This document shows, one piece after another, positions 1-64,000 of a stretch of DNA of 64,000 bases. Numbering within the stretch: the stretch's first letter is position 1; every line of letters starts with the position of its first letter. Both the position numbers and the translations under genes were made by a program. The stretch lies in assembly GCA_038496445.1 (NCBI GenBank), contig JALMLS010000299.1:62001-126000 (forward strand). Reading direction: 5' to 3'. This stretch comes from Trichosphaerium sp. ATCC 40318. Taxonomy: Eukaryota > Protista > Tubulinea. The notes beneath the pieces were generated by a model. It searched no databases, was not told the DNA's origin, and was given only the letters and a program-made list of their open reading frames with translations.

Positions 1-777
1 GCAGTCTCAAGACCTTAGTGATCGCAACAAATTCAGTTGGATACTTAGCTTTTTGTATATTATTGTTTGCATACATATTTATTGGAGAAGAAGTACGTTA
101 TGTATTTCTTTGTTGACAACTCTGACAATACTGTCTTCATGGAATTTTTTCTTAACTCTTCTTCTCAGAAATTGACTGTCACGTGCCTTACGGAGCAGTC
201 CGAAATAGATACATTAACTGCAAGAGAAATTATTGCTCTAGTGTACAAACTACTGTTCGTGGGTATCTGCATTGGCTTTGTCGGTGCATTTTTATTTTAT
301 GGCTTTGGTATCACTCATAGCTTAATAAGTGGATCTAAGAAAGTTCAAACTTTCAGTAGCGGTGTAAAAGGTGACAGAAATAGACGCGTACTAAAGGTAC
401 AAGAGGAAGGAAAAAACTAAACACTGATTGTACATTAAGTTTTACTGATATTTTTAGATGATGCTTGTTACTTTTCTATGCTCTTTAGCACTTCTTGGTC
501 AAGCAGCATTACTGCTATATAACTCATTTGCAACGAATCCATCACGAATTGGTATGTTAAAGGCTCTTCTCGCTATAAGTTTTGCTGACTGCTTGCACCA
601 GGTGTGATTGTGTGGATTATTTTTCTTGTATCGATTCCATCATCTCTTCTACTTTATCTCCTCAGTCCTCTGAATACTTTTACAAAGAAGAGAGGTCCTT
701 TACATTCAACACGTACACGCAATACTCAATCACGTACTGCATCTCGTATTGATTCTGCACGGTCGATTCAAAGCTAA
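1..777 (+). CDS. 3' part of an intron-containing multi-pass membrane protein (runs off the left edge)
   Basis: Several hydrophobic segments (e.g. LVYKLLFVGICIGFVGAFLFYGFGI) in exons separated by short GT-AG introns; stop TAA at ~775-777. Confidence 0.55.
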
Positions 778-1693
778 AAAAAAAATGGAAAAAACTAAGA
801 AAAAAAAATACCAATTTGTTATTATGTAGACGTTAGAGTATATGCGTCGTTAGTTATTGTATAAATAAAAACGTAGTTAAAAAAACATAAACAAAATTTG
901 ATACAATAGCGTACTGTACACGAAAGGCGAAGGATGCCCTTTTCTTTTTTTTTTTGTTTCAAAGTCGCAGGTAGAGGAACAATATTTTGGTTTGGGTGTC
1001 ATACCGAAAAACAAGGAGCACGTTTATTGAACTGAAACTAAAAAAAGGATAATTTCCTACTGAAAAGGAGGTGATTTGGTAGAGTGGAGTGCTATATTAC
1101 CATTCTGCCGTGGTTGTACACTGGAAAAAAACAGCCTTGTTTAAGGCAAATGGCATGGTAACCTTCCCAATAATTGCAAATAAAATTGTGGTTGAATGCG
1201 CTTTCCTCCATGACCTGCCCCAGCTACCTGGCATACGGGTACATTCACAATATTGACTGGTATCTGGAAATATAGATATCTCGTAGTAGCAGAGCAAGTT
1301 ATATCTTTGTTGACTCCAGTTCCAAGACAGCTCCGATTTCCACAACGAAGCATCGCTACCTCGTCTTTGATCACAGGTTACATAACTCGTGGGTTATCAT
1401 AGGTTTTGCTCGGTTTTCTAGCGCTGCAAAGTGCAATACATAAATAAAACTAACAGAAATGCAATGATAACACGAGTCATACTTGTAGATTTGTTGCTGG
1501 GACAGTTGTTAATTTAGTTTATGTTTTCTAAAACATAAAATTAGGAAGTACATAGCCTCATCAATTAAAGCAAAACTAAACCAAACCCGTAGATGGTGAA
1601 TGTTCTCGTACCACTTTAGAACTACACCTGAGGAAACAACACAAATGAATCATAACATAGAGTTTGCAAGAAGTTATTGTTTTTTTTATTTTA

Positions 1694-4600
1694 TTACTTC
1701 TTCTCACCACGTAATTTCGCATTCTCTTCTTCAAGTTTAGCAACCTTTGCACGCTCGTCAGCAAGCTCATTCTTTAGCTTTTTAACTTTATCCTTGTAAT
1801 GCTCAATCTTTTGAAAACCGTTAATAATTTGTGTTTTAAGCTCAACAATCTCATCCTTCATTTTAAGCTGCTCTTTCAAGTCATCAACAATATCTTCCTC
1901 TGATGCATTGCTTTGTTTATCTTCAGCTTCTTTATCATTATTTTTTGTATCAGATACTTCCGTTGAGTTCTTTGTAGGCTTTTCTTTGGTATCTTTTTGT
2001 TTGACATCAGTTTCATCAGGCTTGTTAACTTTATCAGGTTTGACAGTCTTGACGGTCACTTTTCTATTTTTATCATTGTGTTTTGCTTTAATAAAGTACA
2101 GTGGTACTACCGCATCACTAAATGAAACCCATACGTAAGCATACAAATACAGAAAAATAAAAAAAGGATAAAAACCAGTACAAACTAACCTATTTTTAAT
2201 AGCAAAACAAGGAGAGGTAGTTCCCGACTTGTATGTTGATGTTATATTTCCTTTTCTATCACCTTTAAACAAACAATAAGCTTAACATAATATAGTAAAC
2301 AACGCATACACAATGCAAACGTTGAGTGTACTCCTTCTACAGGCTCTTCATCTTCAGAACCAGCTACAATCTGAAAAAAAAAAATAAGCACACCTCTAAA
2401 AACACGTTATGAGCCAAAAGAGTTACCTGGCAAGATCCTAAGAGTGCAGCACAAAGCAAAAACCCTTGCTTGCTTTCGCTTCCACTCGATCCTGTGTGAT
2501 TAATACTTCCTGACAAGTAAACACCTTTACAATAAACTTGTTAGGTTTTTTGTCACGTGCTTTTTTTTGTAAGAGTGGTACCTTCACCGAGTACACCATC
2601 AGTGGATTCTAACCCTTCAGTACATATTTTAGCGACTTCGTCTTCACTAACGCTAACAACACCCAATACTAGCCTTACGCCTTCTGCGAGGTTCTGTAGG
2701 ACGAGAAATAAGTACATATTGAAAACTGTAACAGAAGAAAAAAAAGATAGTCACCTTTGCTTGTTTGGTTTTCTCATTCCAAAGAAATTTGAAAACAAAT
2801 TTCTTTAGTCTCTCTTTAACAATCTTTGCCTCATCTATAAATTCTGTTGCTACACCCTCTTTCTTTACCTAAGAATTACGAAAATTAGGTTTTTTTTGAA
2901 AAACTATCAAGGCAAAAGCTCTCGTGAATACTTACAGATGTGATGAGTGTCTTCATAGCTTTTACTTTTGTAGGGGTCGATAATGCATAAGATTCTTCAA
3001 CCGTCCACTCGCTACAGTCCATCAAACTGTAAAGCTAAAAAGAAAGAAAAATAAGAACAAAACAATCAAAATTTCAAACTGTAAAAGGAGGGGTGAAGAC
3101 TATTAAAACACGTACAGTTTTAAACTCTTCAAGTTCATCTTTTGTTCTAGGATCTTCCTTTTCACCAATAAGTTGATACCGAGAAACTGGCGGATTTTCT
3201 ATACATGATAAGTTAGTTAGACTTGTAGAATTGTTTTAGGTTACAAGAAAAAAATAAAACTCTATCGCGTACCTGATATTTCCTCCCACGCAGATGCTTC
3301 GTCGTCAGGTGTACGATGATTTAAAAATCCAGTTCTAAACCTCCACCAAGGGTAAGGAGATTTTTGAGCAATACCAACAAGATAATCAGGTCCTACGCTA
3401 ACCATTTTCCAGGACAGATTACAAACTTCGAAACTCTGATTTAAGTAAGTTCAACAAAAAAAAAAATTAACATCACCATTAATCGTTTAGGAATGTTTAG
3501 CTCTTGATCTCCAACTATGCCCCATACATAAATGGAACCATCCTCTACACATTAATGTAAGTATACCTGGAAGACACAAATTACCAAGTACGTGTTATTG
3601 CGGAAGCTACATCTGGACCTATGGCCACACGTTTCATGTTCTGCAAATCTAGATTTGACACGTGTCAAAATGATCACTTCAAAAAAAAACAATCGCAAAG
3701 TTTACCTTGTACTTTGGTTGGTTTTACCGCGTTTTCAGAATCAGGACCAAGTCCTAGAGCATCACCAGCTCTCCCCCATGTATAAACATCACCCGTTGCT
3801 ACAAACAATAGTCAGAGAAGGGTTGGGGTTTTTTTATCGTACAAGTTAGCGCAATGCATCTTTTTCCAGCAGCTGCAATTTGTTTGAATGTCACACCATC
3901 AATTTCTATTCGTTTTGGTGTTTTTGAGGCTTCTAAATTACCAGAACCCAATTGACCACCATCATTAGCACCCCAAGAGTAAAGTTGCCCATTTTCTATA
4001 AAGAGAGGTGAGTCTTCTTTGTTGTATTTTGTGTTTTTCTTAAATCATTGATTGTCCTTCTTACCTGTGAGAGCTAATGTATGCGCAATACCAGTTGCGA
4101 CGTCCTTGAATATTACTTGTTTTGTTGCTGTCGCAAGAGATTAACGAGACATCGAAGAAAAAAAAAAGAATAAAATAATATTTCCATATTTCAGCACTTA
4201 CTGACAATTAATTTTGGTGTCTTTACACTTCCTCCTTTACCAAGTACTGTTTTTTGACCAATGGCTTCAGCTACTTCTTTACTTCCCCACGTGTACAACT
4301 TACCATCCCCTATTACGACAAAAGTGTCAACAAACAAAAATTGTCAAGTAATTGTTTCCAAAATGATTCTGATAATAATAAAAAAAATTGCGTTTTTGGC
4401 CCGTACATGTCAAAGCTGCGCTGTGGTACTTTCCAGCAGATACCTTAACGAATCGAATACCTGGTAGATCGAGAAGCTTTGGAACTGGTACAATTTCAGC
4501 TAGCATAAACGCGTTAGAGCAAACCCGAAAAACCACACCAAGTCCAACATTAAAAGTGACTTGTACCTTTATCGCTCTTTGTTTTATGACCCAATATCTT

Positions 4601-5246
4601 ACCATCGCCACATCCACCCCATGAGAATGCGCTACCCGATACTATACCCTTTGCGTCAACACCGGCGTCACCTTTTGCGATACCCGATGCTTTTGCGGAC
4701 TCATCCGATACCGCCAGAGAGTGTACGAAGCCTGCGGATATTGATATGAAGCGTGTGTGCGCGATGTCAGGGTTAGAAACGAGCGTCGGTTTTTCAATTC
4801 GTTTTTGTGGAATGGTGCCGTAGCCAAGCTGACCGCTTTCTCCATTACCCCAGGAATAGATATGGCCTGGTTATAATAAATAAACGATGATAGTATAACT
4901 TTTTGCGTACCGTCACCTAGAGCCATCATATGGTCTTCTCCTGCATTGGCTATTGTGAAATCTACGCTTTCGTTGCCAGGTAAACAATGTGGGTGCTAAA
5001 GATGCGTTAGTTTGACATTAATACAACGGTGGGCGTTACGTTATCACTAAAATGCCAATAAACCAGCTTCGATTTCGCTTCATCCCTCCACACATTTGGC
5101 AGCCAATCTGTAGCGATGTTAGCGACCTCCGGTATTTGGAGCGTACCTAATTTGCTATCCCTAGTGTTTATGGTTACTTTCTTGTTTTTACCGCCACGGA
5201 GAAGCCGGACGCTATCAGACTTGGTTGCAATTGGTACAGTGGCCAT
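1694..5246 (-). CDS. Multi-exon RCC1-repeat protein with possible degenerate PARP-like domain and C-terminal coiled coil (3' end uncertain)
   Basis: RCC1 motifs across exons: VKVSAGKYHSAALT, GDGKLYTWGS, DVATGIAHTLALT, GQLYSWGANDGGQLGSG; C-terminal heptads LKEQLKMKDEIVELKTQI...LEEENAKLR. Confidence 0.7.
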
Positions 5247-5361
5247 GTACGCAGTTATAATAACTTTGGGAACGGAAATTCAGCACTTACGCCAAAAAAA
5301 ACCTCCGCCGTCAACGAAAATCAAAAAAAGAAAAAAAACAAAACAAAAAAATAATATCTGA

Positions 5362-7603
5362 ATGATGACATCTACCATTTTACTGGATGGCAATAATCTT
5401 ACTATAGAACAGCTATACGAGCTCGGTACACCTGGAAAACAGATTGATCTGACAGAAGCTGCTTGGAGTGGCATAGACAAATCGAGAGCTATCGTTGACG
5501 CAAAGATAGATGCTCCAGAACCTATCTACGGCATAACTACAGGCTTTGGATCATTTGCACAAGGTAAACTCGCAATTCTACAAATCCGTTTATTTTTTTT
5601 ACGTTCGAATAGTAAAAATACCGCCTGAACGCGTAGAGCAACTCCAGAAGAACCTTATTTTATCACATGCATCAGGAGTTGGAGAACCTTTAGCTCTGGA
5701 ACGTGTAAGGAGGATGTTGGTGTGTAGAATAAACGTTTTAGCAAAAGGTAGTTGATATAACAAACTTGAACGTTATTTTTTATAAAAACACTTTCCACTC
5801 AAAACTCGGCCAGGTTTTTCAGGTGTTAGTAGAGGAGCATTACAAACGTGTATAAACGCGTACAACAACGACTGTTTAGCAATGGTTCCAATTGTACGTA
5901 GAGCGCTACTTGCTTTTTTTGTAATTTTAATAGTTTTCGTCATTTACACTATGTAGCAAGGCACTCTTGGTGCTAGTGGAGATTTAGCTCCATTATCCCA
6001 TATGGCACTAAGCCTTATGGGTAAAGGAAACATGTGGGACGAAATTACAGGGTCGTGGAAGCCAAGCAAAGAGGTGAGTTAAAACGACTTTTTTTTTCAA
6101 TGAATACTCTACTAACAGCAAGTTTAGGTGTTGGCGCGCAAGGGCGTAGCACACCTCAAAATGAAGGTAGAGCTCCGATCTTTTTTTGTAGATTTTGCGC
6201 AGATTTGTAGCACTTTTGATGTGAACGACACTTTTTGAACGAAAAGTTTTTCGTTTTATAAGGGGAAATAGTTTTGACAAGTATTTTTCAAGGCCAAGGA
6301 TGGGTTAGCTCTTATCAATGGTACTCAATTTATCTCTACATACGGATCGGAGGCAATATTCAGGTAAATGTATTCTCTTTTCAACTTTTTTAGCTTACCT
6401 TTTTTACAGGGCAAGACAACTTGCAGAGCAAGCAGATATAATTGCAGCGTTGACTGTTGAAGCTTTAAAGGGTTCAGTGGTGCCTTTTGATCCTCAGATT
6501 CACAATGCAAGACCACATGCAGGTAATTTACCAGAATAGTTCTCACTGCCACCGGTATGTTCTAAGCAGTAGTCTAGGACAAATTAAGTGTGCAAAGCAT
6601 ATAAGAGGATTGTTGACGCCCCTCTCAACCATTGCTCAAAGTCACAAGTGCTGTACTAAGGTTCAAGATCCGTACTCACTTCGATGCATTCCTCAAGTAC
6701 TGATATAACTGCCCGGGATTCTTTGATTAAAAATTTAAAATAGGTTCATGGTATTGTGTATGATACTCTCAACTTTGTGCAAACCGTTATTACGACTGAA
6801 TTGAACTCTGCCACTGACAACCCCATGGTATGCTTCAAATACAAAAATTCTATTCAATCGTTAATTAGCTTTAGGTCTTTAACGAAACTGGTGATATTTT
6901 ATCAGGCGGAAACTTTCATGGGGAATACCCAGCAAAGGCTTTAGATTACTTGGCCATCGCTACTCATGAACTCGGTAGTATAAGCGAAAGGCGTATTGAA
7001 AGATTATGTAACAAAAATCTAAGTGAACTTCCAGCCTTCTTGGTTGAGGAAGGTGGCGTAAACTCTGGGTTTATGATAGCTCATTGCACATCAGCGGCAT
7101 TGGTACGCCTAAAAACATTTCATTGCACATTGCAGTTTGACACATTTTATTCATTGAACCACATGTCACCTCTTTTTGTTCATTTCTGGTTGTAGGTATC
7201 TGAAAATAAAACGCTCTGCCATCCTTCATCTGTGGATTCTATACCGACTTCCGCTTCTCAAGAAGATCACGTTTCCATGGGCGGCTGGTCAGCAAGAAAA
7301 GCAGTAAGGGTTGTGGAGGTAAGGCTATTGCGGTTCATACGTTAAAACAATAACTTTCAATTAATATTGCGATTCTAGAATGTTGAAAAGATTCTCGCAA
7401 TAGAACTTCTTTCAGCGTGTCAAGGTCTTGATTTCGTTTACAAGGAGGGGCTAACATCAACACCTGCAATTAATGCAGTTCATTCGTTTGTTCGTGAACA
7501 TGTGAAGCACTGGGATAAGGATAGATATATGCACCCAGATATCCAAAAGGCAGCTGAACTACTAAAACGTGGTGAAATTGCACGCGTAGCTAACAGCGTG
7601 TAA
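5362..7603 (+). CDS. HAL: Histidine ammonia-lyase (multi-exon)
   Basis: [21 protein letters not shown] motif [83 protein letters not shown]. Confidence 0.96.
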
Positions 7604-7872
7604 AGAAAGTTACTCAAAAAAAGCAACGAAAATTGTGGCTATTTGTAAAAATAATGAAAAGTAAAGAAGTGACTACCGATCAAATAAACGCATTGCTTGC
7701 CATGTAGTACCTGTACTTGTATTTAAATATATAGCTTGACGCCTTGTATTTTTGCAGTTGGGAGTCAGAATTTGTATGGTTAATAGTAGAGGTAGAAATC
7801 AAATACGTTTTGGGCAAAGTGGGTGTTTTATGTTTTCATCAACAAAAGGGTTCTTGTAAAATGCTTACAAAA

Positions 7873-9004
7873 TTACAATTTAAAGCTACTAGATGACGAA
7901 TGATGTGGATAAAATTCAGCGTAGTTCTTGTACTTGCTCCACATAAAGTATTTGAGAATAATATTCTTAACAAACCAAGGCATCCTCTTGAACATAATAT
8001 CACCTACAATTTGATTTTAGAGCTCAATCTCTTTAAACAAAAGTTTCGATTTTTTTTCTTTCAAAGAGTTAGTACGTACGTTCTTCTACTGTTTGTGAGT
8101 AATAGACAAGTGGAAGTTGAGCGCCAGTTGCATCATTATCCTTGGCATACTTTACAAGTGCTTTTACAATACGTTCTCCATCCTCTTTTGGGATTTTTTC
8201 CATGGCGTCTTTTTCGACTAGAGCCTCTTCTTCATGTTCGCAGTGAGCCTATAGTTGCGTAAATGCGATGATAATACGTATTTATACACAACGAGTTACT
8301 CTAGAATAGCAGCAAAAAATTACGGTTTGGTGGCATTGTACGCACTTTAAATACAACTAAAACGGCAGAAGCAAGGTCTTTCATGGTTGAGACGTCTGCA
8401 GGAGATTAGTAAGTGGCGAGAAACAGAATTGTCGAACCATCAGCTTCATTGACATTCAATTTCGCTTCTCTCACTTTGGCAATAGCATCAACGAGTACTT
8501 TGTGTTCTGCACGAAGTCCTTCAGTTTGCTAGTAAATTTTAGCGTCTTAACAGCTTAAATTATAGTCCTACAGCCAACTAGCGGCTATGGGAGAATAGCG
8601 CACCTCTTTAAACTCTGGTAAGAATTTTTCCAAGTCAGCCCACATAGTTTCTTCCTCTTGTCCGTGGTGAATTTCAATGGCATTCATTACTTCCAATAGA
8701 TGTGAGTATAACGCTAGATAACGTATTTAGCAAAGTTTTTCAATCTACGGTATGAGGTACATTCTCTTCGCTCTTGAGGCCATTCGTCGGCGTGTTTCTT
8801 AATGTGTTTGGTGGCTTGGATAATTCTTTCAAGGTTACGCGTAACAACCCTATGGAAATACGTATTGCCTCTAACTATTGGCGAATACGTTAGTTCCGGT
8901 TGAACATCTGGGTCTTCTTGAATGTAAAACACATAGTATGCCACAGCACTAATTACTACTAATAAAGGGAGCAAGTAAATAAGACCCGGTTGTTTTTGTT
9001 GCAT
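7873..9004 (-). CDS. Hemerythrin-like (HHE) domain protein with N-terminal membrane anchor
   Basis: TM segment LIYLLPLLVVISAVAYYVF followed by the hemerythrin pattern FH..V, IEIHHGQEEETMW, LRAEHKVL, HCEHEEEAL. Confidence 0.7.
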
Positions 9005-9242
9005 TGTGATTGTTGCAGTTGACGACAAAGAAAAAAAAACAGTGACTTGTCACTCAGTCAAAGTACGGTCTATATTGCTGCTAGCTATTTATAAACGCCA
9101 TTACATGCCACAGTGTTACCCACATCATAAACGCGAATACAAGGGCGTTACTAGTGCTTATTTCAAACGAACGTTAACGTATCAGAAAATTTCTGTCTAT
9201 TAAATCACTTTTACACCTTTTTCTTTTTTTTACGAAATGACT

Positions 9243-11541
9243 CTACTCTCCGCCAGCGCGAAGTTTGTATTGTATACCAACCACCTCATGTGTATGGGTT
9301 TCTCGGCACTCACCAACGAATCTATCGTACTTGAAGTCATGACCAAATAAATCTCCACTCTTCACAATGTAATCTGTGTCTTCTCCCTCAAGCTCATTAC
9401 TGTATGAAGTTTGTCCCAAGACACCTGTGAAATATTCATTAAAATAGAGCATTGGGTTCTCGATAACATACCATGTGGTCGTGTGCCTTTTTTAGGGTTG
9501 TAGTTAATCTTCAAGTTAATGTGACAAGACGAGTGTTTGCTACTTGAAAAGTGCATTTGAACGCTGTATTCTGGTGTTTTGAGTATTGTCTTTCCGTTTT
9601 CTCTTAATTTTCTCTCTATTGAAAGTGATCCAGACTCAATCTTATCACCTGGTTGGACTCTATTATTGTTGAAAGTAACAATATATTCATGATCTTCTCT
9701 GTTACCTAAAAAAAGTTTAGTCAACTACGGTTAACTCGGGTTGGTTACGTACATGCATAAAGGAGCCGTTCTAAACCATTTTTACCACAGGCAAGAATAC
9801 CAAGGCTGCCAAGATAAGTCTTTGTCTTTAAAGGTCGCATATCTGCATCAAGGAATAAAGCGTTCAATTGGAACGTAGTGTCTGATACCAAACTAAATAT
9901 AAAGTTAGAATGAATTAGCAGTGGTGTAGATGACGTGCTTGAACACTCTTTTAGCAAATCCATGAAAGTCAAAGTGTCGTCCTCTAAAGCCTACAAAATG
10001 AGGATCTCCGGAAGCACTTCCCTAAGCCAGTATTAGATAATCAGGTGTTTGATTAAAAAAACGTACAACAGGTGCACCGATTTGAGGAGATACAATGAAC
10101 GCAGTACTTCTTGGAGAAGAACATCTGTCTTCTGGCATTGGGCGCCTAGAATTTTATGTTCAGATGACAAAAAGGCTTCACTAAAACGCACCCCATATTT
10201 GAATAGGATACAGTGTTCATAGCAACATCAGTAACACTACACCTGTAATTTCCATTTCCTTGTGCAGCCCACATAACTATTGAAAAATCACGTGATCAGA
10301 AAAAAAATCTCAAGTAATAATAATAAAATCACGTGATATTTTTTTTCTGATTGCAATAACTATAAAATTAGTACCTTCCCATGAGCATGTGAATGTAGTG
10401 TTAGGTTGAAGATTTACAGTGAATGTTAAGTCTCCATCTCCATTGAGGAAAGCTGCAACCTGTATTCATTTAATCAAACAAAAATATGATCATCGCTCGC
10501 ACATTGCCATCATTGCAAGAAATGCTGCCGGAGACAATAGACCCAAGGTGAGTTGATGGACATACGACTCTAACCTCAGTACTTGACGCTGGATATTGTA
10601 CAGGATTTGATACCCACACAGTTAACGGAGAAGTAGATCCTTGTTATTATCAGAGTAATTAAAAAAAAAACAACACATACCGACTGTGTTTGGCATAGCA
10701 GGGATAGAGTGCCAACTTATAGTACGTGGTGCACAACACAGGAACCGGAGAGCTACATCAAGCTGTGGTTCTACAGATGCGTCTACTATGAGCTCTACGC
10801 GATCAACTGACGAAAAAACAGACTGTGGAGACAACTAATTCTGTTAGTCCAAAACAAGAAAAATAAAATAAAAGGTATACCAAAGGTAGGCAAAGAGCCC
10901 TCCTCCCAAAGAATGCGTCGAGCACAGTTGTGTCCGATCTAACTGAAGTAGGACCGCTTGTAGCTACTATCGAAATTCTGTGCATGTTATCTGGCTCGTC
11001 TTCCAGCATGTACCAGCATCCTTAGATGCTATTTAGTTCGTTTTGTGCAGCAGTATTTATCGTCCGCTAACGCCACAAATACAAAAAAACGTACCACAGC
11101 CTTTCGCTAAGTAATCCACAGGTGGATTGATGTTCGAGTAGTCAAACCGGCAAAAACCTGTTCAAAACTTATTGTTACTAGTTATTAATGCAATACTAGC
11201 CTACCCAGAGAATCAGACGTAGTGCTACAGGTAAGAGCGTCAATTACGACGCGCGCAGTAACTTCAGCACCAATATTTGTAGATGGAAGTAATCTAAGCG
11301 TTCGGAGGGTTAAGATAAGAAGCAAATAAGTAGTTGGCGAATAAACATGTTTTTACAAAAATACGCACGTTGACGTTAACATTCTGTTTCCTAGCCATGA
11401 ACCTCCATTACCTGAAGTTACGACAGTTTCTGTGTTTGGCGCAACAACTCGCGCAATGGCAGGATCTTGTAATAGGTCTATTGAGCATGGTAATTCTTGC
11501 GCCAGCGTAGAGGAAAATAATAAGAGAACGAGGAACAGCAT
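9243..11541 (-). CDS. Secreted protein with C-terminal VWD/root-cap/ITI-HC-C-like domain
   Basis: Signal peptide MLFLVLLLFSSTLAQ; GDPHFVGFRGRHFDFHG and PHG|VLGQT motifs in the C-terminal exons. Confidence 0.7.
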
Positions 11542-11978
11542 CTTAGACAGCCAAGCAAGAAAAACTGCTTGACCTCGACGGAGATTTGTGAGTTTTTTAG
11601 ATTATGCCTTCTTGTGGTTTAAGTAGTAGGTACTTGCGTGAGTATTAATGACGCAAGATAATACCTTTAAATAATTTGATATCAACCTTTCTTGTTTGAA
11701 CCAAATAACACGGTCACGTGATACGCGACAAGATGTCCAGGTCAACGTATTATACAAAAAAGTAACGGAAGTACGGTAAAAAAATAAATGTGCTACAACT
11801 TTGTTGCTTGCTCTCTGTGGATACTTACTTTGATGCACACTGGATATATGGAGTTAATAACTCAGATATTTGATTGTGTGCGATCTTGAAAACAGTTGGA
11901 TCCAATGGTTACTGCATTCTGTGCAACGCTATGTGCATGGCAGGGTGTTTAATATAATTATTTGTGTTTTGCTTTACA

Positions 11979-14197
11979 TTAGTTGGCGATTACGCGACTT
12001 GCTAATGCTGCTCTGCGTTTTGTCGTTTTGGTTTTTGTTTGTTGCCGTTTGTAGGCGTACCACACGCCTAAAATGAAAAATAAGTTTGGTAATAACAATG
12101 CAACGTACCTGTCAATATTGGAAAAAGCACTGGTACAAAGAAGGGCGTGTATACTGCGTATTTATGTTCATCAGGAAAGTACAGCATTGCAATCATTTGT
12201 GGGTTAAAAAATGCTTCTAAAAAACACGTGAGGTTATTGTAGATCTGCGATGCCGTACCTTCTGCTTTCTTTACAGCCATCTGGGAAGGTACACGAGCAA
12301 CATCGAATTTACCATAACGTGTATTTACAATGGTCTACGTATTGCATCAGAGTTCAGTGTAATAGTTGGTTATATACCTGTTTCAATAACCTAACTGATT
12401 CTTGTACAATATTGCGGATATTCTCATTAATAGGAATGTTGTGCAATTTTTGAAGCGTTTGTGATAGAGATATTAGAGTAGACCTGGTATTCTAAATATC
12501 ATTGTTAATATAAATCAAACAGGGCGATGGTAGTGTACTTGTATATTTTGGTGTAGTTGTCTTAATTTTAATGCATCAAACTCTATCTCTGAAAAACCTG
12601 TTGGTGAAGGAAGAGTAATGTGTTCAGCTTGTTGGGCTGGTACACCCATAAGCTCACGAAGTTGAGAGATGAATAACTACTTTCAAATTAGCTATTACTC
12701 CATAAATGCTAACAACGCAAGAAGGTTTACCCGTAAAGAATCTTTTGCCTCTGTAGCTCCAATTACCAAATTTTTCTTGTTACCATCTTTTTTCGTGGGA
12801 CTATAGATTGCAACACCGCCCCATTGAGGAAGTACGAACCCACCATGCTCTACATAACCATCTTTATACCCTCAACAGTTAGTAACAGCAAATATGTGTA
12901 CTCTTTGCTTACCATTCTTTCTTTTTATACGTAGAGGAGACATGGAAGGACTTGGTACGTATAATACGAAATTAAGAGTGGGACATGTTTTTGATGAAAA
13001 ATCAACCTTCCACTCATTTGGATTCAAAAAGTACGGAAGCATTTTCTGATCAAAGAAGTACACGCCATTCTTCTTATCGTATTTAGGTTTATAGGTGAGT
13101 TTTGCATAGTGCAAAACCTACAATATCCTTATTAACCACGAAGTTTCAAGGCAACAAACAACGATGCAATTTCAAATAAAAAGACAGCGTACTTGAGAAT
13201 CAATGGTAAAGTTTGCTATTGTTCTCAACCTGCTAAGCACCGGAGAAAGCGTCTCTATGTTAATAAAATGAGCATGACATACTATAAACGTCTTATGTAC
13301 CATGTACAATGTTTGGAAAGTCCCAAGTTACCACTTGCGCCTCTGGATCGGCATTTAGGAGTGTGAAGGATAAGTGATAATTTGAATCTGCATTAAGATC
13401 TATTTTTTGTTGTATACCACGTTCTTGCAACCTTGTTCGACGGTCCTAGTGTTATTGGTAAATAAATAATGTCATTGACACTACAACTCACGCTACTATC
13501 TTCGACTATGCTACCAGCACTATGACAAATATTAACAACAAACGCATGACCTTACTATTTACCTGAATGTTTTACTGAACATGCTAGCAATGCCAAATGC
13601 CAACTCCTTAACCTGCGATTCTTCCTCCACTACTGGAAGCGTCACCCAGGCATGTCTATGAGTACCGATTGTGTAGCCTATAATCTTGTCAGCTCCAGAA
13701 ATGACGAACAACTTACGTGTTGGTAGATCCTTATCAACGTAGACAAATACAACAAGCTGTCCAGTACTCTGCGATGTAGCCACATCTAAAAAAGCGGCGT
13801 CGAGCTCTAATTGGATGAGAACGGTTATTTTTTGGGTTGACACGTACCTTCTGGCGTTTTATTTTTGATTTGCAGCGGTTGTACCACTGACGTCACCACA
13901 ACGCGCCATGTAAGGAACGTTTCTTTGTCTAGCTGTAGTTGTACTGCTTTTGCTAATATCGCTTGGTTTTTCGAGCTGAGAGATGGAGAAATGCGAATGG
14001 AGAGTCCTCCAGGCGTTATTGTGTGCTAGATAATGTAAGCAAAAATGTGGTTGACCACTTACATCTAAAGCTATGGCTTCGTTTATTTCATCATATGGCA
14101 TCGCTTCTCGTTGTATTTCGGTCATTTTCCACCACACTGGTACACCCAGTACTACAATAATCGCAAAATACAGCGACACAAGGAATTGGATCTCCAT
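11979..14197 (-). CDS. PIGS: GPI transamidase component PIG-S
   Basis: N-terminal VVLGVPVWWKMTEIQREAMPY; internal FVLPQWGGVAI; C-terminal AFFNPQMIAMLYFPDEHKYAVYTPFFVPVLFP. Confidence 0.9.
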
Positions 14198-14568
14198 GGC
14201 GCAAATACCTGGCGTTCTACACCACAATTCAAAAAAGTACGAAATTTCTGCAGTCAAAGTTGGTTTTATTGCTTTCAACGCCAAGAGAAACTGTAACATT
14301 TGTTTAAATATACTCACAGATGGAAAAAGGGCAAAGGCGTCTCGGAATACAGTCCAAGTCGCCTCTTTCACCTCCAATAACACTTCGAAGTGAAGGTAAT
14401 TAAATTTACAGTACTTTGCAGCTTATTGTAGCAGGTATAGTAAGTCCTAAACCAAAGGCTTCGCAAACGTTCGAAACTCATTTACGATCTTCAAGACGCC
14501 ATGGTAAAGCGCTACAAACGGAACCAGCAAGTCCGACGAATAGTTTGCCAAAAGAGTATGATGAGTAC

Positions 14569-17429
14569 ATGAGACAAGATAGTATGCTCAATATAGACGA
14601 TTTCTACAACCCTCAAAATAATATTGTACGCAAAGATACATAATTATGACGAAAACTTTCGTTTTCTCCGATATACTTCTCCACAACTAGTAAAAGTGTA
14701 TGCGAACGTACTCATGATGTTAACGTAGGAATTGGACGATCTCACTTTTGAGAAAACGGACATGACAGAAAAGGACAAGGGAGACCGCCACGCCAAGATC
14801 TTCGGCGACGCGCATATTGGTGGTATGCTATCCATAGGACGTGTATCAGCTGCTATGGGCAAAAATAACGATATGTCTGTAAGCCATGTTACAAAATTGA
14901 TCCAGAAGCGTAAACGTAGAAAACAAAGAAGGTAACAACAAACCAAGTTAAGCTTGAAGTTGTGTTAACGCTTTTTTTCTAAGGTTATTGTATCGTGGTT
15001 TGGTGGCGTTTATCGTATTTATGGCATTATTTCTCATCATAGGTAAGCTATCTTTGTAGCATACTATATTGTTCGCTGATAAATGAAGCGTTTATGCAAC
15101 GTGGTGTTGGGTTCTCTCATTGGCTTGAAGTGTCAATGAAGGATGCAATAGCAGAAGAGGAATTCTCTCCTGAAGATGCACATATTTACAAGTCGTTTCA
15201 TGATATTGGTGAAGTGGTAGGTTTAAAACCATGTCACCATAAAACAAATGTTGTAATCAAAATTATAGAGTGAGTTTTGGCAATGGATGAGTGGACCATT
15301 AATTGGTGCTCTTTCTTCTTTGAATTCGAAGGAAGAAGGCAAGTCATGGTCATCTATATATCAATAACTTTTATTGAAGCCTTTATACTTCGATATAATA
15401 GATTACTTGGTTCTGTGCGGATACGTCAATGTCGTGTACAACGTGGAACATGTGAAGTAACATCATCATTGAAGAAATTCTTTACGGATAGTCAAGTACC
15501 TCCACCACAACTTCAACGATTGTTATCTTAATGCTTACGTTAGGGGCTTATTTGTTACGGACATTGGTCTGGTTCTAAGGAAGAACGAGCACCATTTGGA
15601 CCTGTAGACGAACCTAAAAAGTACTTACCAAGTTGTTTACGTATTTTTCTAATTGTTTACTTAGGTATGTATGGCAAGAAACACCTGCACCATCATCTAT
15701 TGGAGAGCTTCTTCATGTTTACCCTGGAAACGGTTATGTCATTGACTTGGAATACAATCCAATTGTTGCCGCAGAACAAGTTCAAAAACTGCAGGTTGGT
15801 GATATTTTATTTTTGGTTGGTGTCACTCACAAACTCGTGTGTAGGAAGATGCATGGATTGATGGCGCAACTAGGTTTGTTATAGTTACGATTAACATATA
15901 CAATCCTCATACAAACTACTTTATGTCATCACTATTTGTACGGCTTTGAATACCTTGTTACTTTTTTGACTAATTTTTTTGGGTAGTCGATGGAAATACA
16001 TCCATCTGGAGCTTTGTTGACCAGACAAGAGTTCAGACCTTTTAGAGCAACTCTATATTTTACAAATTCCGACATGTTCAGGCTAGGATGTGAAATTTTA
16101 TTCGGACTTTCCTTGATTATGTGGATTGTGTACACTATCGTAGAGGTACTATAACTTATGTCAACATTTCAGAGTATAACTTGATTAGATGGTAAGAGAG
16201 CACCGTGACGAAAGAAGTAGTGTCTGGCAGTGGCTTGTATCGCCATTTTGGAATCTCCTGGCAGTAATCAACCTGGTGTTTTTCTTAACGTTATCCATAT
16301 GGTATATTGTGTTTGTTCTAGAACTCAATGACTTCCGTGGAGATATTGATGATCTCAATAGAGACTCGTATGTTTTTAAGAATTTTTACTTCACTACTGA
16401 CACGTGTGCTACAGTGCATTCACAAGAATGGAAGATCTAGGTCGAAACTGGGGTCTAATTTACAGTTTTGCATCTGTCAACTTGTTTTTGACAGTGCTGT
16501 TAATCTTCAGATACACGAGTTTGAATCCTCGATTTCAAGTTTTATGGATGACACTAATGAATGTATGTTAGATACTCAAAGTATGTATTGTAGGTAAACT
16601 CGCTAACATGTTTTAGGCTGGACCTGATTTATTCGCTTTTATGGTGTTCTTTTTTATTGTATTTATTGGATTTGTGACAACTGCGCACATGTTATTTGGA
16701 CCAGATGTCAAGGAGTATTCAACCTACGCTGCTTCCTTTATCACAGCATGGGGCTTGATGTTGGGTACGTAATATACTCCTTATATTAAGAAATGCAAGT
16801 AATTAACAACTGTGCGTAGGTCAGTTCGATTACCCACCCCTTGCTGCATCAAACAGAGTCATGGCACCACTTGTAAGTTTTTTGTTTGAAGTTGTAAACT
16901 TGTTTGTTGACACGTGATAGTTTTTTATCACATACGTAATGCTGATTGTTCTCATTCTACTAAACATGTTTCTGGCTATTATTGATAATGCCTTTGAAGC
17001 CACAAAAGAGCGTATCAACGAAAAGGTTTGCTCTTTCTTATTTACTTTTCTAACAAAAAAAAAACTAGAAAGAAGATAGTGACTCTGTGGGTGTAAGGCA
17101 AAGATTTAAAGAAGTACGCACACTGTTACTCAATAGTACCTCTTCTTACCCATGTACTCTAGTTCCTTCGGAAGATTCAAAACAAAATATGTTGCTGTTG
17201 CTGCAAGGAAGATAGAGGGTTACCTAGAACCAATAGCGCTGGTGCTGTTGAAATCGCAAAAGTCAAGAAAGACAAAGATGTTGGTTATGAAGAAGTGCTT
17301 GATTCAATTTTACGCATGGGTAAGCACGATGATCTCTTTTGTGAACTACTTGCTTACTCTGAGTTTTTTAAAGATGAACGCTTGAATAGATTGGTAAGAC
17401 CTGAAGAGAGTGACTCTGATGAAGGCTAA
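14569..17429 (+). CDS. Polycystin-2 (TRPP/PKD2)-like cation channel (start approximate)
   Basis: EFWQWMSGPL, YNRLLGSVRIRQCRV, YPGNGYVIDL, WIDGATR, GPDLFAFMVFFFIVFIGF, LLNMFLAIIDNAF. Confidence 0.88.
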
Positions 17430-17842
17430 ACCTTGTACAATATTTATCAACCTATGTAAAAATACAACTGAAGAAAAATCATATGCTATGAGGTTGCTCA
17501 AGTTACACTAGTTTCACTCTCCTTTCACTGTATACTACGTGGTGACATCTCCAAGGTGCATACGTGGTTATTGTGCTGTATCACGGTCATTAAGAGCGTT
17601 AAGTAGTCTTGAATTTGAGAAACAGCTTCTTTAGTACATATTCCTTCGTATTTACGTATTTCCCCAATGCGCGCGATTGTACTCATTTGTTCACGTAATT
17701 TTCGTCAACACTTGCCGTTCAAGCAAATCAAGGACTCGCCCAAGGGCTACAATTCAAGCATATTGGCGGAGAAAAGATTGCCCTGTGCAAATAAAATCAC
17801 AAAAGAAAACTCAAAATTTTATTGACTGTAACTTGCTACATC

Positions 17843-19206
17843 ATGGCTGAAACCAAAAAGAAAGTGGTTGTAGTTACTGGAGCTACCGGATTCCTTGCTG
17901 GACATGTCATCAAGCAGCTTCTTGAGAAAGGCTATTCTGTACGTGGTACAGTTCGTAATTTAAACAACAAAGAAAAGTCACAGCACCTTATCGACATCGC
18001 TTCCGAACTTGATGGCGAACTAGAACTATTCGGTACGCACTACTCTTTCAGGGTTTAAATACATATTTTACACCTATTTTAGAAGCAGATTTAACAAAGA
18101 AAGGATCATTTGACGAAGTCACGTGTGGAGCAAGCGTTGTAATCCACACAGCGTCACCTTTTGCTTTAGTAGTCAAAAACCCTGAAGAAAATCTTTTAAA
18201 ACCAGCGTACGCTTTATTACAAGGCGTTTGCGTAATAACCACTTATATTCATAGCGTTGAAGGTACAATTGACGTACTGACATCTTGTAAAAAATCAGGG
18301 ACAGTCAAGAAAGTGAGACAACTGTTTTTACCTTTTTTTTTTGACACGTGCCTTACCTTTTGTCTCCTTGTAGGTAGTTTTAACATCGTCTGTCGGCGCG
18401 ATTGAGTTCGAGGGTAAAGTGCCAAATGGGCAAATACCAACATTCACAGAGGAAGACTGGAACACAACTTCAACAGTAAAATATCAAGCGTATGCTTTGA
18501 GCAAAGTTCGCGCTGAAAAGGCTGCTTGGGACTTTGTTAAAGATATCGATGAGTTCTCCCTTGTTACCATATGTCCTTCTGTTATCTTAGGACCTGTTTT
18601 ATCGAAAGGAGGTTTAAGTCAAAGCGTAGGCATAATTAAGAGGCGAGCTCACTTTACTGGGTTTTTTGATAACACTTTGTTGTTAGTATTGTCAATGGTG
18701 ACTATCCTCGAGCGCCTAACCTTACTTTTTGTGTTGTGGATGTTCGTGACGTAGCAAAAGCACATATACTAGCTATGGAAAACGATAAGATAAAAGGTAA
18801 GAATCATAGGTCTAAAATGTGTTTTTGATTATCTCACTTTTCTCAGGACAAAGATATATTTGTTCAAAGGAAACAAATCCAACTTGTTTGGACTTGTGCA
18901 ACGTCATTCGAACGAACTTTCCAACTATGCCAATACCCACGAAACCAATGCCAAACTTAGTAATGTATATAGCTGCTATATTCGACTCAAGATTGACATG
19001 GGGTTGGCTAAGGAAAAAACTAAACCAACAATACTTTTTCGACAACACAAAAATAAAAAAGTACGTATAACAGTTTACATCTACTGCGTACTATGATCAC
19101 TTATCAAAAGAATAGAGACATGGGTATAGAATTCCGTGAATTAGAGGAATCATTAGTAGATACTGTCAATTCATTGGTTGAGTTTGGATTTGTTTCGAAG
19201 TTGTAG
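17843..19206 (+). CDS. NAD(P)-dependent epimerase/dehydratase (dihydroflavonol/cinnamoyl-CoA reductase, GRE2-like)
   Basis: VVVTGATGFLAGHV, VIHTASPF, VVLTSS, catalytic YALSK, VDVRDVAKAHILA. Confidence 0.92.
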
Positions 19207-19323
19207 AATTAAAACTAACACTAACAATTTTGTGATAAGGTACTTGCAACCCAAGGCCTTTCACAACAATAAACGATTTTTGATTTATACTCGCTGGTGG
19301 TAATACTTTCGTGTGTACGCGCA

Positions 19324-19345
19324 CTGGTTTGTATTGTATTGTATT
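19324..19345 (-). repeat. Target-site duplication copy (CTGGTTTG) and 3' pentanucleotide tail (AATAC)3
   Basis: Plus strand reads ctggttt-gtatt-gtatt-gtatt; the same ctggtttg recurs at 28777-28784. Confidence 0.75.
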
Positions 19346-19406
19346 AATGGGTAAAGGTCAAAATAATTCCAAAAGAGCGAAAAAATGCAAATATTTTATT
19401 ACGATT

Positions 19407-20112
19407 TTACAGCGGTTGATTGATTAAAATGCGATCGAATTCAGAGATTACTGGTGGAAAGACCCTCGCTTTACCGATACCGTTAAGGTACCTTGTAATG
19501 TGATTTTTGTACGATGTCTTGAACTTAGGTAGTATAAAGTGCTTACACTCGCTCAATACTGACCACTCTGGTAATGGTCCCCTTAGCGCTACTGCCTTCA
19601 TAGCGTTATCTATGATGTCTACAGAACAGCCCTTTACGAAACTAAGATCTCTTTTGAAAGAGGTTCCATTTGCGCAGTTGTATCCTTTACTTAGTTCCCA
19701 AGACACCAAGAACTCGTAATGGCCTACTGCTAATTTACCCAATCTCTCGCTGAAATAAAAGTAAATTATGTGAAATAAAGGAGCATGGGTTTGTTTACTT
19801 GAAGTTCGGTGGTATTGGTTTCACAGCCACCAACTTAATACTGCCTCTGGAGTGGCTAACGTAACCAGACAATCTGGTGACAACAGTTAAGAAACCCATT
19901 TCATCGCCAAAGTAACCAGAGCGCCCAATGCGATATTTGCCCTTCTCGTGGAGTGACTCGATAACGTACAAAACGCCGTTGTCCCATGAACCATCGGTGA
20001 TTGAAATAAAGAAGTCTTTGAAGAATATTGCAGTAGGACAGGCTTCTCGCCTAAGCATCTTAATGCATTCATCTTCGCTATCTCTCCAATGTGGTATTTT
20101 GCGTTCAGCCAT
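19407..20112 (-). CDS. LINE ORF3: two-exon 218-aa protein with T5orf172/MUG113-like (GIY-YIG) motif; exons 20112-19799 and 19749-19407
   Basis: A 49-nt GTAAAC...TTTCAG intron joins two ORF-track fragments in frame (PPNFN-ERLGKL); GVLYVIES...KYRIGRS...TRLSGY pattern; AATAAA just after the stop. Confidence 0.7.
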
Positions 20113-20388
20113 CACTTGCGGTTTCACTGGTTTGATATGTTAAAAATAATTTAATCAAGTTTCGCTTGATTGATGTTGTAAAGGTCAGATCAAGTCTTAT
20201 CTTGTGCTGTCCTCTTCTCCGAAGGCCGGTTGTCGGCTCTCACGTAAGTCACGGCGGCGATAGCCGCCGTGTATCTTCTCCGAGTTCTCAACAGAAAACT
20301 TTAACATGGAAGAAGATAGTTCGGATAATAACCCATCGTTACCCTTCAGAGCTCGCCTAGGCGGCTCCAGGGCGTTATATTAATTGTT

Positions 20389-23300
20389 TTACGTGATAGG
20401 GCTACCGGCAAATCGCCGGTAGATATCTTCCATCTCTGGGCATTCGACAAATTCAGTGTTGTAGTCTATCCACCATTGTTCGTGTAATTTGCATCTTTTT
20501 TGGTAAATACCGTGTATCATCTTGGCTAAGGCGAGATGTACTTTTTTTAGAGACTTAGTGATTGCTACTGAGTCGCAGCCTTGATCTTTCAGGCTGTTCA
20601 CCAGTTTTTTAGGAATGTAAGCTTTAGCAACCAGCTCCTTGGTTTCGAGACTAGGTGCCGTGTTGCGTCTAAAGGAGCAGATGTCATTCGCAGATGGCCA
20701 GAATCGTTTGTATTTGGCTCGTGGGAGGTGTTCTTTCATGGCTAGCTTTATTTCTTTAGCTGTATCTTGTCGATAACTTTCATATTTAGGGCAATCGGCG
20801 ATCACGTGCAGATTGGATTCTATTTCATTACAAAACATACAAACGTTGTCAGAGTATTTATCTTTATTAACTCCAGGCCAGTTTTGTATTGCCCTTTTAT
20901 GCATGATTTCACGTGTGCATAGTTTGTCGTTTCTCGCTTTGAATAAAGTGTTATTAATTTTTTTCATTGTGTAATCTGGTTTGCCGAAGTTAATTGCCGA
21001 GACGCTCATGTCGGCTTTATCCATGATTGGTCTGCGCTCGATGAGCTCTTTGTTCGCCTTTTCTTTAAAAGTTTGAGCTATGTATTTCCGTATGTTTCCT
21101 TCGATAGGTTTAAGTTTTTCGTCGTATAGTGTATAGTCTAGCATTCCGTTGAGTATTTTACCTTCAACTTCGTCAGCTTCTCTACCCAGATTGGCTAGTT
21201 TATCGGCTTCTTCGTTGCCTTCAAGTATCCACTCTATGTTTCTACCAAAGGTGTTTTTGAGTGTATTTACCTCCGCCATGAGTCTTCCCATGCGGTTAGG
21301 TTCCTTTTTGTATGCCTTGATTTTTTTATTGAAGTGGCTAGGTACTTTGTGTATAATGCAGTCACCGTTATTGTCCGCTCTATCTTTAAGAGCGTCGCGG
21401 AGTTCTTTAATGGCTATCGCATTGGGCGAGAAAGGGGAAACCGAGTCACTACATGCCATCTTAATGACATAAGTGGAATCCGTAAATAAGTACATAGGTT
21501 GATCTATTGGGACCACCTTAACAGCTACTATGGCTGCTTCTAATTCAGCTGCATCGATGTCTTGTTTGGTGACTGCTCTACATGCAAGGTTGTTAAGATT
21601 ATCTTCACCGAAGTAGACTCCAACCCCAGCGACATTACCATTTTTCTTTTGAATACGAGAGCCGTCTGTCCAGACGCAAACAAAGTCTTTATGCCAGTGC
21701 CAATCGTCGTCTACGCTACTGTTGATGGTGGATATGCTGTTATTGGAGAGAGTGGCCTTATTGAGGGCACATTTTATTGCCTTATTATTACCTTCAGTTA
21801 TGACTTTGGCTAGTGCGTGATAGGTATATTCGGTAACTGTTTTGCCAAATAACTTACATATTTCATTTCTGTCTACTAGTCTACCGTTACGTATCACATT
21901 GACTTTAGTGATGTCATCAAGAAGGCCTAACGATGTGAGTGTGTCACATTGTGTTTCGTTAAGCATAATGGGTAGTGGTGGTGTTTCAGTGACACTAGCC
22001 ACGCACGTCATGTTCATTTTTAGTAGCATTTTCTTATACATAGTAAGTCTGTCGTCATTAATATTTATTTTTATTTTCTTGGCATGATGAGTTTGTGCTG
22101 TTTGCCTAAGTCCTTTTCTGTTGATGGTTGGAAGGTAAATGTTGTCCGTCAGTCTTTGTTTAGTGGTGACTTGTGGGAGCGAGCCATTTTCTGCGTTAAG
22201 TGCAAATTTATATGTGTTGGCGACGAGTGCTATTTGGTTTGCAAGCATCGGTGGAACTACTTCCTTGCCATCCAGTTCGCGGCTAGCCCAGAGTTGGCAG
22301 TGTTTGGATCTAGAGGTCATAGGGATGGCTCTGAATAGCATCTGAACTACCGCTTTTTTGAGTTTTTTCATGATGTCTAGTGGAAAAGAGTAGAAATTCA
22401 TATGATATTTTAGAGCTTCGTTTAGTACTCTATTAATGATGGTTATTTTGCAGTCATATGGAACTGCTCTGCCTGATATGAGGTTTAATCTATATATGTA
22501 TGCAGACTTAACAGCTTGAGCGTCACGATTCCAGTCCAGTTTTATGTTGATGAAAATGCCTAAGTATTTGTAGGATTTACCAATTTCGATGCCTGGAAAC
22601 TCGACCGAGATATTATTTCTTATAAGTACCAGAGGGTCTGCTTCCTCTGAACTCATATATTTTGTTTTAGCTTGGTTGACTTTCCATCCATTGTAATCGC
22701 AAAAGTTAAGGAAGTGGTTCATGGCGTTGGTCAGATTTTCTTTGTTCTCTGCTATGAGTACAATGTCATCGCAGTATGCTAAGACTGAGATTTGTATGTT
22801 GGAGTTATTAGCGAACTGATAGCCTTGAATATTATTCGAGATGTATTTAATTATGGGGTTGAGGCATAGGACGAAGAGCATGGGTGATAATATATCTCCT
22901 TGTTTAACGCCATTGGTGATGTCAAATTGTTCTGAGAGACCGTCGATAGTGAGGATTTTGCCGCTACAGCCATTGTATAGGGCTGAGATAGCTTCAATCA
23001 TGATATTTGGAAACTTGTAGTACTTAAGCGTTTTGATCATAGACCAGTGTTCAACTGAGTCGAACGCTTTACTTATGTCAATGAATAACATTGCCAATTT
23101 TTTCTTTTCGGCAAATTGTCTCCTGTCTTCAATGACGTTTATGAGCGTAGTGATGTGTCCTACCGTGGATCGCTTTGGTCTGAATCCATTCTGTTCGTTG
23201 GCGAGGATGTTATTTCCATCCACAAACTCTAAGATTCTGTTATATAATAGTCTGGTGTATATTTTGTATTGAACTGCTAGGAGTGCTATAGGTCGGTAAT

Positions 23301-25479
23301 TTTTTGGATCTGTAGGCGAGGATCCTCTTTTATGTATAAGATATAAGTAAGAGTTTTTCCATGTGTCTGGCATGTAACCTTTTGTATAGCAGCCGTTAAA
23401 AAGGTTGAGCATAATATTAAGATATTCGTCATTGAGTTTTTTATATACCTCTGCAGGTATTCTGTCTTCGCCAGATTGTTTCCAGCTTTTGGTGGCTTCT
23501 ATTGCCTCTTTTAGTTCTTCCATTGTGAAGGTTTTGGTATCCATTTGAACTTTGGAAGTATCTATTTCTTCATTGAGCCAGTAAGGGTCTCCGGATGGTA
23601 CTGTGTCTACTTTGTTAAGTATTTTGTCCCAGGCTTTAACGAAAAGAGACATTTTTTCTTTATGATTGTTGGTCACAACACCTGAATCAGGATCTTTCAG
23701 AGGGCTATTAACCGCCGTACCTTTGCGTTGTAATAGGTTGTCGAAAAAGGCTTTAGGATTGTCATGGAACTTATCAATCAAACCGTTTATTTTCTCTTTT
23801 ATAGAATCCGCTTTGTATGCTGTTGCTCTTTGGTCTCGTTTTATTTTAATGTGTTTGATTATTAGTTTAATGTACTCTCCTAGGTCATCTCCATTACCTT
23901 TCTCTTTAATATTTTTTGTGATTTTGTCTTCGTCATGTATAACCAGTTTCTTACATTCTTTACGGATATTTATTAAAACGTTGAAGCATGATTTAACTTC
24001 CGAGGTTGACATGTCAATAGGATCTTTGGATTTGTTGATTAGTTTTTGTACTCTATGTTTAAGATTACCCCATTTTCTAAGTTCATGATCGTTGGATGTT
24101 CTGGTTTTGCGAAATTCTCTGTGTTTGGTGCCTACTAAGTCTTTACAGTTATCGTAGATTTCTTCTGTAAGGTTTTGCGCTAGATTGTCTAGACTGAGAA
24201 GTGAATCACTGTTCAGCCATCTGTTAAAGTTGCGATGTAGTTTATCGCTGATCATAGTATCATTGATAAGGCCTAATTTGTCACTTCTAGTATTAAGACT
24301 GTCTTTTGGTTGTTCTAGTTTGGTGCCTTCATCCGTATTTCCCTTCCACCACCATTCGAACTCAATAAGTATCGGATAATGGTCACTATCTGTGAACGGA
24401 TCATCATCAATAGAGAAGTTCCACACTCTAAGTTCGTCTGACTTTTTAACAAGGAAGAAGTCTAGAAGTGCCTTGCAGCTGAAGATTCTTTCCTTGTCTA
24501 TATATTTCATACTTACTCTGGTGAACATTTCTTTATTTGGGTATAGTATTCTATGAGCTGCTACTAAATCTCTCTCTTGCATGAGGTCTGAAAGCGCTTC
24601 TGATTTATGATCTGAGAATTGCATATTGTGGTTATCTGCGTACCATCTATCAGTGTCTTTATTAAGTACTGAGTTGAAATCGCCACCGATGATTACGTGT
24701 TTTTTCGTACTGTTGAATTTATTTAAATATACATTGATTATATTATTAACTTTACAGAAAAATTGATCTTGTTCGTTAGAACCACTGCAAGGGGAGTAGA
24801 TGTTGGTGATTATGATGGTCGTGTTCTCATCTCCAATTGCTATAAGTAAGATTTTTCTGGACGTGTCGTAGTATACTTCTTTGACTTTGTCTACTAATTC
24901 TTTACGGACGAAAATACTGATGCCTTCTGATTTTTTGAATACTTTGAGTTTGTCTTTTTTTATGCGTAACTTGTCAATGGCTGTCCTTTTTTCTTCTTCA
25001 GTAAGGTCTCTTTTGAGTTTGGCTATTTGTCCACGGAACCATTTTTCTCTCTTATCTTCTGTTGTGAGTAAATTGGTGTACATTTTGTAATTGTCGAGGA
25101 GCGCCGAATCAGTGTCGTGTTTTAATTCAGCTTTATTACACATCATTTCTTGTACTAGGATTACGTCCGCTTGCATTTTCCTAGCTTGTAACATGATTAA
25201 TCCTGAGCTGATAAACCATTTACCTCTGCAGTTGATTGAACAAACTTTTATACAACTCTTATCGCCGCTAATGTTAATGTGATCTGTGTTGTCCGCCCTA
25301 ATTGCGAACTCCAATTGTTTATTGGTAATTTCGTTTTTTGAAAAACCTCCGTTATTGTATCTTTTTGCTATATTACGAATTTCTACTTCTCTGTGTTCGG
25401 TACTGCGGATGCTCGGCCTCGTTCCAGAATGCCCTTTATTTCTGGAGCGAAGACCATAATTGTGTTTGCTACTTAACAT
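20389..25479 (-). CDS. LINE ORF2: apurinic endonuclease + reverse transcriptase + RNase H + CCHC zinc finger, intronless
   Basis: APE: SINCRG, ILVQE, NIYSP, GGDFN, SDHYPI. RT: NYRPIALL, QNGFR, DISKAFDSV, GVKQGDILSP, YCDD, YKYLG. RNase H: WTDGS, AAELEAA, TDSTY, KVPSH, GNEEADKLA. CMFC-x7-H-x4-C knuckle. Confidence 0.97.
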   Translation of the reverse strand: MLSSKHNYGLRSRNKGHSGTRPSIRSTEHREVEIRNIAKRYNNGGFSKNEITNKQLEFAIRADNTDHINISGDKSCIKVCSINCRGKWFISSGLIMLQARKMQADVILVQEMMCNKAELKHDTDSALLDNYKMYTNLLTTEDKREKWFRGQIAKLKRDLTEEEKRTAIDKLRIKKDKLKVFKKSEGISIFVRKELVDKVKEVYYDTSRKILLIAIGDENTTIIITNIYSPCSGSNEQDQFFCKVNNIINVYLNKFNSTKKHVIIGGDFNSVLNKDTDRWYADNHNMQFSDHKSEALSDLMQERDLVAAHRILYPNKEMFTRVSMKYIDKERIFSCKALLDFFLVKKSDELRVWNFSIDDDPFTDSDHYPILIEFEWWWKGNTDEGTKLEQPKDSLNTRSDKLGLINDTMISDKLHRNFNRWLNSDSLLSLDNLAQNLTEEIYDNCKDLVGTKHREFRKTRTSNDHELRKWGNLKHRVQKLINKSKDPIDMSTSEVKSCFNVLINIRKECKKLVIHDEDKITKNIKEKGNGDDLGEYIKLIIKHIKIKRDQRATAYKADSIKEKINGLIDKFHDNPKAFFDNLLQRKGTAVNSPLKDPDSGVVTNNHKEKMSLFVKAWDKILNKVDTVPSGDPYWLNEEIDTSKVQMDTKTFTMEELKEAIEATKSWKQSGEDRIPAEVYKKLNDEYLNIMLNLFNGCYTKGYMPDTWKNSYLYLIHKRGSSPTDPKNYRPIALLAVQYKIYTRLLYNRILEFVDGNNILANEQNGFRPKRSTVGHITTLINVIEDRRQFAEKKKLAMLFIDISKAFDSVEHWSMIKTLKYYKFPNIMIEAISALYNGCSGKILTIDGLSEQFDITNGVKQGDILSPMLFVLCLNPIIKYISNNIQGYQFANNSNIQISVLAYCDDIVLIAENKENLTNAMNHFLNFCDYNGWKVNQAKTKYMSSEEADPLVLIRNNISVEFPGIEIGKSYKYLGIFINIKLDWNRDAQAVKSAYIYRLNLISGRAVPYDCKITIINRVLNEALKYHMNFYSFPLDIMKKLKKAVVQMLFRAIPMTSRSKHCQLWASRELDGKEVVPPMLANQIALVANTYKFALNAENGSLPQVTTKQRLTDNIYLPTINRKGLRQTAQTHHAKKIKININDDRLTMYKKMLLKMNMTCVASVTETPPLPIMLNETQCDTLTSLGLLDDITKVNVIRNGRLVDRNEICKLFGKTVTEYTYHALAKVITEGNNKAIKCALNKATLSNNSISTINSSVDDDWHWHKDFVCVWTDGSRIQKKNGNVAGVGVYFGEDNLNNLACRAVTKQDIDAAELEAAIVAVKVVPIDQPMYLFTDSTYVIKMACSDSVSPFSPNAIAIKELRDALKDRADNNGDCIIHKVPSHFNKKIKAYKKEPNRMGRLMAEVNTLKNTFGRNIEWILEGNEEADKLANLGREADEVEGKILNGMLDYTLYDEKLKPIEGNIRKYIAQTFKEKANKELIERRPIMDKADMSVSAINFGKPDYTMKKINNTLFKARNDKLCTREIMHKRAIQNWPGVNKDKYSDNVCMFCNEIESNLHVIADCPKYESYRQDTAKEIKLAMKEHLPRAKYKRFWPSANDICSFRRNTAPSLETKELVAKAYIPKKLVNSLKDQGCDSVAITKSLKKVHLALAKMIHGIYQKRCKLHEQWWIDYNTEFVECPEMEDIYRRFAGSPIT

Positions 25480-28400
25480 ATTTGTATAATTTATTATTGC
25501 GGTTCAAGATAGGGCTCTCGTTTACAAGGGCTGTAAACTTACGAGCGTGTGTGTGATAGTAGTTATGATTTCGGTTTATACGCATCAAATACTTTGTACT
25601 ATGAGGATTTTGTGTATATCCAGCGATGATGCAGCATATTTTATGCGTTATGTAAAGAAAAGGCGCAAAGTTGTAACAAATAGGTTCCCAAATGGTATAG
25701 TTATCTTTGTTACGCGTAGAGAAACATATATGTGTGTTTGTTACGCGAAGGGAAAAGGAAGAGATTCTTGGATGTTTAAAAGGTTTGTTTAGTTTCATAC
25801 CAAGTATCAACGAGCGTATACTTACTAGAAAGAAGGGAAATTTGTGTGGAGAAAGTTTTCGAAGCGAGTTATAGTCATTTAATTGTTTCAACGCAGATGA
25901 ACAGTAAAAGGTATGTGGTAAAAGAATTACTAAGGAACCAAGTATTTGAGGAGCTTTAAATTTATTTTTTTTTAGAACACAGCAGAACCTTGAATACCAA
26001 TCGAGTTTGAAGACTGTAAGTAATTTATACGTCTTGTTTTGGAGCTGATAATTTGTCCAGTTTTTCTTGAGTGGCCTTGCTGAGGCCGATGTCACATTCA
26101 ACGTCTCCCAGATAGTCATCAAGAGAAGGCTTAGCGGTGATGGATTGCTTACCGGCAGTGGCTCTTGCTCTGGAGCGCGATCTAGACGATCTGGTGGCGA
26201 CTCTACAAATTCTGCCCGATCCGAGTCCAGTATTTGGGTCGATGTTTTCCTTCTCGATGATGTTTTTAATGTCTGACATTTCTTCGTCAGAGTTGGCTGT
26301 GTCAGACCAGGAGATTTCATCATCTCCGGTAACATCAATGTAAGTGGATTTTTTCTTCTCCTTCTTTTCTTTGACGGCATTAGAGGTGTTGTTTGTCGCA
26401 TTGGATGAGTTTTCAATATCAAGAGAGCCACCGTTTTTGAGAATTTCTCTAGTGACAAGTTCACGTGTATCATTGATACTAAATTAATAATGTAAGAATA
26501 CTGTGTAATATTATGTAAGTGAAAGATAAAAAATACTTGCGCTTTAAGGAGTGAGACTACGTTTCTGGATAGGCCTTGGATCATTCCTTTTACATACACA
26601 ATTTCGTTATGCATTGTGAGAAGGGCTGGGTTGTTAGGTTTTACCGTTTTCCCGTTGTTGGTGCATCTACCTTCCTTGTAGTTGAATCCATTCATTGGTT
26701 CCATAGGGAGTCTATCAAGGAGGGTTCTATTGTAATAGATTTCAGGCGAGGTGAGGTAAGTGATTTCGTTTTCGAAGGCGCTTTTGGTAAGCGTAACATA
26801 GACGCATCCGTCTATGGCGTCATCTTTTCGAGGATCCATGGCAGGAGCGAGATCTTTGGTGTCAAGCCTGTCTTTGAAGAGCTTGTGCATGTATTTAAGA
26901 CCGGTGGCAATAGGCAAACCACGAGGCATCTTAGGTACAATCAAGGTGTATTTGTGATGTGGTTTGTATGGCGTTTGGAGAAACATTGTCCAATTATCTT
27001 CGCCGAACATGTTAGTCATTCTGATGGCGTCGTTTCGAGCGTGAGCGTCAACAAAAACTGCACTACCGTATTGGTGAGTTTTGTTCCAAGAGGCTGCCAA
27101 CATTACTGAGTTGTTACGGTTTTTGCGGCGATTGGCTTTACGATTATGGGCACCAACTATGTTTGTGATAGATGGGTCGATGAGTTTGCCTATTTTTATG
27201 TGAGAATATGATATTGTATAATTGAGAATTAACGATGAATGTGTTTTAATGTGAGAGAGAAAACAGATCCAAGAGTGGGTTTTGTTGGTGTCGTGATTCA
27301 TTTTCTTTGAATAAAAAGGAGTGTTTTGGGTTTGTTTTGGGATTGAGAAGAAGAAACAAAGAAGAAATAGATGTGTATGCGTGGTAGTTTTGTTATAGTT
27401 TTTGGTAGTATTGTGAGCGATAACGATACCTCTAGTGATGGAAAGCAGCGTGGCAACTGCGCAATCAGTGGTTTTGGAGTAGAACACATGTGTTTTGGGG
27501 CGTCTTTCAAGGCGAACCGCCAGTTCGCGACAGGTAGAAGCATCTTGGAGGAATACGTAGACCATCGGCATAAAATCAGGACCCATTTTGAACTTGTTGA
27601 TTTCGATCCCCTCAGCAAGATCTTCAACCGATACCGATATACCTCTAGAGGTGACGGTATGATCGTTGACCACCACTATTAGGAGATATCCATCCCGAGT
27701 CTCAAAAGGTTCATCAAGAAAACTAATAAAGTGAGAATTATGTGGGAAGTGTCTAAAAATGAGATTCTTTTGATAATATAATAGTGAGGAATTAAAGTCG
27801 AACTGTTTGCATTCTTGAGAAACATCTGGGAGGAAGGAGGACCCGTTATCATCGTCATCGTATCGATCATCATCTCGACGACGACGTTTGTTAGGGCCTT
27901 TGCCTTTACGGTTGATTCTGGAGCTATCCAGATGAGGGATAGTTAACACTAGGCGTTGTGACATGTTTGATAGTTGTTTAATAATGGTTTTAGGGTGGGA
28001 GAGGATTAGACCTTCAAAGTTTTTTATTTCCTTTTTGATCGATTTGGAAAAAAGTTTTCTTATCTCAGTATTGTGGGTAGGTTGGTTCGCAAAACTTTTT
28101 CTGGTACTTTCTCTTGCGATATGAGACTTGGGTACTTTTGTTATTTCCCCGTATTTTTTAAAGTATTTTTTACTAATGTATTTAAATGTGAATTGGAAGT
28201 CATGTGTAAATTTTTTCGATTTTTTGTCGTTCCCTATTACGGTGGAATTGTTGAGGAGATATTGTGGAGAAATCCTCTTAAATTTGGCGTAAACGCCAAG
28301 TTTTGTTTTAAGTTTTAGTCGTGGAATTAAATTTAGGTCTAACTGTTGTGTTTTACGGCCTATATATGTGATGTGGAAGGAAAGAGGATGGTCTATTGTG

Positions 28401-28600
28401 TTATTTGGCTTTTTAAAGTAGTAGCCATTACTAAATGTTTTCCCGCCAATGTTCTTGAACATCGATAAACTCGGTCCTTGCATTGTCTGTTTGTCACATT
28501 CAGCTTTAGCTGACGTAGATAAAGTGAACTTAAGAATTGCAGCAGTTACTCCCTTCTGGGCAGATAACCTCCCATCGTAATGGGTGTATGTGTTTGTCAT
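25469..28600 (-). CDS. Stop-free long ORF of the unspliced LINE RNA (1043 aa from the first in-frame ATG), overlapping the ORF2 start by 11 nt
   Basis: ORF track 25469..28666 (GTG start); first in-frame ATG at 28600; ends AAA TAT GTT AAG TAG, which contains the ORF2 ATG in the +1 frame. Confidence 0.6.
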   Translation of the reverse strand: MTNTYTHYDGRLSAQKGVTAAILKFTLSTSAKAECDKQTMQGPSLSMFKNIGGKTFSNGYYFKKPNNTIDHPLSFHITYIGRKTQQLDLNLIPRLKLKTKLGVYAKFKRISPQYLLNNSTVIGNDKKSKKFTHDFQFTFKYISKKYFKKYGEITKVPKSHIARESTRKSFANQPTHNTEIRKLFSKSIKKEIKNFEGLILSHPKTIIKQLSNMSQRLVLTIPHLDSSRINRKGKGPNKRRRRDDDRYDDDDNGSSFLPDVSQECKQFDFNSSLLYYQKNLIFRHFPHNSHFISFLDEPFETRDGYLLIVVVNDHTVTSRGISVSVEDLAEGIEINKFKMGPDFMPMVYVFLQDASTCRELAVRLERRPKTHVFYSKTTDCAVATLLSITRGIVIAHNTTKNYNKTTTHTHLFLLCFFFSIPKQTQNTPFYSKKMNHDTNKTHSWICFLSHIKTHSSLILNYTISYSHIKIGKLIDPSITNIVGAHNRKANRRKNRNNSVMLAASWNKTHQYGSAVFVDAHARNDAIRMTNMFGEDNWTMFLQTPYKPHHKYTLIVPKMPRGLPIATGLKYMHKLFKDRLDTKDLAPAMDPRKDDAIDGCVYVTLTKSAFENEITYLTSPEIYYNRTLLDRLPMEPMNGFNYKEGRCTNNGKTVKPNNPALLTMHNEIVYVKGMIQGLSRNVVSLLKAQVFFIFHLHNITQYSYIINLVSMIHVNLSLEKFSKTVALLILKTHPMRQTTPLMPSKKRRRRKNPLTLMLPEMMKSPGLTQPTLTKKCQTLKTSSRRKTSTQILDSDRAEFVESPPDRLDRAPEQEPLPVSNPSPLSLLLMTIWETLNVTSASARPLKKNWTNYQLQNKTYKLLTVFKLDWYSRFCCVLKKNKFKAPQILGSLVILLPHTFYCSSALKQLNDYNSLRKLSPHKFPFFLVSIRSLILGMKLNKPFKHPRISSFSLRVTNTHICFSTRNKDNYTIWEPICYNFAPFLYITHKICCIIAGYTQNPHSTKYLMRINRNHNYYHTHARKFTALVNESPILNRNNKLYKYVK
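26025..27964 (-). CDS. LINE ORF1, spliced form (~520-545 aa), RRM-like domains plus coiled coil and charged tail
   Basis: Removing introns 27429-27190 (GT-AG) and 26540-26479 (GC-AG) gives a continuous protein-like sequence (ITRG-KLIDPS; SLLKA-INDTRELVTRE). RNP-like motifs YGSAVFVDAHARNDAI, YTLIVPKMP, GCVYVTL. AATAAA ~60 nt after the stop. Start codon inferred. Confidence 0.65.
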
Positions 28601-28776
28601 ACTCTGGCAAAGTTTTTTAACTATTGAATACGATAAACCATAAGGTTTATGGAGCGAACGGTACACATTTAGTGTCAGTGTGACGTAGCTAGATCTATCT
28701 TGTTATCGATAGGGGCTATGTAGAAAAGAACAAACAATTTCAGACGAGCTTTCACACTCGAATTTTGCCGTTTTTT

Positions 28777-28784
28777 CTGGTTTG
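28777..28784. repeat. Second copy of the target-site duplication CTGGTTTG
   Basis: Identical to 19324-19331; lies ~180 nt upstream of the element's first long ORF. Confidence 0.7.
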
Positions 28785-28848
28785 CTTCCTCTGATGTTTT
28801 TGTTCCGAAGTCAAAACTAGTCATGTGTCAGTGGAATTTGTTTCAAAA

Positions 28849-31295
28849 ATGTCAAGAGCACCTCGCCTTTTTGATGATGATGACGTAGCTAAAACAGCTG
28901 AAGGGTTGAATGTCAATACTACATTTTCAGAAAAGTACTTTCGCAACAAAATGCAGAAAGAAATATCTGAGAGTACGTCACTACGCGTTTATATAACTCC
29001 TAACAAGCTTTTATAGAAAAAGACCGATTGTTGCATACAATAGAGCGTAATCCCGTTGATTCGGACTCTGGTTCTGAATCAGACTCTGCTGAAGGCGTAG
29101 ACGCTACTTTCTTAGAGCATCTGCCTATTCTTGCGAAAAAACCAGTATCTATCAAAAAAACGATATTTTCAGTACCTCAAAAGCCAAAAAAAAAGGTAAC
29201 AGTTTAATGTAAGACATAATCAAAGTAAATTCTGTAAATTAGGCAGTTGAGGCGCCATACACCGTTAAAGAATTCATCAGAGAGACTGCATTCGACGCAG
29301 ACGAAAAAGTACCAGTAGCAAAGGTTTGACACTTTTTTTGTTTTTGAACGCGACGGAAACGGGTACTAAACGCTTACTAGAAATCTAATCAAGCCACAAT
29401 CGAAGACGAATTAATAGAACTAAAGCACGTCAAATTACAACCGCTTTATTGCCATTTTTATTTTTGTTGTTAAAAAGTCCTTTAGGGAAGGTTTTCAAAC
29501 TGTTATAGATGAACTGGAAGCAGATGAAAGTGACTTTCTTGTTCCTGCAGAAGAAGATGAAGAAAATAGTGATGATGAGCGGGAAGCAGATCAAATGTAT
29601 AAAGATGTTGTCAAGTCAATCTCTAAATCCGTAAGTGTCAAAAAAATCCATCACATTTTTTTTTTCAGTATTAATTGTTTCACGTGTAGGGAAACAAGAA
29701 AAAAGTAAAAGATGTCGAAAGTACGACTCTTTCTCTTATTTATTTATTTGTTTGATCTTGCGTGGGTATTAACAAAAATCAGGTTATTGGTCTGCAGAAG
29801 GAGCAAGCAAACAAGATACATTTTTACGTCAGTACTTTAAAGGTCAAGGGTGGCTTTATGATGATATAAGTATAAAAGAGATTAAAGAAACAGATAAACA
29901 AGGTGATAATAAACCAGCTACAACAGTAGTAGATGATCCTTTCGAATTTAAGCATCCGTACGTTATGTATCTTTTCTTTATCTGTTTCTATGAAATCTTT
30001 CAGCATTAAGTAGTACTTGTGATTAACTTATCAATTAGAAATGCAAAAGATTATGACAGCTACCATGGGCGAACAGGTGGATCTGTTTCGATGAGGAGGT
30101 ACAGCACAACTAAACTCAAAAACATCTTCAAAGAATTTTTTTATTTTTAGTGGCCTTGGCTTAAATTCTCCCGTGTCAAGTGCTCCTTGATACCATTTTA
30201 ATTCAATACTTATTTTTACAATTTAAACTCCCTAAGCTTACGAAATTCAGGACAAAACATAAACGTGCAGAGAAAAGAAAACGACAAAAAGAGAATAAAG
30301 CAAAAAGAAAAAAAGCATTCATAGAACAAAAAAAACAATTAATGAACCTACGTAAAATGCAAATTCTAGATCGCCTGGCTAGAATAAAGCGTGATGCTAA
30401 CCTCGATGATGGTACACATAAACAAACAAACCCACATCTTTAGTACACCAGTAAATACTCACAGTAAATTATAGACGCAGTTAGACAGCTTGATATACAA
30501 GCTGAGTTCAATCCTGACACTCACGACGAACTTATGGAAAAAATATTTGAACAAGGAATGAAAGAAGAAGAACTTGAGTCTGATGGTGAGGATCCTAAAA
30601 AACCAGAGTTTGTTGATGATTATGATGCACTACCGTTACTCTCAAAGACTAATGCTTTGATTAAACGTAAACGTGAAATGGATATTTGTCCTGATTTGGA
30701 AAAAGATCTCCAAGATTATTATAGCTTAGATTTTGAAGATGTTGTACGTAATAACTGCTATACAATTTTACATTATTTCACAAATATATCCTTTGAAAAA
30801 ATTATGTTCAACAAGCACAAGCGGTCGAGAAAAATTTTTGGGCTTTTTTTTCTGAAACTTTCACTTGAGGACGTTGCTTTTTAACCGTTTCGTTGTTGAT
30901 GTGTTGACCATTGATTTCTTTCTTTTTAGATTGGAGATGACCTTTATTGTCGTTTTAAATACAGAGAAGTTGAAGCAAATGATTATGGCATTAATCTGTA
31001 TGAGATGCTAATGAATGATCCTAAAGACTTGAATCAGATTGTTGGTAGAAAAGTTTTAGCTCCTTACAGAGAAGATCAAGGAAGAGTTAGACCAGATATT
31101 ATTCGTAATAAAATGGCAGCAGTAGAGACATTTCAGAGGTTTCCTGATGGGCCTAGCGCAAAAGTAGACAAAGAAAGGCTTATGTCTGAAACAGCGCTTA
31201 AAGGAACAAAAAGAAAGATGGTAGGCGCTGTAGCAAACCGTAAACAGAAGAGAAAACGAAGAAAGAAAAGTAAAGGAACACGTAGTTACCAATAA
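28849..31295 (+). CDS. KRI1: KRI1 homologue (40S ribosome biogenesis)
   Basis: KRKRQKENKAKRKKA...KKQLMNLRKMQILDRL; YYSLDFEDV-IGDDLYCRFKYREVEANDYGI...DLNQIVGRKVLAPYRED. Confidence 0.85.
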
Positions 31296-31576
31296 CTCGG
31301 TTTTCTTTCAAAAAAAGAAAAAAAAACGAAAACCAAAAACTTGGTATGATTTGTACAATGTCGAAATAAAGGGTAAAACACAAAAAAAGCTTGATAATGT
31401 ATTTCGTTTACAAAGAGATTATGATCGGTTTGAGGTACTTGTTGGGACGACCCTTTGCTTGTACAATACCAGTAAGGGTCTTAAAGAGTCTAGTACATAT
31501 GTATTTTATGCGTTTATTATTATTGCCTAGGAGTTTTGAATACCAAAAAAATTACTGTTTGCGAACCAAGTTTCTT

Positions 31577-32955
31577 TTAGTCTACCAATCTCAAAACTTT
31601 CTCAGATAAAATCTTCATTTCTTCAGCTGTTATTCTCTGTCGTACAAAGCTTTCACCTGACCAAGGTTCCAAGGAAGCAAAACACGATGTTTTTGTTGCT
31701 TGAGGAGAATTAAGTACCAAAGTAATAGTACAACCATCAATAGCGTTCACGCTATGTAAAACGGAAGGATGCATATAATAAAGACCACCTTTCGATACTG
31801 TCGCTTGTTCTACTCTTGCTAATGATATTGTACCCAAAGGATTGATATTAAATACATTTGTACCATCCTCAGTAACAGTAGGGGAATAAACGTATTTTTG
31901 AAATGATATAACTTCAGATTCTTGTTCTTCTGGTACACAATGTAAAGGTTCTTCCCATAATTCTTGAGTGATACTACCGTGTACTATATGAGAAACAAAA
32001 TGGTTTCTATGACTATGGACTTCCTCTTGAGCTTCTGTAAATTCTTCAGGTGAAAACACGTGCATTCGAAGTTTCCATGCGGAACGTTTTCCTTTCAATA
32101 GAACTGTCTTATCAAATAAATCGTGATGGTAAGAGTTTCCGACACATTCGTCAAAATGAGGTTGAGATGCCATTAATCTGGATAGTAGTGTCTTGAAATG
32201 AGAGCCAAGGCCATATACTAGCGAATCAACAGAAGTAGCATCAATCACGTGAGGTTGACAAGCAGAACGCTCAATGACTCCTTCAATCAAGTCTCGAATT
32301 TGCTCTATTGAATCGCCTCCTTCACAATTCGTAAAAATATCACCCACGTGTGCTACATAGCGACTTCGTGCTTTCTCATCGCATATTGGGAATAGTTTTT
32401 GCATGTGTGGAATACCTAAAGGGGTTAGAAACACGAATTACAAAGAGGATTTTTGACGACAAGAAAGGAAAAAAAGGTTGTACGTGTTTCCCATGCATTT
32501 TGTTCTCCTTTCTTTATTATCAATTCACAGTCACTGGAAGTTATAGGACGTCCTTTCATTACTCTGCATTCAGCCTTGACTGTTTTACGCAGTTCCAAAA
32601 ATTGTTGCTTAGATTCTCTGTCTGCGTCGCGCATCAGACGAAGAGTTTCGTAAAGTGTATCAAGTTTTGCTTTTTTCTCAGGATTTCGCCTGTCTCCTCG
32701 CATGGAATTTCTTACGGTCTTTATTTCTGCTCTTATGGCCCTCATTCTACTCAATGCTGCTTGTCTTTTCGTTTTCCCGATGCGTCTAAGCTCTTGCGAA
32801 AACACGGGATAAACAATGCGTTTAAACCCTCTCTTCGCAGGTGGGGGTTCCTCATCATCGTTTAAGGGTTGCTCTGTGGTTTTAGACGTATTTGATGTAT
32901 CTACACCTCCATTTAAAGGAACTACTCGCCTATATGGTTGACCGCGTTCTGCCAT
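31577..32955 (-). CDS. Two-exon protein: basic helical N-terminus plus cupin (cysteine-dioxygenase-like) domain
   Basis: GTACAA...TTTAG intron (~32421-32483) joins the two ORFs in frame (WETR-IPHMQK); cupin ligands HSHRNHFVSHIVHG and YYMHPSVLHSV. Confidence 0.72.
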
Positions 32956-33813
32956 GACTGTTTTTAATACTTTCGTTCAATACAAAACAATACCAAATGT
33001 GATTGTTTAGTAAGTTGTTAAAAGTGTTGAAACACGTGCACTGAATGAGAACCCACCGTGAAAATAACTTGGCTGAATTATCACTGTGCTACACTGTTTA
33101 ATCCTTCAGTCTTGGCAAGACTTTAATAATTGTGATGGGTAATTTAGCAATGTTTGTGTAGCACCGTGCGGTTTATTGTCACAACAATAAGCGCTGGAGG
33201 GTACCACGACACACCCACCATTGCGACACTTGTAACATCCTGTAGGACGACGTCACATGCCACTGCATTATGGTGAGCACTGGAAGCGGAAGCTGAATTA
33301 AAAATCTTGTTTGCTTCAATTGGTTGTTGCGTACAAAAAACTTAGTACGCTATTAAATACTCGAAGGAGTTCTATAACATTATTACCACAACAATCGCAA
33401 GCGCCACATGCATGCTATAGTTGCAAGTCCAAAAATATAAGTTTGGTTTCCGCAAAGAACTTCAACTTTTAACTTTGCTTCCGATTAATAAGTGCATCAG
33501 GAAGGGCTACCTAAGTACGCCGTAGCAATGATTTAAGCTGCCGCGTACAACAAGGTATTTTTTAAAATTAGACTGCACGGAATATTGTACACACTTCGCA
33601 CTACGCTGTTCAGCAGTTTTTAAATAACATTGTGTGGCGTACAGGTTTATTTTCTGGAACACCAAATTAGAAAACTAAAATATAAGGTAATTTGTTGAGA
33701 ACCAAAACGCACGACAATTCATGCTGTAGAGCGCTGAATATTGTCGGGGTGCGCTAAAAAACCAAAGTCATATTTCACGAATTTCCAACTTAATCAGCTA
33801 AACAACAAACACT

Positions 33814-36460
33814 ATGCATCAGCTCCACTCTGCATTACTGATCATACTTTGTAGTGCAATTTATACAGCCCTTTGTGGATTTTCACAAGATGTACGGCCG
33901 TATCAAGTAGTTTTGAGCTTACGTATCTATGAGTAGGTTATTCTTAATGAAATAGGCCTTGACAACGGAGAAGGGCCCGAATACGTAGAGCTTAAGAATC
34001 TTAGAGCAAGCGAAAGCACAATTACTGGCTGGACAGTAAAAATAATTAATCATGGCTGTTCTGGAACTATTACGCACCAATACACGTTCCCAGACTCAAC
34101 AGGTACGTTTTGTTTAATTTCACAAAAACACGTCTAATTCCTATGTAGTTGTTCCAGCTGGAGGCCATATCTTATATGTAGACAACGAGAATCCCAACTG
34201 TATCCCATCGGTTGGATGCAATGTAATCACTGCATCGTCAAATATAGTTAATTCTTTGACATCAGAAGACGATGTAGAAATTGTGTTGCTAGACGATACA
34301 GACACTTGCATGGACTACGTGGCAATAGGCGCTACTAATGACAATCAAGGTAAGCACAATATAGTAAACACTTTCTGTGTAACCTTTGTCGCTAGGGGGA
34401 TGCTTGTGGAATACCAACTTATTACAAGCAAGCGACTACGGCATTATCCAAAGAGCTACTAGTATTCCTTCCGCAAATTGCTACGATTGGGTCGCAGCTT
34501 CAACCACAACCCTTTGTATGGATGGAGTAGGGTCACCACTTATGGATTGTAACGGAACAATCAATGTGTGCCCTCCTACTGCACCTCCTACGACCTTACC
34601 TCCAACGACGCTCCCTCCAACAACACTACCTCCAACGACGCTTCCTCCAACAACACTACCTCCAACAACGCTCCCTCCAACAACGCTCCCTCCAACAACA
34701 CTACCTCCAACAACACTACCTCCAACGACGCTTCCTCCAACAACGCTACCTCCAACAACACTACCTCCAACAACACTACCTCCAACTACTGAAGCGCCAA
34801 GTACTGAAGCGCCAAGTACTGAAGCACCATCTACTGAAGCACCAACTACTGAAGCACCAAGTACTGAAGCGCCAAGTACTGAAGCACCATCTACTGAAGC
34901 ACCAACTACTGAAGCGCCAAGTACTGAAGCGCCAAGTACTGAAGCACCATCTACTGAAGCACCAAGTACTGAAGCACCAAGTACTGAAGCACCATCTACT
35001 GAAGCACCAACTACTGAAGCGCCAAGTACTGAAGCACCATCTACTGAAGCACCAACTACTGAAGCGCCAAGTACTGAAGCACCATCTACTGAAGCACCAA
35101 CTACTGAAGCGCCAACTACTGAAGCACCAAGTACTGAAGAACCAAGTACCGAAGCGCCAAGTACTGAAGCGCCAAGTACTGAAGCGCCAAGTACTGAAGC
35201 GCCAAGTACTGAAGCTCCAAGTACTGGAGAACCAACTACTGAAGCACCATCTGACGGAACAAAAGCTCCCACCACTGTTGCACCATCCAGAGTTGAGACG
35301 CCTACTACTAAAGCGCCAACTGCTGCTCCACCAACGTTTCCAATTACTATTTTGACATCAGCGCCTACAACTAGACCTCCAACCACAGAAGCACCTACTG
35401 ATAGAATTGAGCCTACTACTGTAGTACCAACACCATTCGTATTTCCAAAAGTAAGATACTATTCAAAACAAGATTAAAGGCTAACGTGTATCTTAGATAG
35501 AACCACGTCTTGACTGCGTAAGAGATAATCTAGATGGAACATTCACTGCGTTCCTTGGTTGGAATCGCGATGTTCCTCCAGAAACTCTAACAATCCCTGT
35601 TGGAGACAACAACTTCGTTTCTCCTGAACCAGCATCAGGTTTTGGAGATCAACCTACTGAATTTGGTGGTACTACTCAATTCTATCCAGTAGTATCATAC
35701 GCACTGATATTCAGTGGTGAAACAACAACATGGACCCTAGGCGTACGCATTTCTTTTTTAGAATATTCACTTTGTTTTGATGTATAACTTTACTTTAGCT
35801 CGGTGTTGTAAGCTTCAGTGGAGACGAGACTGATCTACGTTGTAAAGACGATGCAATTGGTATTAATTGGGTTATTCCAAGTCCATTCCCTACAAGTGAT
35901 ACCTTGTTGGATCAAGTTATAGCAATAATTGTTAAAAACATTAACTTTGCTGGAACTTCAGCAACATACACTCAAAGCGCTGGAACAACTGCAAGTCAAG
36001 CAACACTACTCGAAATGACAATCACATCTAGTGGTACGTTATTGCAAACACTTTCTTTTTTTTGTGTCTATGTACTCACTCTTTTCTACGCAGAATCTGG
36101 TATCGCTGAAGCTGTAGGAGCGTTCATGAGCGATGAAGCTCGTGTTGAACAAACGAGAGTGGAAATAGCAGCTTTATTTTCTACAACTGTTGACGTACGC
36201 ATTGATATTGTTTTTCCGTTGTTTAGACGCTAACATGTTTTTTTAGACTATTCCAATTGTAGCAAAGCCTACAACCGTTAAGCCTAGTACAGCACGTACA
36301 AATACTGGTTTAACTTCATCTAGCAGTAAAAAGGGATGGACTACTGCACTTTTCGGTACGCTTGCGACTATTGTCTGAAAAAGTGCTTCTTGGGAGCTTT
36401 CAGGTTTACTAATGTTGGATAGGTGCTTTGGTTTTGTTTCTTGCTATCGTAACAATGTAA
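33814..36460 (+). CDS. Cell-surface mucin-like protein: signal peptide, lamin-tail-like domain, Pro/Thr repeats, bacterial-type beta module, hydrophobic C-terminus
   Basis: MHQLHSALLIILCSAI signal; VILNEI...PEYVELKN...ITGWTV (LTD pattern); PPTTL/PSTEA repeats; terminal ALVLFLAIVTM. Confidence 0.8.
34585..35250 (+). repeat. Coding 15-bp tandem repeats: ~14x PPTTL then ~30x P(S/T)TEA
   Basis: cctccaacaacacta and ccaagtactgaagcg units with synonymous variation. Confidence 0.95.
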
Positions 36461-36835
36461 GAGAATGGTTTAAAACGAACATTCCATTTCTACAACAATA
36501 AAAAACTATTTTTATAGTCTGAGTTGTTGTGTACCTGTTTTAACTTATAAATGAATTCCTAAGAGGGTTTTGCGCATATACATCGTTCAAACAGTTAACA
36601 ACAAGCTTAAGAGAGCGCTTGCCAAGCTTCTAGTTCCGCAACACCCGAAAATAGGACTTTAACACATTTATTTTCTGCTTTCATCAAAATGCTTGGCTAC
36701 ATAGTTAATACTAATTCAAACATAACGTACACTACGTCTATTTCAAGAAAAAAAACAAAAAGATATCTTCGGAAAATGTTGTTCACTTTTTATCGAACAA
36801 GTTTGGAGCATTATCAGCGCAGAATTACACAAAAT

Positions 36836-37924
36836 ATGTTTTGCAAGGTACGTACAGACAAATATTAACTTATTATATACCTATTGGTGTATATAATTAC
36901 TTCTAAAACAAACTACAAGGTTGTATTGTTTTGTGGTTTGTTGTGTGCTCTTGCATTAGCTCAAGAATGCACCATCGCTGAAGTTAAACAATTTGGAGGC
37001 AACTTCGCACCGAGGAATTGGGCATTTTGTGCTGGGCAATTACTAGGTATGTCATTGCTGTTGGTTGGCGATTAGGAATCTAAATTATTCTTTACGTTAG
37101 CGATAAGTTCGAACCAAGCTCTGTTTGCCCTTCTGGGTACCACATACGGTGGGGATGGCCGAACTACATTTGCGTACGTAGTTGATTACGTTTGCATAGC
37201 ACAAGTTTTAAATAGAGTTATAGGCTTCCTGATATGCGTGGACGCTCTCCAATGGGCGCTGGTACAGGTCCAGGTACGTACTGCTCTGTTTTTACTCAGG
37301 TTTTGGGTGTTTTGTCGAATAACGTCGTATAGGTCTTACCCCAAGGACACTGGGTCAAAAAATTGGTTCTGAAGATGCTCCTCTGCCTGCCCATGGGCAC
37401 AGTATTAACTTGGGTGCTGCAACTGTTGCGACTACCACACAACTTTCTGGAAGCCCAGGTTTATCCGGAATTAGCGTCTCTTCCGCGTCACAAACAGTAG
37501 AATTTCAGGCGTCCACTACTACTTCAAGAAAGGAGGCGCCAGTTCCTCCACCATGTAGTGCAACACCTTTGCAAAACATGCTAAGAGTTGCAAACTCTTG
37601 TCAAGAATTAGTGGACAATTGCCCTATAGCAATTGTGAATGCTACAGATATAGGAACAGCATCTAATACTATAGATACAACTGGATTTGGAGTTGACGCT
37701 TCCAACATTGCTGTAGAAGGTAAACAACATTTTTGACCTATTTTCTATTCTCTTTTTTTTTTGTATTGCGTTGTCTAACCACACTGCTAGTTATTGCAAC
37801 TACAACGGCTACACTTTCAAGTGGTTCAGTATCATCAACAACTCCTGGTGCTACAAACGTACACCCTGTCTTAGCAACAAACTATATCATCTGCTTGCAG
37901 GGAGTTTTCCCTTCACGTAATTAA
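36836..37924 (+). CDS. Phage tail-collar / microcystin-dependent protein (MdpB)-like protein with signal peptide and 5 introns
   Basis: Spliced: IAEVKQFGGNFAPRNWAFCAGQLLAISSNQALFALLGTTYGGDGRTTFALPDMRGRSPMGAGTGPGLTPRTLGQKIG...LPAHGH...HPVLATNYIICLQGVFPSRN. Confidence 0.9.
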
Positions 37925-38234
37925 GTGCGGAGATTGGTTGATGGTTCAAACTCAAATAAATTAAATAGCTTTTCAACACGCGCAGAATAATCACCTTGTA
38001 TTCTACTTTGTTCAATTATTTTTTCGCTCACTTATGTCATACACTCTCCTATTAAGCTCAAAAAATTACTAAATGTCAACGTAAGATATAAGATTTTGAT
38101 GCAAAGTTGTTTTAATGTCTAAACTACAAGTTGTACAATTTGCATTTTACAGGCGTTTTACAGGGAGTTTGTTTATGCATTAACCTTTTAAATGAGCTGT
38201 GGTACGAGTGATCTAGGCTCAAACTATCGACGTG

Positions 38235-38371
38235 GAGGTTGCACATCTTAGGTGTGATCAAACACAAGGCGAACTAAGGACTTTAAACCTCTTCTATCTA
38301 ATAAAAAGAAAAAAAAACAAAAGCAAAAGTCCTTAGTTCGTCTCATGTCGTCACACCGGACGTGCAACCTC
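38235..38371 (-). other. Imperfect ~45-bp inverted repeat (RNA hairpin) spanning the stop codon and 3' UTR
   Basis: gaggttgcac...cgaactaaggacttt (38235-38284) versus aaagtccttagttcg...gtgcaacctc (38326-38371). Confidence 0.8.
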
Positions 38372-40072
38372 TTCTAACCAGTCCAGTTCCAAGTGACTAT
38401 CCGTATTGAATAAATCCTCAAAAGGCTGGGGGTTCCACACGTCGGTAGCAACAGAACCAGCCTACATCTGATATTTAGATTAACCAACACGTTTTGTCAC
38501 AAAAAAAAATATACAAAACTAAGTACGTACACTGCTCAAGGCGCTTGCTGCGAGGTGTGCTCTTTTCAAATCACTATTCTCATTTTTGAGTTGTTGATTT
38601 TCCATTTTTAAGTCATTTGTAAGACGTCTTGCTGAAAAAAGCTCCATTTGAACGTTTTTTAACTCTTCTCTTAGTTTTAAAATCTCAGAATGCTCTGCTG
38701 TTGTGAGCTGAATACTCCCAGCACTTGGAGGGAGAGGTACCATTGAACCAGAACCAGGGGTTTCTAGAACAAAGGACATAGGGTCTTCAACAGGCACATT
38801 ATTCTCAACTTTGCGTATCATTTCGGCTACATGATAACCGGATTTATACTCGGCTACTGCTTGTCTACCGTCTTGAAAACTAACCAACAACGAAGAGTGT
38901 TGGTCAGGAGATATCCTATACAGGCGAATAAGCTCGGTTGATTTGTTTTCAATTTTTGTTTTCCTTTCTTTCGAAAAAAGAAAAAAAAAGCTCTAATCGT
39001 GTTGTGAACGTACTCTATTATGTATTTCTTTCCTCGTAAATGTGCTTCTCTATCACTTCGTGATAATGCACCAACAATATGCCTCTGGGCGAGCTGTTCT
39101 TTCCAGAATTGATGAACGCTTTTTCCACCAACATACAACATATAGAACTTTAGTATACCAGTTACTATGAATGCGTGTTTCATTCTGTTTTCTTCGCTTT
39201 AAGGGAAAAAGTTAGTAAAATAGACCAAAAAAGACACTACTTTGGCTTTTAGCCTAAACGTACTTTATAGCTGAAAATATTTCGCTTGGAGTACAACCCC
39301 ACGCGTGCTTTTGTACTTTTCGTTTCTTTGAGCGAGTTAGACTATTACTTCTTTCGTTATGAGCCGACCCGCCGTATTGCTTGTGATACAATTCAAGCCA
39401 ATCTGCGATGTAGTGTTGTAATTGTGTATGTGTTGGCTGGTTGTAAGACTAAAACGATAAATGTGAGTCTTCTTGCAAAAAACGAAAGCTTTTTCTTCTT
39501 GTACGTACGATGAAGTGTGGCCATAGTTCTTTTACGCAAGTGGCTAAGCCGTTTCCGGGACCTCGATGAAACCCGATTGGAAAAGCTCTTTGAATAGTTG
39601 CGCCGCTCTGAAAGCGTACTGTTATAATTATCAAAGAAGGCTTGCTGGGCCTAAATACCATTTAAAACCTTTAAAAAACAAAAACCTCGGCGTACGGTTG
39701 CGCTAACAACGCAGGCGATAAATCAATCATCTTTCCTGAGCTAAATGAGCTACTAGGGTTGTGTTTGGGAAAGTGTTGTTTTGCCTTTAGAAGAAATAAG
39801 CTTTGAGTAGTTCTACAAAGATTCAGGCGTACCAAATCAACGTGAGCACAGTGTATAGCCATAATTTGATGCTGTGTTACAATCTCCACTGGTAGAGGGT
39901 AAAGGATGTTTCTAACCTTATCTTTTATCCTGCATAACAGCAAACGCGGATGTATGTTGAAGGAAGGTGGTAAATTTCTTTGCAGGTTGAATATTTGTTC
40001 TCTGGGAGACAGCGGTGGGAGCTCTCTGGGAGAGAACCCCAAGTCGCTAGCTTTACGTTTTCGTGGGTACAT
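38351..40072 (-). CDS. Uncharacterised multi-exon protein with NLS-like start, coiled coil and acidic C-terminal tail
   Basis: MYPRKRK start; EILKLREELKNVQMELF...LKMENQQLKNENSDLK; last exon ...FEDLFNTDSHLELDWLEEVARPV*. Confidence 0.6.
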
Positions 40073-40405
40073 GCGGTAACACCGCACTGACGAAAAGCTG
40101 CCAGTTTTTTGGATAGTTTTTAGAAAAGGCAACCTTCGGTCTTTGTGAGTCTTTGAAAGATGTTATACATTGTTAAAAGGTAACTGTAAAGATAATCCTC
40201 GTTATGCCGTTGAGCGTGTGAGGCGCTAAGAAAAAGGGTAATGGGTTATGTGCACGACAGTGCACGCGTTTGTATCTAATTTTCACTTTACAGATTTTGA
40301 TCATCAAATCTTTTTTCTGCTTTCTAATTTTCTACGTACATTTACATCACGTGGTAAATTGTGGTATTAAACACCTAACAGTGATACTCAGCGACTAACA
40401 ATAGG

Positions 40406-41102
40406 ATGGTCAGATTTTACTTATTGTTGGTTAGCGTTTAAAAGGTTTTTTTATACGGCTGCTAACAGGTTCAAAGGCAGCGTGCTTTTACGTGTATGCA
40501 GCGCAAGAACTACCAAACTTTGGTATAATGTCTAGCGCTTTTTCAAACGGCACAGAGATCCCCGAAGACTTCGGATGCGTCAAAGGAAACAACGACAAAC
40601 CTTCGGTACACTTTTCTACTTTGAATCAAATTAACGGTACAACGTTCCTAGATCCCTCTACTTTGGGCGAAACCACCGCCAACGGCCAAGAGCTTTGTGG
40701 TATTAATGCACGATCCTGATGCCATTCCAGTACGAGACGCCTACACACATGCCGCCAGCTGACTTTTGAAACTAGGTAGTTGGGTTAGACTACATCCATT
40801 GGCTTGTAGTGGATATTCCACCATCAACGTTCCAGCTTGGTGCCGGTGCATCTAACAAAGACATGCCAGAGGGTGCTATTGAACTAGAAAACTCAAGGAA
40901 AACAAAGGGTTACACGCCTCCATGCCCTCCAACGCCTCAAGTTCATACGTACCGTGTCCACGTATATGCAAGAGCAGAAGAAAAAACTACAATAGATACT
41001 TCAAGCAGAGATGCACGTGATGTGTTGAAACAGTTAGAAGAGGGCAACGTGGGAATATCCGACGAATTAGATGGATTGTATCATCAACCAGGTCGGTACT
41101 AA
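40406..41102 (+). CDS. YbhB/YbcL-family PEBP (Raf kinase inhibitor-like), secreted, with introns
   Basis: SSAFSNGTEIP, KSFVVLMHDPDA, YIHWLVVDIP, GYTPPCPP, HTYRVHVYA; hydrophobic N-terminus. Confidence 0.88.
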
Positions 41103-41227
41103 GTAAAACTCTTTAAGAATCCACGTGTTAGTTAATTTATATTAATTATTTTTGGTTTTTTTTACAATTGCACTGCAAGGTTATGTATCTTCTTTTCTTT
41201 GCTGGTAGGCATGTTCAGTACTCAAAC

Positions 41228-42254
41228 TTAAGCTCTTGAGAACCGGTGAATTGATAATACCTCATTGAAAGCTCGTCTGAGTAAAATTTGCTGTTTGATT
41301 GTTGTTAGATGCATCCCTAGAGTTGTTTCGTAAAGCGTACCTTGCTGGTGAAGCCTTCTTTTTTAAATGCAGCTATGATATCACTTGGTTTATTCTGCCT
41401 TTCTAATACCAAATAAAAGCATCCTTTAGGAGATAAAATATCCTTAAACAAGTCAACCTCAAAGATTACAATGTCACAATAAAATTAGTTGAGACGTACT
41501 TTTACTTGGGGAATTAATTTTAAAAGAGGAACAACACCTTTCTCTCCTCCAGCCCAAGAAGCATAAATATCATCCCTTCCAAGTTCATCATCACCTGTTG
41601 GTACATACTACGAACCTTGTCAATTGTGACACATCATTACAATGGCAATGTCTATCGTACAGGTGGGTTGAACATAAGTATATCAATGTTACTCCATAGT
41701 CGTCCTAATCCTGACGCTAAGTTTGCACGTACTGCCTCAACAAATACCTGGTGGCAAGTTAAAGACTAGTTTTTTGTAAATTGTTCATCTGTGCTACCTT
41801 GTTGGCGATTGCTGTCTTCTGAGTGGCAATTGCTGCTTTTGGATTAATGTCAGTTGCATAACAAACTATTCAGGTGTCAGAATAAACTGTTGTGATACAT
41901 AATCAAGCCCTATGATCAAATTTGGTTCATGCCATTGTCTTTAATTCCAATTTTTTGTAGTAGACTAGCCAGAGCCACTATTACTGTACCAGAGCCACTG
42001 CCTAGAATGTGATTAAGGATAGGAATGCGAAGTTAAGCGTTATTACCAATTTCTAGGCAAAAATACGGTTTAATTGCCTTAATGTGCTCTCTGTCCTTCC
42101 AAAGCGCGTCAAGGAACAAATACGTATCCGCTTCTATACATAATTGAGTAACAGACTTGAAAATAAGCCTACCTGGCTCATAAACATGTTTAAAATCTTC
42201 ACGGGTTAAATGAGCAACAGAAGGCGTTGGAAGGCCTGCGAGAGCGTCTTCCAT
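41228..42254 (-). CDS. N6AMT1: HemK-family eRF1 glutamine methyltransferase (N6AMT1/HEMK2/Mtq2)
   Basis: VYEP-EADTYLFLDAL, CLEIGSGSG, MFNPPYVPT, WAGGEKG, RRAFNEVL. Confidence 0.9.
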
Positions 42255-42373
42255 ACACTCTTACAGTTGATTATAAACGAAATAATTGCTCTGAAAGCCA
42301 AGAATGTAATTGACTCGCGTACAAAATTAGCCACTTCTGTACCTGACTACCTGTTTAAACAGCACTCAACGCC

Positions 42374-44678
42374 ATGTCATTTCTACAACGCTTGTCAGGA
42401 ACAGGTAAGTGCTACAACATGTATTTGATTTAGTAACATTGTAGACTTGTCGGACAGCGAGGAAGACACGGACAGCGGTATAGGCTCTCCGTATAATTTA
42501 AAACATAATGTACGTGATCGCCAAAAACAAAAAAATTAAACGTTTAAAAGTAATTGGCTAATATTATTGTTAGGTTCATGTTAATCGTGACTTCAAGTGG
42601 CTTGGTGATAAAGCAGATGAAATGTTTGTTCTTAAGGTGCATTTAATAGCTTTAAATTAGCGTCAGTTACTAATTGTACGTAGGATAAACTTGGTGAAGG
42701 GTGCGTCACTTCAAATCACGTGGTAGTTGATTCTTTACCAAAGTTTTGATTTTACAAAAAACTAGAATAACATCTTGTCATTCGTTTCTTAATGACTATC
42801 CTAGAGCCTATGGAGTCGTTCATAGAGCAGTGCATAAAGAGCAACACACCTTCGAGATAGCTATCAAACAGGTTTTTACTGGTTCAGAGACTAAGGAATC
42901 ATCGTAAGCGAGAACCGTTACAAGTGGAGTGTTGGGTTTTTTACATTTGTAACTCAACACAAAAAACCCCTTTTATAAACAATTATCTAACGTGCAAAGT
43001 GAGATAAAAAAGGAGATTGATATTCTGCAGAAGCTAAATAACCCGTATATTGTAAAATACTACGGGTCGTACATCAAAACAGAGTACATTTTGCCCAAAA
43101 ACAACAATATCATTTATGTTTATTCTTATTAGCGCCCTATTCATTCTAATGGAGATTGCAGAACTAGGATCAATGCGCGATGTAATGAAGAAGTTAGGAC
43201 GTTCTTTACACGAAATGGAGGTGGCGCAGGTGCGCTAGTGAATAGAGATAAATTACAAACTGAAGAAAACAACTATTTTTTTCTAAATAGCTTTGTAGGT
43301 TACTGTGTGCTGTTTAAAAGGTTTGGAGTATCTTCACGAACAAAATATTATTCACAGAGACGTAAACATTAGTTTAAAAAAAATACTCGTTGTCAACAAC
43401 AAACTAGACACGTGATTTATTTTTGTTTTTTTCCAGGTGAAAGCAGCTAATATATTACTGACTGGAAGTGGTAAAGTAAAACTAACAGATTTTGGTGTTT
43501 CAGAACAAATATGCAATACATTGTTTGCAGGTACTTTTGTCGGTACTCCTCTATGGATGGTATGATATTCTAGAATATTTAATTGTACATCTTTGTACTT
43601 ACTGAGATGATATCATAGGCTCCTGAAGTAATCACCAAATCCAAGTACAATAAAAAAGTAAGAATGCGGAAAATTCAAAGGTCTTAATTCTAACTCACTA
43701 CAAAAAGGCAGATATATGGAGTTTAGGTATTACTATAATAGAAATAGCAGACGGTTATCCACCACATAGCGACATGCATCCTTTCCACGCCATGTTCAAG
43801 GTACCTAAGCTTTGTTCCCTGTGTTTTTAACTTTGTCATATTAGATTCCCTTTAAACCTCCACCTACCGTTGTCAATCCATCTGCTTGGTCGCCTCTTTT
43901 TAATGAATTTGTCGCCGAACTCTTACAAAAGGACTACAAGAAGAGACCGGATGCGACAACTCTTTTAACTGTACATATACATCTCGTATTTACTATGCAC
44001 TAACTGACCATTAGCACTCATTCTCTACAACCCTCGCTAAAGGCGAAGCCTCCCTAAAGCCACTCATAGCGGAGGCAAGACAAGCAAAACAAAATCCAAT
44101 TACAAATGGAAACAGTACTTTAGGAACATACGAGGTGAACATTTTCAATTACAAACAACCTTTTCTCTTACAATTGAAGTAGAATGAGAGTTTATCTTTC
44201 TTAACGGACGTCTCCAGCCCTAGTCTTAAAGACAAGAAAGTAGGAAAGACGATCCCTATGTCATTCGGATCAGGAACGTTTGTGGAGCACTCGGACAACA
44301 CCGTAATACATCATGGAACAACCTTTTCTGATGGAGCTGGAACTTTTGTTTGTAATTCATCTGACGGAGAAATGCCAGAAATGGAAGGCTTCAATCCATT
44401 CAAAGCATCTCCAAGTGACCCATCACCATTGGCATCATTCGTACCTAACCCTGACGCATACCAGACGTTCAATAGAACAGTCATTAACTCCAAAGGAGGT
44501 ACACTTTTCAGTGCTCGAAAATTGTATTAATCTTTTTTATCTGTTAGTAATGCAAGATATTGTCTATGTAACACGTGGAACTCAAACGCCAAAAATGGAT
44601 GATTCGTTAAAACATGAAGCCCTATTATTTGTGTTTATAAGCGCTATGGCAGTATTCTTGGGAAGCCTGTTCTGGTAA
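42374..44678 (+). CDS. STE20-family (MST/Krs-like) Ser/Thr kinase with C-terminal hydrophobic segment
   Basis: [62 protein letters not shown]. Confidence 0.92.
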
Positions 44679-44920
44679 ATCAAAAAGCAGGAAAAATGTA
44701 ATTATTAAAATTAATTGTTTTTAAAAGACAACACTCAAAAATCAACAATTGTTGTACCAGTATTTCTTACTTTATAATATAAAGTACGAAGTCTTGAAAA
44801 GCTTGTCCAAAGCCGGCACTTTTAGGTTCTCTCGTCCCTCTGGCTAAAAAAAAGACTGAATCTCTATTTTCGAGTTTCAAGAGCAACAAGAGCGTTATTA
44901 AAATATGTAGAAATTTAGTA

Positions 44921-45923
44921 TTACAAGTCCATTTCGTCACTCTCTTCTTTAATGACCACAAACGTAGATTTAGCTAATATATTATCTAAAAGAACGTCAT
45001 TTAGTGGATAAAACAAAAAGTCTTGAAAAACAAACAAACTAGCGCAAAAATACGGACCTTGTGCTGCCCAATAACGTGACACTTTTAACCCTGCATTTCC
45101 AGGCTTAGCATCTGGCTCATCTGTTGTAACATCAACTTCTGCGATGCCATCATTTCCGTTTGAAGAAGCTATTTTTTTTTTAATTGTTTTTATCACTAGA
45201 ACACATCCAAACCACGCGTAAAACATACCTTGGATCTTATTTCCGTATTGTACTTTGACTTTTATGTCTCCTGTTATTGGTATTTTTTTTCCTTTGCCTG
45301 TAAGTGGAAGCCAAGCTTCTAGAGCCTTTTCAGAGGTCAGTGAGGCACTAAACAATTTTTTTGTCCAACTTATTTTTTTCATCAAAAAAAGACTCAAAAC
45401 CGCGAAAACCGATAAAAGGAAACGTACTTGATCTCCGCTTAGCAGTTTTGTGTTGAATTTTACAGTTGAAATACCAATACCCTTATCCTTACCTAATTTT
45501 TTGCATTCCCATACTCGTACACATATACCAGCGAATACAGAAGGTACATTACTACGTATTCATAAGGGAACAAAAACCAACCCAAAAAATCTTTTTTTGT
45601 CGATTATCTCGTAAACGGCTTTGTTTGAACGTACAATTTTAGTTTGGAGTCCCATATTGGATCCGTTGAACCTAATGAAAAGTTAGACTTCTGACACCCA
45701 AATTACACTATAAACTAGCTACAGTACCTTTGTGCATAGCAGATTTTTTCTCTTTAGCTATTTTACCACCCAGTTCATCTAAACATTGCACAGAACAGTA
45801 TATTTTCTTTGATGATACTAATTTACGCCCTTGCAGTACTGTACGGAGGATTAGACCGAAATAGGAATCAATTGGTTAAAACATACTGTGGACAACTAAG
45901 CATTCGTTAAGGGTGTCTGCCAT
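44921..45923 (-). CDS. C2-domain protein
   Basis: VLQGRKL, YCSVQ, VRVWECKKLGKDKGIG, WLPLTGKGKKIPITGDIKVKVQY. Confidence 0.75.
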
Positions 45924-46489
45924 CTTTCTATAAACGCGAATACAAGATTGCAGCCGTGTTGCTAGATGAGTAGAGCGTAAAACCAAAAATTCTTCGCGAA
46001 TCAACTTAACTTCAGCGAATTGTAAATTTAGGATAACTACAAAACTTTGGCTCACTTGTGTACGTCTGAGCTCGTAAGCCGTATGGATTGTTGAACACGA
46101 CGTAGACGTAGGGCTTTTAACCCTACTTTCAAGTAAAAGACACAAGGGATGCCCATTGTGCCATGAACCCAAGGAAAGAGTTTAACCAACGACCTACAAT
46201 TAAGAGAAACCTGCTTGGCGGCTTTAACAGGCAAGTGAAGTTTTCATGAATTTGTAAAACTGGAAAAACGAATAAGAATCATAAAACGCAATATAATTTC
46301 GTATTAAGTGCGCCACTCGGTTATTGCTTTGCTCATGTGCAGACCACCAATATCAATTAGAGAGTGCGGTGAAGCAATCAAAGTCAGTCACGCCGAAATT
46401 CAACACATACAAGTCAAATAAACTGCAAGTACAAAAAGATTGGTATTTATTGTACAATAGGGGCTGCCAGTACTATAATAATGATAGCA

Positions 46490-47582
46490 TCAATTATTAA
46501 ACCAGCATATACGTTTTCCTTGGGCGTTCTTCTTGTTAAGTTGAGAGCCACATATTGGCACAACTACTACGAAATACAGCAAAATGAGTACACCAACGAA
46601 TATACAAAATCCAATTGAGACATAAGGATGAGCAAGAAGCCAAGCAGCAAGCCTCTCTTTCTTGACATGCTTTTTCGCTAGAAAAAAAAAAAGAAGATTA
46701 GACACGTGTCTTACACAGATTATAAAAAAAGAGTACCTTTCCTTGATGTGTATTCACTCACCTTAAAAAATCGAGTGTTAATAATAGACGAATAAAGTAT
46801 AATCAGAGAGCTGAGGTACCTGAGAAAGAAGTGGAATTTTAATTTTTCTGCGTAACACTATAGGATCCAAGTCTATTGTTTGTACTTGTTTATCATTAGC
46901 CAAGTCACCATCCATTACTTCAACCTTTTTTAAACCTCTGTAAGCTAAAAATGTCCAAAAGAGCCAAAAAAAAATAAGGAAAAATGTGACACTTGTTCAT
47001 TGTTCAAGTTTGTATTGCGTACGCCAATGTCAACGTCATCTTTAATCGCTTCGCTATAGCGTTTTGTTGTACTCTCTAGAAAGTCTTTAAAGTCTTCATT
47101 CATCTCAAATCGCATTGGTTGACGCCTTTCTCTTGCCATCTCTTCAAGTGATGACTTGTAGTCATTCAAGAATTGTAGTTTAACCTCCTGGAGGAATGCA
47201 TAGGCAGTTCTCGTTGGAAATCGTTGATGAGTAATGCATAAGTATGTAAAACCTTCACTAATGACCATGTGTATAGTGAATTCATTATATCTATCGCGTG
47301 TGAGCGTAGGAAGGTATTGAAAGAAAGTTAAGTGGAATATTGTTGTTTACGCTGTACGCGCTAATAATCAACTTTCATTGCTAATGGCGTACTTGTAAGA
47401 GCATTTTGGGAAGCTTGGATCCACAACTGATAGTAATTCTTGGCTAAACGCTTTAAATGTACCTAATTGCGTAGAAAAATTCGCCAGTGGTATTTTACCA
47501 CTATTTACATTAGTTAGTTATAATTTTGTGCATTAATTTAATAATACCTAGCTACCATACAGTAGAGAAGACTGTGTTCCAT
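46490..47582 (-). CDS. VAMP7-like longin-domain tail-anchored protein
   Basis: LLYCMVA, GFTYLCITHQRFPTRTAYAFLQEVKLQF (longin); C-terminal TM IGFCIFVGVLILLYFVVVVPIC. Confidence 0.8.
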
Positions 47583-47816
47583 GCGGCAGTGCTTGCATTA
47601 ACTGAGAGAGTACACTTTACAAACACGTGACCAGAATTGACTCAACCGAATTAAGGTCAGTCAAAAGTGCTTGCGAACCGGCTTGAAATTCCGTCTTGAG
47701 AAGAATTAAAACCTTGGTAATAAGCCGCTATTCAGTAGTTGTAATTTGGTCAAAAGAACAAGCAATTAGAGCAGTGTACAAGAGTGCGATAGTTGTAATT
47801 AGTGGACATTTAAAAT

Positions 47817-50401
47817 TTACATTACATTGAGCAAGGGCATATCAAAAGTACTGTCAGTATATGGGCAACAATCAGGTGCGCCAGGAATCCACTCAAATTC
47901 ATTTCCACGTGGTAGGATCCTTGCAACCAAGTCGCTAAGTGCACAATGATAATTATTGGGCTTATCAATAACCAAAAAACTTCTGCAACAAAATTGCATA
48001 GGATGACCCAATGGGCACTTAAAACCCTCTATTGGAGTCTGACAGAACGGGCACTTGACTTCAGGTATATCAAAGATATCCTCAAGGTCTTTGACGATTG
48101 CAGTAAGTTCTTTTGAGATTGGCTTATCATATTCTTTAAGCCACCTATTCATCATTCCTAAAGATGTTGTTTCTAAAGCTGTCGGTTTGTATTTCTGAGT
48201 TTTGAGCTTATATTGAAAGTTCTTGAAAGCTTCTGTAATATGATATAAAGTCAACCTCGAGAAGAGGTCGTTTTGTTCCTGCTCTAACTCTTCTATATCA
48301 ACAGTAGCAACTCGCATCTAGTCACGTGATTTTGTTAGTGAGTTGGAGACAAAATGATGTGTATGTTACTTACATCTCTTAGAAGAGCCTTGGTTAGGAT
48401 ATATTCAAGCTTTGTTGCACGTATTTTGTGTTCTGGTCTTTGGGAAAGGTGTTCTCGTAACTTTGGAATTAACTCAGGATTACCTCGACACATTTGAAGT
48501 AGATCCCATATAGGAATAGGCGCAGGGCATTCTAGCAACTAGTTAGTCGAATATTTATTAACGTTCTAACGATTGTACGCAATAGGTGATCAAGAGAGTC
48601 AGTTAGTTTAGTTCCAGATAATGACAAACTAACAAAAGTAGTTGTCTCGCCTTTTAAGTCATACATTTGTGTACCACCAAATTTTCTGAATAAACAAAAC
48701 CCTCAATAAATAATGCAAAGTATTATAGTTATACCTCACTGCACAAAAGCAGTAGAATGAATTTGGTGATAATTGCATTCCATATATTTCTGTACATCTT
48801 AGGCTATGAGGTATTTCAGTCGTATCAATCAATTCACCATTAACACGCCATTTCTATTGTAATTCTATTTAGCAACACAAAAAACCAGAGCATGAAGCAT
48901 ACTTGTATTATTCCGTCTTTGCCGGCAGTATATAAAGCAGTACCAGCACGGTCCCACGACATCTTTGTGTTATAATTATGTTAGGAAGTTATAAAAAGTA
49001 TAACAAGCAAACCTGTGTGATGCTCTTGAGGTGTCCAACTAATCATTAGTTAGTGTGGTGTGAGGGTAAATATAGTACCTTTTAACTTTAGCGACTTCTG
49101 GTTATGGTTGTAAATACCAAGACAATTCTCCTTACCAAATGCGAGAATGGGTACAGCCTTAGCTTGTAAATAGATTTACTCACATTTAAAATGACATACC
49201 TCTTCATTGACTGCTTTAGGTGGAGACCAGGCCATAGTCAGCACAATGTGATGATCAGGTTTAACAACCTTTCCGAGCGACAACATAAGAAAAAAATTTT
49301 ACAAAACTACATACTAGATGAACAAGCGATAGGGTGCCTTCATGAGGGCGAAATCTCCATATCTTAACACAACCTGCTTTAGAGATTAGATTCATTCAAA
49401 ATTACTATATTACCATTAGCACTTGCTGTAGCTAGCATGTAACATGGATCTACATCACGAACAGGTGACCAAGAAACAGCTGTGACACTGTGATCATGAG
49501 CAGAACGTTCAATGAATAATTCAAATTTTCGTTCGTGATCAGCTGTCATTTGCCTATTGACACATGTCAAAATTTTGTTTTACGAAATGTCATCAAATTT
49601 AGTACAATGTGTTGTTGGTATGTTTCCAGAGAATCAAAAATTTACCACTACTTGCAGCCAAGTATATCGTACTATTACCATCCTCATCAGGTATAATAGG
49701 TGACCAGCTTATGCCTTCGAAAGGGTTAGAAATTAATGATTTTACAAATATAAAACATACAGTCCACTCTAAGCCGTGTACTGATATTCTTGTATTCCTC
49801 GCCATTCTACCATTATATATTAGCTACACACCCATAAACGAGAGCATACTAATTTCCTTTTGCCAACTAGGTGTTTGTACAGAAGTGATGACAGCTCAGC
49901 GACAGGCTCTGGCGAAGGAGGCGCGAATATTAAAATACGATATCGTGTGTCAAGTGCTGCCAGCAAGCACACACCTGGAGAGCCTATAGGATCGGACCAA
50001 CTAAGAGTGGTGAGAGTAGTAGCGGTATGTAGGTGTACCAAGCCGTCTTCCACAGTGTACCATATTCTGACTCTGGCATTATCACATCAAAAAACGTGTA
50101 AGGTTCTTTCTGACCTATAGACGCATGAGAAGATAACCAACGAGGCGGCGTACCAATTTGTTGCGCGCTAAGTTTATTTCTTAACAAGTCGTTAATACCA
50201 GAAGGCCAAACGCTTGAAGTAGCTAGTTGTAAGCTATTTGCTTGCTCTGGAAAGTCCTAAACAAAGTTAGAATTATTTTTATTGTATACATGCCTTGAAA
50301 GAAAGTGAGGCGCTGGTTACAACTACTAACTGATCTCTGAGCGATAAGGACAGTGCTTTTGGGAAAGCAACCGTGTCTATTAATTGCTCGTTATACTCCA
50401 T
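47817..50401 (-). CDS. WD40 + C-terminal zinc-finger protein, TFIIIC subunit 4 (GTF3C4/Tfc8)-like
   Basis: WD-like strands (TLSWSDP, GISWSP, VTAVSWSP, MAWSP); C-terminal CPFC...CPLGH...CCRSF...CPY. Confidence 0.65.
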
Positions 50402-50530
50402 TGTATTTCACCCTGCGTATAGCTGTGCTTGTACGTTAATCATAGCGATGAATTTTGACAAGAAATTTAACACTTTTTTAATTTTTGGCGGCCACAACAG
50501 CTTTGAATTGTCTTAATTGATTATGAAGGC

Positions 50531-51900
50531 ATGGCAACAAATCCTACAGTTGTTTCCAAATGTTTAGAGCTTGAGTTACCATTCAATGTCCAAAGCCTTG
50601 CTGTTGGTCACGTTTTCTCCCTCGAGGACGTTGTTATAGCGTTTGGAACCCATGACGGCAAAATACACCTATTTAACAAATCGAAGGCACTCAACTACGC
50701 GTAAAGCGCCATTTCTAACGTAAACAGGAGATTTTAGCTCTAGAGACAAAAGGAGGCTCTATAACGCAACTAGTACTCAAAAATGTCACTCAGTTCGGCG
50801 CAACAGACATCGTAAGCGGTGATAATGAAGTGCGTTACCGATTTTAATAAAGCTCATTTTTATTCACTAGGGAAACGTGCTTATCTTCCGTGAGAAGCAA
50901 GTACTTGGCAGATACTGTGTCAACAATCCAATAGAAACGATAGCTATTGATGAGACAACTGGTACATAAACAAAAATAATAATAAAAAATAAATCTGACA
51001 TATTTATGACAGATGCAAAAAGAATAGTAGTAGGAGACACTTGCGGAGTATTGTCTGGCCTACAAACCCACGAACACTTATACACAACTCACCTACAAAA
51101 TGACGCCGCCTTGGTGGCACTTGGACAAGGACAGGGCAGAGTCGGACAAGATGTACATCTACTACAATTTTGTAACTGATGTAACTAAAACCAAAACTCA
51201 TAGGTAGTTCCACAAACAACAAAAATTAATGTTCTGGCATCATGTGTTCTTCAAAACGGAGAACAAACTATGCGATATCTCTTAGTGGGTAGTGCTACGC
51301 CATTCTTGCATTTCTACAGCAATGGTACTCGTGCACATTCTTTAGACTTACCAGCTAAAATTACAACAGTAAGACATCAAATTTTTTTTGGATAACAAAT
51401 AATTTTTTGAACTAATGTTGAGTAGGCTTGTACTTTACAAGCAAATCAAAAAAATGTGATACTTGTTGGTTGTGATGATGGATTCATTTACGTTGTTGAT
51501 AACTTATTGGTACAAGGTATTTTTGCAAATGTTGGGTTTGCTGTGTCAAAGTTACTTCTATATTCGCCGACAGCAAACGCAGCCACACAGTACGTTCTAT
51601 TGAATTGTTTTGTAACTTACACGACGTCAAGGTGGGTAATAGCCCTTGGTCACTTTAATGGGTTTAAAATTTTTGATGTGACAGGTGTACTTGTAGAGTT
51701 TGTGCTTACTGATGACTGGGTGAGAACAAGTTTACTATTTGCGTACTCTCTCAAAGACTTACTCTTTTTTTTCTTGCTAGGTAAGTCACATCGCAACTGG
51801 AGATATCATGGGCGATGGGGAAAATAAAATAGCTGTAGTATGTAATGATAATACGTGTAGTGTATACGCTAGAAGTGAAGAAAATAACATGTCATTGTAA
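50531..51900 (+). CDS. Beta-propeller protein (FG-GAP/ITFG2/BBS-like)
   Basis: Repeated blades FGTHDGKIHLF, VSGDNEGNVLIF, LVGCDDGFIYVV, IATGDIMGDGENKIAV. Confidence 0.6.
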
Positions 51901-51981
51901 TAAGTCAGGTTGGTTAAGGCAGCTTTTTTTCGTATTTGTGCTGTATTTGCTATTGGTGACACTTGTAAAGGTCAGCGTAAT

Positions 51982-53940
51982 ATGTCCCATGAAGGAGCGG
52001 CCATAGGTATGTGATTGTGTTATTTTCTGTACAAAAGGAGCATTTCCTCCACCTGTTATTATCTGGAGAGGTTAAATTGCGCTGGCGCGTATATACGTGC
52101 GTTTCTTACTCTGTTCTAGAGCATAAACGGTTCAGGAGACACTACCTTATCAGCAAGGCTGAATTTGCGAAAAAACTATATAAGGCACCTGATAAGAAAC
52201 AATTTCACAAATGGAAGGGCTACATGAACAAACAACAAGTCTACTTTGCATATTTTTTATTTTTTCTGATGGGTGTACGTCTTATAGGCTTTGACGCTCA
52301 TAAACGTCATCGTTTGTGAATCCCAACATAGCAATCAATGATCTGATCTTATTGATTTTTTTTTAAACAGACTTGCATTGGCCTACCTTTCGCGTTACTG
52401 CGTGCTGCAGTTGTAGTCTTGAACGACATATTCGACAGACAATTTTTTCCTGCATTTCTTACAGCCTATCTCATCCCGCTAGGACTTTCGTATTACTTTC
52501 TTACTGTAAATATTGAAAGGACAGACGAAAAATGCGGAAACAGGAAAGCCTACGTAAGAACTAAACTAGCATGGCTCACGCGCTCTCTAAGCTATCTTAT
52601 AGACAATCCGTATAATTCTAGCGTTTTTAATGATTGCATCCACAACTGCAGCAATGGCTTATACTGTAGCCAATGCGGAATATGGAGCAACAATTGCGTG
52701 CGTACAGATGAGGTTGTTTGTATTCTAACGTCGGGCTAGTTTGTCGAGTATTCTAGGATTTTTTGTTGGTATTGCATTTGGTTCTCTAGTTGGCCTTGGT
52801 ATGAATTTTCCAGGTATAACAATGGCACGTGATATTTTTTATGTCAAAATTTTCTTTTCCTAAAAACAGCCGTAGGCTATTTTTATACTTGGTTTTGTTT
52901 TTGGATCTACTGTCGTTGCCTTGTATCTGTACCTATTCCTATCTATGTTCGCCCCTTCTGTTGGCAAAGATCAGGTATATGCATACCTAGGCTCAGGTAC
53001 GATGTTCAACTAAAGTAGATGACATTAACTAATATAGGTGCTACACTAATATTTCTTTGTACTGGTGTGTACATAGCTCTAATACAACTCGACGTGTACG
53101 AAAAGAGTGTAAAGGTTAAAGAAGGGTACGTGTATTAGAATGGCATTGATCTTACTTGAAATAGACATGGTCACTTCATACCTCATCACTTGCATATCAT
53201 CAAGAAGAAGAAAAAGGACGAAGAAGCACAAAATGAGCCTCCAGTAGAGTTGGAACTACTTCACGCATGTGCTGTTCTTCTGCAGCATCTAATAGCACTC
53301 TTTTTCTTGAGTTTAGAAACGGCTACAACATTGGGCTTACTATCTTTGGTTACATCAAGTTTTAACTTCGCCCAATTCCGATTTGTTGCTATACACTTTT
53401 TTCTTTTTTTTGAAGGAATAGGAAGGTACTAAACAAACCTTTAAAAATATAATTTGTACGCTGAAGAAACCACCCTAGGATTATTGCAATAAAGTTTAGA
53501 GGATTTACATACTTAGGATTAAAGACACATGTACTATTATACGGTATTGTGCTAATTCGTCTAACTGCTACTGGCTTTCTATTTTTTTTTGTTGCAATTG
53601 GCTGGGAACAAGATATTTTTATTTGCATTTTATACTCCTTTTATGGCCTCTCAAGCGGTTATGCTTTCCCAGTTGCACTTGCAAGGGTACACGTGATAAT
53701 ACTATTCTAATATTGTTTTAACCAAGTTAGAGTTTAATGGAAGTGCCTCAGACAGTAGAAAATCGTAGACGAGCTTTTTTTATTGTTTCAACTGTGTTGC
53801 AAGTAGGCGCTGTCATAGGGCTTGCTGGTGTCACGTTGTTTTCACAGCTAACAGATCCTGGAGATCCCACAACCGCACCAGCACCAATATCACCAATATC
53901 ACCAATATCACCAACAACGCCTGGATTGCCGCCGTTCTAG
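51982..53940 (+). CDS. Uncharacterised multi-pass membrane protein
   Basis: Many hydrophobic exon segments separated by short introns; Pro-rich C-terminus ending at TAG 53938-53940; start inferred. Confidence 0.55.
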
Positions 53941-53978
53941 TGATAAATTCTTGTACATAAAAAATAAAACATACGTAA

Positions 53979-55110
53979 TCACGAATCACTTGATTTATTT
54001 TCAGAGGAATTATCTGTTTTAGATGCCTCTACAGGCTTTATAGCATGTAATATATAATTTACAGAACAATCACTGGTTTCAAACCATTGACTCGTTAGAG
54101 GGTTGAATCCTATCCCTGTGACATCTAAAACTTCTAATCCTTCTTTTTTCAACATAGCTGTAAGTGTTTCAACTTCGATGTACTTATTCCAATCATGTGT
54201 GCCAGGTTCTACCCATCTAAGGATATGTTCTGCCGCCAATATAGTAAGTAGATATGATAAAGTTGTTTTGTTTATAGTTGATAAGAATATAGAACCTCCA
54301 GGCTAAGCATACGTCAGAAGAATATGTCAACTTTTAATTTTAATTTTCCTTTCCAAAAAAGGAATATAACACTCACTTTTACGGTGCTAACTAAGTGTTT
54401 AATGAATATGTCTAAATTGTCTACATGTTCGATAACTTCTAGAGAGCATGCTATATCGAAAGAACCCAAAGTTAAATCCTCTAGAGAAAATGTTAACACA
54501 AATAAAGCACGTGTTGCAAAAAGACTTGATTTATTTAATGATACCATACCTGGTGTTGCGTGCAAGTATGTTACATCTTTTAATTTTGGATCAAGTGCCT
54601 TGGTAAGGAGTTAGTGATTTGACTGTACAAAACAATTTTTGGCCGTACTTGGTGCTCTTTTGCTATAGTTATATTTGTTTCACATGCGTCTATGCCTGTT
54701 GTGTTTGCACCTAAGCGGCCAAGCGACTATGGCAATTAGTTAGGAAACTGACGTCTAGGTTTAGTAACCTCAGTGAGAATTCCACAACCACAACCGACAT
54801 CAAGCACGTCAAGATTACCTAGGGCATTTGGTTGCGTATTTGATGCCGTTTGGTTTTTTATGAGCGCGTTTTGTTTCATCATCCTCGTTATATACGGTAC
54901 GCGTAGTAAATTCATCTTGTGTAACATTCCCATTGGCCCTTCATGATCCCACCACTGACTGGAGAGTTTACTAAATTTTGCCATTTCTTCACTTGAAGCA
55001 GTGCCGCCTGTAACTGCACGTCGCGTTTCGGTACATTGTATGCGTTGTGTAGTATTATTGTGACGGGAACAATGCGTTCGTGTACTTGGGCGATAAGTAT
55101 AACGCCACAT
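53979..55110 (-). CDS. COQ3: Ubiquinone biosynthesis O-methyltransferase
   Basis: EMAKFSKLSSQWWD, LHKMNLLRVPYI, LDVGCGCGILTE, SLEVIEHV, AAEHILRWVEPGTHDWNKY; Arg-rich transit-like N-terminus. Confidence 0.93.
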
Positions 55111-55585
55111 GCGTGGTGTAGTCTGTTTGACCGTTGAAGTGTCAATTAAGTTGAGTGGAGCTTATTTCTCCTCAAGCTATTTTCTGGGACTTACATTCTG
55201 TAACAACAAGACTATTGGGCCTAACGCAATACGTGAAGTTATAATTAACACTGACTTCTGCCGCCTAAAATAAAAACGCAGACCTTTCAATTATTCCGTG
55301 TATCGAACGATGCAATAGTTGGCACTCTTGACAAGGAATTTGATAAATAGCCAATAGTACCAAAACATTATTACACTTGTTCAACCTTATTTTTTGTAGT
55401 GTCAGATAGCCTCCATGAGTCCAACAAGCGCATGAAGCTAAGCAAAATGCTGGGCGTTACGCCAGATCTGGATCAGGTTCGTACTTGCGTATATTCGCCT
55501 AATAATATCTAATAACGCCCCAAAGCACTTCGAGGTGAACAAAGAACAATTACAATTCTGGTTTGGCAATACAGATACACGCCAT

Positions 55586-58500
55586 ATGGAGTCTGTCAGC
55601 TCTAAAGCAACTGCAGAGTCTATTGGGGTATTAATGAGGTACAAACAAAACATTTTCAATCCCTGAGTTGACATGTCTCAAAAGCTATGTCCCAAAGATC
55701 GTCATACGCCGGTTCTTTCACGACCAATCTCCATTGGAATTACCGGAGACTGACAAGTTCTGTTCCGCAGTGTTATTCGCAGATATTAGGTAATTGTACT
55801 CCTAATAAACTCTGAAGCTCTAACCTTTTTGTTTTAGTGGTACACAAGACGCGTTTTATCGTTGCTGGTCACTCATCCACATAGGTTTTACTCCGCTTAC
55901 AGAATCCCTTGCAAATATGGGCGCAGAGGGTGTAGAGAAGGCATCATTTTTACACTTTTATTGTGACCTTTTTTTATAATTATATTTCTAGTTAACACAC
56001 CATCTCAATGATTACTTTGGTAGTATTATTGATACAATACTAAGGTGGGGTGGCGATATTGTGAAATTCGCTGGAGATGCTTTATTGGCGATCTGGCCTG
56101 CTTCAAAACGCGCAAGCTTACACACGTCATGCGTAATGGTGCGTTTTTAGCTAGTTTAAGCCTCTACTAATATTTAAAAGGCGTGTCAGTGCGCTTTGAG
56201 TTTACAACAGGAACTTGGAACCTACGTGGTGCAGAAAAACACGCTAAAATTACATGTACAATCGTCTTTAAATGTAGTTTTATTAGTAATCATATTTCAC
56301 AGATTGGTGTATCCGCTGGAGATTTAACCGGTATACACGTCGGTGGCGTACAAGGTAGAGTTGAATACTTCCTGGCAGGAGACCCAATAGATCAGGTGCG
56401 TTCATGAATTTCGGTCTTTTTCGATCTTTTTGTTTTTTACTCGGAACAGGTGAGTTCCTGTGAGGCGCAAGCTGAGCCAGGAGAAACATTTATATCTCCT
56501 CAATGCTATACTGCTATGCGTAATGATTTTGTTGGTATGTTACATTCCGAAAACTCGGAATTGACTTGTTATTTTTGTAGGTGAAAAAATAGAAAAAAAT
56601 TTTAAACTTACAGGTTTAAAAAATACCCCTCTAGCAAGGCGTATACCTGCGTTTCCAAAGTTGATGCCTTATGAGCAACAGTACGCCTATTCTAATGGGT
56701 TCTTCAGTTCGAATGTTAATATTTTAATTAGACTACGTGGTTATGTTCCCAAAGCAGTGTTGATGCATTTACAACATGGGCATAAAAGTCAATATATTGC
56801 GGAGCTTCGTACAGTGTCTGTTATTTTTGTAAATTTAGATGACAGATGCGTGGACGAGGAGGGTACACAGAGGATTCAAAAAGCAGTGAGTTCGATTCAA
56901 AAGACGTTACAACAACTTGAAGGAACAGTAAGTGCACAAGCATTATTATCAAAACCTTACTCTTTTTTGATAGACGCGTCAGTTCATTCAAGATGACAAA
57001 GGAAGCGTTTTCTTAGCTTGTTTTGGACTCCCACCTCTAAGTCATCAAGATGATCCAGCAAGAGCTATCACAGCAGCTATTCACTTTAGAGCAGCGCTTG
57101 AAGAGATAGGTATTCAACCAAAGATTGGTGTTACAACAGGTAGAGCATTTTGTGGTGCTGTAGGGAGCGAACGACGTAGGGAGTATGCTATGGTTGGTGA
57201 CATTGTCAACTTGTCGGCAAGGCTTATGTGCGCTTCTGGAAAGTTCGGTGGCATTCTTGCGGATGAAGCAACCGTTACAGGTATGTTTAAGTTGAATTCC
57301 AGATGTGTTTCAAGCAGTGGCTTACTGTTCTTTTTTTTTCTTAGTTGCTAAAAAACATGGACAAGAATTCCAACGGTTAGAGCCAATAAAAGTAAAAGGA
57401 AAAAAACATCCTATCAATATTTATCTTCCATTGGCAAAGAAGTCTCCAAGTATTCTTAATACTGGAAACAAGCGTCTTTCTAAACGCTACTCAAGAGGAG
57501 AATCAGACCACAATGATGGTAAAGACAAAAAAAAATGCCTGACACTATTAATTACCTTCTAACAAATTTGTATTAGCACTTATTGGAGATCAACACATTG
57601 ATACAATCCGACTCATAAAGTATAAGCTGGCTCTACTAAAACAACGTCAAAAGGGTAATGTTATCATGCTTGAAGGTGAAACTGGTGTTGGTAAAACAGC
57701 TGTTATTATGGAAGTAGTCAAAACATTGGTACGCGAATACACCCTCACACAAGCAAAGAAATTACCTCTTATTAATTAATAATACAGAAACCGTCTATGT
57801 ATGTTGGTACTTGTGATAGCCAGCAACCTATGTTAGGTAAATACTCAACAATCAGTTACTTTCGTAATAGTGCTTACTTGTTTTAAAAGCTTGGTCTGCA
57901 ATCATGAGTTCAGTGTTGCACTTGGAGGCACCTAATATGGATGATGCACAAGTTGGAAAAGCGATAAAAAAGCAATTAGCAAGTACGTAAAACATAGATA
58001 AGAGAAAAAAAATGATTAACCTCATTTCGCTTGTTCTAGACATACCACTCAAAGAAGGCGAAACGTCTTGGATTAAGTATGCTTCCCTCTTAAAGGTAAG
58101 AGGTCCTTACGTGTCACGTTTCTTAAGTGTTATTATAGGAGTTGTTTCCTTTATGTGGCATTGAAGAAACTGAGGAAAGTGCTTGTCTTGCATCTCAAGA
58201 TAGAAGTGAAAAGTTCCAAAGAATGCTTATAAAAATATTAAAAACATTGGTGCCTACAGGGAGTGTTATCACAATTGACGACGCTCATTATATGAATTCA
58301 ACTGAATGGGCACTTACATTGGCTGTATGTCAATCACTAAAAGGTACTTACGCATTCGAGGTTAAACGCTGAAACTGTTTTTTCTAGGAATCTTGATTTG
58401 TATTTCTCTACAACCTCTCACACCTGCTCCATTTGAGTACTCCCAAATGGACCATTGTCGTAACGCACACCATGTACATATTAAAAATCTGTCCGATACG

Positions 58501-61500
58501 GCTTCACGCAGTCTCATGGGAAGGTTCTTTGGTGTGGATCCAAGTAAAGTGCCGAACGATGTATTCTTGAAGATAAAGGAGCTGAGTACGACAAAACAAG
58601 CTTAAGATCACTCAACCTAATCCTTTGCTCTTTAGCACGTGGAAACCCTTTCTTAATTGGAGAATATGTATCTGCAGCATTCGATCAAGGTAATGTAGAG
58701 ATTAAAGATGGAGAGATTGTTAGACAATCAGAGAATGAAGAATTGTCATTACCAAGTAGTGTGCGTCATCATTCAATGAGTACTTCACGTTCACAACTTG
58801 ACTAAATTGTAGCTCTCTCACTTGATAACAAGCAAAGTTGATAGGTTGCCTTTAGTACAACAGACAATTCTTAAAGTAGCCTCTGTTATTGGAAAGACTT
58901 TTGAGGTGGCGCTATTAAAGAAGCTGTTGCCAGATTGTCCAAGTACTTTTATTTAGACTATTTACGAAAAGTTGAGTATTAACTATGTCTGTGTAGAAGA
59001 TAAAGAGCTGTTCCGTCAGTTAATGAGCCTGGAAGAAGCCCAGTTTATAGTATCAGAGGAAGATTCCGACCCAAAACCAGTACCTGTCTTGACGCCGAGA
59101 GGCGGTTCTAAAAGCGCTGCCCAGTTAAATACAAAGAAGATAATTAAGAAGCCAGAGCAATCAAAGCACGTGATTTACAAAAAACGTTCATTTTTTGAAG
59201 AAAAGAATTTTTTTTTGGTTTTTTTCTCTTTAGACTGGCACGTATACTTATGCTTTGTTGGATAGGCCCGAAAGGTATAGATCTTCTCCTATGAAAATGA
59301 TAGGCACTGGTTATAGATTACGGCGTACAGTATCTAAAGAGTCACGCCAGACTGCCTTGTTCAGACACAAGTCAATTTTTCAATTTCGTAACACAACAAT
59401 ACAACAAGTACGTTTTTGAATTATTACTACAGGTTTTTTTATTTACTTACCTTCTTTGAAAAAGGCGATTTATGGCATTATGCTTTTCTCTTTGAGGAGA
59501 GAACTTCATATTAAGGTGGCAAAGTGGCTAGAGACTGAGCACGCATTGATGCTTTCAAGCTACTATGACATCTTAGGTTACCATTACACCATGAGTGGTG
59601 AAGAACCTGCCATAGCTCAAAAATACTATTTAAAAGCTGGTGAGAAGTACCTTGCAGAATTCGCTATAAAGGAGGCTGTAAAGAGGTTCAATCAAGCCAT
59701 TGAAGTTGGTGAGAAGATGGAGGATACAAAAAAGAAACATAAACTAGTTTATCATGGTAAAGAGAAGAAAGAAGCTTTGGATAAAATCATGGATGCTGTT
59801 AAGTTACAGAGGAAGCTTGGAAAGGCTTACTTAAGGATGGGAAAGTATAATGAAGCTGATGAGCATTTACGAGCAGCATTAGCTTGTATGCGTGTATCTC
59901 TAAACAGCTCCTCTAAGCAAACAAAGAAAATCATTAGTACTTATCCTGCAATACTTCAACGAGAGGTTATACTTGCACTTCTGTTGTTGAGCAAACTCCA
60001 CTTTCAGTATGTCGCTTTTCTTACACGTGCAATATTTACCTGTATTTTAGCTCGAATAGGCACGTGTCTGTACATGCTAGCCAGCAAGCACTCGAAATTG
60101 CTGAAAAGTGTAACTTTTGGGATGAACAAAGTGAGGCTTGTGCTCAATGTAGTTTACACAAGTAAGTAGTTTTTAAGTACCCGACATGCACATTATTCTT
60201 TACCATGGTTACAATTCTAATATTTGGTTAGAGCTTTAGCAAATGACCAAAAAGGTGCTATGGGCTTATTGGAGAGAGGCAAGACACTTGCCGGTGACAA
60301 ACTTGCTGTTCTCTCGCATCTGGAGAGAGCACATGGTAATGCGTTACAATTTTTTGGATCATGGAGTGAGGTATGCGTTGTCTATTATCACGTGCGCTTG
60401 TTTAAGGTAAATTAGGCAATCCAACACTACGAAAAAGCTAAGAAAATATGTAAAGAGACAAACAACCACATGGAGTCTGAAGAGATAGAAACTGAGATTT
60501 CTGTACTTCACTTCTTGAAAGGCAACCTAAGAGCTAGTCTTCATTTATCGTCAACAGCTGTAAAGAGCGCTAGAATGAGGTATAAACAGTCAAAAGTAGT
60601 TTCCTTTCTCATTGTTTTATACTAGAGGTGACATTCATTCTCTCATACAAGCCTTAACGTCTCAGGCATTGGTTCATCTACAACTCTGTAATATTTCTAA
60701 GGCGTCTTCAAAGGTAAACACATCACTTCATGTTCTCCAGCAACAACTAAAATTCACTAGGTGGATCAAATACGCGTTGGCTTGCAATCTCTTGGTGCTG
60801 GTGCAGCTATTTCTCATCAATTGAATTACCAAGCACTTGCGGCTCTTGTGCATCAACGAAATTATAGACCAGCAGAGGCTTGGGCTTGTTGTGTTAAAGT
60901 TGAAGAGATTTTGTCTACGTCCAAGCCAGAACCATCTTTTGCTTCATTCCCTGGCTTCACTGTAAGTCACATGATATGATTGCATACCAACAACTGACAC
61001 ATTGTAGCTACTTCCAGAAGTGTACATTGGCTTTTTATTGGATGAGCAAAGACTGACTTACTTGGAAGTTTCTGAAGCTAAGCTTGCTAAAAAAGCACGT
61101 GCATCAATTGCTGAATTGAAGAAGCTTTGCGCTTCGATTAGCATATTTACACCAAGGACACAGCTCCTAGAAGGGTTCATGAGCTATTACCAAGGTACGA
61201 TACAACCTTGAAACTCAAGCATGAACTACAAACCAGTACACGTTGCTAAAATATGCCCAAGGACATGACAATAAAGCTCAGATGTTCTGGAGTATTGGAA
61301 AGCAAATTGCAATGAAGTATGGTATGAAAAACGAACTGGCTCTCATAGGTGTACGTCCACAATTTTATAGATCACGTGATTTTTGAAACAAGAAGAATTT
61401 CTTATTGTACGCGTACCTTATGTTATTCTTTAGGGACATATGAACCTTTGTACAAAGAAACCTACGAACACTATTCTAATTTCATCGTTCCCTAAAACTG

Positions 61501-62000
61501 CTAAAAAGAAAGCATCAAGTCCAACCTCGGTATCTAGAAAGAAAAGATCACGTTCAGGTTCAAGAAGTTCTAGAAGTGCTAAAGGCCCAACACCGCGTCA
61601 ACAGCTGTTATCTATTGAGATAACTTCGGAGTCAAGTACAGGAAGTACAGGGAGTACAAAAGAGACTGCAAAGGAGCGTAAGAAACGTCTTCATAACTCA
61701 ACACCTCTTGAACTTGAAGGTGGTCTTTGGCCGTATAGTATCGATTCACACAAAAAGAAGAAGAAGAAAGATCGGCGGAAATCAACGCGAGCAAGACGTT
61801 GTATGTATTTTTCTTGGTGTTTTTTTGCAAAGTTTTTTTTTTTTGCACGTTTGTGCTCTCTTTATTTACTTTCTTTTTCAACTTATTGTATTCGCTTAGC
61901 ACCGCGGCATGATGCTTTAGATGATCCAAATATTTTACTGAGTAGTCCCAGATCAGACGGTGGATATTCTAGAAAGCATAAAAGTTCTAGAAAATCATAA
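55586..62000 (+). CDS. Soluble adenylyl cyclase-like protein (ADCY10 architecture: two class III cyclase domains, STAND P-loop NTPase, helical/TPR region); start approximate
   Basis: FADISGFT, GGDIVKFAGDAL, RQFIQDDKG, EYAMVGDIVNLSARLM, P-loop GETGVGKT, IDDAHYM, GNPFLI, LKVASVIG. Confidence 0.9.
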
Positions 62001-62255
62001 GGCTTTTTGCGACAAAAAAAACAAAAAAAGAAAGAAAATCATTGGCGTTTTAAAAGCTATGTTCAATAAAAATGTACAGTTGTTAATAATCATCGCGGTC
62101 AGTATACAAGAAAGAGAGTGTATAAGATTTAAGGGTTGTCAGTACACTTTAGAACCTCAACACGTTACGGAACGACGAAGCCCTCAAAAGTAATATCATA
62201 ATTTTGTACAAAGTTGTTTTAGTTTATTGAAACATTTGTCCTGTTGTTATTTCAT

Positions 62256-63835
62256 TTAGTAACGTTGTTGGTAATTACCCTAGAGTACTCAAGTGTTAAC
62301 AACCAGCTAATGTCATAAACTGTTTTATTATGCTTGACGTACGTATTGTTGTTGTTGATAACCTCCAGGTTGTCCTTGCTGAGGAGGCGGTTGACCTTGA
62401 CCGTATCCATAAGGTTGCATTTGTCCTTGTTGTTGAGGAGGTTGACCTTATCAAATCAGTCAGAACTTCTTAATTTTAAATCAATGTCTTACCGTAACCT
62501 TGTTGCGGAGGATATTGCTGCCTGTTTGTGTTCGCAACATTCGCTACAGAAAAGAGTGAACCAAAGCTACTTTGCACACCAACACGTTTTTTTTTTCCTT
62601 ATCATACCTTGATAACCTTGTGTATTTAACTGTCCTGCATTATACTGCTGTGGCGGTTGTTGGTAGCCTCCTAGAAAAGAATTCTTTAAGAAAATCAAGC
62701 TTCCGTTAGTTCAGTTTTACTTACCTTGTGGTGGTCCGTTGTATCCCTGTTGTGGTGGTCTATTATAACCTTGTTGAGGGCTTCTATATCCCCCCGGTGG
62801 GCCTTGGTTGAAACCACCCTGTTGTGGCGGTGGTCTAAAGTTTCCTTGTCCTGGTGGAGGCCCTTGGTGTTGACCTGGAGGAGGTCGGTAGTTTTGTTGA
62901 CCTGGTGGAGGACCTTGGTGTTGACGTTGGCCGGGAGGAGGTCCAAAATTACCTCCATGCCCTTGAGGAGGTCCAAAGTTTCCTTGGCCTAGAGGTGGGC
63001 CAAAATTGCCTTGTTGTCGTTGAGGTGGGAAGCTACCTTGACGATTTGGTGCTTGATAATTTTGGCCAGGAGGTTGGCGTTGACCAGGTGGCCCTTGTCC
63101 TGGAGGTGCTCCTTGATGTTGATGACCTGGTGGAGGCCCTTGGTGTTGGCCGGGAGGAGGTCGGAAATTTTGGTGGCCTGGCGGAGGTCCTTGTCCTGGC
63201 GGAGGTCTTTGTCCTGGCGGAGGTCCTTGGAGTTGGCGTTGACCAGGTGGTCCTTGTCCCGGCGGAGGTCCTTGCCGGTGGCCAGGTGGTGGCTGGGAGC
63301 CTTGTGGAGGTGGTCTAAAGTTTTGCTGGTTTGGAGGTGGTCCATTATCTGTGTAATGCGTAAGATTTAAAAAAAGTGTATAAATGGTTAGCTTACTTTG
63401 TTGTGGTGGTTGATAACCAGGCGGATAACCTTCTGGCACATTTGATGCACCTTTAGGTGGATTTTGTCCAGGAGGAGGTGCATTACCCTGTCCTGGTGGA
63501 GGTTCTTGTCCTGGCGGATGTCCTTGTCCTGGCGGAGGTCCTTGACCTTGTGGAGGAGCGCCTTGTGGTGGTTCTTGTCCTTGAGGATTATTCTGTTTTG
63601 GAGGTTCTTGACCTTTCGGAGGTGGGTTACCACCGCTTGGAGGCTTTCCTTCTAGTTGTTTTTGTGGTGCTGCCTTACCAGGCTCACGTCCTCCCTTCTT
63701 TGGTGCTGATTTCTGTGGACCACGTTGCGCAGGACGTTGTGCAGGACGTTGTGAAGGACGGCTTGATTGTTTCTTTGATGCTGCGGATCTTTTTGGTGGA
63801 TTCTTTGTTTTCATATCTTCTGGTGTTATATCCAC
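62256..63835 (-). CDS. 3' part of a Pro/Gly/Gln-rich low-complexity protein (continues upstream)
   Basis: QGPPPGQ / NFRPPP repeats over several exons; acceptor TTTTATAG at ~63835 indicates further upstream exons. Confidence 0.75.
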
Positions 63836-64000
63836 TATAAAACGGCGTTAATCATTCACCACATACGCAGTGTTATGTGAACGAACCTGCTTCGCTATCT
63901 GGAACGTAAGTTTTCGGATCTGTGCCGAAATTTAGAGCCTAAACTTTTTGTTTAATGTACAATGTCGAGAAACACTATTGCGCACTGTCATTTCTATCGT

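Follow-up and report, generated by a model that had tools for sequence, protein, structure and literature searches.

How can an element that is copied via RNA hold on to its introns, when such copying is expected to purge them? This question is raised by a LINE-type element of Trichosphaerium sp. ATCC 40318, which spans 28776-19331 on the minus strand within a 64-kb window (the whole stretch of DNA that was analysed). An earlier note on this DNA had described it as a LINE bounded by a target-site duplication (TSD), with an intact ORF2 and host-style introns. The element and its ends are made up as follows.

20389..25479 (-): ORF2, AP endonuclease (APE), RT, RNase H and CCHC (Pfam, motif check)
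28601..28776 (-): 5' UTR with a 15-codon upstream ORF (AUGs 28668 and 28641, stop at 28623)
28777..28784 (-): 5' copy of CAAACCAG, likely target-site duplication (word match)
19332..19406 (-): 3' UTR with the terminal tandem tail (AATAC)3
19324..19331 (-): 3' copy of CAAACCAG right behind the tail (word match)
20127..20134 (-): extra CAAACCAG, a rival 3' end or a relic of 3' transduction
20180..20400 (-): strongly folded multi-hairpin RNA after the ORF2 stop (fold z -5.7)

The element is an APE-type non-LTR retrotransposon, with APE and RT in ORF2, an RRM-like ORF1, no LTRs, a tail and a TSD. ORF2 (25479-20389, minus strand) is intact, as had been claimed: its 1696 aa are arranged as APE-RT-RNase H-CCHC, with Pfam matches to RVT_1 (3e-38), Exo_endo_phos (2e-9) and RNase_H (4.5e-10), and a sequence check found the catalytic motifs in place. 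L1 ORF2p was identified as the best solved-structure match for the family profile of the element, and, compared with the eukaryotic type, the RNase H matches RNase H1. A search for long, LTR-like repeats within the element gave none, and no Rfam family or tRNA was matched in the element, the folded RNA at 20180-20400 included. The TSD claim stands in so far as the 8-bp word CAAACCAG is present at both ends and a tail precedes its 3' copy. However, 8 bp is statistically modest, and the two end regions share 8-bp words in three further pairings. One of these uses the identical word at 20127-20134, upstream of ORF3, which offers a rival 3' end. The 5' copy lies 64 nt from the predicted start (28849, plus strand) of the next host gene, and the 3' copy 117 nt beyond the stop codon of a host epimerase-like gene.

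Outside ORF2, the coding parts are divided by four candidate introns, designated i0 to i3.

27804..27964 (-): ORF1 exon 1, likely start AUG 27964; a basic, then an acidic stretch
27803-27723 (-): i0, 81 nt, a multiple of three (3n), stop-free, GTTCGA..TAG, weak GT donor
27430..27722 (-): ORF1 exon 2, RRM-like domain; P0121 homology throughout
27429-27190 (-): i1, 240 nt, 3n, stop-free, GTATCG..TAG
26541..27189 (-): ORF1 exon 3, further RRM-like region and onset of a helical segment
26540-26479 (-): i2, 62 nt, frame-switching, GC-AG (GCAAGT..TAG)
26025..26478 (-): ORF1 exon 4, 151 codons, stop 26027-26025; the +1 frame is stop-free too
19799..20112 (-): ORF3 exon 1, no homolog
19798-19750 (-): i3, 49 nt, GT-AG (GTAAAC..CAG), ACATAA at -22
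19407..19749 (-): ORF3 exon 2, spliced product 219 aa, no family assigned

A gene model of the host was self-trained with the element held out. It covers 18 genes, whose 26.5 kb of coding sequence is split by 176 predicted introns with a median length of 50.5 nt and a maximum of 186 nt; seven of these have GC donors. Within the element, seven introns are called. The three segments previously named as introns, i1, i2 and i3, were verified in coordinates and ends and are recovered exactly by this model; for the possible fourth, i0, segment and ends were likewise verified, and the model shares its donor and picks a different acceptor. The i0 acceptor is the less certain one, with 27753 competing. 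The other three calls are treated as unconfirmed, including one inside ORF2, where no intron is supported. That removal restores protein-like sequence also held: excision of i0-i2 gives an uninterrupted 518-aa frame and excision of i3 one of 219 aa. Having GT/GC-AG ends and host-like size, i0-i3 are, as judged from the sequence, likely spliceosomal (U2-type) introns, although i1, at 240 nt, exceeds the longest predicted host intron.

The four segments share a composition, with 5-6% G vs 18-24% in the adjacent coding parts, and i3 has a G content below that of all 176 host introns. The word ACATAA occurs in 4/4 of them vs 6/176 host introns, and four of its eight copies in the element fall within the 432 nt of i0-i3. 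The donors of i0, i1 and i2 score above just 5, 14 and 5 of the 176 held-out host donors, and by splice-site words alone the sites rank 29th-144th of 725 donor-like and 8th-49th of 563 AG sites. An alternative donor GT at 26536, combined with the i2 acceptor, runs into a stop. The earlier note had overlooked that the three ORF1 introns contain no stop in the unspliced frame; the unspliced frame of ORF3 stops within i3. A 3n length together with the absence of stops is seen in only 12 of the 176 host introns.

ORF3 is a less certain part of the element. The duplicated 8-mer lies 15 nt upstream of the ORF3 AUG. At -0.046 per codon, the codon usage of ORF3 falls among the host values (-0.143 to -0.030), unlike that of ORF1 (+0.10), in a test in which 7/52 host windows score element-like. 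ORF3 may therefore be a host gene beside the insertion, in which case the element would end at 20135, or a passenger acquired by 3' transduction together with its intron. This is a substantial, if not the favoured, possibility, and it is compatible with the explanation of the ORF1 introns given below. ORF3 is preceded by the folded RNA, a feature that LINEs typically have at their 3' end, and for this reading the empty site would separate head-to-head genes by about 86 nt, close to the 118-129 nt of the host. Against this, the tandem tail is found solely at the 19331 end, for which the empty site of 189 nt is within the host range, and i3 resembles i0-i2 in being G-poor and carrying ACATAA. 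Cellular homologs of ORF3 were sought and none found: Pfam, PHROGs and the protein collection gave no match, and phage records appeared at E 5-7 only. The structure model of exon 1 reached a pLDDT of 37 and could not be used. Visual inspection and one Atlas row at 0.83 (a lead only) had pointed to a GIY-YIG nuclease; this is not supported, since purpose-built profiles of T5orf172 (24 domains) and GIY-YIG (32) scored 2.0 and -1.4 bits, less than the best of 500 shuffles. Splicing over a long range into 20127, to make a message for ORF3, was discarded, because this acceptor scores poorly (3rd percentile of host scores).

For ORF1, comparison with a homolog bears on the introns. P0121, 22-25% identical, is the sole ORF1 homolog found among 1.84 billion proteins; a second search with a two-sequence profile gave nothing beyond it, and an Atlas search with ORF1 gave no usable match. 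With the spliced ORF1, P0121 forms a single continuous alignment (78.6 bits, E 2e-19); with the unspliced frame the alignment breaks into two, of 49.3 and 38.9 bits. P0121 has no counterparts of i0 (81 nt) and i1 (240 nt). Of 28 in-frame donor/acceptor pairs, the i1 boundaries fit the P0121 match best, and those of i0 come second of 18. At the exact position of i2, P0121 contains an intron-like stretch of the same inferred phase and length, as read from the protein only: 20 hydrophobic residues with edges compatible with GTATGT and CAG. Its leader is a low-complexity stretch of 258 aa, and its tail has an off-frame-like composition (D/E/G/A/V 0.09 vs 0.27 in the core). AUG 27964 is the likely start of ORF1p, judging by the coding signature and the layout of P0121. 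The exon 2 model matches RRM structures with Foldseek E values of 5e-3 to 2e-2, none below 1e-3 (pLDDT 55-76), and the RRM_1 match of P0121 is weak and below the cut-off. A CCHC knuckle was sought in the spliced ORF1 and not found.

The unspliced sequence has a further property.

25469..28702 (-): stop-free unspliced frame (sequence, shuffles)
27965..28600 (-): leader, 212 codons, weak coding signature
25480..26024 (-): spacer, 545 nt, coding signature absent

From 28702 to 25469 (minus strand) this frame is open for 1077 codons, 1043 aa counted from AUG 28600, and it crosses the leader, i0-i2, the final exon of ORF1, read in its +1 frame, and the spacer. The TAG that closes it (25471-25469) starts 8 nt past the ORF2 AUG. 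The chance of such an open frame is about 1e-18, and that of the six non-coding segments being jointly open is 1e-13.6 (shuffle-based). The leader has no stop in the long frame vs 14 and 20 in the other two (shuffles: mean 12.0 stops, 0/3000 open); the spacer has none in 184 long-frame codons vs 16 and 14 (mean 11.2, 0/3000 open); and the +1 frame of exon 4 was open in 1/20000 synonymous resamplings (mean 8.4 stops). A coding signature is present in the spliced frame of exon 4 and absent from the long one (first-position G 0.35 vs 0.15), and absent from i1 and the spacer. The first ~60 codons of the leader are somewhat protein-like. The spliced ORF1 frame stops 545 nt upstream of ORF2, with five other AUGs intervening. 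No 2A-like motif was found in the long frames, and RNA folding at the ORF2 start is unremarkable (z about -1).

Similar arrangements appear in relatives of the element. Among the 120 RT matches listed, 15 proteins bear RNase H, and 6/15 are single frames of 2167-2598 aa, from a search that favours long called ORFs. In these six, which are known as proteins only, so that introns are read from residue make-up, a long upstream frame is fused to ORF2, and 5/6 contain intron-like or off-frame stretches. Three of the six show 6, 6 and 8 segments of intron-like make-up ahead of the endonuclease vs 0, 4 and 0 behind it, and one such segment is common to two of the three and missing from the third. Two further relatives have long off-frame-like stretches; P0005 has no intron-like segment. 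Apart from P0121, ORF1 similarity to the relatives is below detection.

We propose, with a probability of roughly 60%, that the element uses splicing as a switch, in which spliced RNA yields ORF1p and only RNA retaining i2 yields ORF2p and is copied. In a fraction of the transcripts, i0-i2 would be excised by host spliceosomes, and these transcripts would encode the 518-aa RRM-type ORF1p, made in excess. On unspliced RNA, ribosomes would pass through the long frame, which is mostly junk, and then reinitiate at the ORF2 start. Cis preference is known for L1. Since ORF2 would be reached only from i2-retaining RNA, ORF2p binding to the RNA that encoded it would lead to copying of the intron-containing form, with ORF1p supplied in trans. 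Stop avoidance may additionally protect this RNA from nonsense-mediated decay (NMD). The open 1077-codon frame, the stop 8 nt past the ORF2 AUG and the weak donors are the sequence facts behind this scheme. The earlier note had already proposed that unspliced RNA is mobilised and that ORF1 has a spliced message, for which the host model, the contiguity with P0121, its i2 position and the weak donors provide good indirect support; the open frame supplies a mechanism that it had not proposed. The scheme enforces the frame-switching intron only, and the 3n introns i0 and i1 should thus be labile, which fits their absence from P0121. Counted against the scheme are the persistence of i0, i1 and i3, unexplained unless the copied RNA is wholly unspliced, the usual inefficiency of reinitiation after so long an ORF (PMC3894237), the 8-nt overlap where SART1 has UAAUG, the three unsupported introns of the host model, the ranks reached by splice-site words alone, the undetectable ORF1 similarity to relatives other than P0121 and the lack of intron-like segments in P0005.

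The strongest competing explanation, which we consider unlikely, accepts the introns and the copying of unspliced RNA. Here the open frame would serve NMD avoidance or encode a functional 1043-aa product, ORF2 would start otherwise, and the introns would be kept by something other than cis preference, for example export before splicing. Retention of i0, i1 and i3 is indeed not enforced by translation, the start of the leader is somewhat protein-like, and reinitiation after a long ORF, here of 1043 codons, is usually inefficient (PMC3894237). But the frame ends 8 nt past the ORF2 AUG and not somewhere in the 545-nt spacer, it is fused to ORF2 in the six relatives, and leader and tail have no homolog in the 1.84 billion proteins, where the one match covers the core only. 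Markedly less probable is that ORF1 is not spliced at all, the 1043-aa frame being an ORF1p with low-complexity inserts and the 151-codon frame unused or reached by frameshifting. While i0-i2 are all readable in frame and their donors weak, the GT/GC-AG ends coincide exactly with the breaks in P0121 homology; the i1 segment, unstructured in the model of the unspliced product, would interrupt the RRM-like region with 80 residues; and exon 4 bears its coding signature in the spliced frame. The shared ACATAA word argues in the same direction. That this is an immobile or domesticated copy whose introns were gained in the DNA after insertion, host-style, is very improbable even with an intron-dense host and one copy seen, since about 34 introns would be expected in the 5.1 kb of ORF2 at host density and none is supported, the tail and duplicated word are intact, the introns are stop-free in one frame, and P0121 has the same i2 position.

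With the splicing switch as the preferred reading, known systems can be compared. In plant Ty1/Copia elements such as EVD, too, a short spliced message gives an excess of the structural RNA-binding protein, and unspliced RNA is enzyme source and template (PMC5580714). This, and not retroviral env, is the closest analogy. Copia, however, is an LTR element whose intron covers real protease coding sequence (PMC5580714), whereas the present element is non-LTR and has several host-style, non-coding-like introns in ORF1, kept stop-free. Penelope-like elements, the best-known exception to the loss of introns, also retain spliceosomal introns, which is described as highly unusual and of unknown significance; they have another RT class, a GIY-YIG nuclease, terminal repeats and introns mostly in the 5' UTR, and the account drawn on here describes no open-frame device (PMC8557442). 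A Penelope-like identity is ruled out by APE and the LINE-type RT, and ORF3 fails the GIY-YIG profiles. An upstream frame ending at the ORF2 start is known as stop-start coupling from SART1, with UAAUG in place of the 8-nt overlap, and from L1 (PMC3894237); unlike in SART1, the coupled frame is here confined to unspliced RNA, and most of it does not encode the ORF1 protein. Human L1 RNA is spliced as well, but the resulting SpIREs are dead-end copies and not needed for ORF1p (PMC5860796), and the LINE TART has introns, but in its antisense RNA (PMC1636488). A literature search, with Repbase Reports and most subscription journals outside its reach, gave no APE LINE with an intron-split ORF1 and no stop-free unspliced frame.

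If true, the scheme gives a testable answer for intron survival in a LINE, namely enzyme made only from unspliced RNA combined with cis preference. It also suggests a solution to the ORF1p:ORF2p ratio and to the ORF2 start in LINEs, one that plant Copia would have reached independently. More tentatively, at a little under even odds, a little-known group of RNase H-bearing protist LINEs may run such a switch: a stop-free leader, introns and spacer, a frame-switching intron, mutually exclusive ORF1p and ORF2p RNAs, inheritance of introns through cis preference, intron gain and loss in ORF1 and an extra spliced gene. Such elements could move intron-containing sequence around genomes. Gene callers turn them, wrongly, into proteins of 900-2600 aa that include junk segments, a possible reason why the design has escaped notice.

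In its layout the element resembles those APE LINEs that bear RNase H, listed as Proto1, plant and oomycete L1 and the I group (PMC4640811), with an RRM-like ORF1, an APE-RT-RNase H-CCHC ORF2, a short TSD and a tandem tail, and differs from them by its ORF1 introns, the long stop-free frame and the possible third ORF. RNase H after RT is common to Proto1, the I group and some L1 (PMC4640811) and is thus not diagnostic of Proto1. DNA scans of metagenomes gave 80 loci, all distant LINEs, 79 without and one possibly with RNase H (seven were tested for it); one viral-collection and one genome-collection locus were likewise distant LINEs, and two further scans were empty. Of the RT phylogeny that the earlier note had called for, the L1 part was obtained, in quick trees that left out the plant and oomycete RNase H L1s, Proto1 and labelled I-group and Tad1 references. 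As sampled there, the RT of the element would lie outside the L1 clade: seven L1-type rows, P0099 with 637 bits to human L1 among them, form a branch (SH-aLRT 96) that excludes it.

The window DNA is that of a compact, intron-dense eukaryote, probably a protist. A gene model was self-trained on the window after the element and two repeat-rich stretches had been left out. It yielded 18 host genes, with 26.5 kb of coding sequence and 176 introns, of median length 50.5 nt and with seven GC donors. The element, an APE LINE, lies between two genes:

28849 (start), plus strand: gene on the element's other side
28776-19331, minus strand: the LINE
28600-27965, minus strand: leader
27803-27723, minus strand: putative intron i0, 81 nt
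27722-27430, minus strand: exon 2
27429-27190, minus strand: putative intron i1, 240 nt
26540-26479, minus strand: putative intron i2, 62 nt, frame-switching
26478-26025, minus strand: exon 4, the last of ORF1
26024-25480, minus strand: spacer
25479-20389, minus strand: ORF2, 1696 aa
20112-19407, minus strand: ORF3, 219 aa, two exons
19798-19750, minus strand: putative intron i3, 49 nt
19206 (end), plus strand: epimerase-like gene

ORF2, described as intact in the earlier note, indeed gave AP endonuclease, RT and RNase H domain matches, the last to human RNase H1, with the catalytic motifs in place and a CCHC finger present. Long terminal repeats were looked for in the element and none were found. 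The word CAAACCAG, the likely target-site duplication, is present at both flanks (28777-28784 and 19324-19331), the latter copy being immediately preceded by (AATAC)3. Since this word is no rarity, with 7 occurrences in the window against 2.8 expected, and the end regions offer four 8-bp pairings, one of them the same word again at 20127-20134, the 5' end is likely correct, while the 3' end has a rival at that third copy. A weak mutual resemblance was seen between 28776-28754, after the 5' word, and 20134-20113, before ORF3, and could mark two transcription starts.

ORF2 is followed by a strongly folded RNA (z -5.7, 0 of 200 shuffles), and ORF3 lies downstream of it. Homologues of ORF3 were not found in Pfam, PHROGs, phage records or the protein collection, and a resemblance to GIY-YIG failed the profile test. 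ORF3 is somewhat better read as a gene of the element, its intron resembling the others there; its host-like codon usage makes a host or transduced gene a serious, if less favoured, alternative.

The unspliced frame, a feature absent from the earlier note that extends its interpretation, is open from 28702 to 25469 (1077 codons), through the 212-codon leader, i0, i1, i2, the +1 frame of exon 4 and the 184-codon spacer. Leader and spacer contain 14-20 stops per other frame, with 11-12 expected in the open one, and none of 3000 shuffles of either was open. Among 20000 synonymous resamplings of exon 4, one kept the +1 frame open, and the six non-coding segments are jointly open with a probability of 1e-13.6; intron stop-freeness by itself is weak evidence (P 0.35, 0.04 and 0.35). 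The long frame is kept free of stops yet does not look like a protein, since no codon-position signature was found in the spacer or i1, and that of exon 4 follows the spliced frame. Its TAG starts 8 nt past the ORF2 AUG; the spliced ORF1 stop lies 545 nt earlier than ORF2.

A splicing switch combined with cis preference would explain this arrangement with a probability of about 0.6. A fraction of the element RNA would be spliced to give a 518-aa ORF1p; in RNA retaining i2, the long frame would be translated as far as ORF2, followed by ribosome reinitiation, and in relatives ribosomes would read directly on into ORF2. Cis preference is known for L1 (PMC11662928). The copied RNA would retain i2 because ORF2p would be bound to its own message. 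The scheme predicts a conserved frame-switching intron and labile introns of lengths divisible by three, with which P0121, the one ORF1 homologue found, agrees. By itself it leaves the persistence of i0, i1 and i3 unexplained, which needs largely unspliced copied RNA. That the frame is open to protect the RNA from decay, or because the long product has a function of its own, is unlikely.

The four putative introns have the ends proposed earlier. They contain 5-6% G versus 18-24% in coding parts, are G-poorer than 96-100% of the 176 host introns, and all carry ACATAA (host, 6/176). With the element held out, the host model predicted seven introns in it: i1, i2 (GC donor included) and i3 exactly, i0 with the same donor but a different acceptor, and three without other support. 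P0121, the one homologue among 1.84 billion representatives (E 8e-7), aligned with the unspliced frame as two pieces on either side of i1, but with the spliced product as a single piece (78.6 bits, E 2e-19). By this match, the i1 boundaries scored 203 and ranked first among the 28 donor/acceptor pairs that keep the frame (the unspliced sequence scored 124 and the top one of 300 shuffles 54), and those of i0 ranked second of 18 (203 versus 205 for the best; unspliced 193). AlphaFold modelling of the unspliced region from two sequences gave low overall confidence (36.9); exon 2 forms an RRM-like domain there and i1 is unstructured (pLDDT about 20). Splicing of the four is thereby suggested. Its complete absence is improbable, even with weak donors that outscore only 5, 14, 5 and 46 of 176 host donors (i0 to i3; host scores leave-one-gene-out); the acceptors are of ordinary strength. 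The earlier observation of an intact LINE with introns stands. The interpretation that unspliced RNA is mobilised and spliced mRNAs serve ORF1 and ORF3 is partly supported: for ORF1 indirectly by the host model and P0121, and for ORF3 by an element-like intron set against host-like codon usage.

P0121 has the same layout, with a low-complexity leader, an RRM core, 20 hydrophobic residues and an off-frame tail. The hydrophobic stretch lies exactly at the i2 position and would equal a 62-nt phase-2 intron; a gain of the introns after insertion is accordingly very improbable. Another hydrophobic stretch between two glycines (residues ~306-321), just upstream of the i0 position, would correspond to an in-frame intron of 45 nt that only P0121's element has.

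The RT search gave 271 matches, with a best identity of 32% among the 120 listed; 15 of these best 120 carry RNase H. In quick trees with weak support, these 15 and the element form a loose group outside the L1 branch, and on the rows sampled the element is not L1. Six of the 15 are single-frame proteins (2167-2598 aa) with 690-1030 residues upstream of the endonuclease. P0016, P0019 and P0034, a weakly supported sister group to the element (SH-aLRT 84), contain 6, 6 and 8 segments resembling translated introns before the endonuclease versus 0, 4 and 0 after it; one of these segments, flanked by glycines, occurs in two of the proteins, while the corresponding alignment position of the third lacks it. 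Long stretches of off-frame make-up were seen in P0001 and P0006, and neither feature was found in P0005. Relatives were read as protein sequence in a search biased towards long called frames, and their introns and off-frame stretches are accordingly putative. LINE-type RTs on records labelled bacterial MAGs (the proteins P0020 and P0114 and the DNA locus L082) are likely eukaryotic contamination of bins.

In its proposed mechanism the element resembles plant Ty1/Copia (PMC5580714), and like Penelope-like elements (PMC8557442) it retains introns, but it belongs to neither group. The design is unreported as far as the literature was searched, Repbase Reports and most subscription journals lying outside that scope.

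Several neighbouring genes were also observed. A predicted six-intron gene (36836-37924, plus strand), with an N-terminal part presumably similar to bacterial phage tail-collar domain proteins, is possibly an old transfer from bacteria. The gene at 31577-32955 (minus strand), with a single predicted intron in 1.4 kb despite the intron-dense genome and with probable histidine-rich cupin-like motifs, was possibly acquired recently. A large gene with 33 introns (55447-62000, plus strand) we take to resemble soluble adenylate/guanylate cyclase with an ATPase/TPR tail. An intron-rich gene at ~14800-17430 (plus strand), absent from the self-trained model's predictions, reads by eye as a polycystin-2/TRP-like channel and probably has a GCAAGT donor near 15340. 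Two low-complexity repeat genes (34383-35477 and 62717-63847) comprise a 15-nt PTT/PST mucin-like array and a P/G/Q-rich array. A CACGTG-centred palindromic word, repeated in intergenic DNA (10280-10351, 52816-52840 and 61363-61387), is a candidate promoter element.

Follow-up and report, generated by a model that had tools for sequence, protein, structure and literature searches.

A host-like orphan open reading frame, possibly a captured passenger, at the 3' end of a divergent RNase H-bearing APE-type LINE

Background

LINE 3' transduction and chimeric retrocopies formed by template switching have been described for mammalian L1. In bdelloid rotifers, retroelements of the LTR and Penelope-like (Athena/Terminon) types have captured third open reading frames (ORF3s) for a GDSL esterase, a DEDDy exonuclease and env-like products; these ORF3s are family-specific, lie downstream of pol, are missing from early-branching relatives and encode enzymatic domains that can be recognised and that retain their catalytic residues (PMC5408684). 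At the locus described here, by comparison with the bdelloid ORF3s, the carrier is an APE LINE and the ORF3 has no recognisable domain. A first-pass annotation had assigned this ORF3 to the T5orf172 branch of the GIY-YIG nucleases, and a full-text search of the literature found no paper connecting T5orf172 with LINEs. If ORF3 were a nuclease gene conserved in an APE LINE, the LINE architecture would be new, but the evidence presented below does not support this.

The LINE and its genomic surroundings

The window, that is the whole 64-kb stretch of DNA that was analysed, is eukaryotic, with a G+C content of ~38%, tightly packed genes and apparently very short introns, and a bacterial promoter and terminator scan was for that reason set aside as irrelevant. 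The host genes in the window are multi-exon and include a PIG-S exon, a PFF1-like exon and an NmrA/epimerase-like gene, the last of which lies on the plus strand, ends at 19207 and is convergent with ORF3. Another plus-strand gene (28851-29700, ATG at 28851) has an acidic N-terminus of the MSRAPRLFDDDD type and several putative introns of ~38-47 nt. As its ATG lies ~70 nt from the 5' side of the LINE, the element occupies a very short intergenic or promoter space. Elsewhere in the window, a 372-codon open frame on the minus strand (62720-63835), without a Pfam family, has an extremely high content of Pro, Gln and Gly, dozens of repeats of the GPPPGQ type and a C/A-rich coding strand whose T content is only 0.14. 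A Pro-rich ORF on the plus strand (34386-35474) gave a sub-threshold match to Extensin_1 (64.7 bits against a cutoff of 105); the long overlapping frames found there on both strands suggest a repeat-driven artefact or a low-complexity gene.

A single LINE is carried by the minus strand of the window. Its parts are as follows.

25469-28666, minus strand: ORF1-like open frame of 1065 codons, first ATG near 28600
20389-25479, minus strand: ORF2 of 1696 aa, with APE endonuclease, reverse transcriptase and RNase H
20135-20388, minus strand: hairpin-rich LINE 3'UTR, 254 nt between the ORF2 stop and copy 2 of a terminal 10-mer described below

An APE endonuclease and a reverse transcriptase are found together in ORF2, here also with RNase H, which identifies the element as an APE-type non-LTR retrotransposon. 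The three domains were matched by the Pfam families Exo_endo_phos (PF03372, 2e-9), RVT_1 (PF00078, 3e-38) and RNase_H (PF00075, 4.5e-10), and the C-terminus of ORF2 is a Cys/His knuckle. The closest database protein shares only 28% identity with ORF2. The LINE is a very divergent, apparently intact, RNase H-bearing element of the APE type. Its ORF1-like frame overlaps the start of ORF2 and has no Pfam family. ORF1 is very long in relatives as well (1585 aa at 150-4907 in L002 and 760 aa at 293-2575 in L016), and among the ORF1s of the window LINE, L002 and L016 neither a recognisable domain nor any mutual similarity was detected. Parts of the ORF1-like frame of the window look low-complexity.

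The region directly 3' of ORF2 is strongly structured: the segment 20113-20430 folds with a minimum free energy of -107.8 kcal/mol (z = -7.2), a value equalled by none of 100 shuffles. Two relatives, L001 and L016, have readable 3' ends. L001 ends ~170-190 nt after ORF2 in a (TG)9 tail and L016 ~100-130 nt after ORF2 in an A-rich repeat of the (ATAAA) type, and their 3'UTRs, of ~100-190 nt, are hairpin-rich too. The GC hairpins directly 3' of ORF2 in the window LINE, L001 and L016 suggest a conserved structure for recognition by the reverse transcriptase. An Rfam scan of the whole window found nothing. A 9-bp GC hairpin was noted at 20250-20271 within the LINE 3'UTR, and an AAACCA[C/G]TG-like string after the tail of L016 has no matching 5' copy and was taken as a coincidence.

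Gene structure and composition of ORF3

Two open frames lie 3' of ORF2, at 19795-20127 and 19407-19742. The first-pass annotation had read them as a two-exon ORF of 218 aa, and this model holds: exons of 314 and 343 nt give 657 nt, or 219 codons, and the string that had been quoted from the protein, GVLYVIES-x5-KYRIGRS-x14-RLSGY, is located in exon 1. The model comprises the following features.

19799-20112, minus strand: ORF3 exon 1, 314 nt, ATG at 20112, with the GVLYVIES...KYRIGRS...RLSGY string
19750-19798, minus strand: putative ORF3 intron, 49 nt, GTAAAC...TATTTCAG
19407-19749, minus strand: ORF3 exon 2, 343 nt including the TAA stop at 19407-19409
19395-19400, minus strand: AATAAA polyadenylation-type signal, 6 nt 3' of the ORF3 stop

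The two frames, with 105 and 113 open codons, are joined in phase across the putative intron by a split codon (AA+C), and the donor of this intron contains the stop codon of the exon-1 frame. Of the 25 frame-compatible GT..AG pairs, the one used in the model fits the consensus far better than any other. The exon-2 frame is open already from 19820 and overlaps the exon-1 frame by 23 nt, and a single frameshifted ORF without an intron is a possible alternative reading of the two frames. Given the stop-codon frequency of the window, the chance that 105 codons remain open is ~0.0026, and ORF3 looks like a genuine gene.

For the analysis of codon use, a host codon table was built from host exons and the six frames of each ORF3 exon were scored with it. 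In both exons the proper frame scored best of the six (+0.095 and +0.075 bits/codon), and both values fall inside the range spanned by host exons (-0.03 to +0.23 bits/codon). The G content of ORF3 is 0.23-0.24, compared to a maximum of 0.222 among 324-nt windows of ORF1/ORF2, and its A content is 0.28-0.32, compared to a mean of 0.386 in ORF2. The two exons have host-versus-LINE codon log-ratios of +0.02 and +0.06, compared to a mean of -0.155 (sd 0.12) in LINE windows, only 6-8% of which attain the values of the ORF3 exons. The 49 nt of the ORF3 intron are compatible with the size of the putative host introns, ~38-47 nt. In base composition, codon use and intron size, ORF3 resembles host genes and not ORF1/ORF2. 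An ordinary host gene would match it equally in composition, intron size and AATAAA signal.

Distribution of ORF3

No ORF3-like sequence was detected by tblastn in the related loci L001, L002 and L016-L018. The third genes called after ORF2 in the metagenomic relatives L016 (6835-7392) and L018 (6927-8594) are frameshifted ORF2 C-termini, and these displaced segments comprise the RNase H and the Cys/His-knuckle region. By its composition, its apparent intron and its absence from the nearest relatives, ORF3 appears not to be an ancestral LINE gene.

Relatives of ORF3 were searched for exon by exon. Word searches found nothing with exon 1 or with exon 2; these searches cover proteins of 0.55-1.75 times the query length, and full-length relatives of 218 aa fall outside the range of exon 1. 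A phmmer search with exon 1, unrestricted in length, against 1.84 billion representative proteins returned two matches at E ~6e-5, one of which (P0122, a bacterial surface protein) is an artefact that stems from the C-terminal strand recurring in its fasciclin domains, while the other (P0121) is a protein of 5319 aa with no aligned stretch. With the ORF3 exons, tblastn against phages gave nothing below E=5, and no relatives came from scans of viral and metagenome contigs in which the exons and also ORF2 served as queries. No second copy was found within the 64-kb window or in any collection searched. By these searches ORF3 appears to be a lineage-restricted orphan with no detectable relatives. 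Since the LINE lineage is poorly sampled, the missing relatives are weaker evidence than they would be in a well-sampled clade.

Duplicated terminal boxes around ORF3

Several short repeats lie at candidate ends of the LINE and around the segment that contains ORF3.

28777-28784, minus strand: CAAACCAG, copy 1, candidate 5' target-site duplication (TSD), upstream of the ORF1-like frame
20178-20187, minus strand: first TGACCTTTAC box, in the LINE 3'UTR, 43 nt upstream of copy 2
20125-20134, minus strand: CAAACCAGTG, copy 2, where the LINE 3'UTR ends, separated by 12 nt from the ORF3 ATG
19351-19360, minus strand: second TGACCTTTAC box, 19 nt upstream of copy 3
19329-19345, minus strand: (TACAA)3.4 simple-repeat tail, detected by TRF
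19322-19331, minus strand: CAAACCAGTG, copy 3, abutting and overlapping the tail

The exact 10-mer CAAACCAGTG occurs twice in the 64 kb, at the end of the LINE 3'UTR and on the side of the tail, and both occurrences are preceded by the exact 10-mer TGACCTTTAC. The (TACAA)3 array is the sole perfect pentamer repeat of at least three copies in the window. The 80-nt segments ending before copies 2 and 3 have two collinear, non-overlapping exact 10-mers in common, and such a pair was obtained in 13 of 200000 shuffles and in 9 of 300000 random window pairs (~3-7e-5 for two given segments), these statistics being post hoc. The local alignment of the ends (Y versus X) was equalled in 50 of 1000 shuffles, which is marginal, and that of copy 1 was reached by 99 of 1000 shuffles for the copy-2 region and by 338 of 1000 for the copy-3 region, which is marginal to weak. 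The ORF3 module thus delimited measures ~0.8 kb (about 19332-20124): it begins right after the terminal 10-mer of the LINE, has its own AATAAA and terminates in the second TGACCTTTAC ... CAAACCAGTG set and the (TACAA)3 tail.

The sole TSD candidate is the 8-mer CAAACCAG, present at 28777-28784 and at 19324-19331, with a third relevant copy at 20127-20134. As this 8-mer occurs seven times in the window, three of the copies being relevant, the TSD boundary is ambiguous, and the LINE could on this sequence evidence end at 20135 or at 19332. Nothing convincing was found near either candidate 3' end when longer TSDs (at least 12 nt, with 1-3 mismatches) were sought, and there is no clear simple-repeat tail in the LINE 3'UTR before copy 2. 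Of the earlier proposal that the ORF lies inside a boundary formed by a TSD and a tail, the tail is present as the pentamer array, and the TSD is ambiguous, given the three relevant copies of the 8-mer.

Origin of ORF3

It is quite possible that ORF3 is a host-like passenger mobilised or captured by the LINE at its 3' end, and this is the explanation that, from a single copy, we tentatively favour. The cargo status already proposed for ORF3 is, in its capture part, compatible with the host-like composition and intron, with the absence from related elements and with an end that resembles the LINE 3' end and is followed by a tail, and it is not supported in its functional part, that of a nuclease cargo, for which no family match was obtained. 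In the most likely history, a host mRNA or pre-mRNA would have been copied together with the LINE 3' end by the reverse-transcription machinery of the LINE. This might have given rise to a composite element, via template switching or duplication of the 3' end, or, equally, to a separate chimeric retrocopy or non-autonomous unit that inserted at the LINE's own target site. In the latter case, the perfect 10-bp repeat would be the TSD of that unit and the 8-bp repeat the TSD of the LINE. A sequence that passed through RNA would not be expected to keep an intron, except where an unspliced template was copied or where a frameshift has been mistaken for the 'intron'. From the observed positions, repeats, composition and domain content we infer the order of events, the target specificity, the splicing and the capture mechanism proposed here, as would be the case for any function of the protein. 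Whichever route was taken, the best reading of ORF3 is that of a recent passenger and not of an ancestral gene of the LINE.

Alternatively, ORF3 may be a resident host gene, the LINE (~20135-28776) having inserted 22 nt upstream of its ATG. The insertion site would be a short divergent promoter that ORF3 had in common with the plus-strand gene starting at 28851, and the TSD of the LINE would be CAAACCAG at 28777-28784 and 20127-20134. A resident gene would account for the host-like composition and codon use, the host-sized intron, the presence of its own AATAAA and the tight packing of the region, in which the NmrA/epimerase-like gene ends at 19207. It would also be in line with the length of the 3' end, as the relatives end 100-190 nt after ORF2 and copy 2 is found here at 254 nt, and with the likeness of copies 1 and 2 over ~20 nt (16/20 matches). 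However, it leaves unexplained why the copy-2 10-mer recurs at 19322-19331, beside the only pentamer microsatellite of the window, and why each of the two copies has TGACCTTTAC, likewise an exact 10-mer, before it, with a joint chance of ~3-7e-5; moreover, the LINE end that it proposes has no simple-repeat tail. We consider a resident gene somewhat unlikely.

A further reading is that the LINE lineage has an intron-containing orphan 3' module or partner gene, possibly with a GIY-YIG fold diverged past detection, which bears the 3'-terminal boxes of the LINE. The LINE machinery would copy it, whether as part of the element or as a companion that is coding but non-autonomous and shares the CAAACCAG(TG) target. 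This reading is unlikely.

ORF3 might also be a fragment in decay and without function. It would then be a retrocopy with a frameshift, or else a partial duplicate, since diverged, of the RNase H of the LINE, and its frames would still be open because it is young, or by chance. The 23-nt overlap of the frames would allow a single indel to explain both of them without an intron, and the lack of homologues anywhere searched is as expected of a non-gene. Residues 30-101 of exon 1 align to the N-terminal half of the ORF2 RNase H with a pairwise E of 0.002, and exon 1 (19798-20112) and the segment 21508-21690, both on the minus strand, have the similar blocks KDF..TDGS, G.G.YFG and VAVK..P. However, the similarity has an E of 4.5 in a window-wide search, a profile built from 14 related LINE RNase H domains gives exon 1 a score of -1.4 bits and, of a domain whose catalytic positions are Asp/Glu/Asp, aligns only 'TDGS', and Pfam RNase_H does not match. 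On the RNase H profile and the window-wide E-value, exon 1 was rejected as a diverged copy of the ORF2 RNase H. The host-like coding statistics in both frames, the good intron signals and the 219 open codons, which are unlikely for junk, also speak against a decaying fragment of either kind, which is quite improbable as the origin of ORF3.

The GIY-YIG family assignment

The family to which ORF3 had been assigned by eye, T5orf172/MUG113, would make it functional cargo that serves the LINE as a second nuclease or by binding DNA. To each ORF3 exon Pfam returned no family at E<=10, including PF10544, PF13455 and PF01541, and no match was found for either exon in PHROGs, NCBIfam and PADLOC; sequence matches in the PDB (E 0.075 and 1.2) were due to chance. 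As a positive control, phage T5 'YomD' was matched by the same tool to PF10544 at 2.7e-8 and to PF13455 (MUG113) at 7.9e-9.

A T5orf172 core profile of 94 positions was made from phage T5 'YomD' and 12 diverse phage homologues and was used with the HMMER filters off. Exon-1 residues 45-65, with the LYV...x...YRIG string, align to profile positions 2-20 with 1.6-2.3 bits and a single-comparison E of 0.013-0.02, and hhalign aligns the same 19 columns with P 0.0057 and a probability of 6.5%. By eye, an Arg-Leu, a hydrophobic strand, a His and a Gly-Thr-Ser-Phe might follow collinearly across both exons, and searches made exon by exon would be weakened by an intron that splits the domain. Among 450 stop-to-stop ORFs of at least 50 codons taken from the window and scored against the profile, the exon-1 ORF ranks 11th, with ten others outscoring it. 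For exon 2, the best hhalign match covers 5 columns (P 0.35). The second half of the domain has an Arg helix, a His and a Glu-containing Thr-Glu-Phe/Trp-Phe box in 13/13 phage domains; with HMMER at maximum sensitivity and hhalign, no alignment of exon 1 extends past position 20 and none in exon 2 is meaningful, and no profile aligns a counterpart of the Glu of this box in the ORF3 exons. Single-sequence AlphaFold2 models of the separate exons have pLDDT values of 37.2 (exon 1) and 39.2 (exon 2), at which fold matches would be meaningless.

As judged from its sequence, exon 1 resembles T5orf172 in a short, hairpin-like string that does not rise above the noise. The T5orf172/MUG113 identity is not supported, with no library match and a profile score within the noise of the window, and neither is the role of a second nuclease. 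With a profile score of ~2 bits that ten other window ORFs beat, no aligned Glu box, no phage or viral relatives found and uninformative exon models, a functional GIY-YIG cargo is highly improbable.

Comparison with known systems

The string in exon 1, Gly-x-Leu-Tyr-Val ... Tyr-Arg-Ile-Gly-x-Ser, has a spacing similar to that of the first beta-hairpin of T5orf172 (PF10544) and MUG113 (PF13455) proteins; unlike in these families, there is no significant profile match, the remaining domain is unaligned and the Glu box was not found.

The element itself is like the RNase H-bearing APE LINEs (I/Tad1/LOA-type architecture) in that ORF1 is followed by an ORF2 with APE, RT and RNase H domains and a Cys/His knuckle, and in that it has a structured 3'UTR and a simple-repeat tail. 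It differs from them by the 28% identity of its ORF2 to the nearest protein, by an unusually long ORF1, of 1065 codons, with no known domain and by the ~0.8 kb of coding sequence located between the 3'UTR and the tail.

As in 3' transductions and template-switch chimeras, non-LINE sequence with an AATAAA lies between the LINE 3' end and a terminal tail or target-type repeat, and the carried segment is host-like in composition and absent from related elements. In contrast to these, boxes resembling the LINE 3' end flank the ORF3 segment on both sides, the tail is a pentamer repeat and not poly(A), and ORF3 retains an apparent intron. Being a single copy, the locus is a lead and not a discovery. 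A divergent LINE with a host-like orphan gene at its 3' end, between duplicated terminal boxes, is nevertheless a clean-looking example, and it could show how such LINEs acquire or move intron-bearing coding sequences and whether they target short sites. Compared to the systems described so far, the window LINE is best seen as a new, very divergent RNase H-bearing APE LINE with what may well be a captured passenger, and not as a new LINE architecture.

Follow-up and report, generated by a model that had tools for sequence, protein, structure and literature searches.

The window, the whole 64-kb stretch of DNA analyzed here, carries on its minus strand an APE-type non-LTR retrotransposon (LINE), and the finding described below concerns the 5′ half of this element (Table 1). 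ORF2 gave Pfam matches above the cut-off to PF03372 (E 2e-9), PF00078 (E 3e-38), and PF00075, its catalytic and Cys/His residues were invariant or near-invariant, and its top PDB match was human LINE-1 ORF2p (E 2.7e-33). An AP endonuclease followed by a non-LTR-type reverse transcriptase assigns the element to the LINEs. We presume that Proto1 of Naegleria, an RNase H-bearing LINE of the L1 group, carries the same three enzyme domains as this ORF2 (endonuclease, reverse transcriptase, and RNase H) and, at the C terminus, a Cys/His motif as well. Pfam and repeat searches detected none of the long terminal repeats, protease, or integrase of Ty1/copia elements, and, among the 20 of 22 direct-repeat families listed for positions 19300-29500, the longest repeat measured 29 nt at 79% identity. 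Neither a poly(A) tail nor a target-site duplication was found around the element; the search of its flanks for such duplications returned three 8-mer matches, about the number expected by chance. The window contained neither a tRNA gene as a possible target nor an Rfam match. Several hairpins were predicted in the likely 3′ UTR (about -86 kcal/mol over 269 nt, a value without a shuffle control). Judged from these sequence features, the element is an intact RNase H-bearing LINE.

Table 1. Features of the LINE in the window (positions are those of the window)
Feature	Positions	Strand	Basis
Leader, non-coding-like yet stop-free in frame A	27965..28702	-	Codon-position GC, shuffles
Frame A, 1,077 stop-free codons across leader, ORF1 exons, both likely introns, and spacer	25469..28702	-	ORF scan
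ORF1 exon 1, likely start ATG 27964	27430..27964	-	Aligns with P0121 from the start of the P0121 core
Likely intron A, 240 nt, GTATCG...TAG, phase 1, in frame, stop-free	27190..27429	-	Absent from P0121
ORF1 exon 2, RRM-like region and start of predicted coiled coil	26541..27189	-	P0121 alignment, weak RRM matches
Likely intron B, 62 nt, GCAAGT...TAG, phase-2 donor; splicing moves frame A to frame B	26479..26540	-	Frame analysis, P0121 register
Dual-coded last ORF1 exon; frame B gives the predicted ORF1p C terminus, frame A merely open	26025..26478	-	Codon use
ORF1-ORF2 spacer, non-coding-like yet stop-free in frame A	25472..26026	-	Codon-position GC, shuffles
First AATAAA past the frame-B stop; a short ORF1 mRNA may use it for polyadenylation	25961..25966	-	Hexamer
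Stop-start overlap: ORF2 ATG at 25479, frame-A TAG 25471-25469	25469..25479	-	Sequence
ORF2, 1,696 aa: AP endonuclease, reverse transcriptase, RNase H, C-terminal Cys/His motif	20389..25479	-	Pfam, PDB match
Likely 3′ UTR with predicted hairpins; end of element not fixed	20140..20388	-	Fold prediction, flank search

Counted from its first ATG (28600), frame A comprises 1,043 codons, and its stop falls 8 nt past the ORF2 ATG. GC content in the leader (738 nt) was flat over the three codon positions, and no frame-A stops were present where 14.9 were expected; none of 1,000 shuffled leaders was stop-free. Likewise, the spacer (555 nt) had flat GC content and no stops versus 11.1 expected, and stop-free shuffles were again absent (0 of 1,000). 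The two likely introns, taken alone, were stop-free in 40 and 358 of 1,000 shuffles, respectively, and are too short for significance. We infer that the openness of the leader and spacer reflects selection for an open frame without a protein function. A 2A-like (NPGP) motif was found neither in frame A nor in any of the fetched proteins, unlike in the 2A-containing single-ORF LINEs Ingi and L1Tc.

All seven ATGs of the leader lie between 28600 and 28203, and four short out-of-frame upstream ORFs follow the first frame-A ATG. From 28202 to 27965 (minus strand) there are no leader ATGs, compared with 2.6 expected. Both in the window (28602) and in the related element L081 described below (positions 589-591), a donor-like GTAT site overlaps the first ATG in the long frame. 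A candidate leader intron of 430 nt (28602-28173, minus strand) would leave the ORF1 ATG as the first ATG. An ORF1 mRNA may bypass the seven leader AUGs, either through an internal promoter or through splicing of the leader at the donor-like site 28602.

When frame A was used as the query against 1.84 billion representative proteins, a single match was obtained, P0121 (E 7.7e-7). This 859-aa frame begins with about 258 non-coding-like leader codons, in frame, followed by a core that is 22 to 25% identical to the window's ORF1; intron A, which contains 5% G, is absent, and P0121 is continuous across its position. Removal of the likely introns increased the phmmer score against P0121 from 43.6 to 60.1 bits. 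Spliced at 27430^27189 and 26541^26478, ORF1 is predicted to encode a protein of 545 aa. RRM signals consisted of Atlas RRM leads of 0.76 to 0.78 and an RRM_1 match in P0121 that fell short of the cut-off (E 0.0078); the window itself had no Pfam match in this region. An AlphaFold2 model built from the two-sequence alignment reached a pLDDT of 31. The leader, introns, and spacer of the window did not align with the corresponding parts of P0121. Further relatives of ORF1 were sought in three ways: a word-based search with frame A from 27190 to 26028 (none of 1,457 candidates was an ORF1 relative), a word-based search with the P0121 core (only P0121 itself among 4,213), and a scan of viral contigs with exon 2 (no match).

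A preliminary description of this DNA, made from its sequence, had proposed that positions 26478-26025 are coded in two frames under the control of a GC-AG intron. The observation was confirmed, and its interpretation was supported in part and widened: the segment forms part of a more extensive layout with a second likely intron and a frame that lacks stops throughout the 5′ half. The segment is open in two frames of the same strand, frame A and frame B (26483-26025, 152 codons). Splicing at 26541^26478 yields the junction peptide that had been named, SLLKAINDTR, followed by 151 further codons. Use of the nearby GT donor at 26536 would lead to a stop two codons on, as had been stated, and the same applies to donors at 26560, 26557, and 26542. 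The assertion that the GC donor at 26540 alone restores frame B held in part: this site does restore it, but so does a GT at 26501, which would define a 23-nt intron. With the acceptor at 26479, frame B is regained from two of the six GT or GC sites in the interval 26560-26501. Overall, a GC-AG intron followed by a dual-coded exon is supported by the sizes of host introns, the presence of a GC donor in the host, codon use in frame B, and compatibility with P0121.

Synonymous resampling indicated that two open frames of this length would rarely coincide. With the frame-B protein fixed, a single trial of 20,000 kept frame A free of stops (8.7 stops on average); with frame A fixed, frame B was never open in 20,000 trials (9.3 stops on average). 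Codon log-likelihood in the dual-coded exon was +0.285 bits per codon in frame B, close to the value for exon 2 (+0.297), versus -0.252 in frame A. Because the codon bias of the element is found in frame B alone, frame B is probably the coding frame, and frame A is simply maintained without stops. The frame-B C terminus is acidic and rich in Lys and Arg/Ser, and the predicted heptad repeat, followed by eye, continues in register across the GC junction. In P0121, read as a protein, an ungapped register from an N-E/D-I anchor places L-Y-V opposite A-Q-V of the window and F-A-G-S opposite N-L-V-S. This register was chosen (MAFFT and phmmer place a 3-residue gap just before the junction), and under it the P0121 residues at the site of intron B would fit a GTAYGT donor in phase 2 and an intron of 62 nt; tripeptides matching this pattern are found at 0.25% of positions. 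The P0121 tail contains 1% D+E, resembling out-of-frame readings (2 to 8%) and unlike in-frame readings (12 to 18%). The other frame back-inferred from P0121 was not significantly closer to frame B, as 80 of 198 other starts scored as high.

The host is an intron-rich eukaryote, probably a protist, and the 14 introns of two hand-modeled genes in the window range from 44 to 126 nt, one of them having a GC donor. That intron (AG/GCGAGC, 44 nt, 18643-18686, plus strand) lies in an NAD-dependent epimerase/reductase-like gene. Compared with the features of GC-AG introns, intron B has a consensus-like GCAAGT donor, a TTTAG acceptor, and a length within the host range; its -1 base, C, is atypical. 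A donor matrix built from the 14 host introns scored the GC site at 3.4 bits, versus 3.1 at 26536 and 5.8 at 26560, and thus expressed no preference for GC. The preliminary description had interpreted the GC donor as a weak site that sets the ratio of spliced to unspliced RNA. Such a ratio-tuning device need not be invoked, as a simpler constraint accounts for the GC: a retained phase-2 GTAAGT or GTGAGT always gives a premature stop, according to excerpts of an earlier study (PMC2911113), and a GC would occupy this donor because a phase-2 GTAAGT would read TAA in the open unspliced frame. Placed in this setting, 8 of the 14 host donors would create a stop and 6 would be stop-free. From these sequences, GC would be allowed, not forced, at a phase-2 donor. 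A weaker donor may additionally favor intron retention.

The preliminary description had also noted an AATAAA after the frame-B stop and had suggested internal polyadenylation of the ORF1 mRNA. The hexamer is present, 59 nt beyond the stop. ORF2 contains 15 more AATAAA on the same strand, and the hexamer on its own is weak evidence for internal polyadenylation. AATAAA was found within 150 nt of four of nine putative host gene ends, compared with a background of 14%; as some of these ends are unsure, this is suggestive only.

Three scans yielded 166 loci, of which most were short or belonged to other LINE groups; two, L081 and L097, were read in detail. L081, 31% identical to the window in the reverse transcriptase region, consists of one 2,029-codon frame that runs from the leader into ORF2. 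Two frameshifting introns were predicted in it, one of 50 nt (GTATGT...CTAAT...TAG, phase 2) and one of 89 nt (GTAAGT...TACTAAT...CAG, phase 1). L081 has its canonical GTAAGT in phase 1, a position in which it does no harm, and GTATGT in phase 2. Spliced as predicted, L081 would encode a 486-aa ORF1 whose first and last exons are dual-coded. Its leader contains no stops versus 24.9 expected and its spacer none versus 7.7, and AATAAA occurs twice in the spacer. L081 is filed in an archaeal bin and is evidently eukaryotic; no second full element was found in the genome behind it. L097, which belongs to the same ORF2 clade, has an ordinary 773-codon ORF1 with an ATGA overlap with ORF2. Because of this ordinary ORF1, the design is not clade-wide, and the elements with stop-free introns examined as DNA number two, the window and L081. 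Short contigs with LINE-type reverse transcriptase matches (L081 to L160) occur in many prokaryotic genome bins, a sign of eukaryotic contamination.

An ORF2 tree of 52 rows (50 of the 120 matches listed, the window, and L097), built quickly, midpoint-rooted, and without named references, grouped 22 rows in a clade with the window's ORF2 (SH-aLRT 98). An RNase H profile, derived for the most part from these same rows, gave scores for 20 of the 22. In seven of the 22, 687 to 1,026 aa preceded the endonuclease in the same frame; in 5 of the 22, the start of the endonuclease could not be placed. Among the 120 matches listed, nine exceeded 1,900 aa, and all nine were in the window's clade. By eye, P0021, P0026, and P0040 show short hydrophobic insertions resembling translated introns, one of which is absent from P0026. 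Together with P0001, P0008, and P0010, they are catalogued as proteins of 2,167 to 2,598 aa. The N-terminal halves of all six read as if leaders, introns, and out-of-frame exons had been translated, and these proteins are likely mis-called read-throughs of spliced ORF1 genes.

As judged from these sequences, it is probable that one frame, open from the leader to the start of ORF2, serves two RNAs: splicing of the two likely introns would give the true ORF1p, and unspliced RNA would give ORF2p and the template. RNA spliced at both junctions would encode ORF1p (545 aa) and might be a short mRNA with its 3′ end in the spacer. The RNA of a LINE is its own template, and ORF2p binds preferentially to the RNA from which it was translated. 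The unspliced RNA would have to be the template, because the introns would otherwise be lost at each retrotransposition. Cotranslational binding of ORF2p to its RNA is put forward as speculation in excerpts of a previous article (PMC10830420). If ORF2p binds its own mRNA, it must be translated from unspliced RNA. Ribosomes would then cross the leader, introns, and spacer and restart at the overlapping ORF2 ATG; in the fused relatives, they would continue into an ORF1-ORF2 fusion. As ribosomes would have to reach ORF2, selection would act against every stop in the unspliced frame, and the open frame would also spare the unspliced RNA from nonsense-mediated decay.

Protection from nonsense-mediated decay could also be the sole reason for the open frame, with ORF2p made by internal initiation or from a shorter RNA of its own. 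The four leader upstream ORFs agree with this, as does an in-frame ATG in the L081 spacer about 50 codons before the endonuclease; moreover, where there is no 2A-like motif, nothing obvious would free ORF2p from fused junk. However, the frame-A stop just past the ORF2 ATG in the window and the ATGA overlap in L097 fit a coupled restart, and we regard decay protection alone as unlikely. It is less likely still that the long frame-A product is itself functional, for example as a membrane-anchored form of ORF1 or of an ORF1-ORF2 protein, with the intron-like parts coding for domains. More than 1,000 open codons and the hydrophobic stretches ahead of the endonuclease in several relatives would suit such a product, but the leader, introns, and spacer show neither codon-position bias nor coding-like codon use and are not alignable to their P0121 counterparts. 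Furthermore, T-rich non-coding DNA gives hydrophobic translations by itself.

Entry into frame B by a route other than the GC donor, either through the 23-nt intron from the GT at 26501 or by a -1 ribosomal frameshift, would be compatible with the ability of that GT to restore the frame and with a host matrix that does not single out the GC site. Against this, 23 nt is shorter than all 14 host introns, and 13 to 21 intron-like residues would interrupt a predicted heptad repeat that is continuous across the GC junction. A frameshift would have to occur after the frame-B stops at 26513 and 26486, beyond which no X XXY YYZ slippery heptamer was seen. We therefore give this route slightly less credence than a functional frame-A product. 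An assembly indel or chance could have divided one gene into two frames, and the element is indeed present as a single copy; with both frames open side by side for 150 codons and a layout common to two divergent relatives, such an artifact is highly improbable. The reading we favor remains that of a spliced ORF1p and an unspliced ORF2p template. Its extension, that a widespread and undescribed lineage of RNase H-bearing protist LINEs keeps spliceosomal introns through retrotransposition, purging stops from the unspliced frame and having splice sites shaped by codon phase, seems to us slightly better than an even proposition. A junk frame of approximately 1,000 codons would then serve as a ribosome runway to ORF2, and a leader intron may switch the fates of the RNA.

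LINEs are regarded as intronless, the reason given being that their RNA is the template, and how ORF2 is translated, and why it is scarce relative to ORF1, are long-standing questions. Splicing of copia-type Gag has been described for Arabidopsis EVD/ATCOPIA93, barley BARE1, and Drosophila copia, and in EVD the splicing that makes Gag is tied to early polyadenylation (excerpts of PMC5580714 and PMC3735527). As far as these excerpts go, the likeness is that a retained intron keeps the frame open to the polymerase and that splicing shifts it to a stop and gives the structural protein. The sequences of the window and of L081 show this layout. In contrast, Ty1/copia elements, as described there, have LTRs and a single intron located after Gag, whereas the window's element is non-LTR and combines two predicted introns inside ORF1 with a dual-coded exon of 150 codons and with a leader and a spacer that are both open. 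Stop-start coupled translation of ORF2 has been reported for SART1 (PMC5972666) and mammalian LINE-1 (PMC3894237), and the excerpts of these articles likewise place the end of the upstream frame at or near the ORF2 start. That upstream frame, however, is an intronless ORF1, whereas the stop-free frame of the window coincides with ORF1 only partly; the excerpt of PMC3894237 does not mention splicing.

Penelope-like elements also keep introns through retrotransposition, which is called highly unusual among retroelements in excerpts of PMC8557442, but they form another class (with a GIY-YIG endonuclease or none), and those excerpts do not describe a stop-free unspliced frame. Human L1 SpIREs resemble the present case in that a LINE RNA has splice sites in its 5′ half; according to the sections drawn on, L1 splicing cuts the promoter or ORF1 and inhibits retrotransposition (PMC5860796), whereas splicing in the window is predicted to build ORF1p. 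The TART introns belong to antisense RNA (PMC1636488, in part), and the introns mentioned in the excerpts of PMC3956500 are reporter introns only. No description of the stop-free-intron design in a LINE was found in the literature searched, subscription journals and Repbase Reports lying outside that search. The strategy is thus known in other retroelements, and an earlier description for LINEs is possible outside the literature covered.

If the favored reading is true, non-LTR elements would have arrived independently at the Gag/Pol solution of copia and retroviruses. The element would provide a clean test case for selection on an open frame without a protein function, and its GC donor would be explainable by a cause other than weak-site tuning. 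It would also serve as a warning that the "single-ORF" LINE proteins of 2,000 to 2,600 aa catalogued from metagenomes probably represent spliced genes mis-called as read-throughs.

Host genes surround the element in the window. A two-exon gene at 31577-32976 (minus strand) had no Pfam match, and the His-rich motifs of its second exon recall, in our assumption, a cupin fold. The product of the gene at 37076-37736 (plus strand) presumably has a motif resembling the phage tail collar domain. Finally, the gene at 28849-31295 (plus strand), which we take to be KRI1-like, lies head to head with the LINE open frame, the two starts being about 150 nt apart.

Follow-up and report, generated by a model that had tools for sequence, protein, structure and literature searches.

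A five-intron collar-domain gene in a eukaryotic chromosome, probably of bacterial origin and encoding a putative secreted fibre-tip protein

A gene with five introns at positions 36836-37924 (+) of the window (the whole 64-kb stretch of DNA that was analyzed) encodes a signal-bearing collar-domain (PF07484) protein, and its host-like introns and codon use support residence in a eukaryotic chromosome. The product would be a secreted, homotrimeric fibre-tip protein derived from a bacterial subtype that we call QEC (defined below), in which a lengthened needle carries a new tip for contact with a ligand outside the cell, a microbial surface being the likeliest; in this reading as a whole, our confidence is evenly balanced, and its parts are graded separately below.

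The five introns, all GT-AG, 50-72 nt long and 25-41% GC, lie exactly at the positions given in an earlier note on this DNA, and their removal leaves an intact open reading frame of 783 nt (260 amino acids and a stop codon), which ends in ICLQGVFPSRN, as that note had also claimed. Exon 1 (36836..36847; all features on the + strand) spans 12 nt with the ATG and residues 1-4, and is required, since intron 1 (36848..36919, 72 nt, phase 0, GTACGT..AG) contains no in-frame ATG and no alternative is found in frame ahead of exon 2. Exon 2 (36920..37046) carries the remaining signal peptide (to 36961, residue 18), the mature start Q-E-C with Cys21 (36968-36970), and the beginning of the collar domain, which is interrupted by intron 2 (37047..37100, 54 nt, phase 1). 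The core of the domain follows in exon 3 (37101..37173) and, after intron 3 (37174..37223, 50 nt, phase 2, GTACGT..AG), exon 4 (37224..37273) holds its end (LPD.RGR motif) and a Gly-rich loop. Intron 4 (37274..37332, 59 nt, phase 1, GTACGT..AG) precedes exon 5 (37333..37719, residues 89-216), which encodes a linker shortened by 5 residues, the HxH motif, an outgoing arm, a tip, and most of a returning arm; the latter is split by intron 5 (37720..37790, 71 nt, phase 1) and completed in exon 6 (37791..37924), together with the C-terminal collar-completing strand with Cys251 (37892-37894), the terminal G.FPSRN motif, and the stop codon. Introns 1 and 2 have lengths divisible by three and each contains in-frame stops, and introns 3-5 would shift the frame if retained. 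Thus, the protein is not encodable by unspliced DNA, and splicing at all five introns can be deduced from the DNA.

The earlier note held that the introns argue against contamination, and the surroundings of the gene bear this out. The window contains genes of eukaryotic type around the collar gene (Kri1, PIG-S, Longin, and RCC1), to which the Pfam scan adds a cyclase/TPR gene and a non-LTR retrotransposon, and the GC3 of the collar gene (0.29) falls within the values of 13 other window frames (0.25-0.43). The GTACGT donor of three of the five collar-gene introns is also that of the 63-nt intron (38468-38530) in the downstream neighbor, a gene convergent with the collar gene (38104-38992, -), and a public contig of 1008 nt, from run X3 (presumably RNA), is identical to this neighbor minus the intron. 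Given the eukaryotic neighbors, the skipped intron, the common donor, and the GC3 in the host range, we regard the collar gene as host DNA. Contamination is very unlikely. Although the collar region is highly identical to bacterial proteins, a contaminant or a misassembly would be a barely credible explanation for a gene with five spliceosomal introns in such a setting. Pieces without differences from five sequencing runs, sampled at a small share, fell on the downstream neighbor only (38104-38915), and the zero cover of the collar gene in such shares is no evidence on its expression. Pieces of run X5 matching exon 3 were rejected as copies of this gene, as 7-11 of 44-61 letters differ and they continue without introns; by sequence, these are collar genes of other organisms. 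Within the 64-kb window, to which the paralogue count is limited, the collar gene is present as a single copy.

Several other features of the window were recorded. The multi-intron gene upstream (33814-36460, +) lies on the same strand, ends ~380 nt ahead of the collar gene, and encodes a signal peptide, long PPTT/TEAPS mucin repeats, a partial match to the Lamin Tail Domain (PF00932, E 1.6e-5 on one exon, below the cut-off), and a hydrophobic C-terminal end that may resemble a GPI signal. Contigs of runs X1, X3, X4, and X5 match its PPTT repeats at <90% identity and then diverge, possibly being paralogues. The retrotransposon (20389-28702, -) has an intact 1704-aa frame (endonuclease, RVT_1, and RNase H), ahead of which lies a frame of 1077 aa, free of stops and of Pfam matches. 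A 286-aa intron-free frame at 31577-32437 (-), also without a Pfam match, contains a His-x-His motif presumably like that of cupin dioxygenases, and is a possible second bacterial acquisition. At 56565-60169 (+), an adenylate/guanylate cyclase domain is followed by TPR repeats, a product that we take to resemble the soluble cyclases of the ATPase-TPR type.

Family membership was assessed by scanning the exons separately. Exon 2 alone matches positions 2-23 of Pfam Collar (PF07484; 25.0 bits, E 1.9e-5) and exon 3 alone positions 25-47 (37.1 bits, E 3.2e-9), each above the gathering cut-off of 24 bits, and since these positions are colinear across intron 2, a chance match is excluded. Against a profile built from 72 bacterial homologues, the spliced product reaches 184 bits (E 2e-58); it also keeps 20 of the 20 residues invariant in the 72-row alignment (HxH among them), and unites the MdpB-like marks (a collar, the HxH motif, and G.[FY]P.R at the end) in one short chain. 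The bacterial tail-collar/MdpB pattern, which the earlier note had traced from end to end, is therefore well founded. The first homologues found were "microcystin-dependent" proteins of 171-191 residues, and a collection of 156 collar ORFs was gathered from 91 loci, of which 86 had at least one collar ORF and 19 of these 86 had three. No family match for the collar protein was found in NCBIfam.

The protein is nevertheless a variant rather than a typical MdpB-like member, because of its shortened linker and its longer middle, which in the typical form stays below ~100 residues. From Glu101 to the HxH motif (Glu101-His110, 37371..37400), the spacing is 6 residues, versus 11 in all 115 motif matches of the first homologue set and in 213 of 218 in a second, larger one, where none has 6. 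In addition, the exon 2 search against 1.84 billion representatives, a library without taxonomy that may include eukaryotic members, gave 284 matches, and the short linker occurs in none of the best 150. The 5-residue deletion is thus unique among the homologues examined; it hits a highly kept spacing and might impair folding. Relatives of exon 5, a low-complexity query that makes for weak searches, were found neither among longer proteins nor in the Atlas nor in phages, and when the intron 3 junction was searched for as a degenerate DNA pattern, two matches appeared in metagenome contigs, both to intronless bacterial genes.

The signal peptide had been regarded in the earlier note as an addition to the bacterial protein. 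The hydrophobic N-terminal stretch is present (KD13 maximum of 2.95, the top window of the protein, with at most 1.56 elsewhere), but it does not appear to be added, since many bacterial homologues have the same arrangement of a signal peptide followed by Q-E/D-C, so that it was probably inherited. Signal peptides were called here by a purpose-made hydrophobicity rule. We define the QEC subtype by a signal peptide, then Q-E/D-C, plus a C-terminal Cys, and the spliced protein carries this signature, with Cys21 by the mature N-terminus and Cys251 in the C-terminal strand. A protein from an alphaproteobacterial MAG (L065), the mature chain of which begins Q-E-C, was found among the few signal-bearing early ORFs, and the subtype was exposed by a search with it (best 120 listed) and by the exon 2 search (best 150 of 284); source names of two QEC proteins are Paracoccaceae and Parvularculaceae. 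Of 273 homologues with 160-240 residues, 206 were scorable single-domain proteins, and an N-terminal Cys is present in 33 of them, 32 with a signal-peptide-like start. All 33 have the C-terminal Cys, versus 89 of the 173 without an N-terminal one, counts that are not independent events and come from a QEC set enriched by searching with a QEC query; in the earlier collection, just 1 of 156 ORFs has the N-terminal Cys. As the Cys pair is confined to exported forms and sits on two chain ends that are both in the collar, a disulfide between N- and C-terminus is probable for the subtype, and in the spliced protein a Cys21-Cys251 bond would close the chain ends. We consider it likely, from these sequence features, that the protein descends from the secreted QEC type of a bacterial donor and inherited both the Cys pair and the export signal, which would now serve ER entry.

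In three of three genomes tested, all incomplete MAGs, the signal-bearing gene is the sole PF07484 match, which favors a homotrimer. No description or function of a QEC-type secreted subtype was found in the literature searched. Among the other bacterial loci, one collar triplet (L002, 2099-3965) has signal peptides on all three members, unlike the usual signal-less triplets, and another (L092, 1-1707) has two clear ones, its third member being cut by the contig end. Four multi-collar bacterial proteins (P0134, P0226, P0230, and P0245) end in a hydrophobic stretch and an Arg run, which we take to recall PEP-CTERM-type sorting tails, in which case they would be fused forms of the triplet with a covalent anchor.

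As to the origin of the gene, the horizontal transfer proposed in the earlier note is the most likely explanation for a collar region 78% identical to a bacterial protein within an intron-bearing host gene, and the transfer was very probably from a bacterium, not a phage, to a eukaryote. Four of the five best matches in a full-length BLASTP among 281 proteins are of the QEC type. Once the signal peptide and Cys are left out, the best scores (131-130 bits) spread across classes and do not single out QEC, and it is again a QEC protein that gives the highest identity (78.5% across 79 residues of the collar region). Redundancy filtering left 87 of 199 homologues, and a tree of these with the spliced protein (88 rows, 114 columns), built without the signal peptide and the two Cys columns, places five QEC proteins as the nearest rows to the spliced protein. 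The enclosing group (support 86/95) holds 28 of the 30 QEC rows; it is an unstarred polytomy which also includes 12 signal-bearing rows without the Cys and 6 without a signal. The terminal branch of the spliced protein is 0.46, versus a median of 0.23.

Genes often pass from bacteria to protists and gain introns there, and an event of this type is therefore not surprising. Since collar-domain annotations exist in various protist proteomes, the gene may represent one among several transfers of this kind; the same annotations would also fit an older, vertically inherited eukaryotic family. We hold the latter, or an arrival via a giant virus, virophage, or phage, to be improbable. Virophages do carry collar triplets (PMC12724248), but the best phage matches to the QEC subtype are at most ~40% identical against 78% for the bacterial collar, which makes the phage origin suggested in the earlier note unlikely. 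Moreover, the collar proteins at 11 viral-contig loci look bacterial-type or are short collar-only ones, none of which outscores the best bacterial ones, no viral genes were found among the window frames scanned, and the Atlas clusters nearest to the subtype are 90-100% bacterial, a share that does not give the range of the family. Three viral contigs (L009-L011) carry 105-aa collar-only proteins without HxH or needle, in which the terminal G.YPSR is kept.

Compared with its bacterial relatives, the spliced protein has gained five introns, lost five residues between Glu and HxH, acquired a longer middle, and lost the tip motif L[AGS]x3-12Y, which occurs in 29 of 33 QEC proteins. The expanded, Cys-containing and Ser/Thr-rich middle pointed out earlier is indeed found: it has ~138 residues (57-92 in bacterial homologues), three Cys, and 30% Ser+Thr versus a QEC median of 22%. 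Just after HxH (His108 and His110, the predicted metal site of the trimer by the role described in PMC12609058), the Ser/Thr share of 0.33 equals the median of bacterial stems (0.33). The middle can be divided by eye into an outgoing arm of 44 residues (111-154, 37401..37532; 41% Ser+Thr, 1 Pro), possibly a beta strand of the needle, a tip segment of 36 residues (155-190, 37533..37640; 6 Pro, Cys162, Cys177, and Cys184, with one N-glycosylation sequon at 190) that stands in for the bacterial tip motif, and a returning arm of 46 residues (191-236, 37641..37849; 41% Thr/Val/Ile, 1 Pro). Mirror symmetry of the two arms was rejected, as 1,586 of 2,000 shuffles scored as high.

A structural frame for this middle comes from an AlphaFold model of the L065 QEC protein (pLDDT 75.7, pTM 0.45), in which Ser/Thr-rich strands (97-111 and 138-151) flank the tip. 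The model matches cyanophage A-1(L) and T4 fibres; it aligns from first to last strand with T4 gp12 (1ocy; Z 8.2, rmsd 2.3, 72 aligned) and with the gp37 tip (2xgf; Z 8.2, rmsd 2.6, 68 aligned), matches that are chiefly to the collar and concern the bacterial homologue rather than the spliced protein. Exon 5 folded alone was uninformative (pLDDT 39). According to PMC12609058, the chain of gp37-type tips doubles back at a head that contacts the receptor, which gives a needle of six strands where HxH motifs bind metal; in T4-type needles such motifs are numerous, and their number possibly scales with length. On this basis, the middle is probably an elongated out-and-back beta needle with a new Cys/Pro-rich tip rather than a mucin linker. 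The arms would have grown from ~15 to ~45 residues, about three times the bacterial length; the single HxH for a needle of ~45 residues counts against this interpretation. By the fold of the family, three chains would join by the collar and the HxH metal site, each running out and back, and it is on balance probable that the protein is a secreted homotrimer of this kind. The lengthening of the arms and the replacement of the bacterial tip by a Cys/Pro-rich one are seen in the sequence, and the new tip would contain disulfides.

What the protein does outside the cell is less certain. The spliced protein has no anchor domain, a point against the reading as a whole. By analogy, it could serve in soluble form as a lectin or adhesin, with bacteria or a substrate as its target. 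The closest analogue for which binding has been tested comes from the DSLV2 virophage, the small collar proteins of which form ~16-nm trimers and bind Synechococcus LPS (PMC12724248), and it is from these trimers that the suggestion of binding to bacterial or other microbial surfaces derives, which for the present protein we advance tentatively and with some doubt. Its main rival is a glycosylated structural coat protein: with the same origin and secretion, the middle would be a flexible O-glycosylated stalk or loop, and the collar would serve merely for trimerization or as a scaffold closed by a disulfide, in a protein of a coat, matrix, or cyst wall that recognizes no specific ligand. This alternative, which we hold to be somewhat unlikely, gains from the Ser+Thr content of the middle, the lost tip motif, the one HxH, and the secreted mucin-like protein encoded upstream. 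It loses from the single Pro per arm, unlike the adjoining PPTT mucin, from the near-equal arms about a Cys/Pro-rich core, with Thr, Val, and Ile so frequent in the returning one, and from the bacterial stems, which are equally Ser/Thr-rich just after HxH and are modelled as strands.

Loss of function after the transfer, leaving a gene now silent or in decay, could explain the unique deletion, the missing tip motif, and a terminal branch of twice the median length. However, despite this divergence the frame has no stops or frameshifts, the five introns gained are still canonical, all the invariant residues and both Cys are retained, and codon use is fully host-like, so that we give decay little credence. 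At the speculative end, the secreted needle could be the own recognition molecule of a bacteria-eating protist, remade from a receptor-binding tip of phage type, i.e., a disulfide-closed, metal-pinned trimer whose new tip tags prey and which is maybe docked on the neighboring lamin-tail-domain mucin, a picture that we think quite improbable.

Neither a eukaryotic nor a secreted bacterial collar protein was found in the open-access articles searched, and such genes may be listed in genome annotations given as supplements. What is less usual here is the cargo, namely a fibre-tip fold known from phages as a putative secreted protein of a cellular eukaryote, presumably kept under selection, and the remodelling falls exactly on the part that sets binding specificity. 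If bacteria are bound, a protein of phage ancestry would serve the recognition of prey or surfaces, and nature would provide a case showing to what extent such a needle can be lengthened and re-tipped. In addition, the delineation of a secreted, often single-gene bacterial subtype offers an easier entry to the function of MdpB-like proteins.

Among known systems, the closest are the bacterial MdpB-like QEC proteins (e.g., P0037, P0039, P0228, and L065), which share with the spliced protein the signal peptide, Q-E/D-C, the collar, one HxH, Ser/Thr-rich stems, and the C-terminal IIC..G.FPSR, with an identity of up to 78% across 79 residues of the collar. The spliced protein differs from them in its five introns, the 5-residue deletion before HxH, a middle of 138 residues versus 60-84 (31 proteins), the lost tip motif, and three extra Cys. 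Bacterial collar triplets belong to the same protein family and length class; however, they mostly lack a signal peptide and occur in runs of three, whereas the spliced gene is single and its product presumably secreted. With the T4 gp37 tip (2XGF) and gp12 (1OCY), the likeness lies in a collar formed from N- and C-terminal parts, a chain that doubles back (by way of the homologue model), and HxH, of which there is one here and seven in gp37 (PMC12609058); in contrast to these, the spliced protein stands alone, is presumably secreted without a virion-attachment part, and has an unrelated tip. The DSLV2 virophage tripartite tail proteins (PMC12724248) are likewise small stand-alone PF07484 proteins, of 196-247 aa, which trimerize and bind a bacterial surface, but there a heterotrimer from three genes is carried on a virion, and here a single chromosomal, spliced gene encodes a protein with its own signal peptide.
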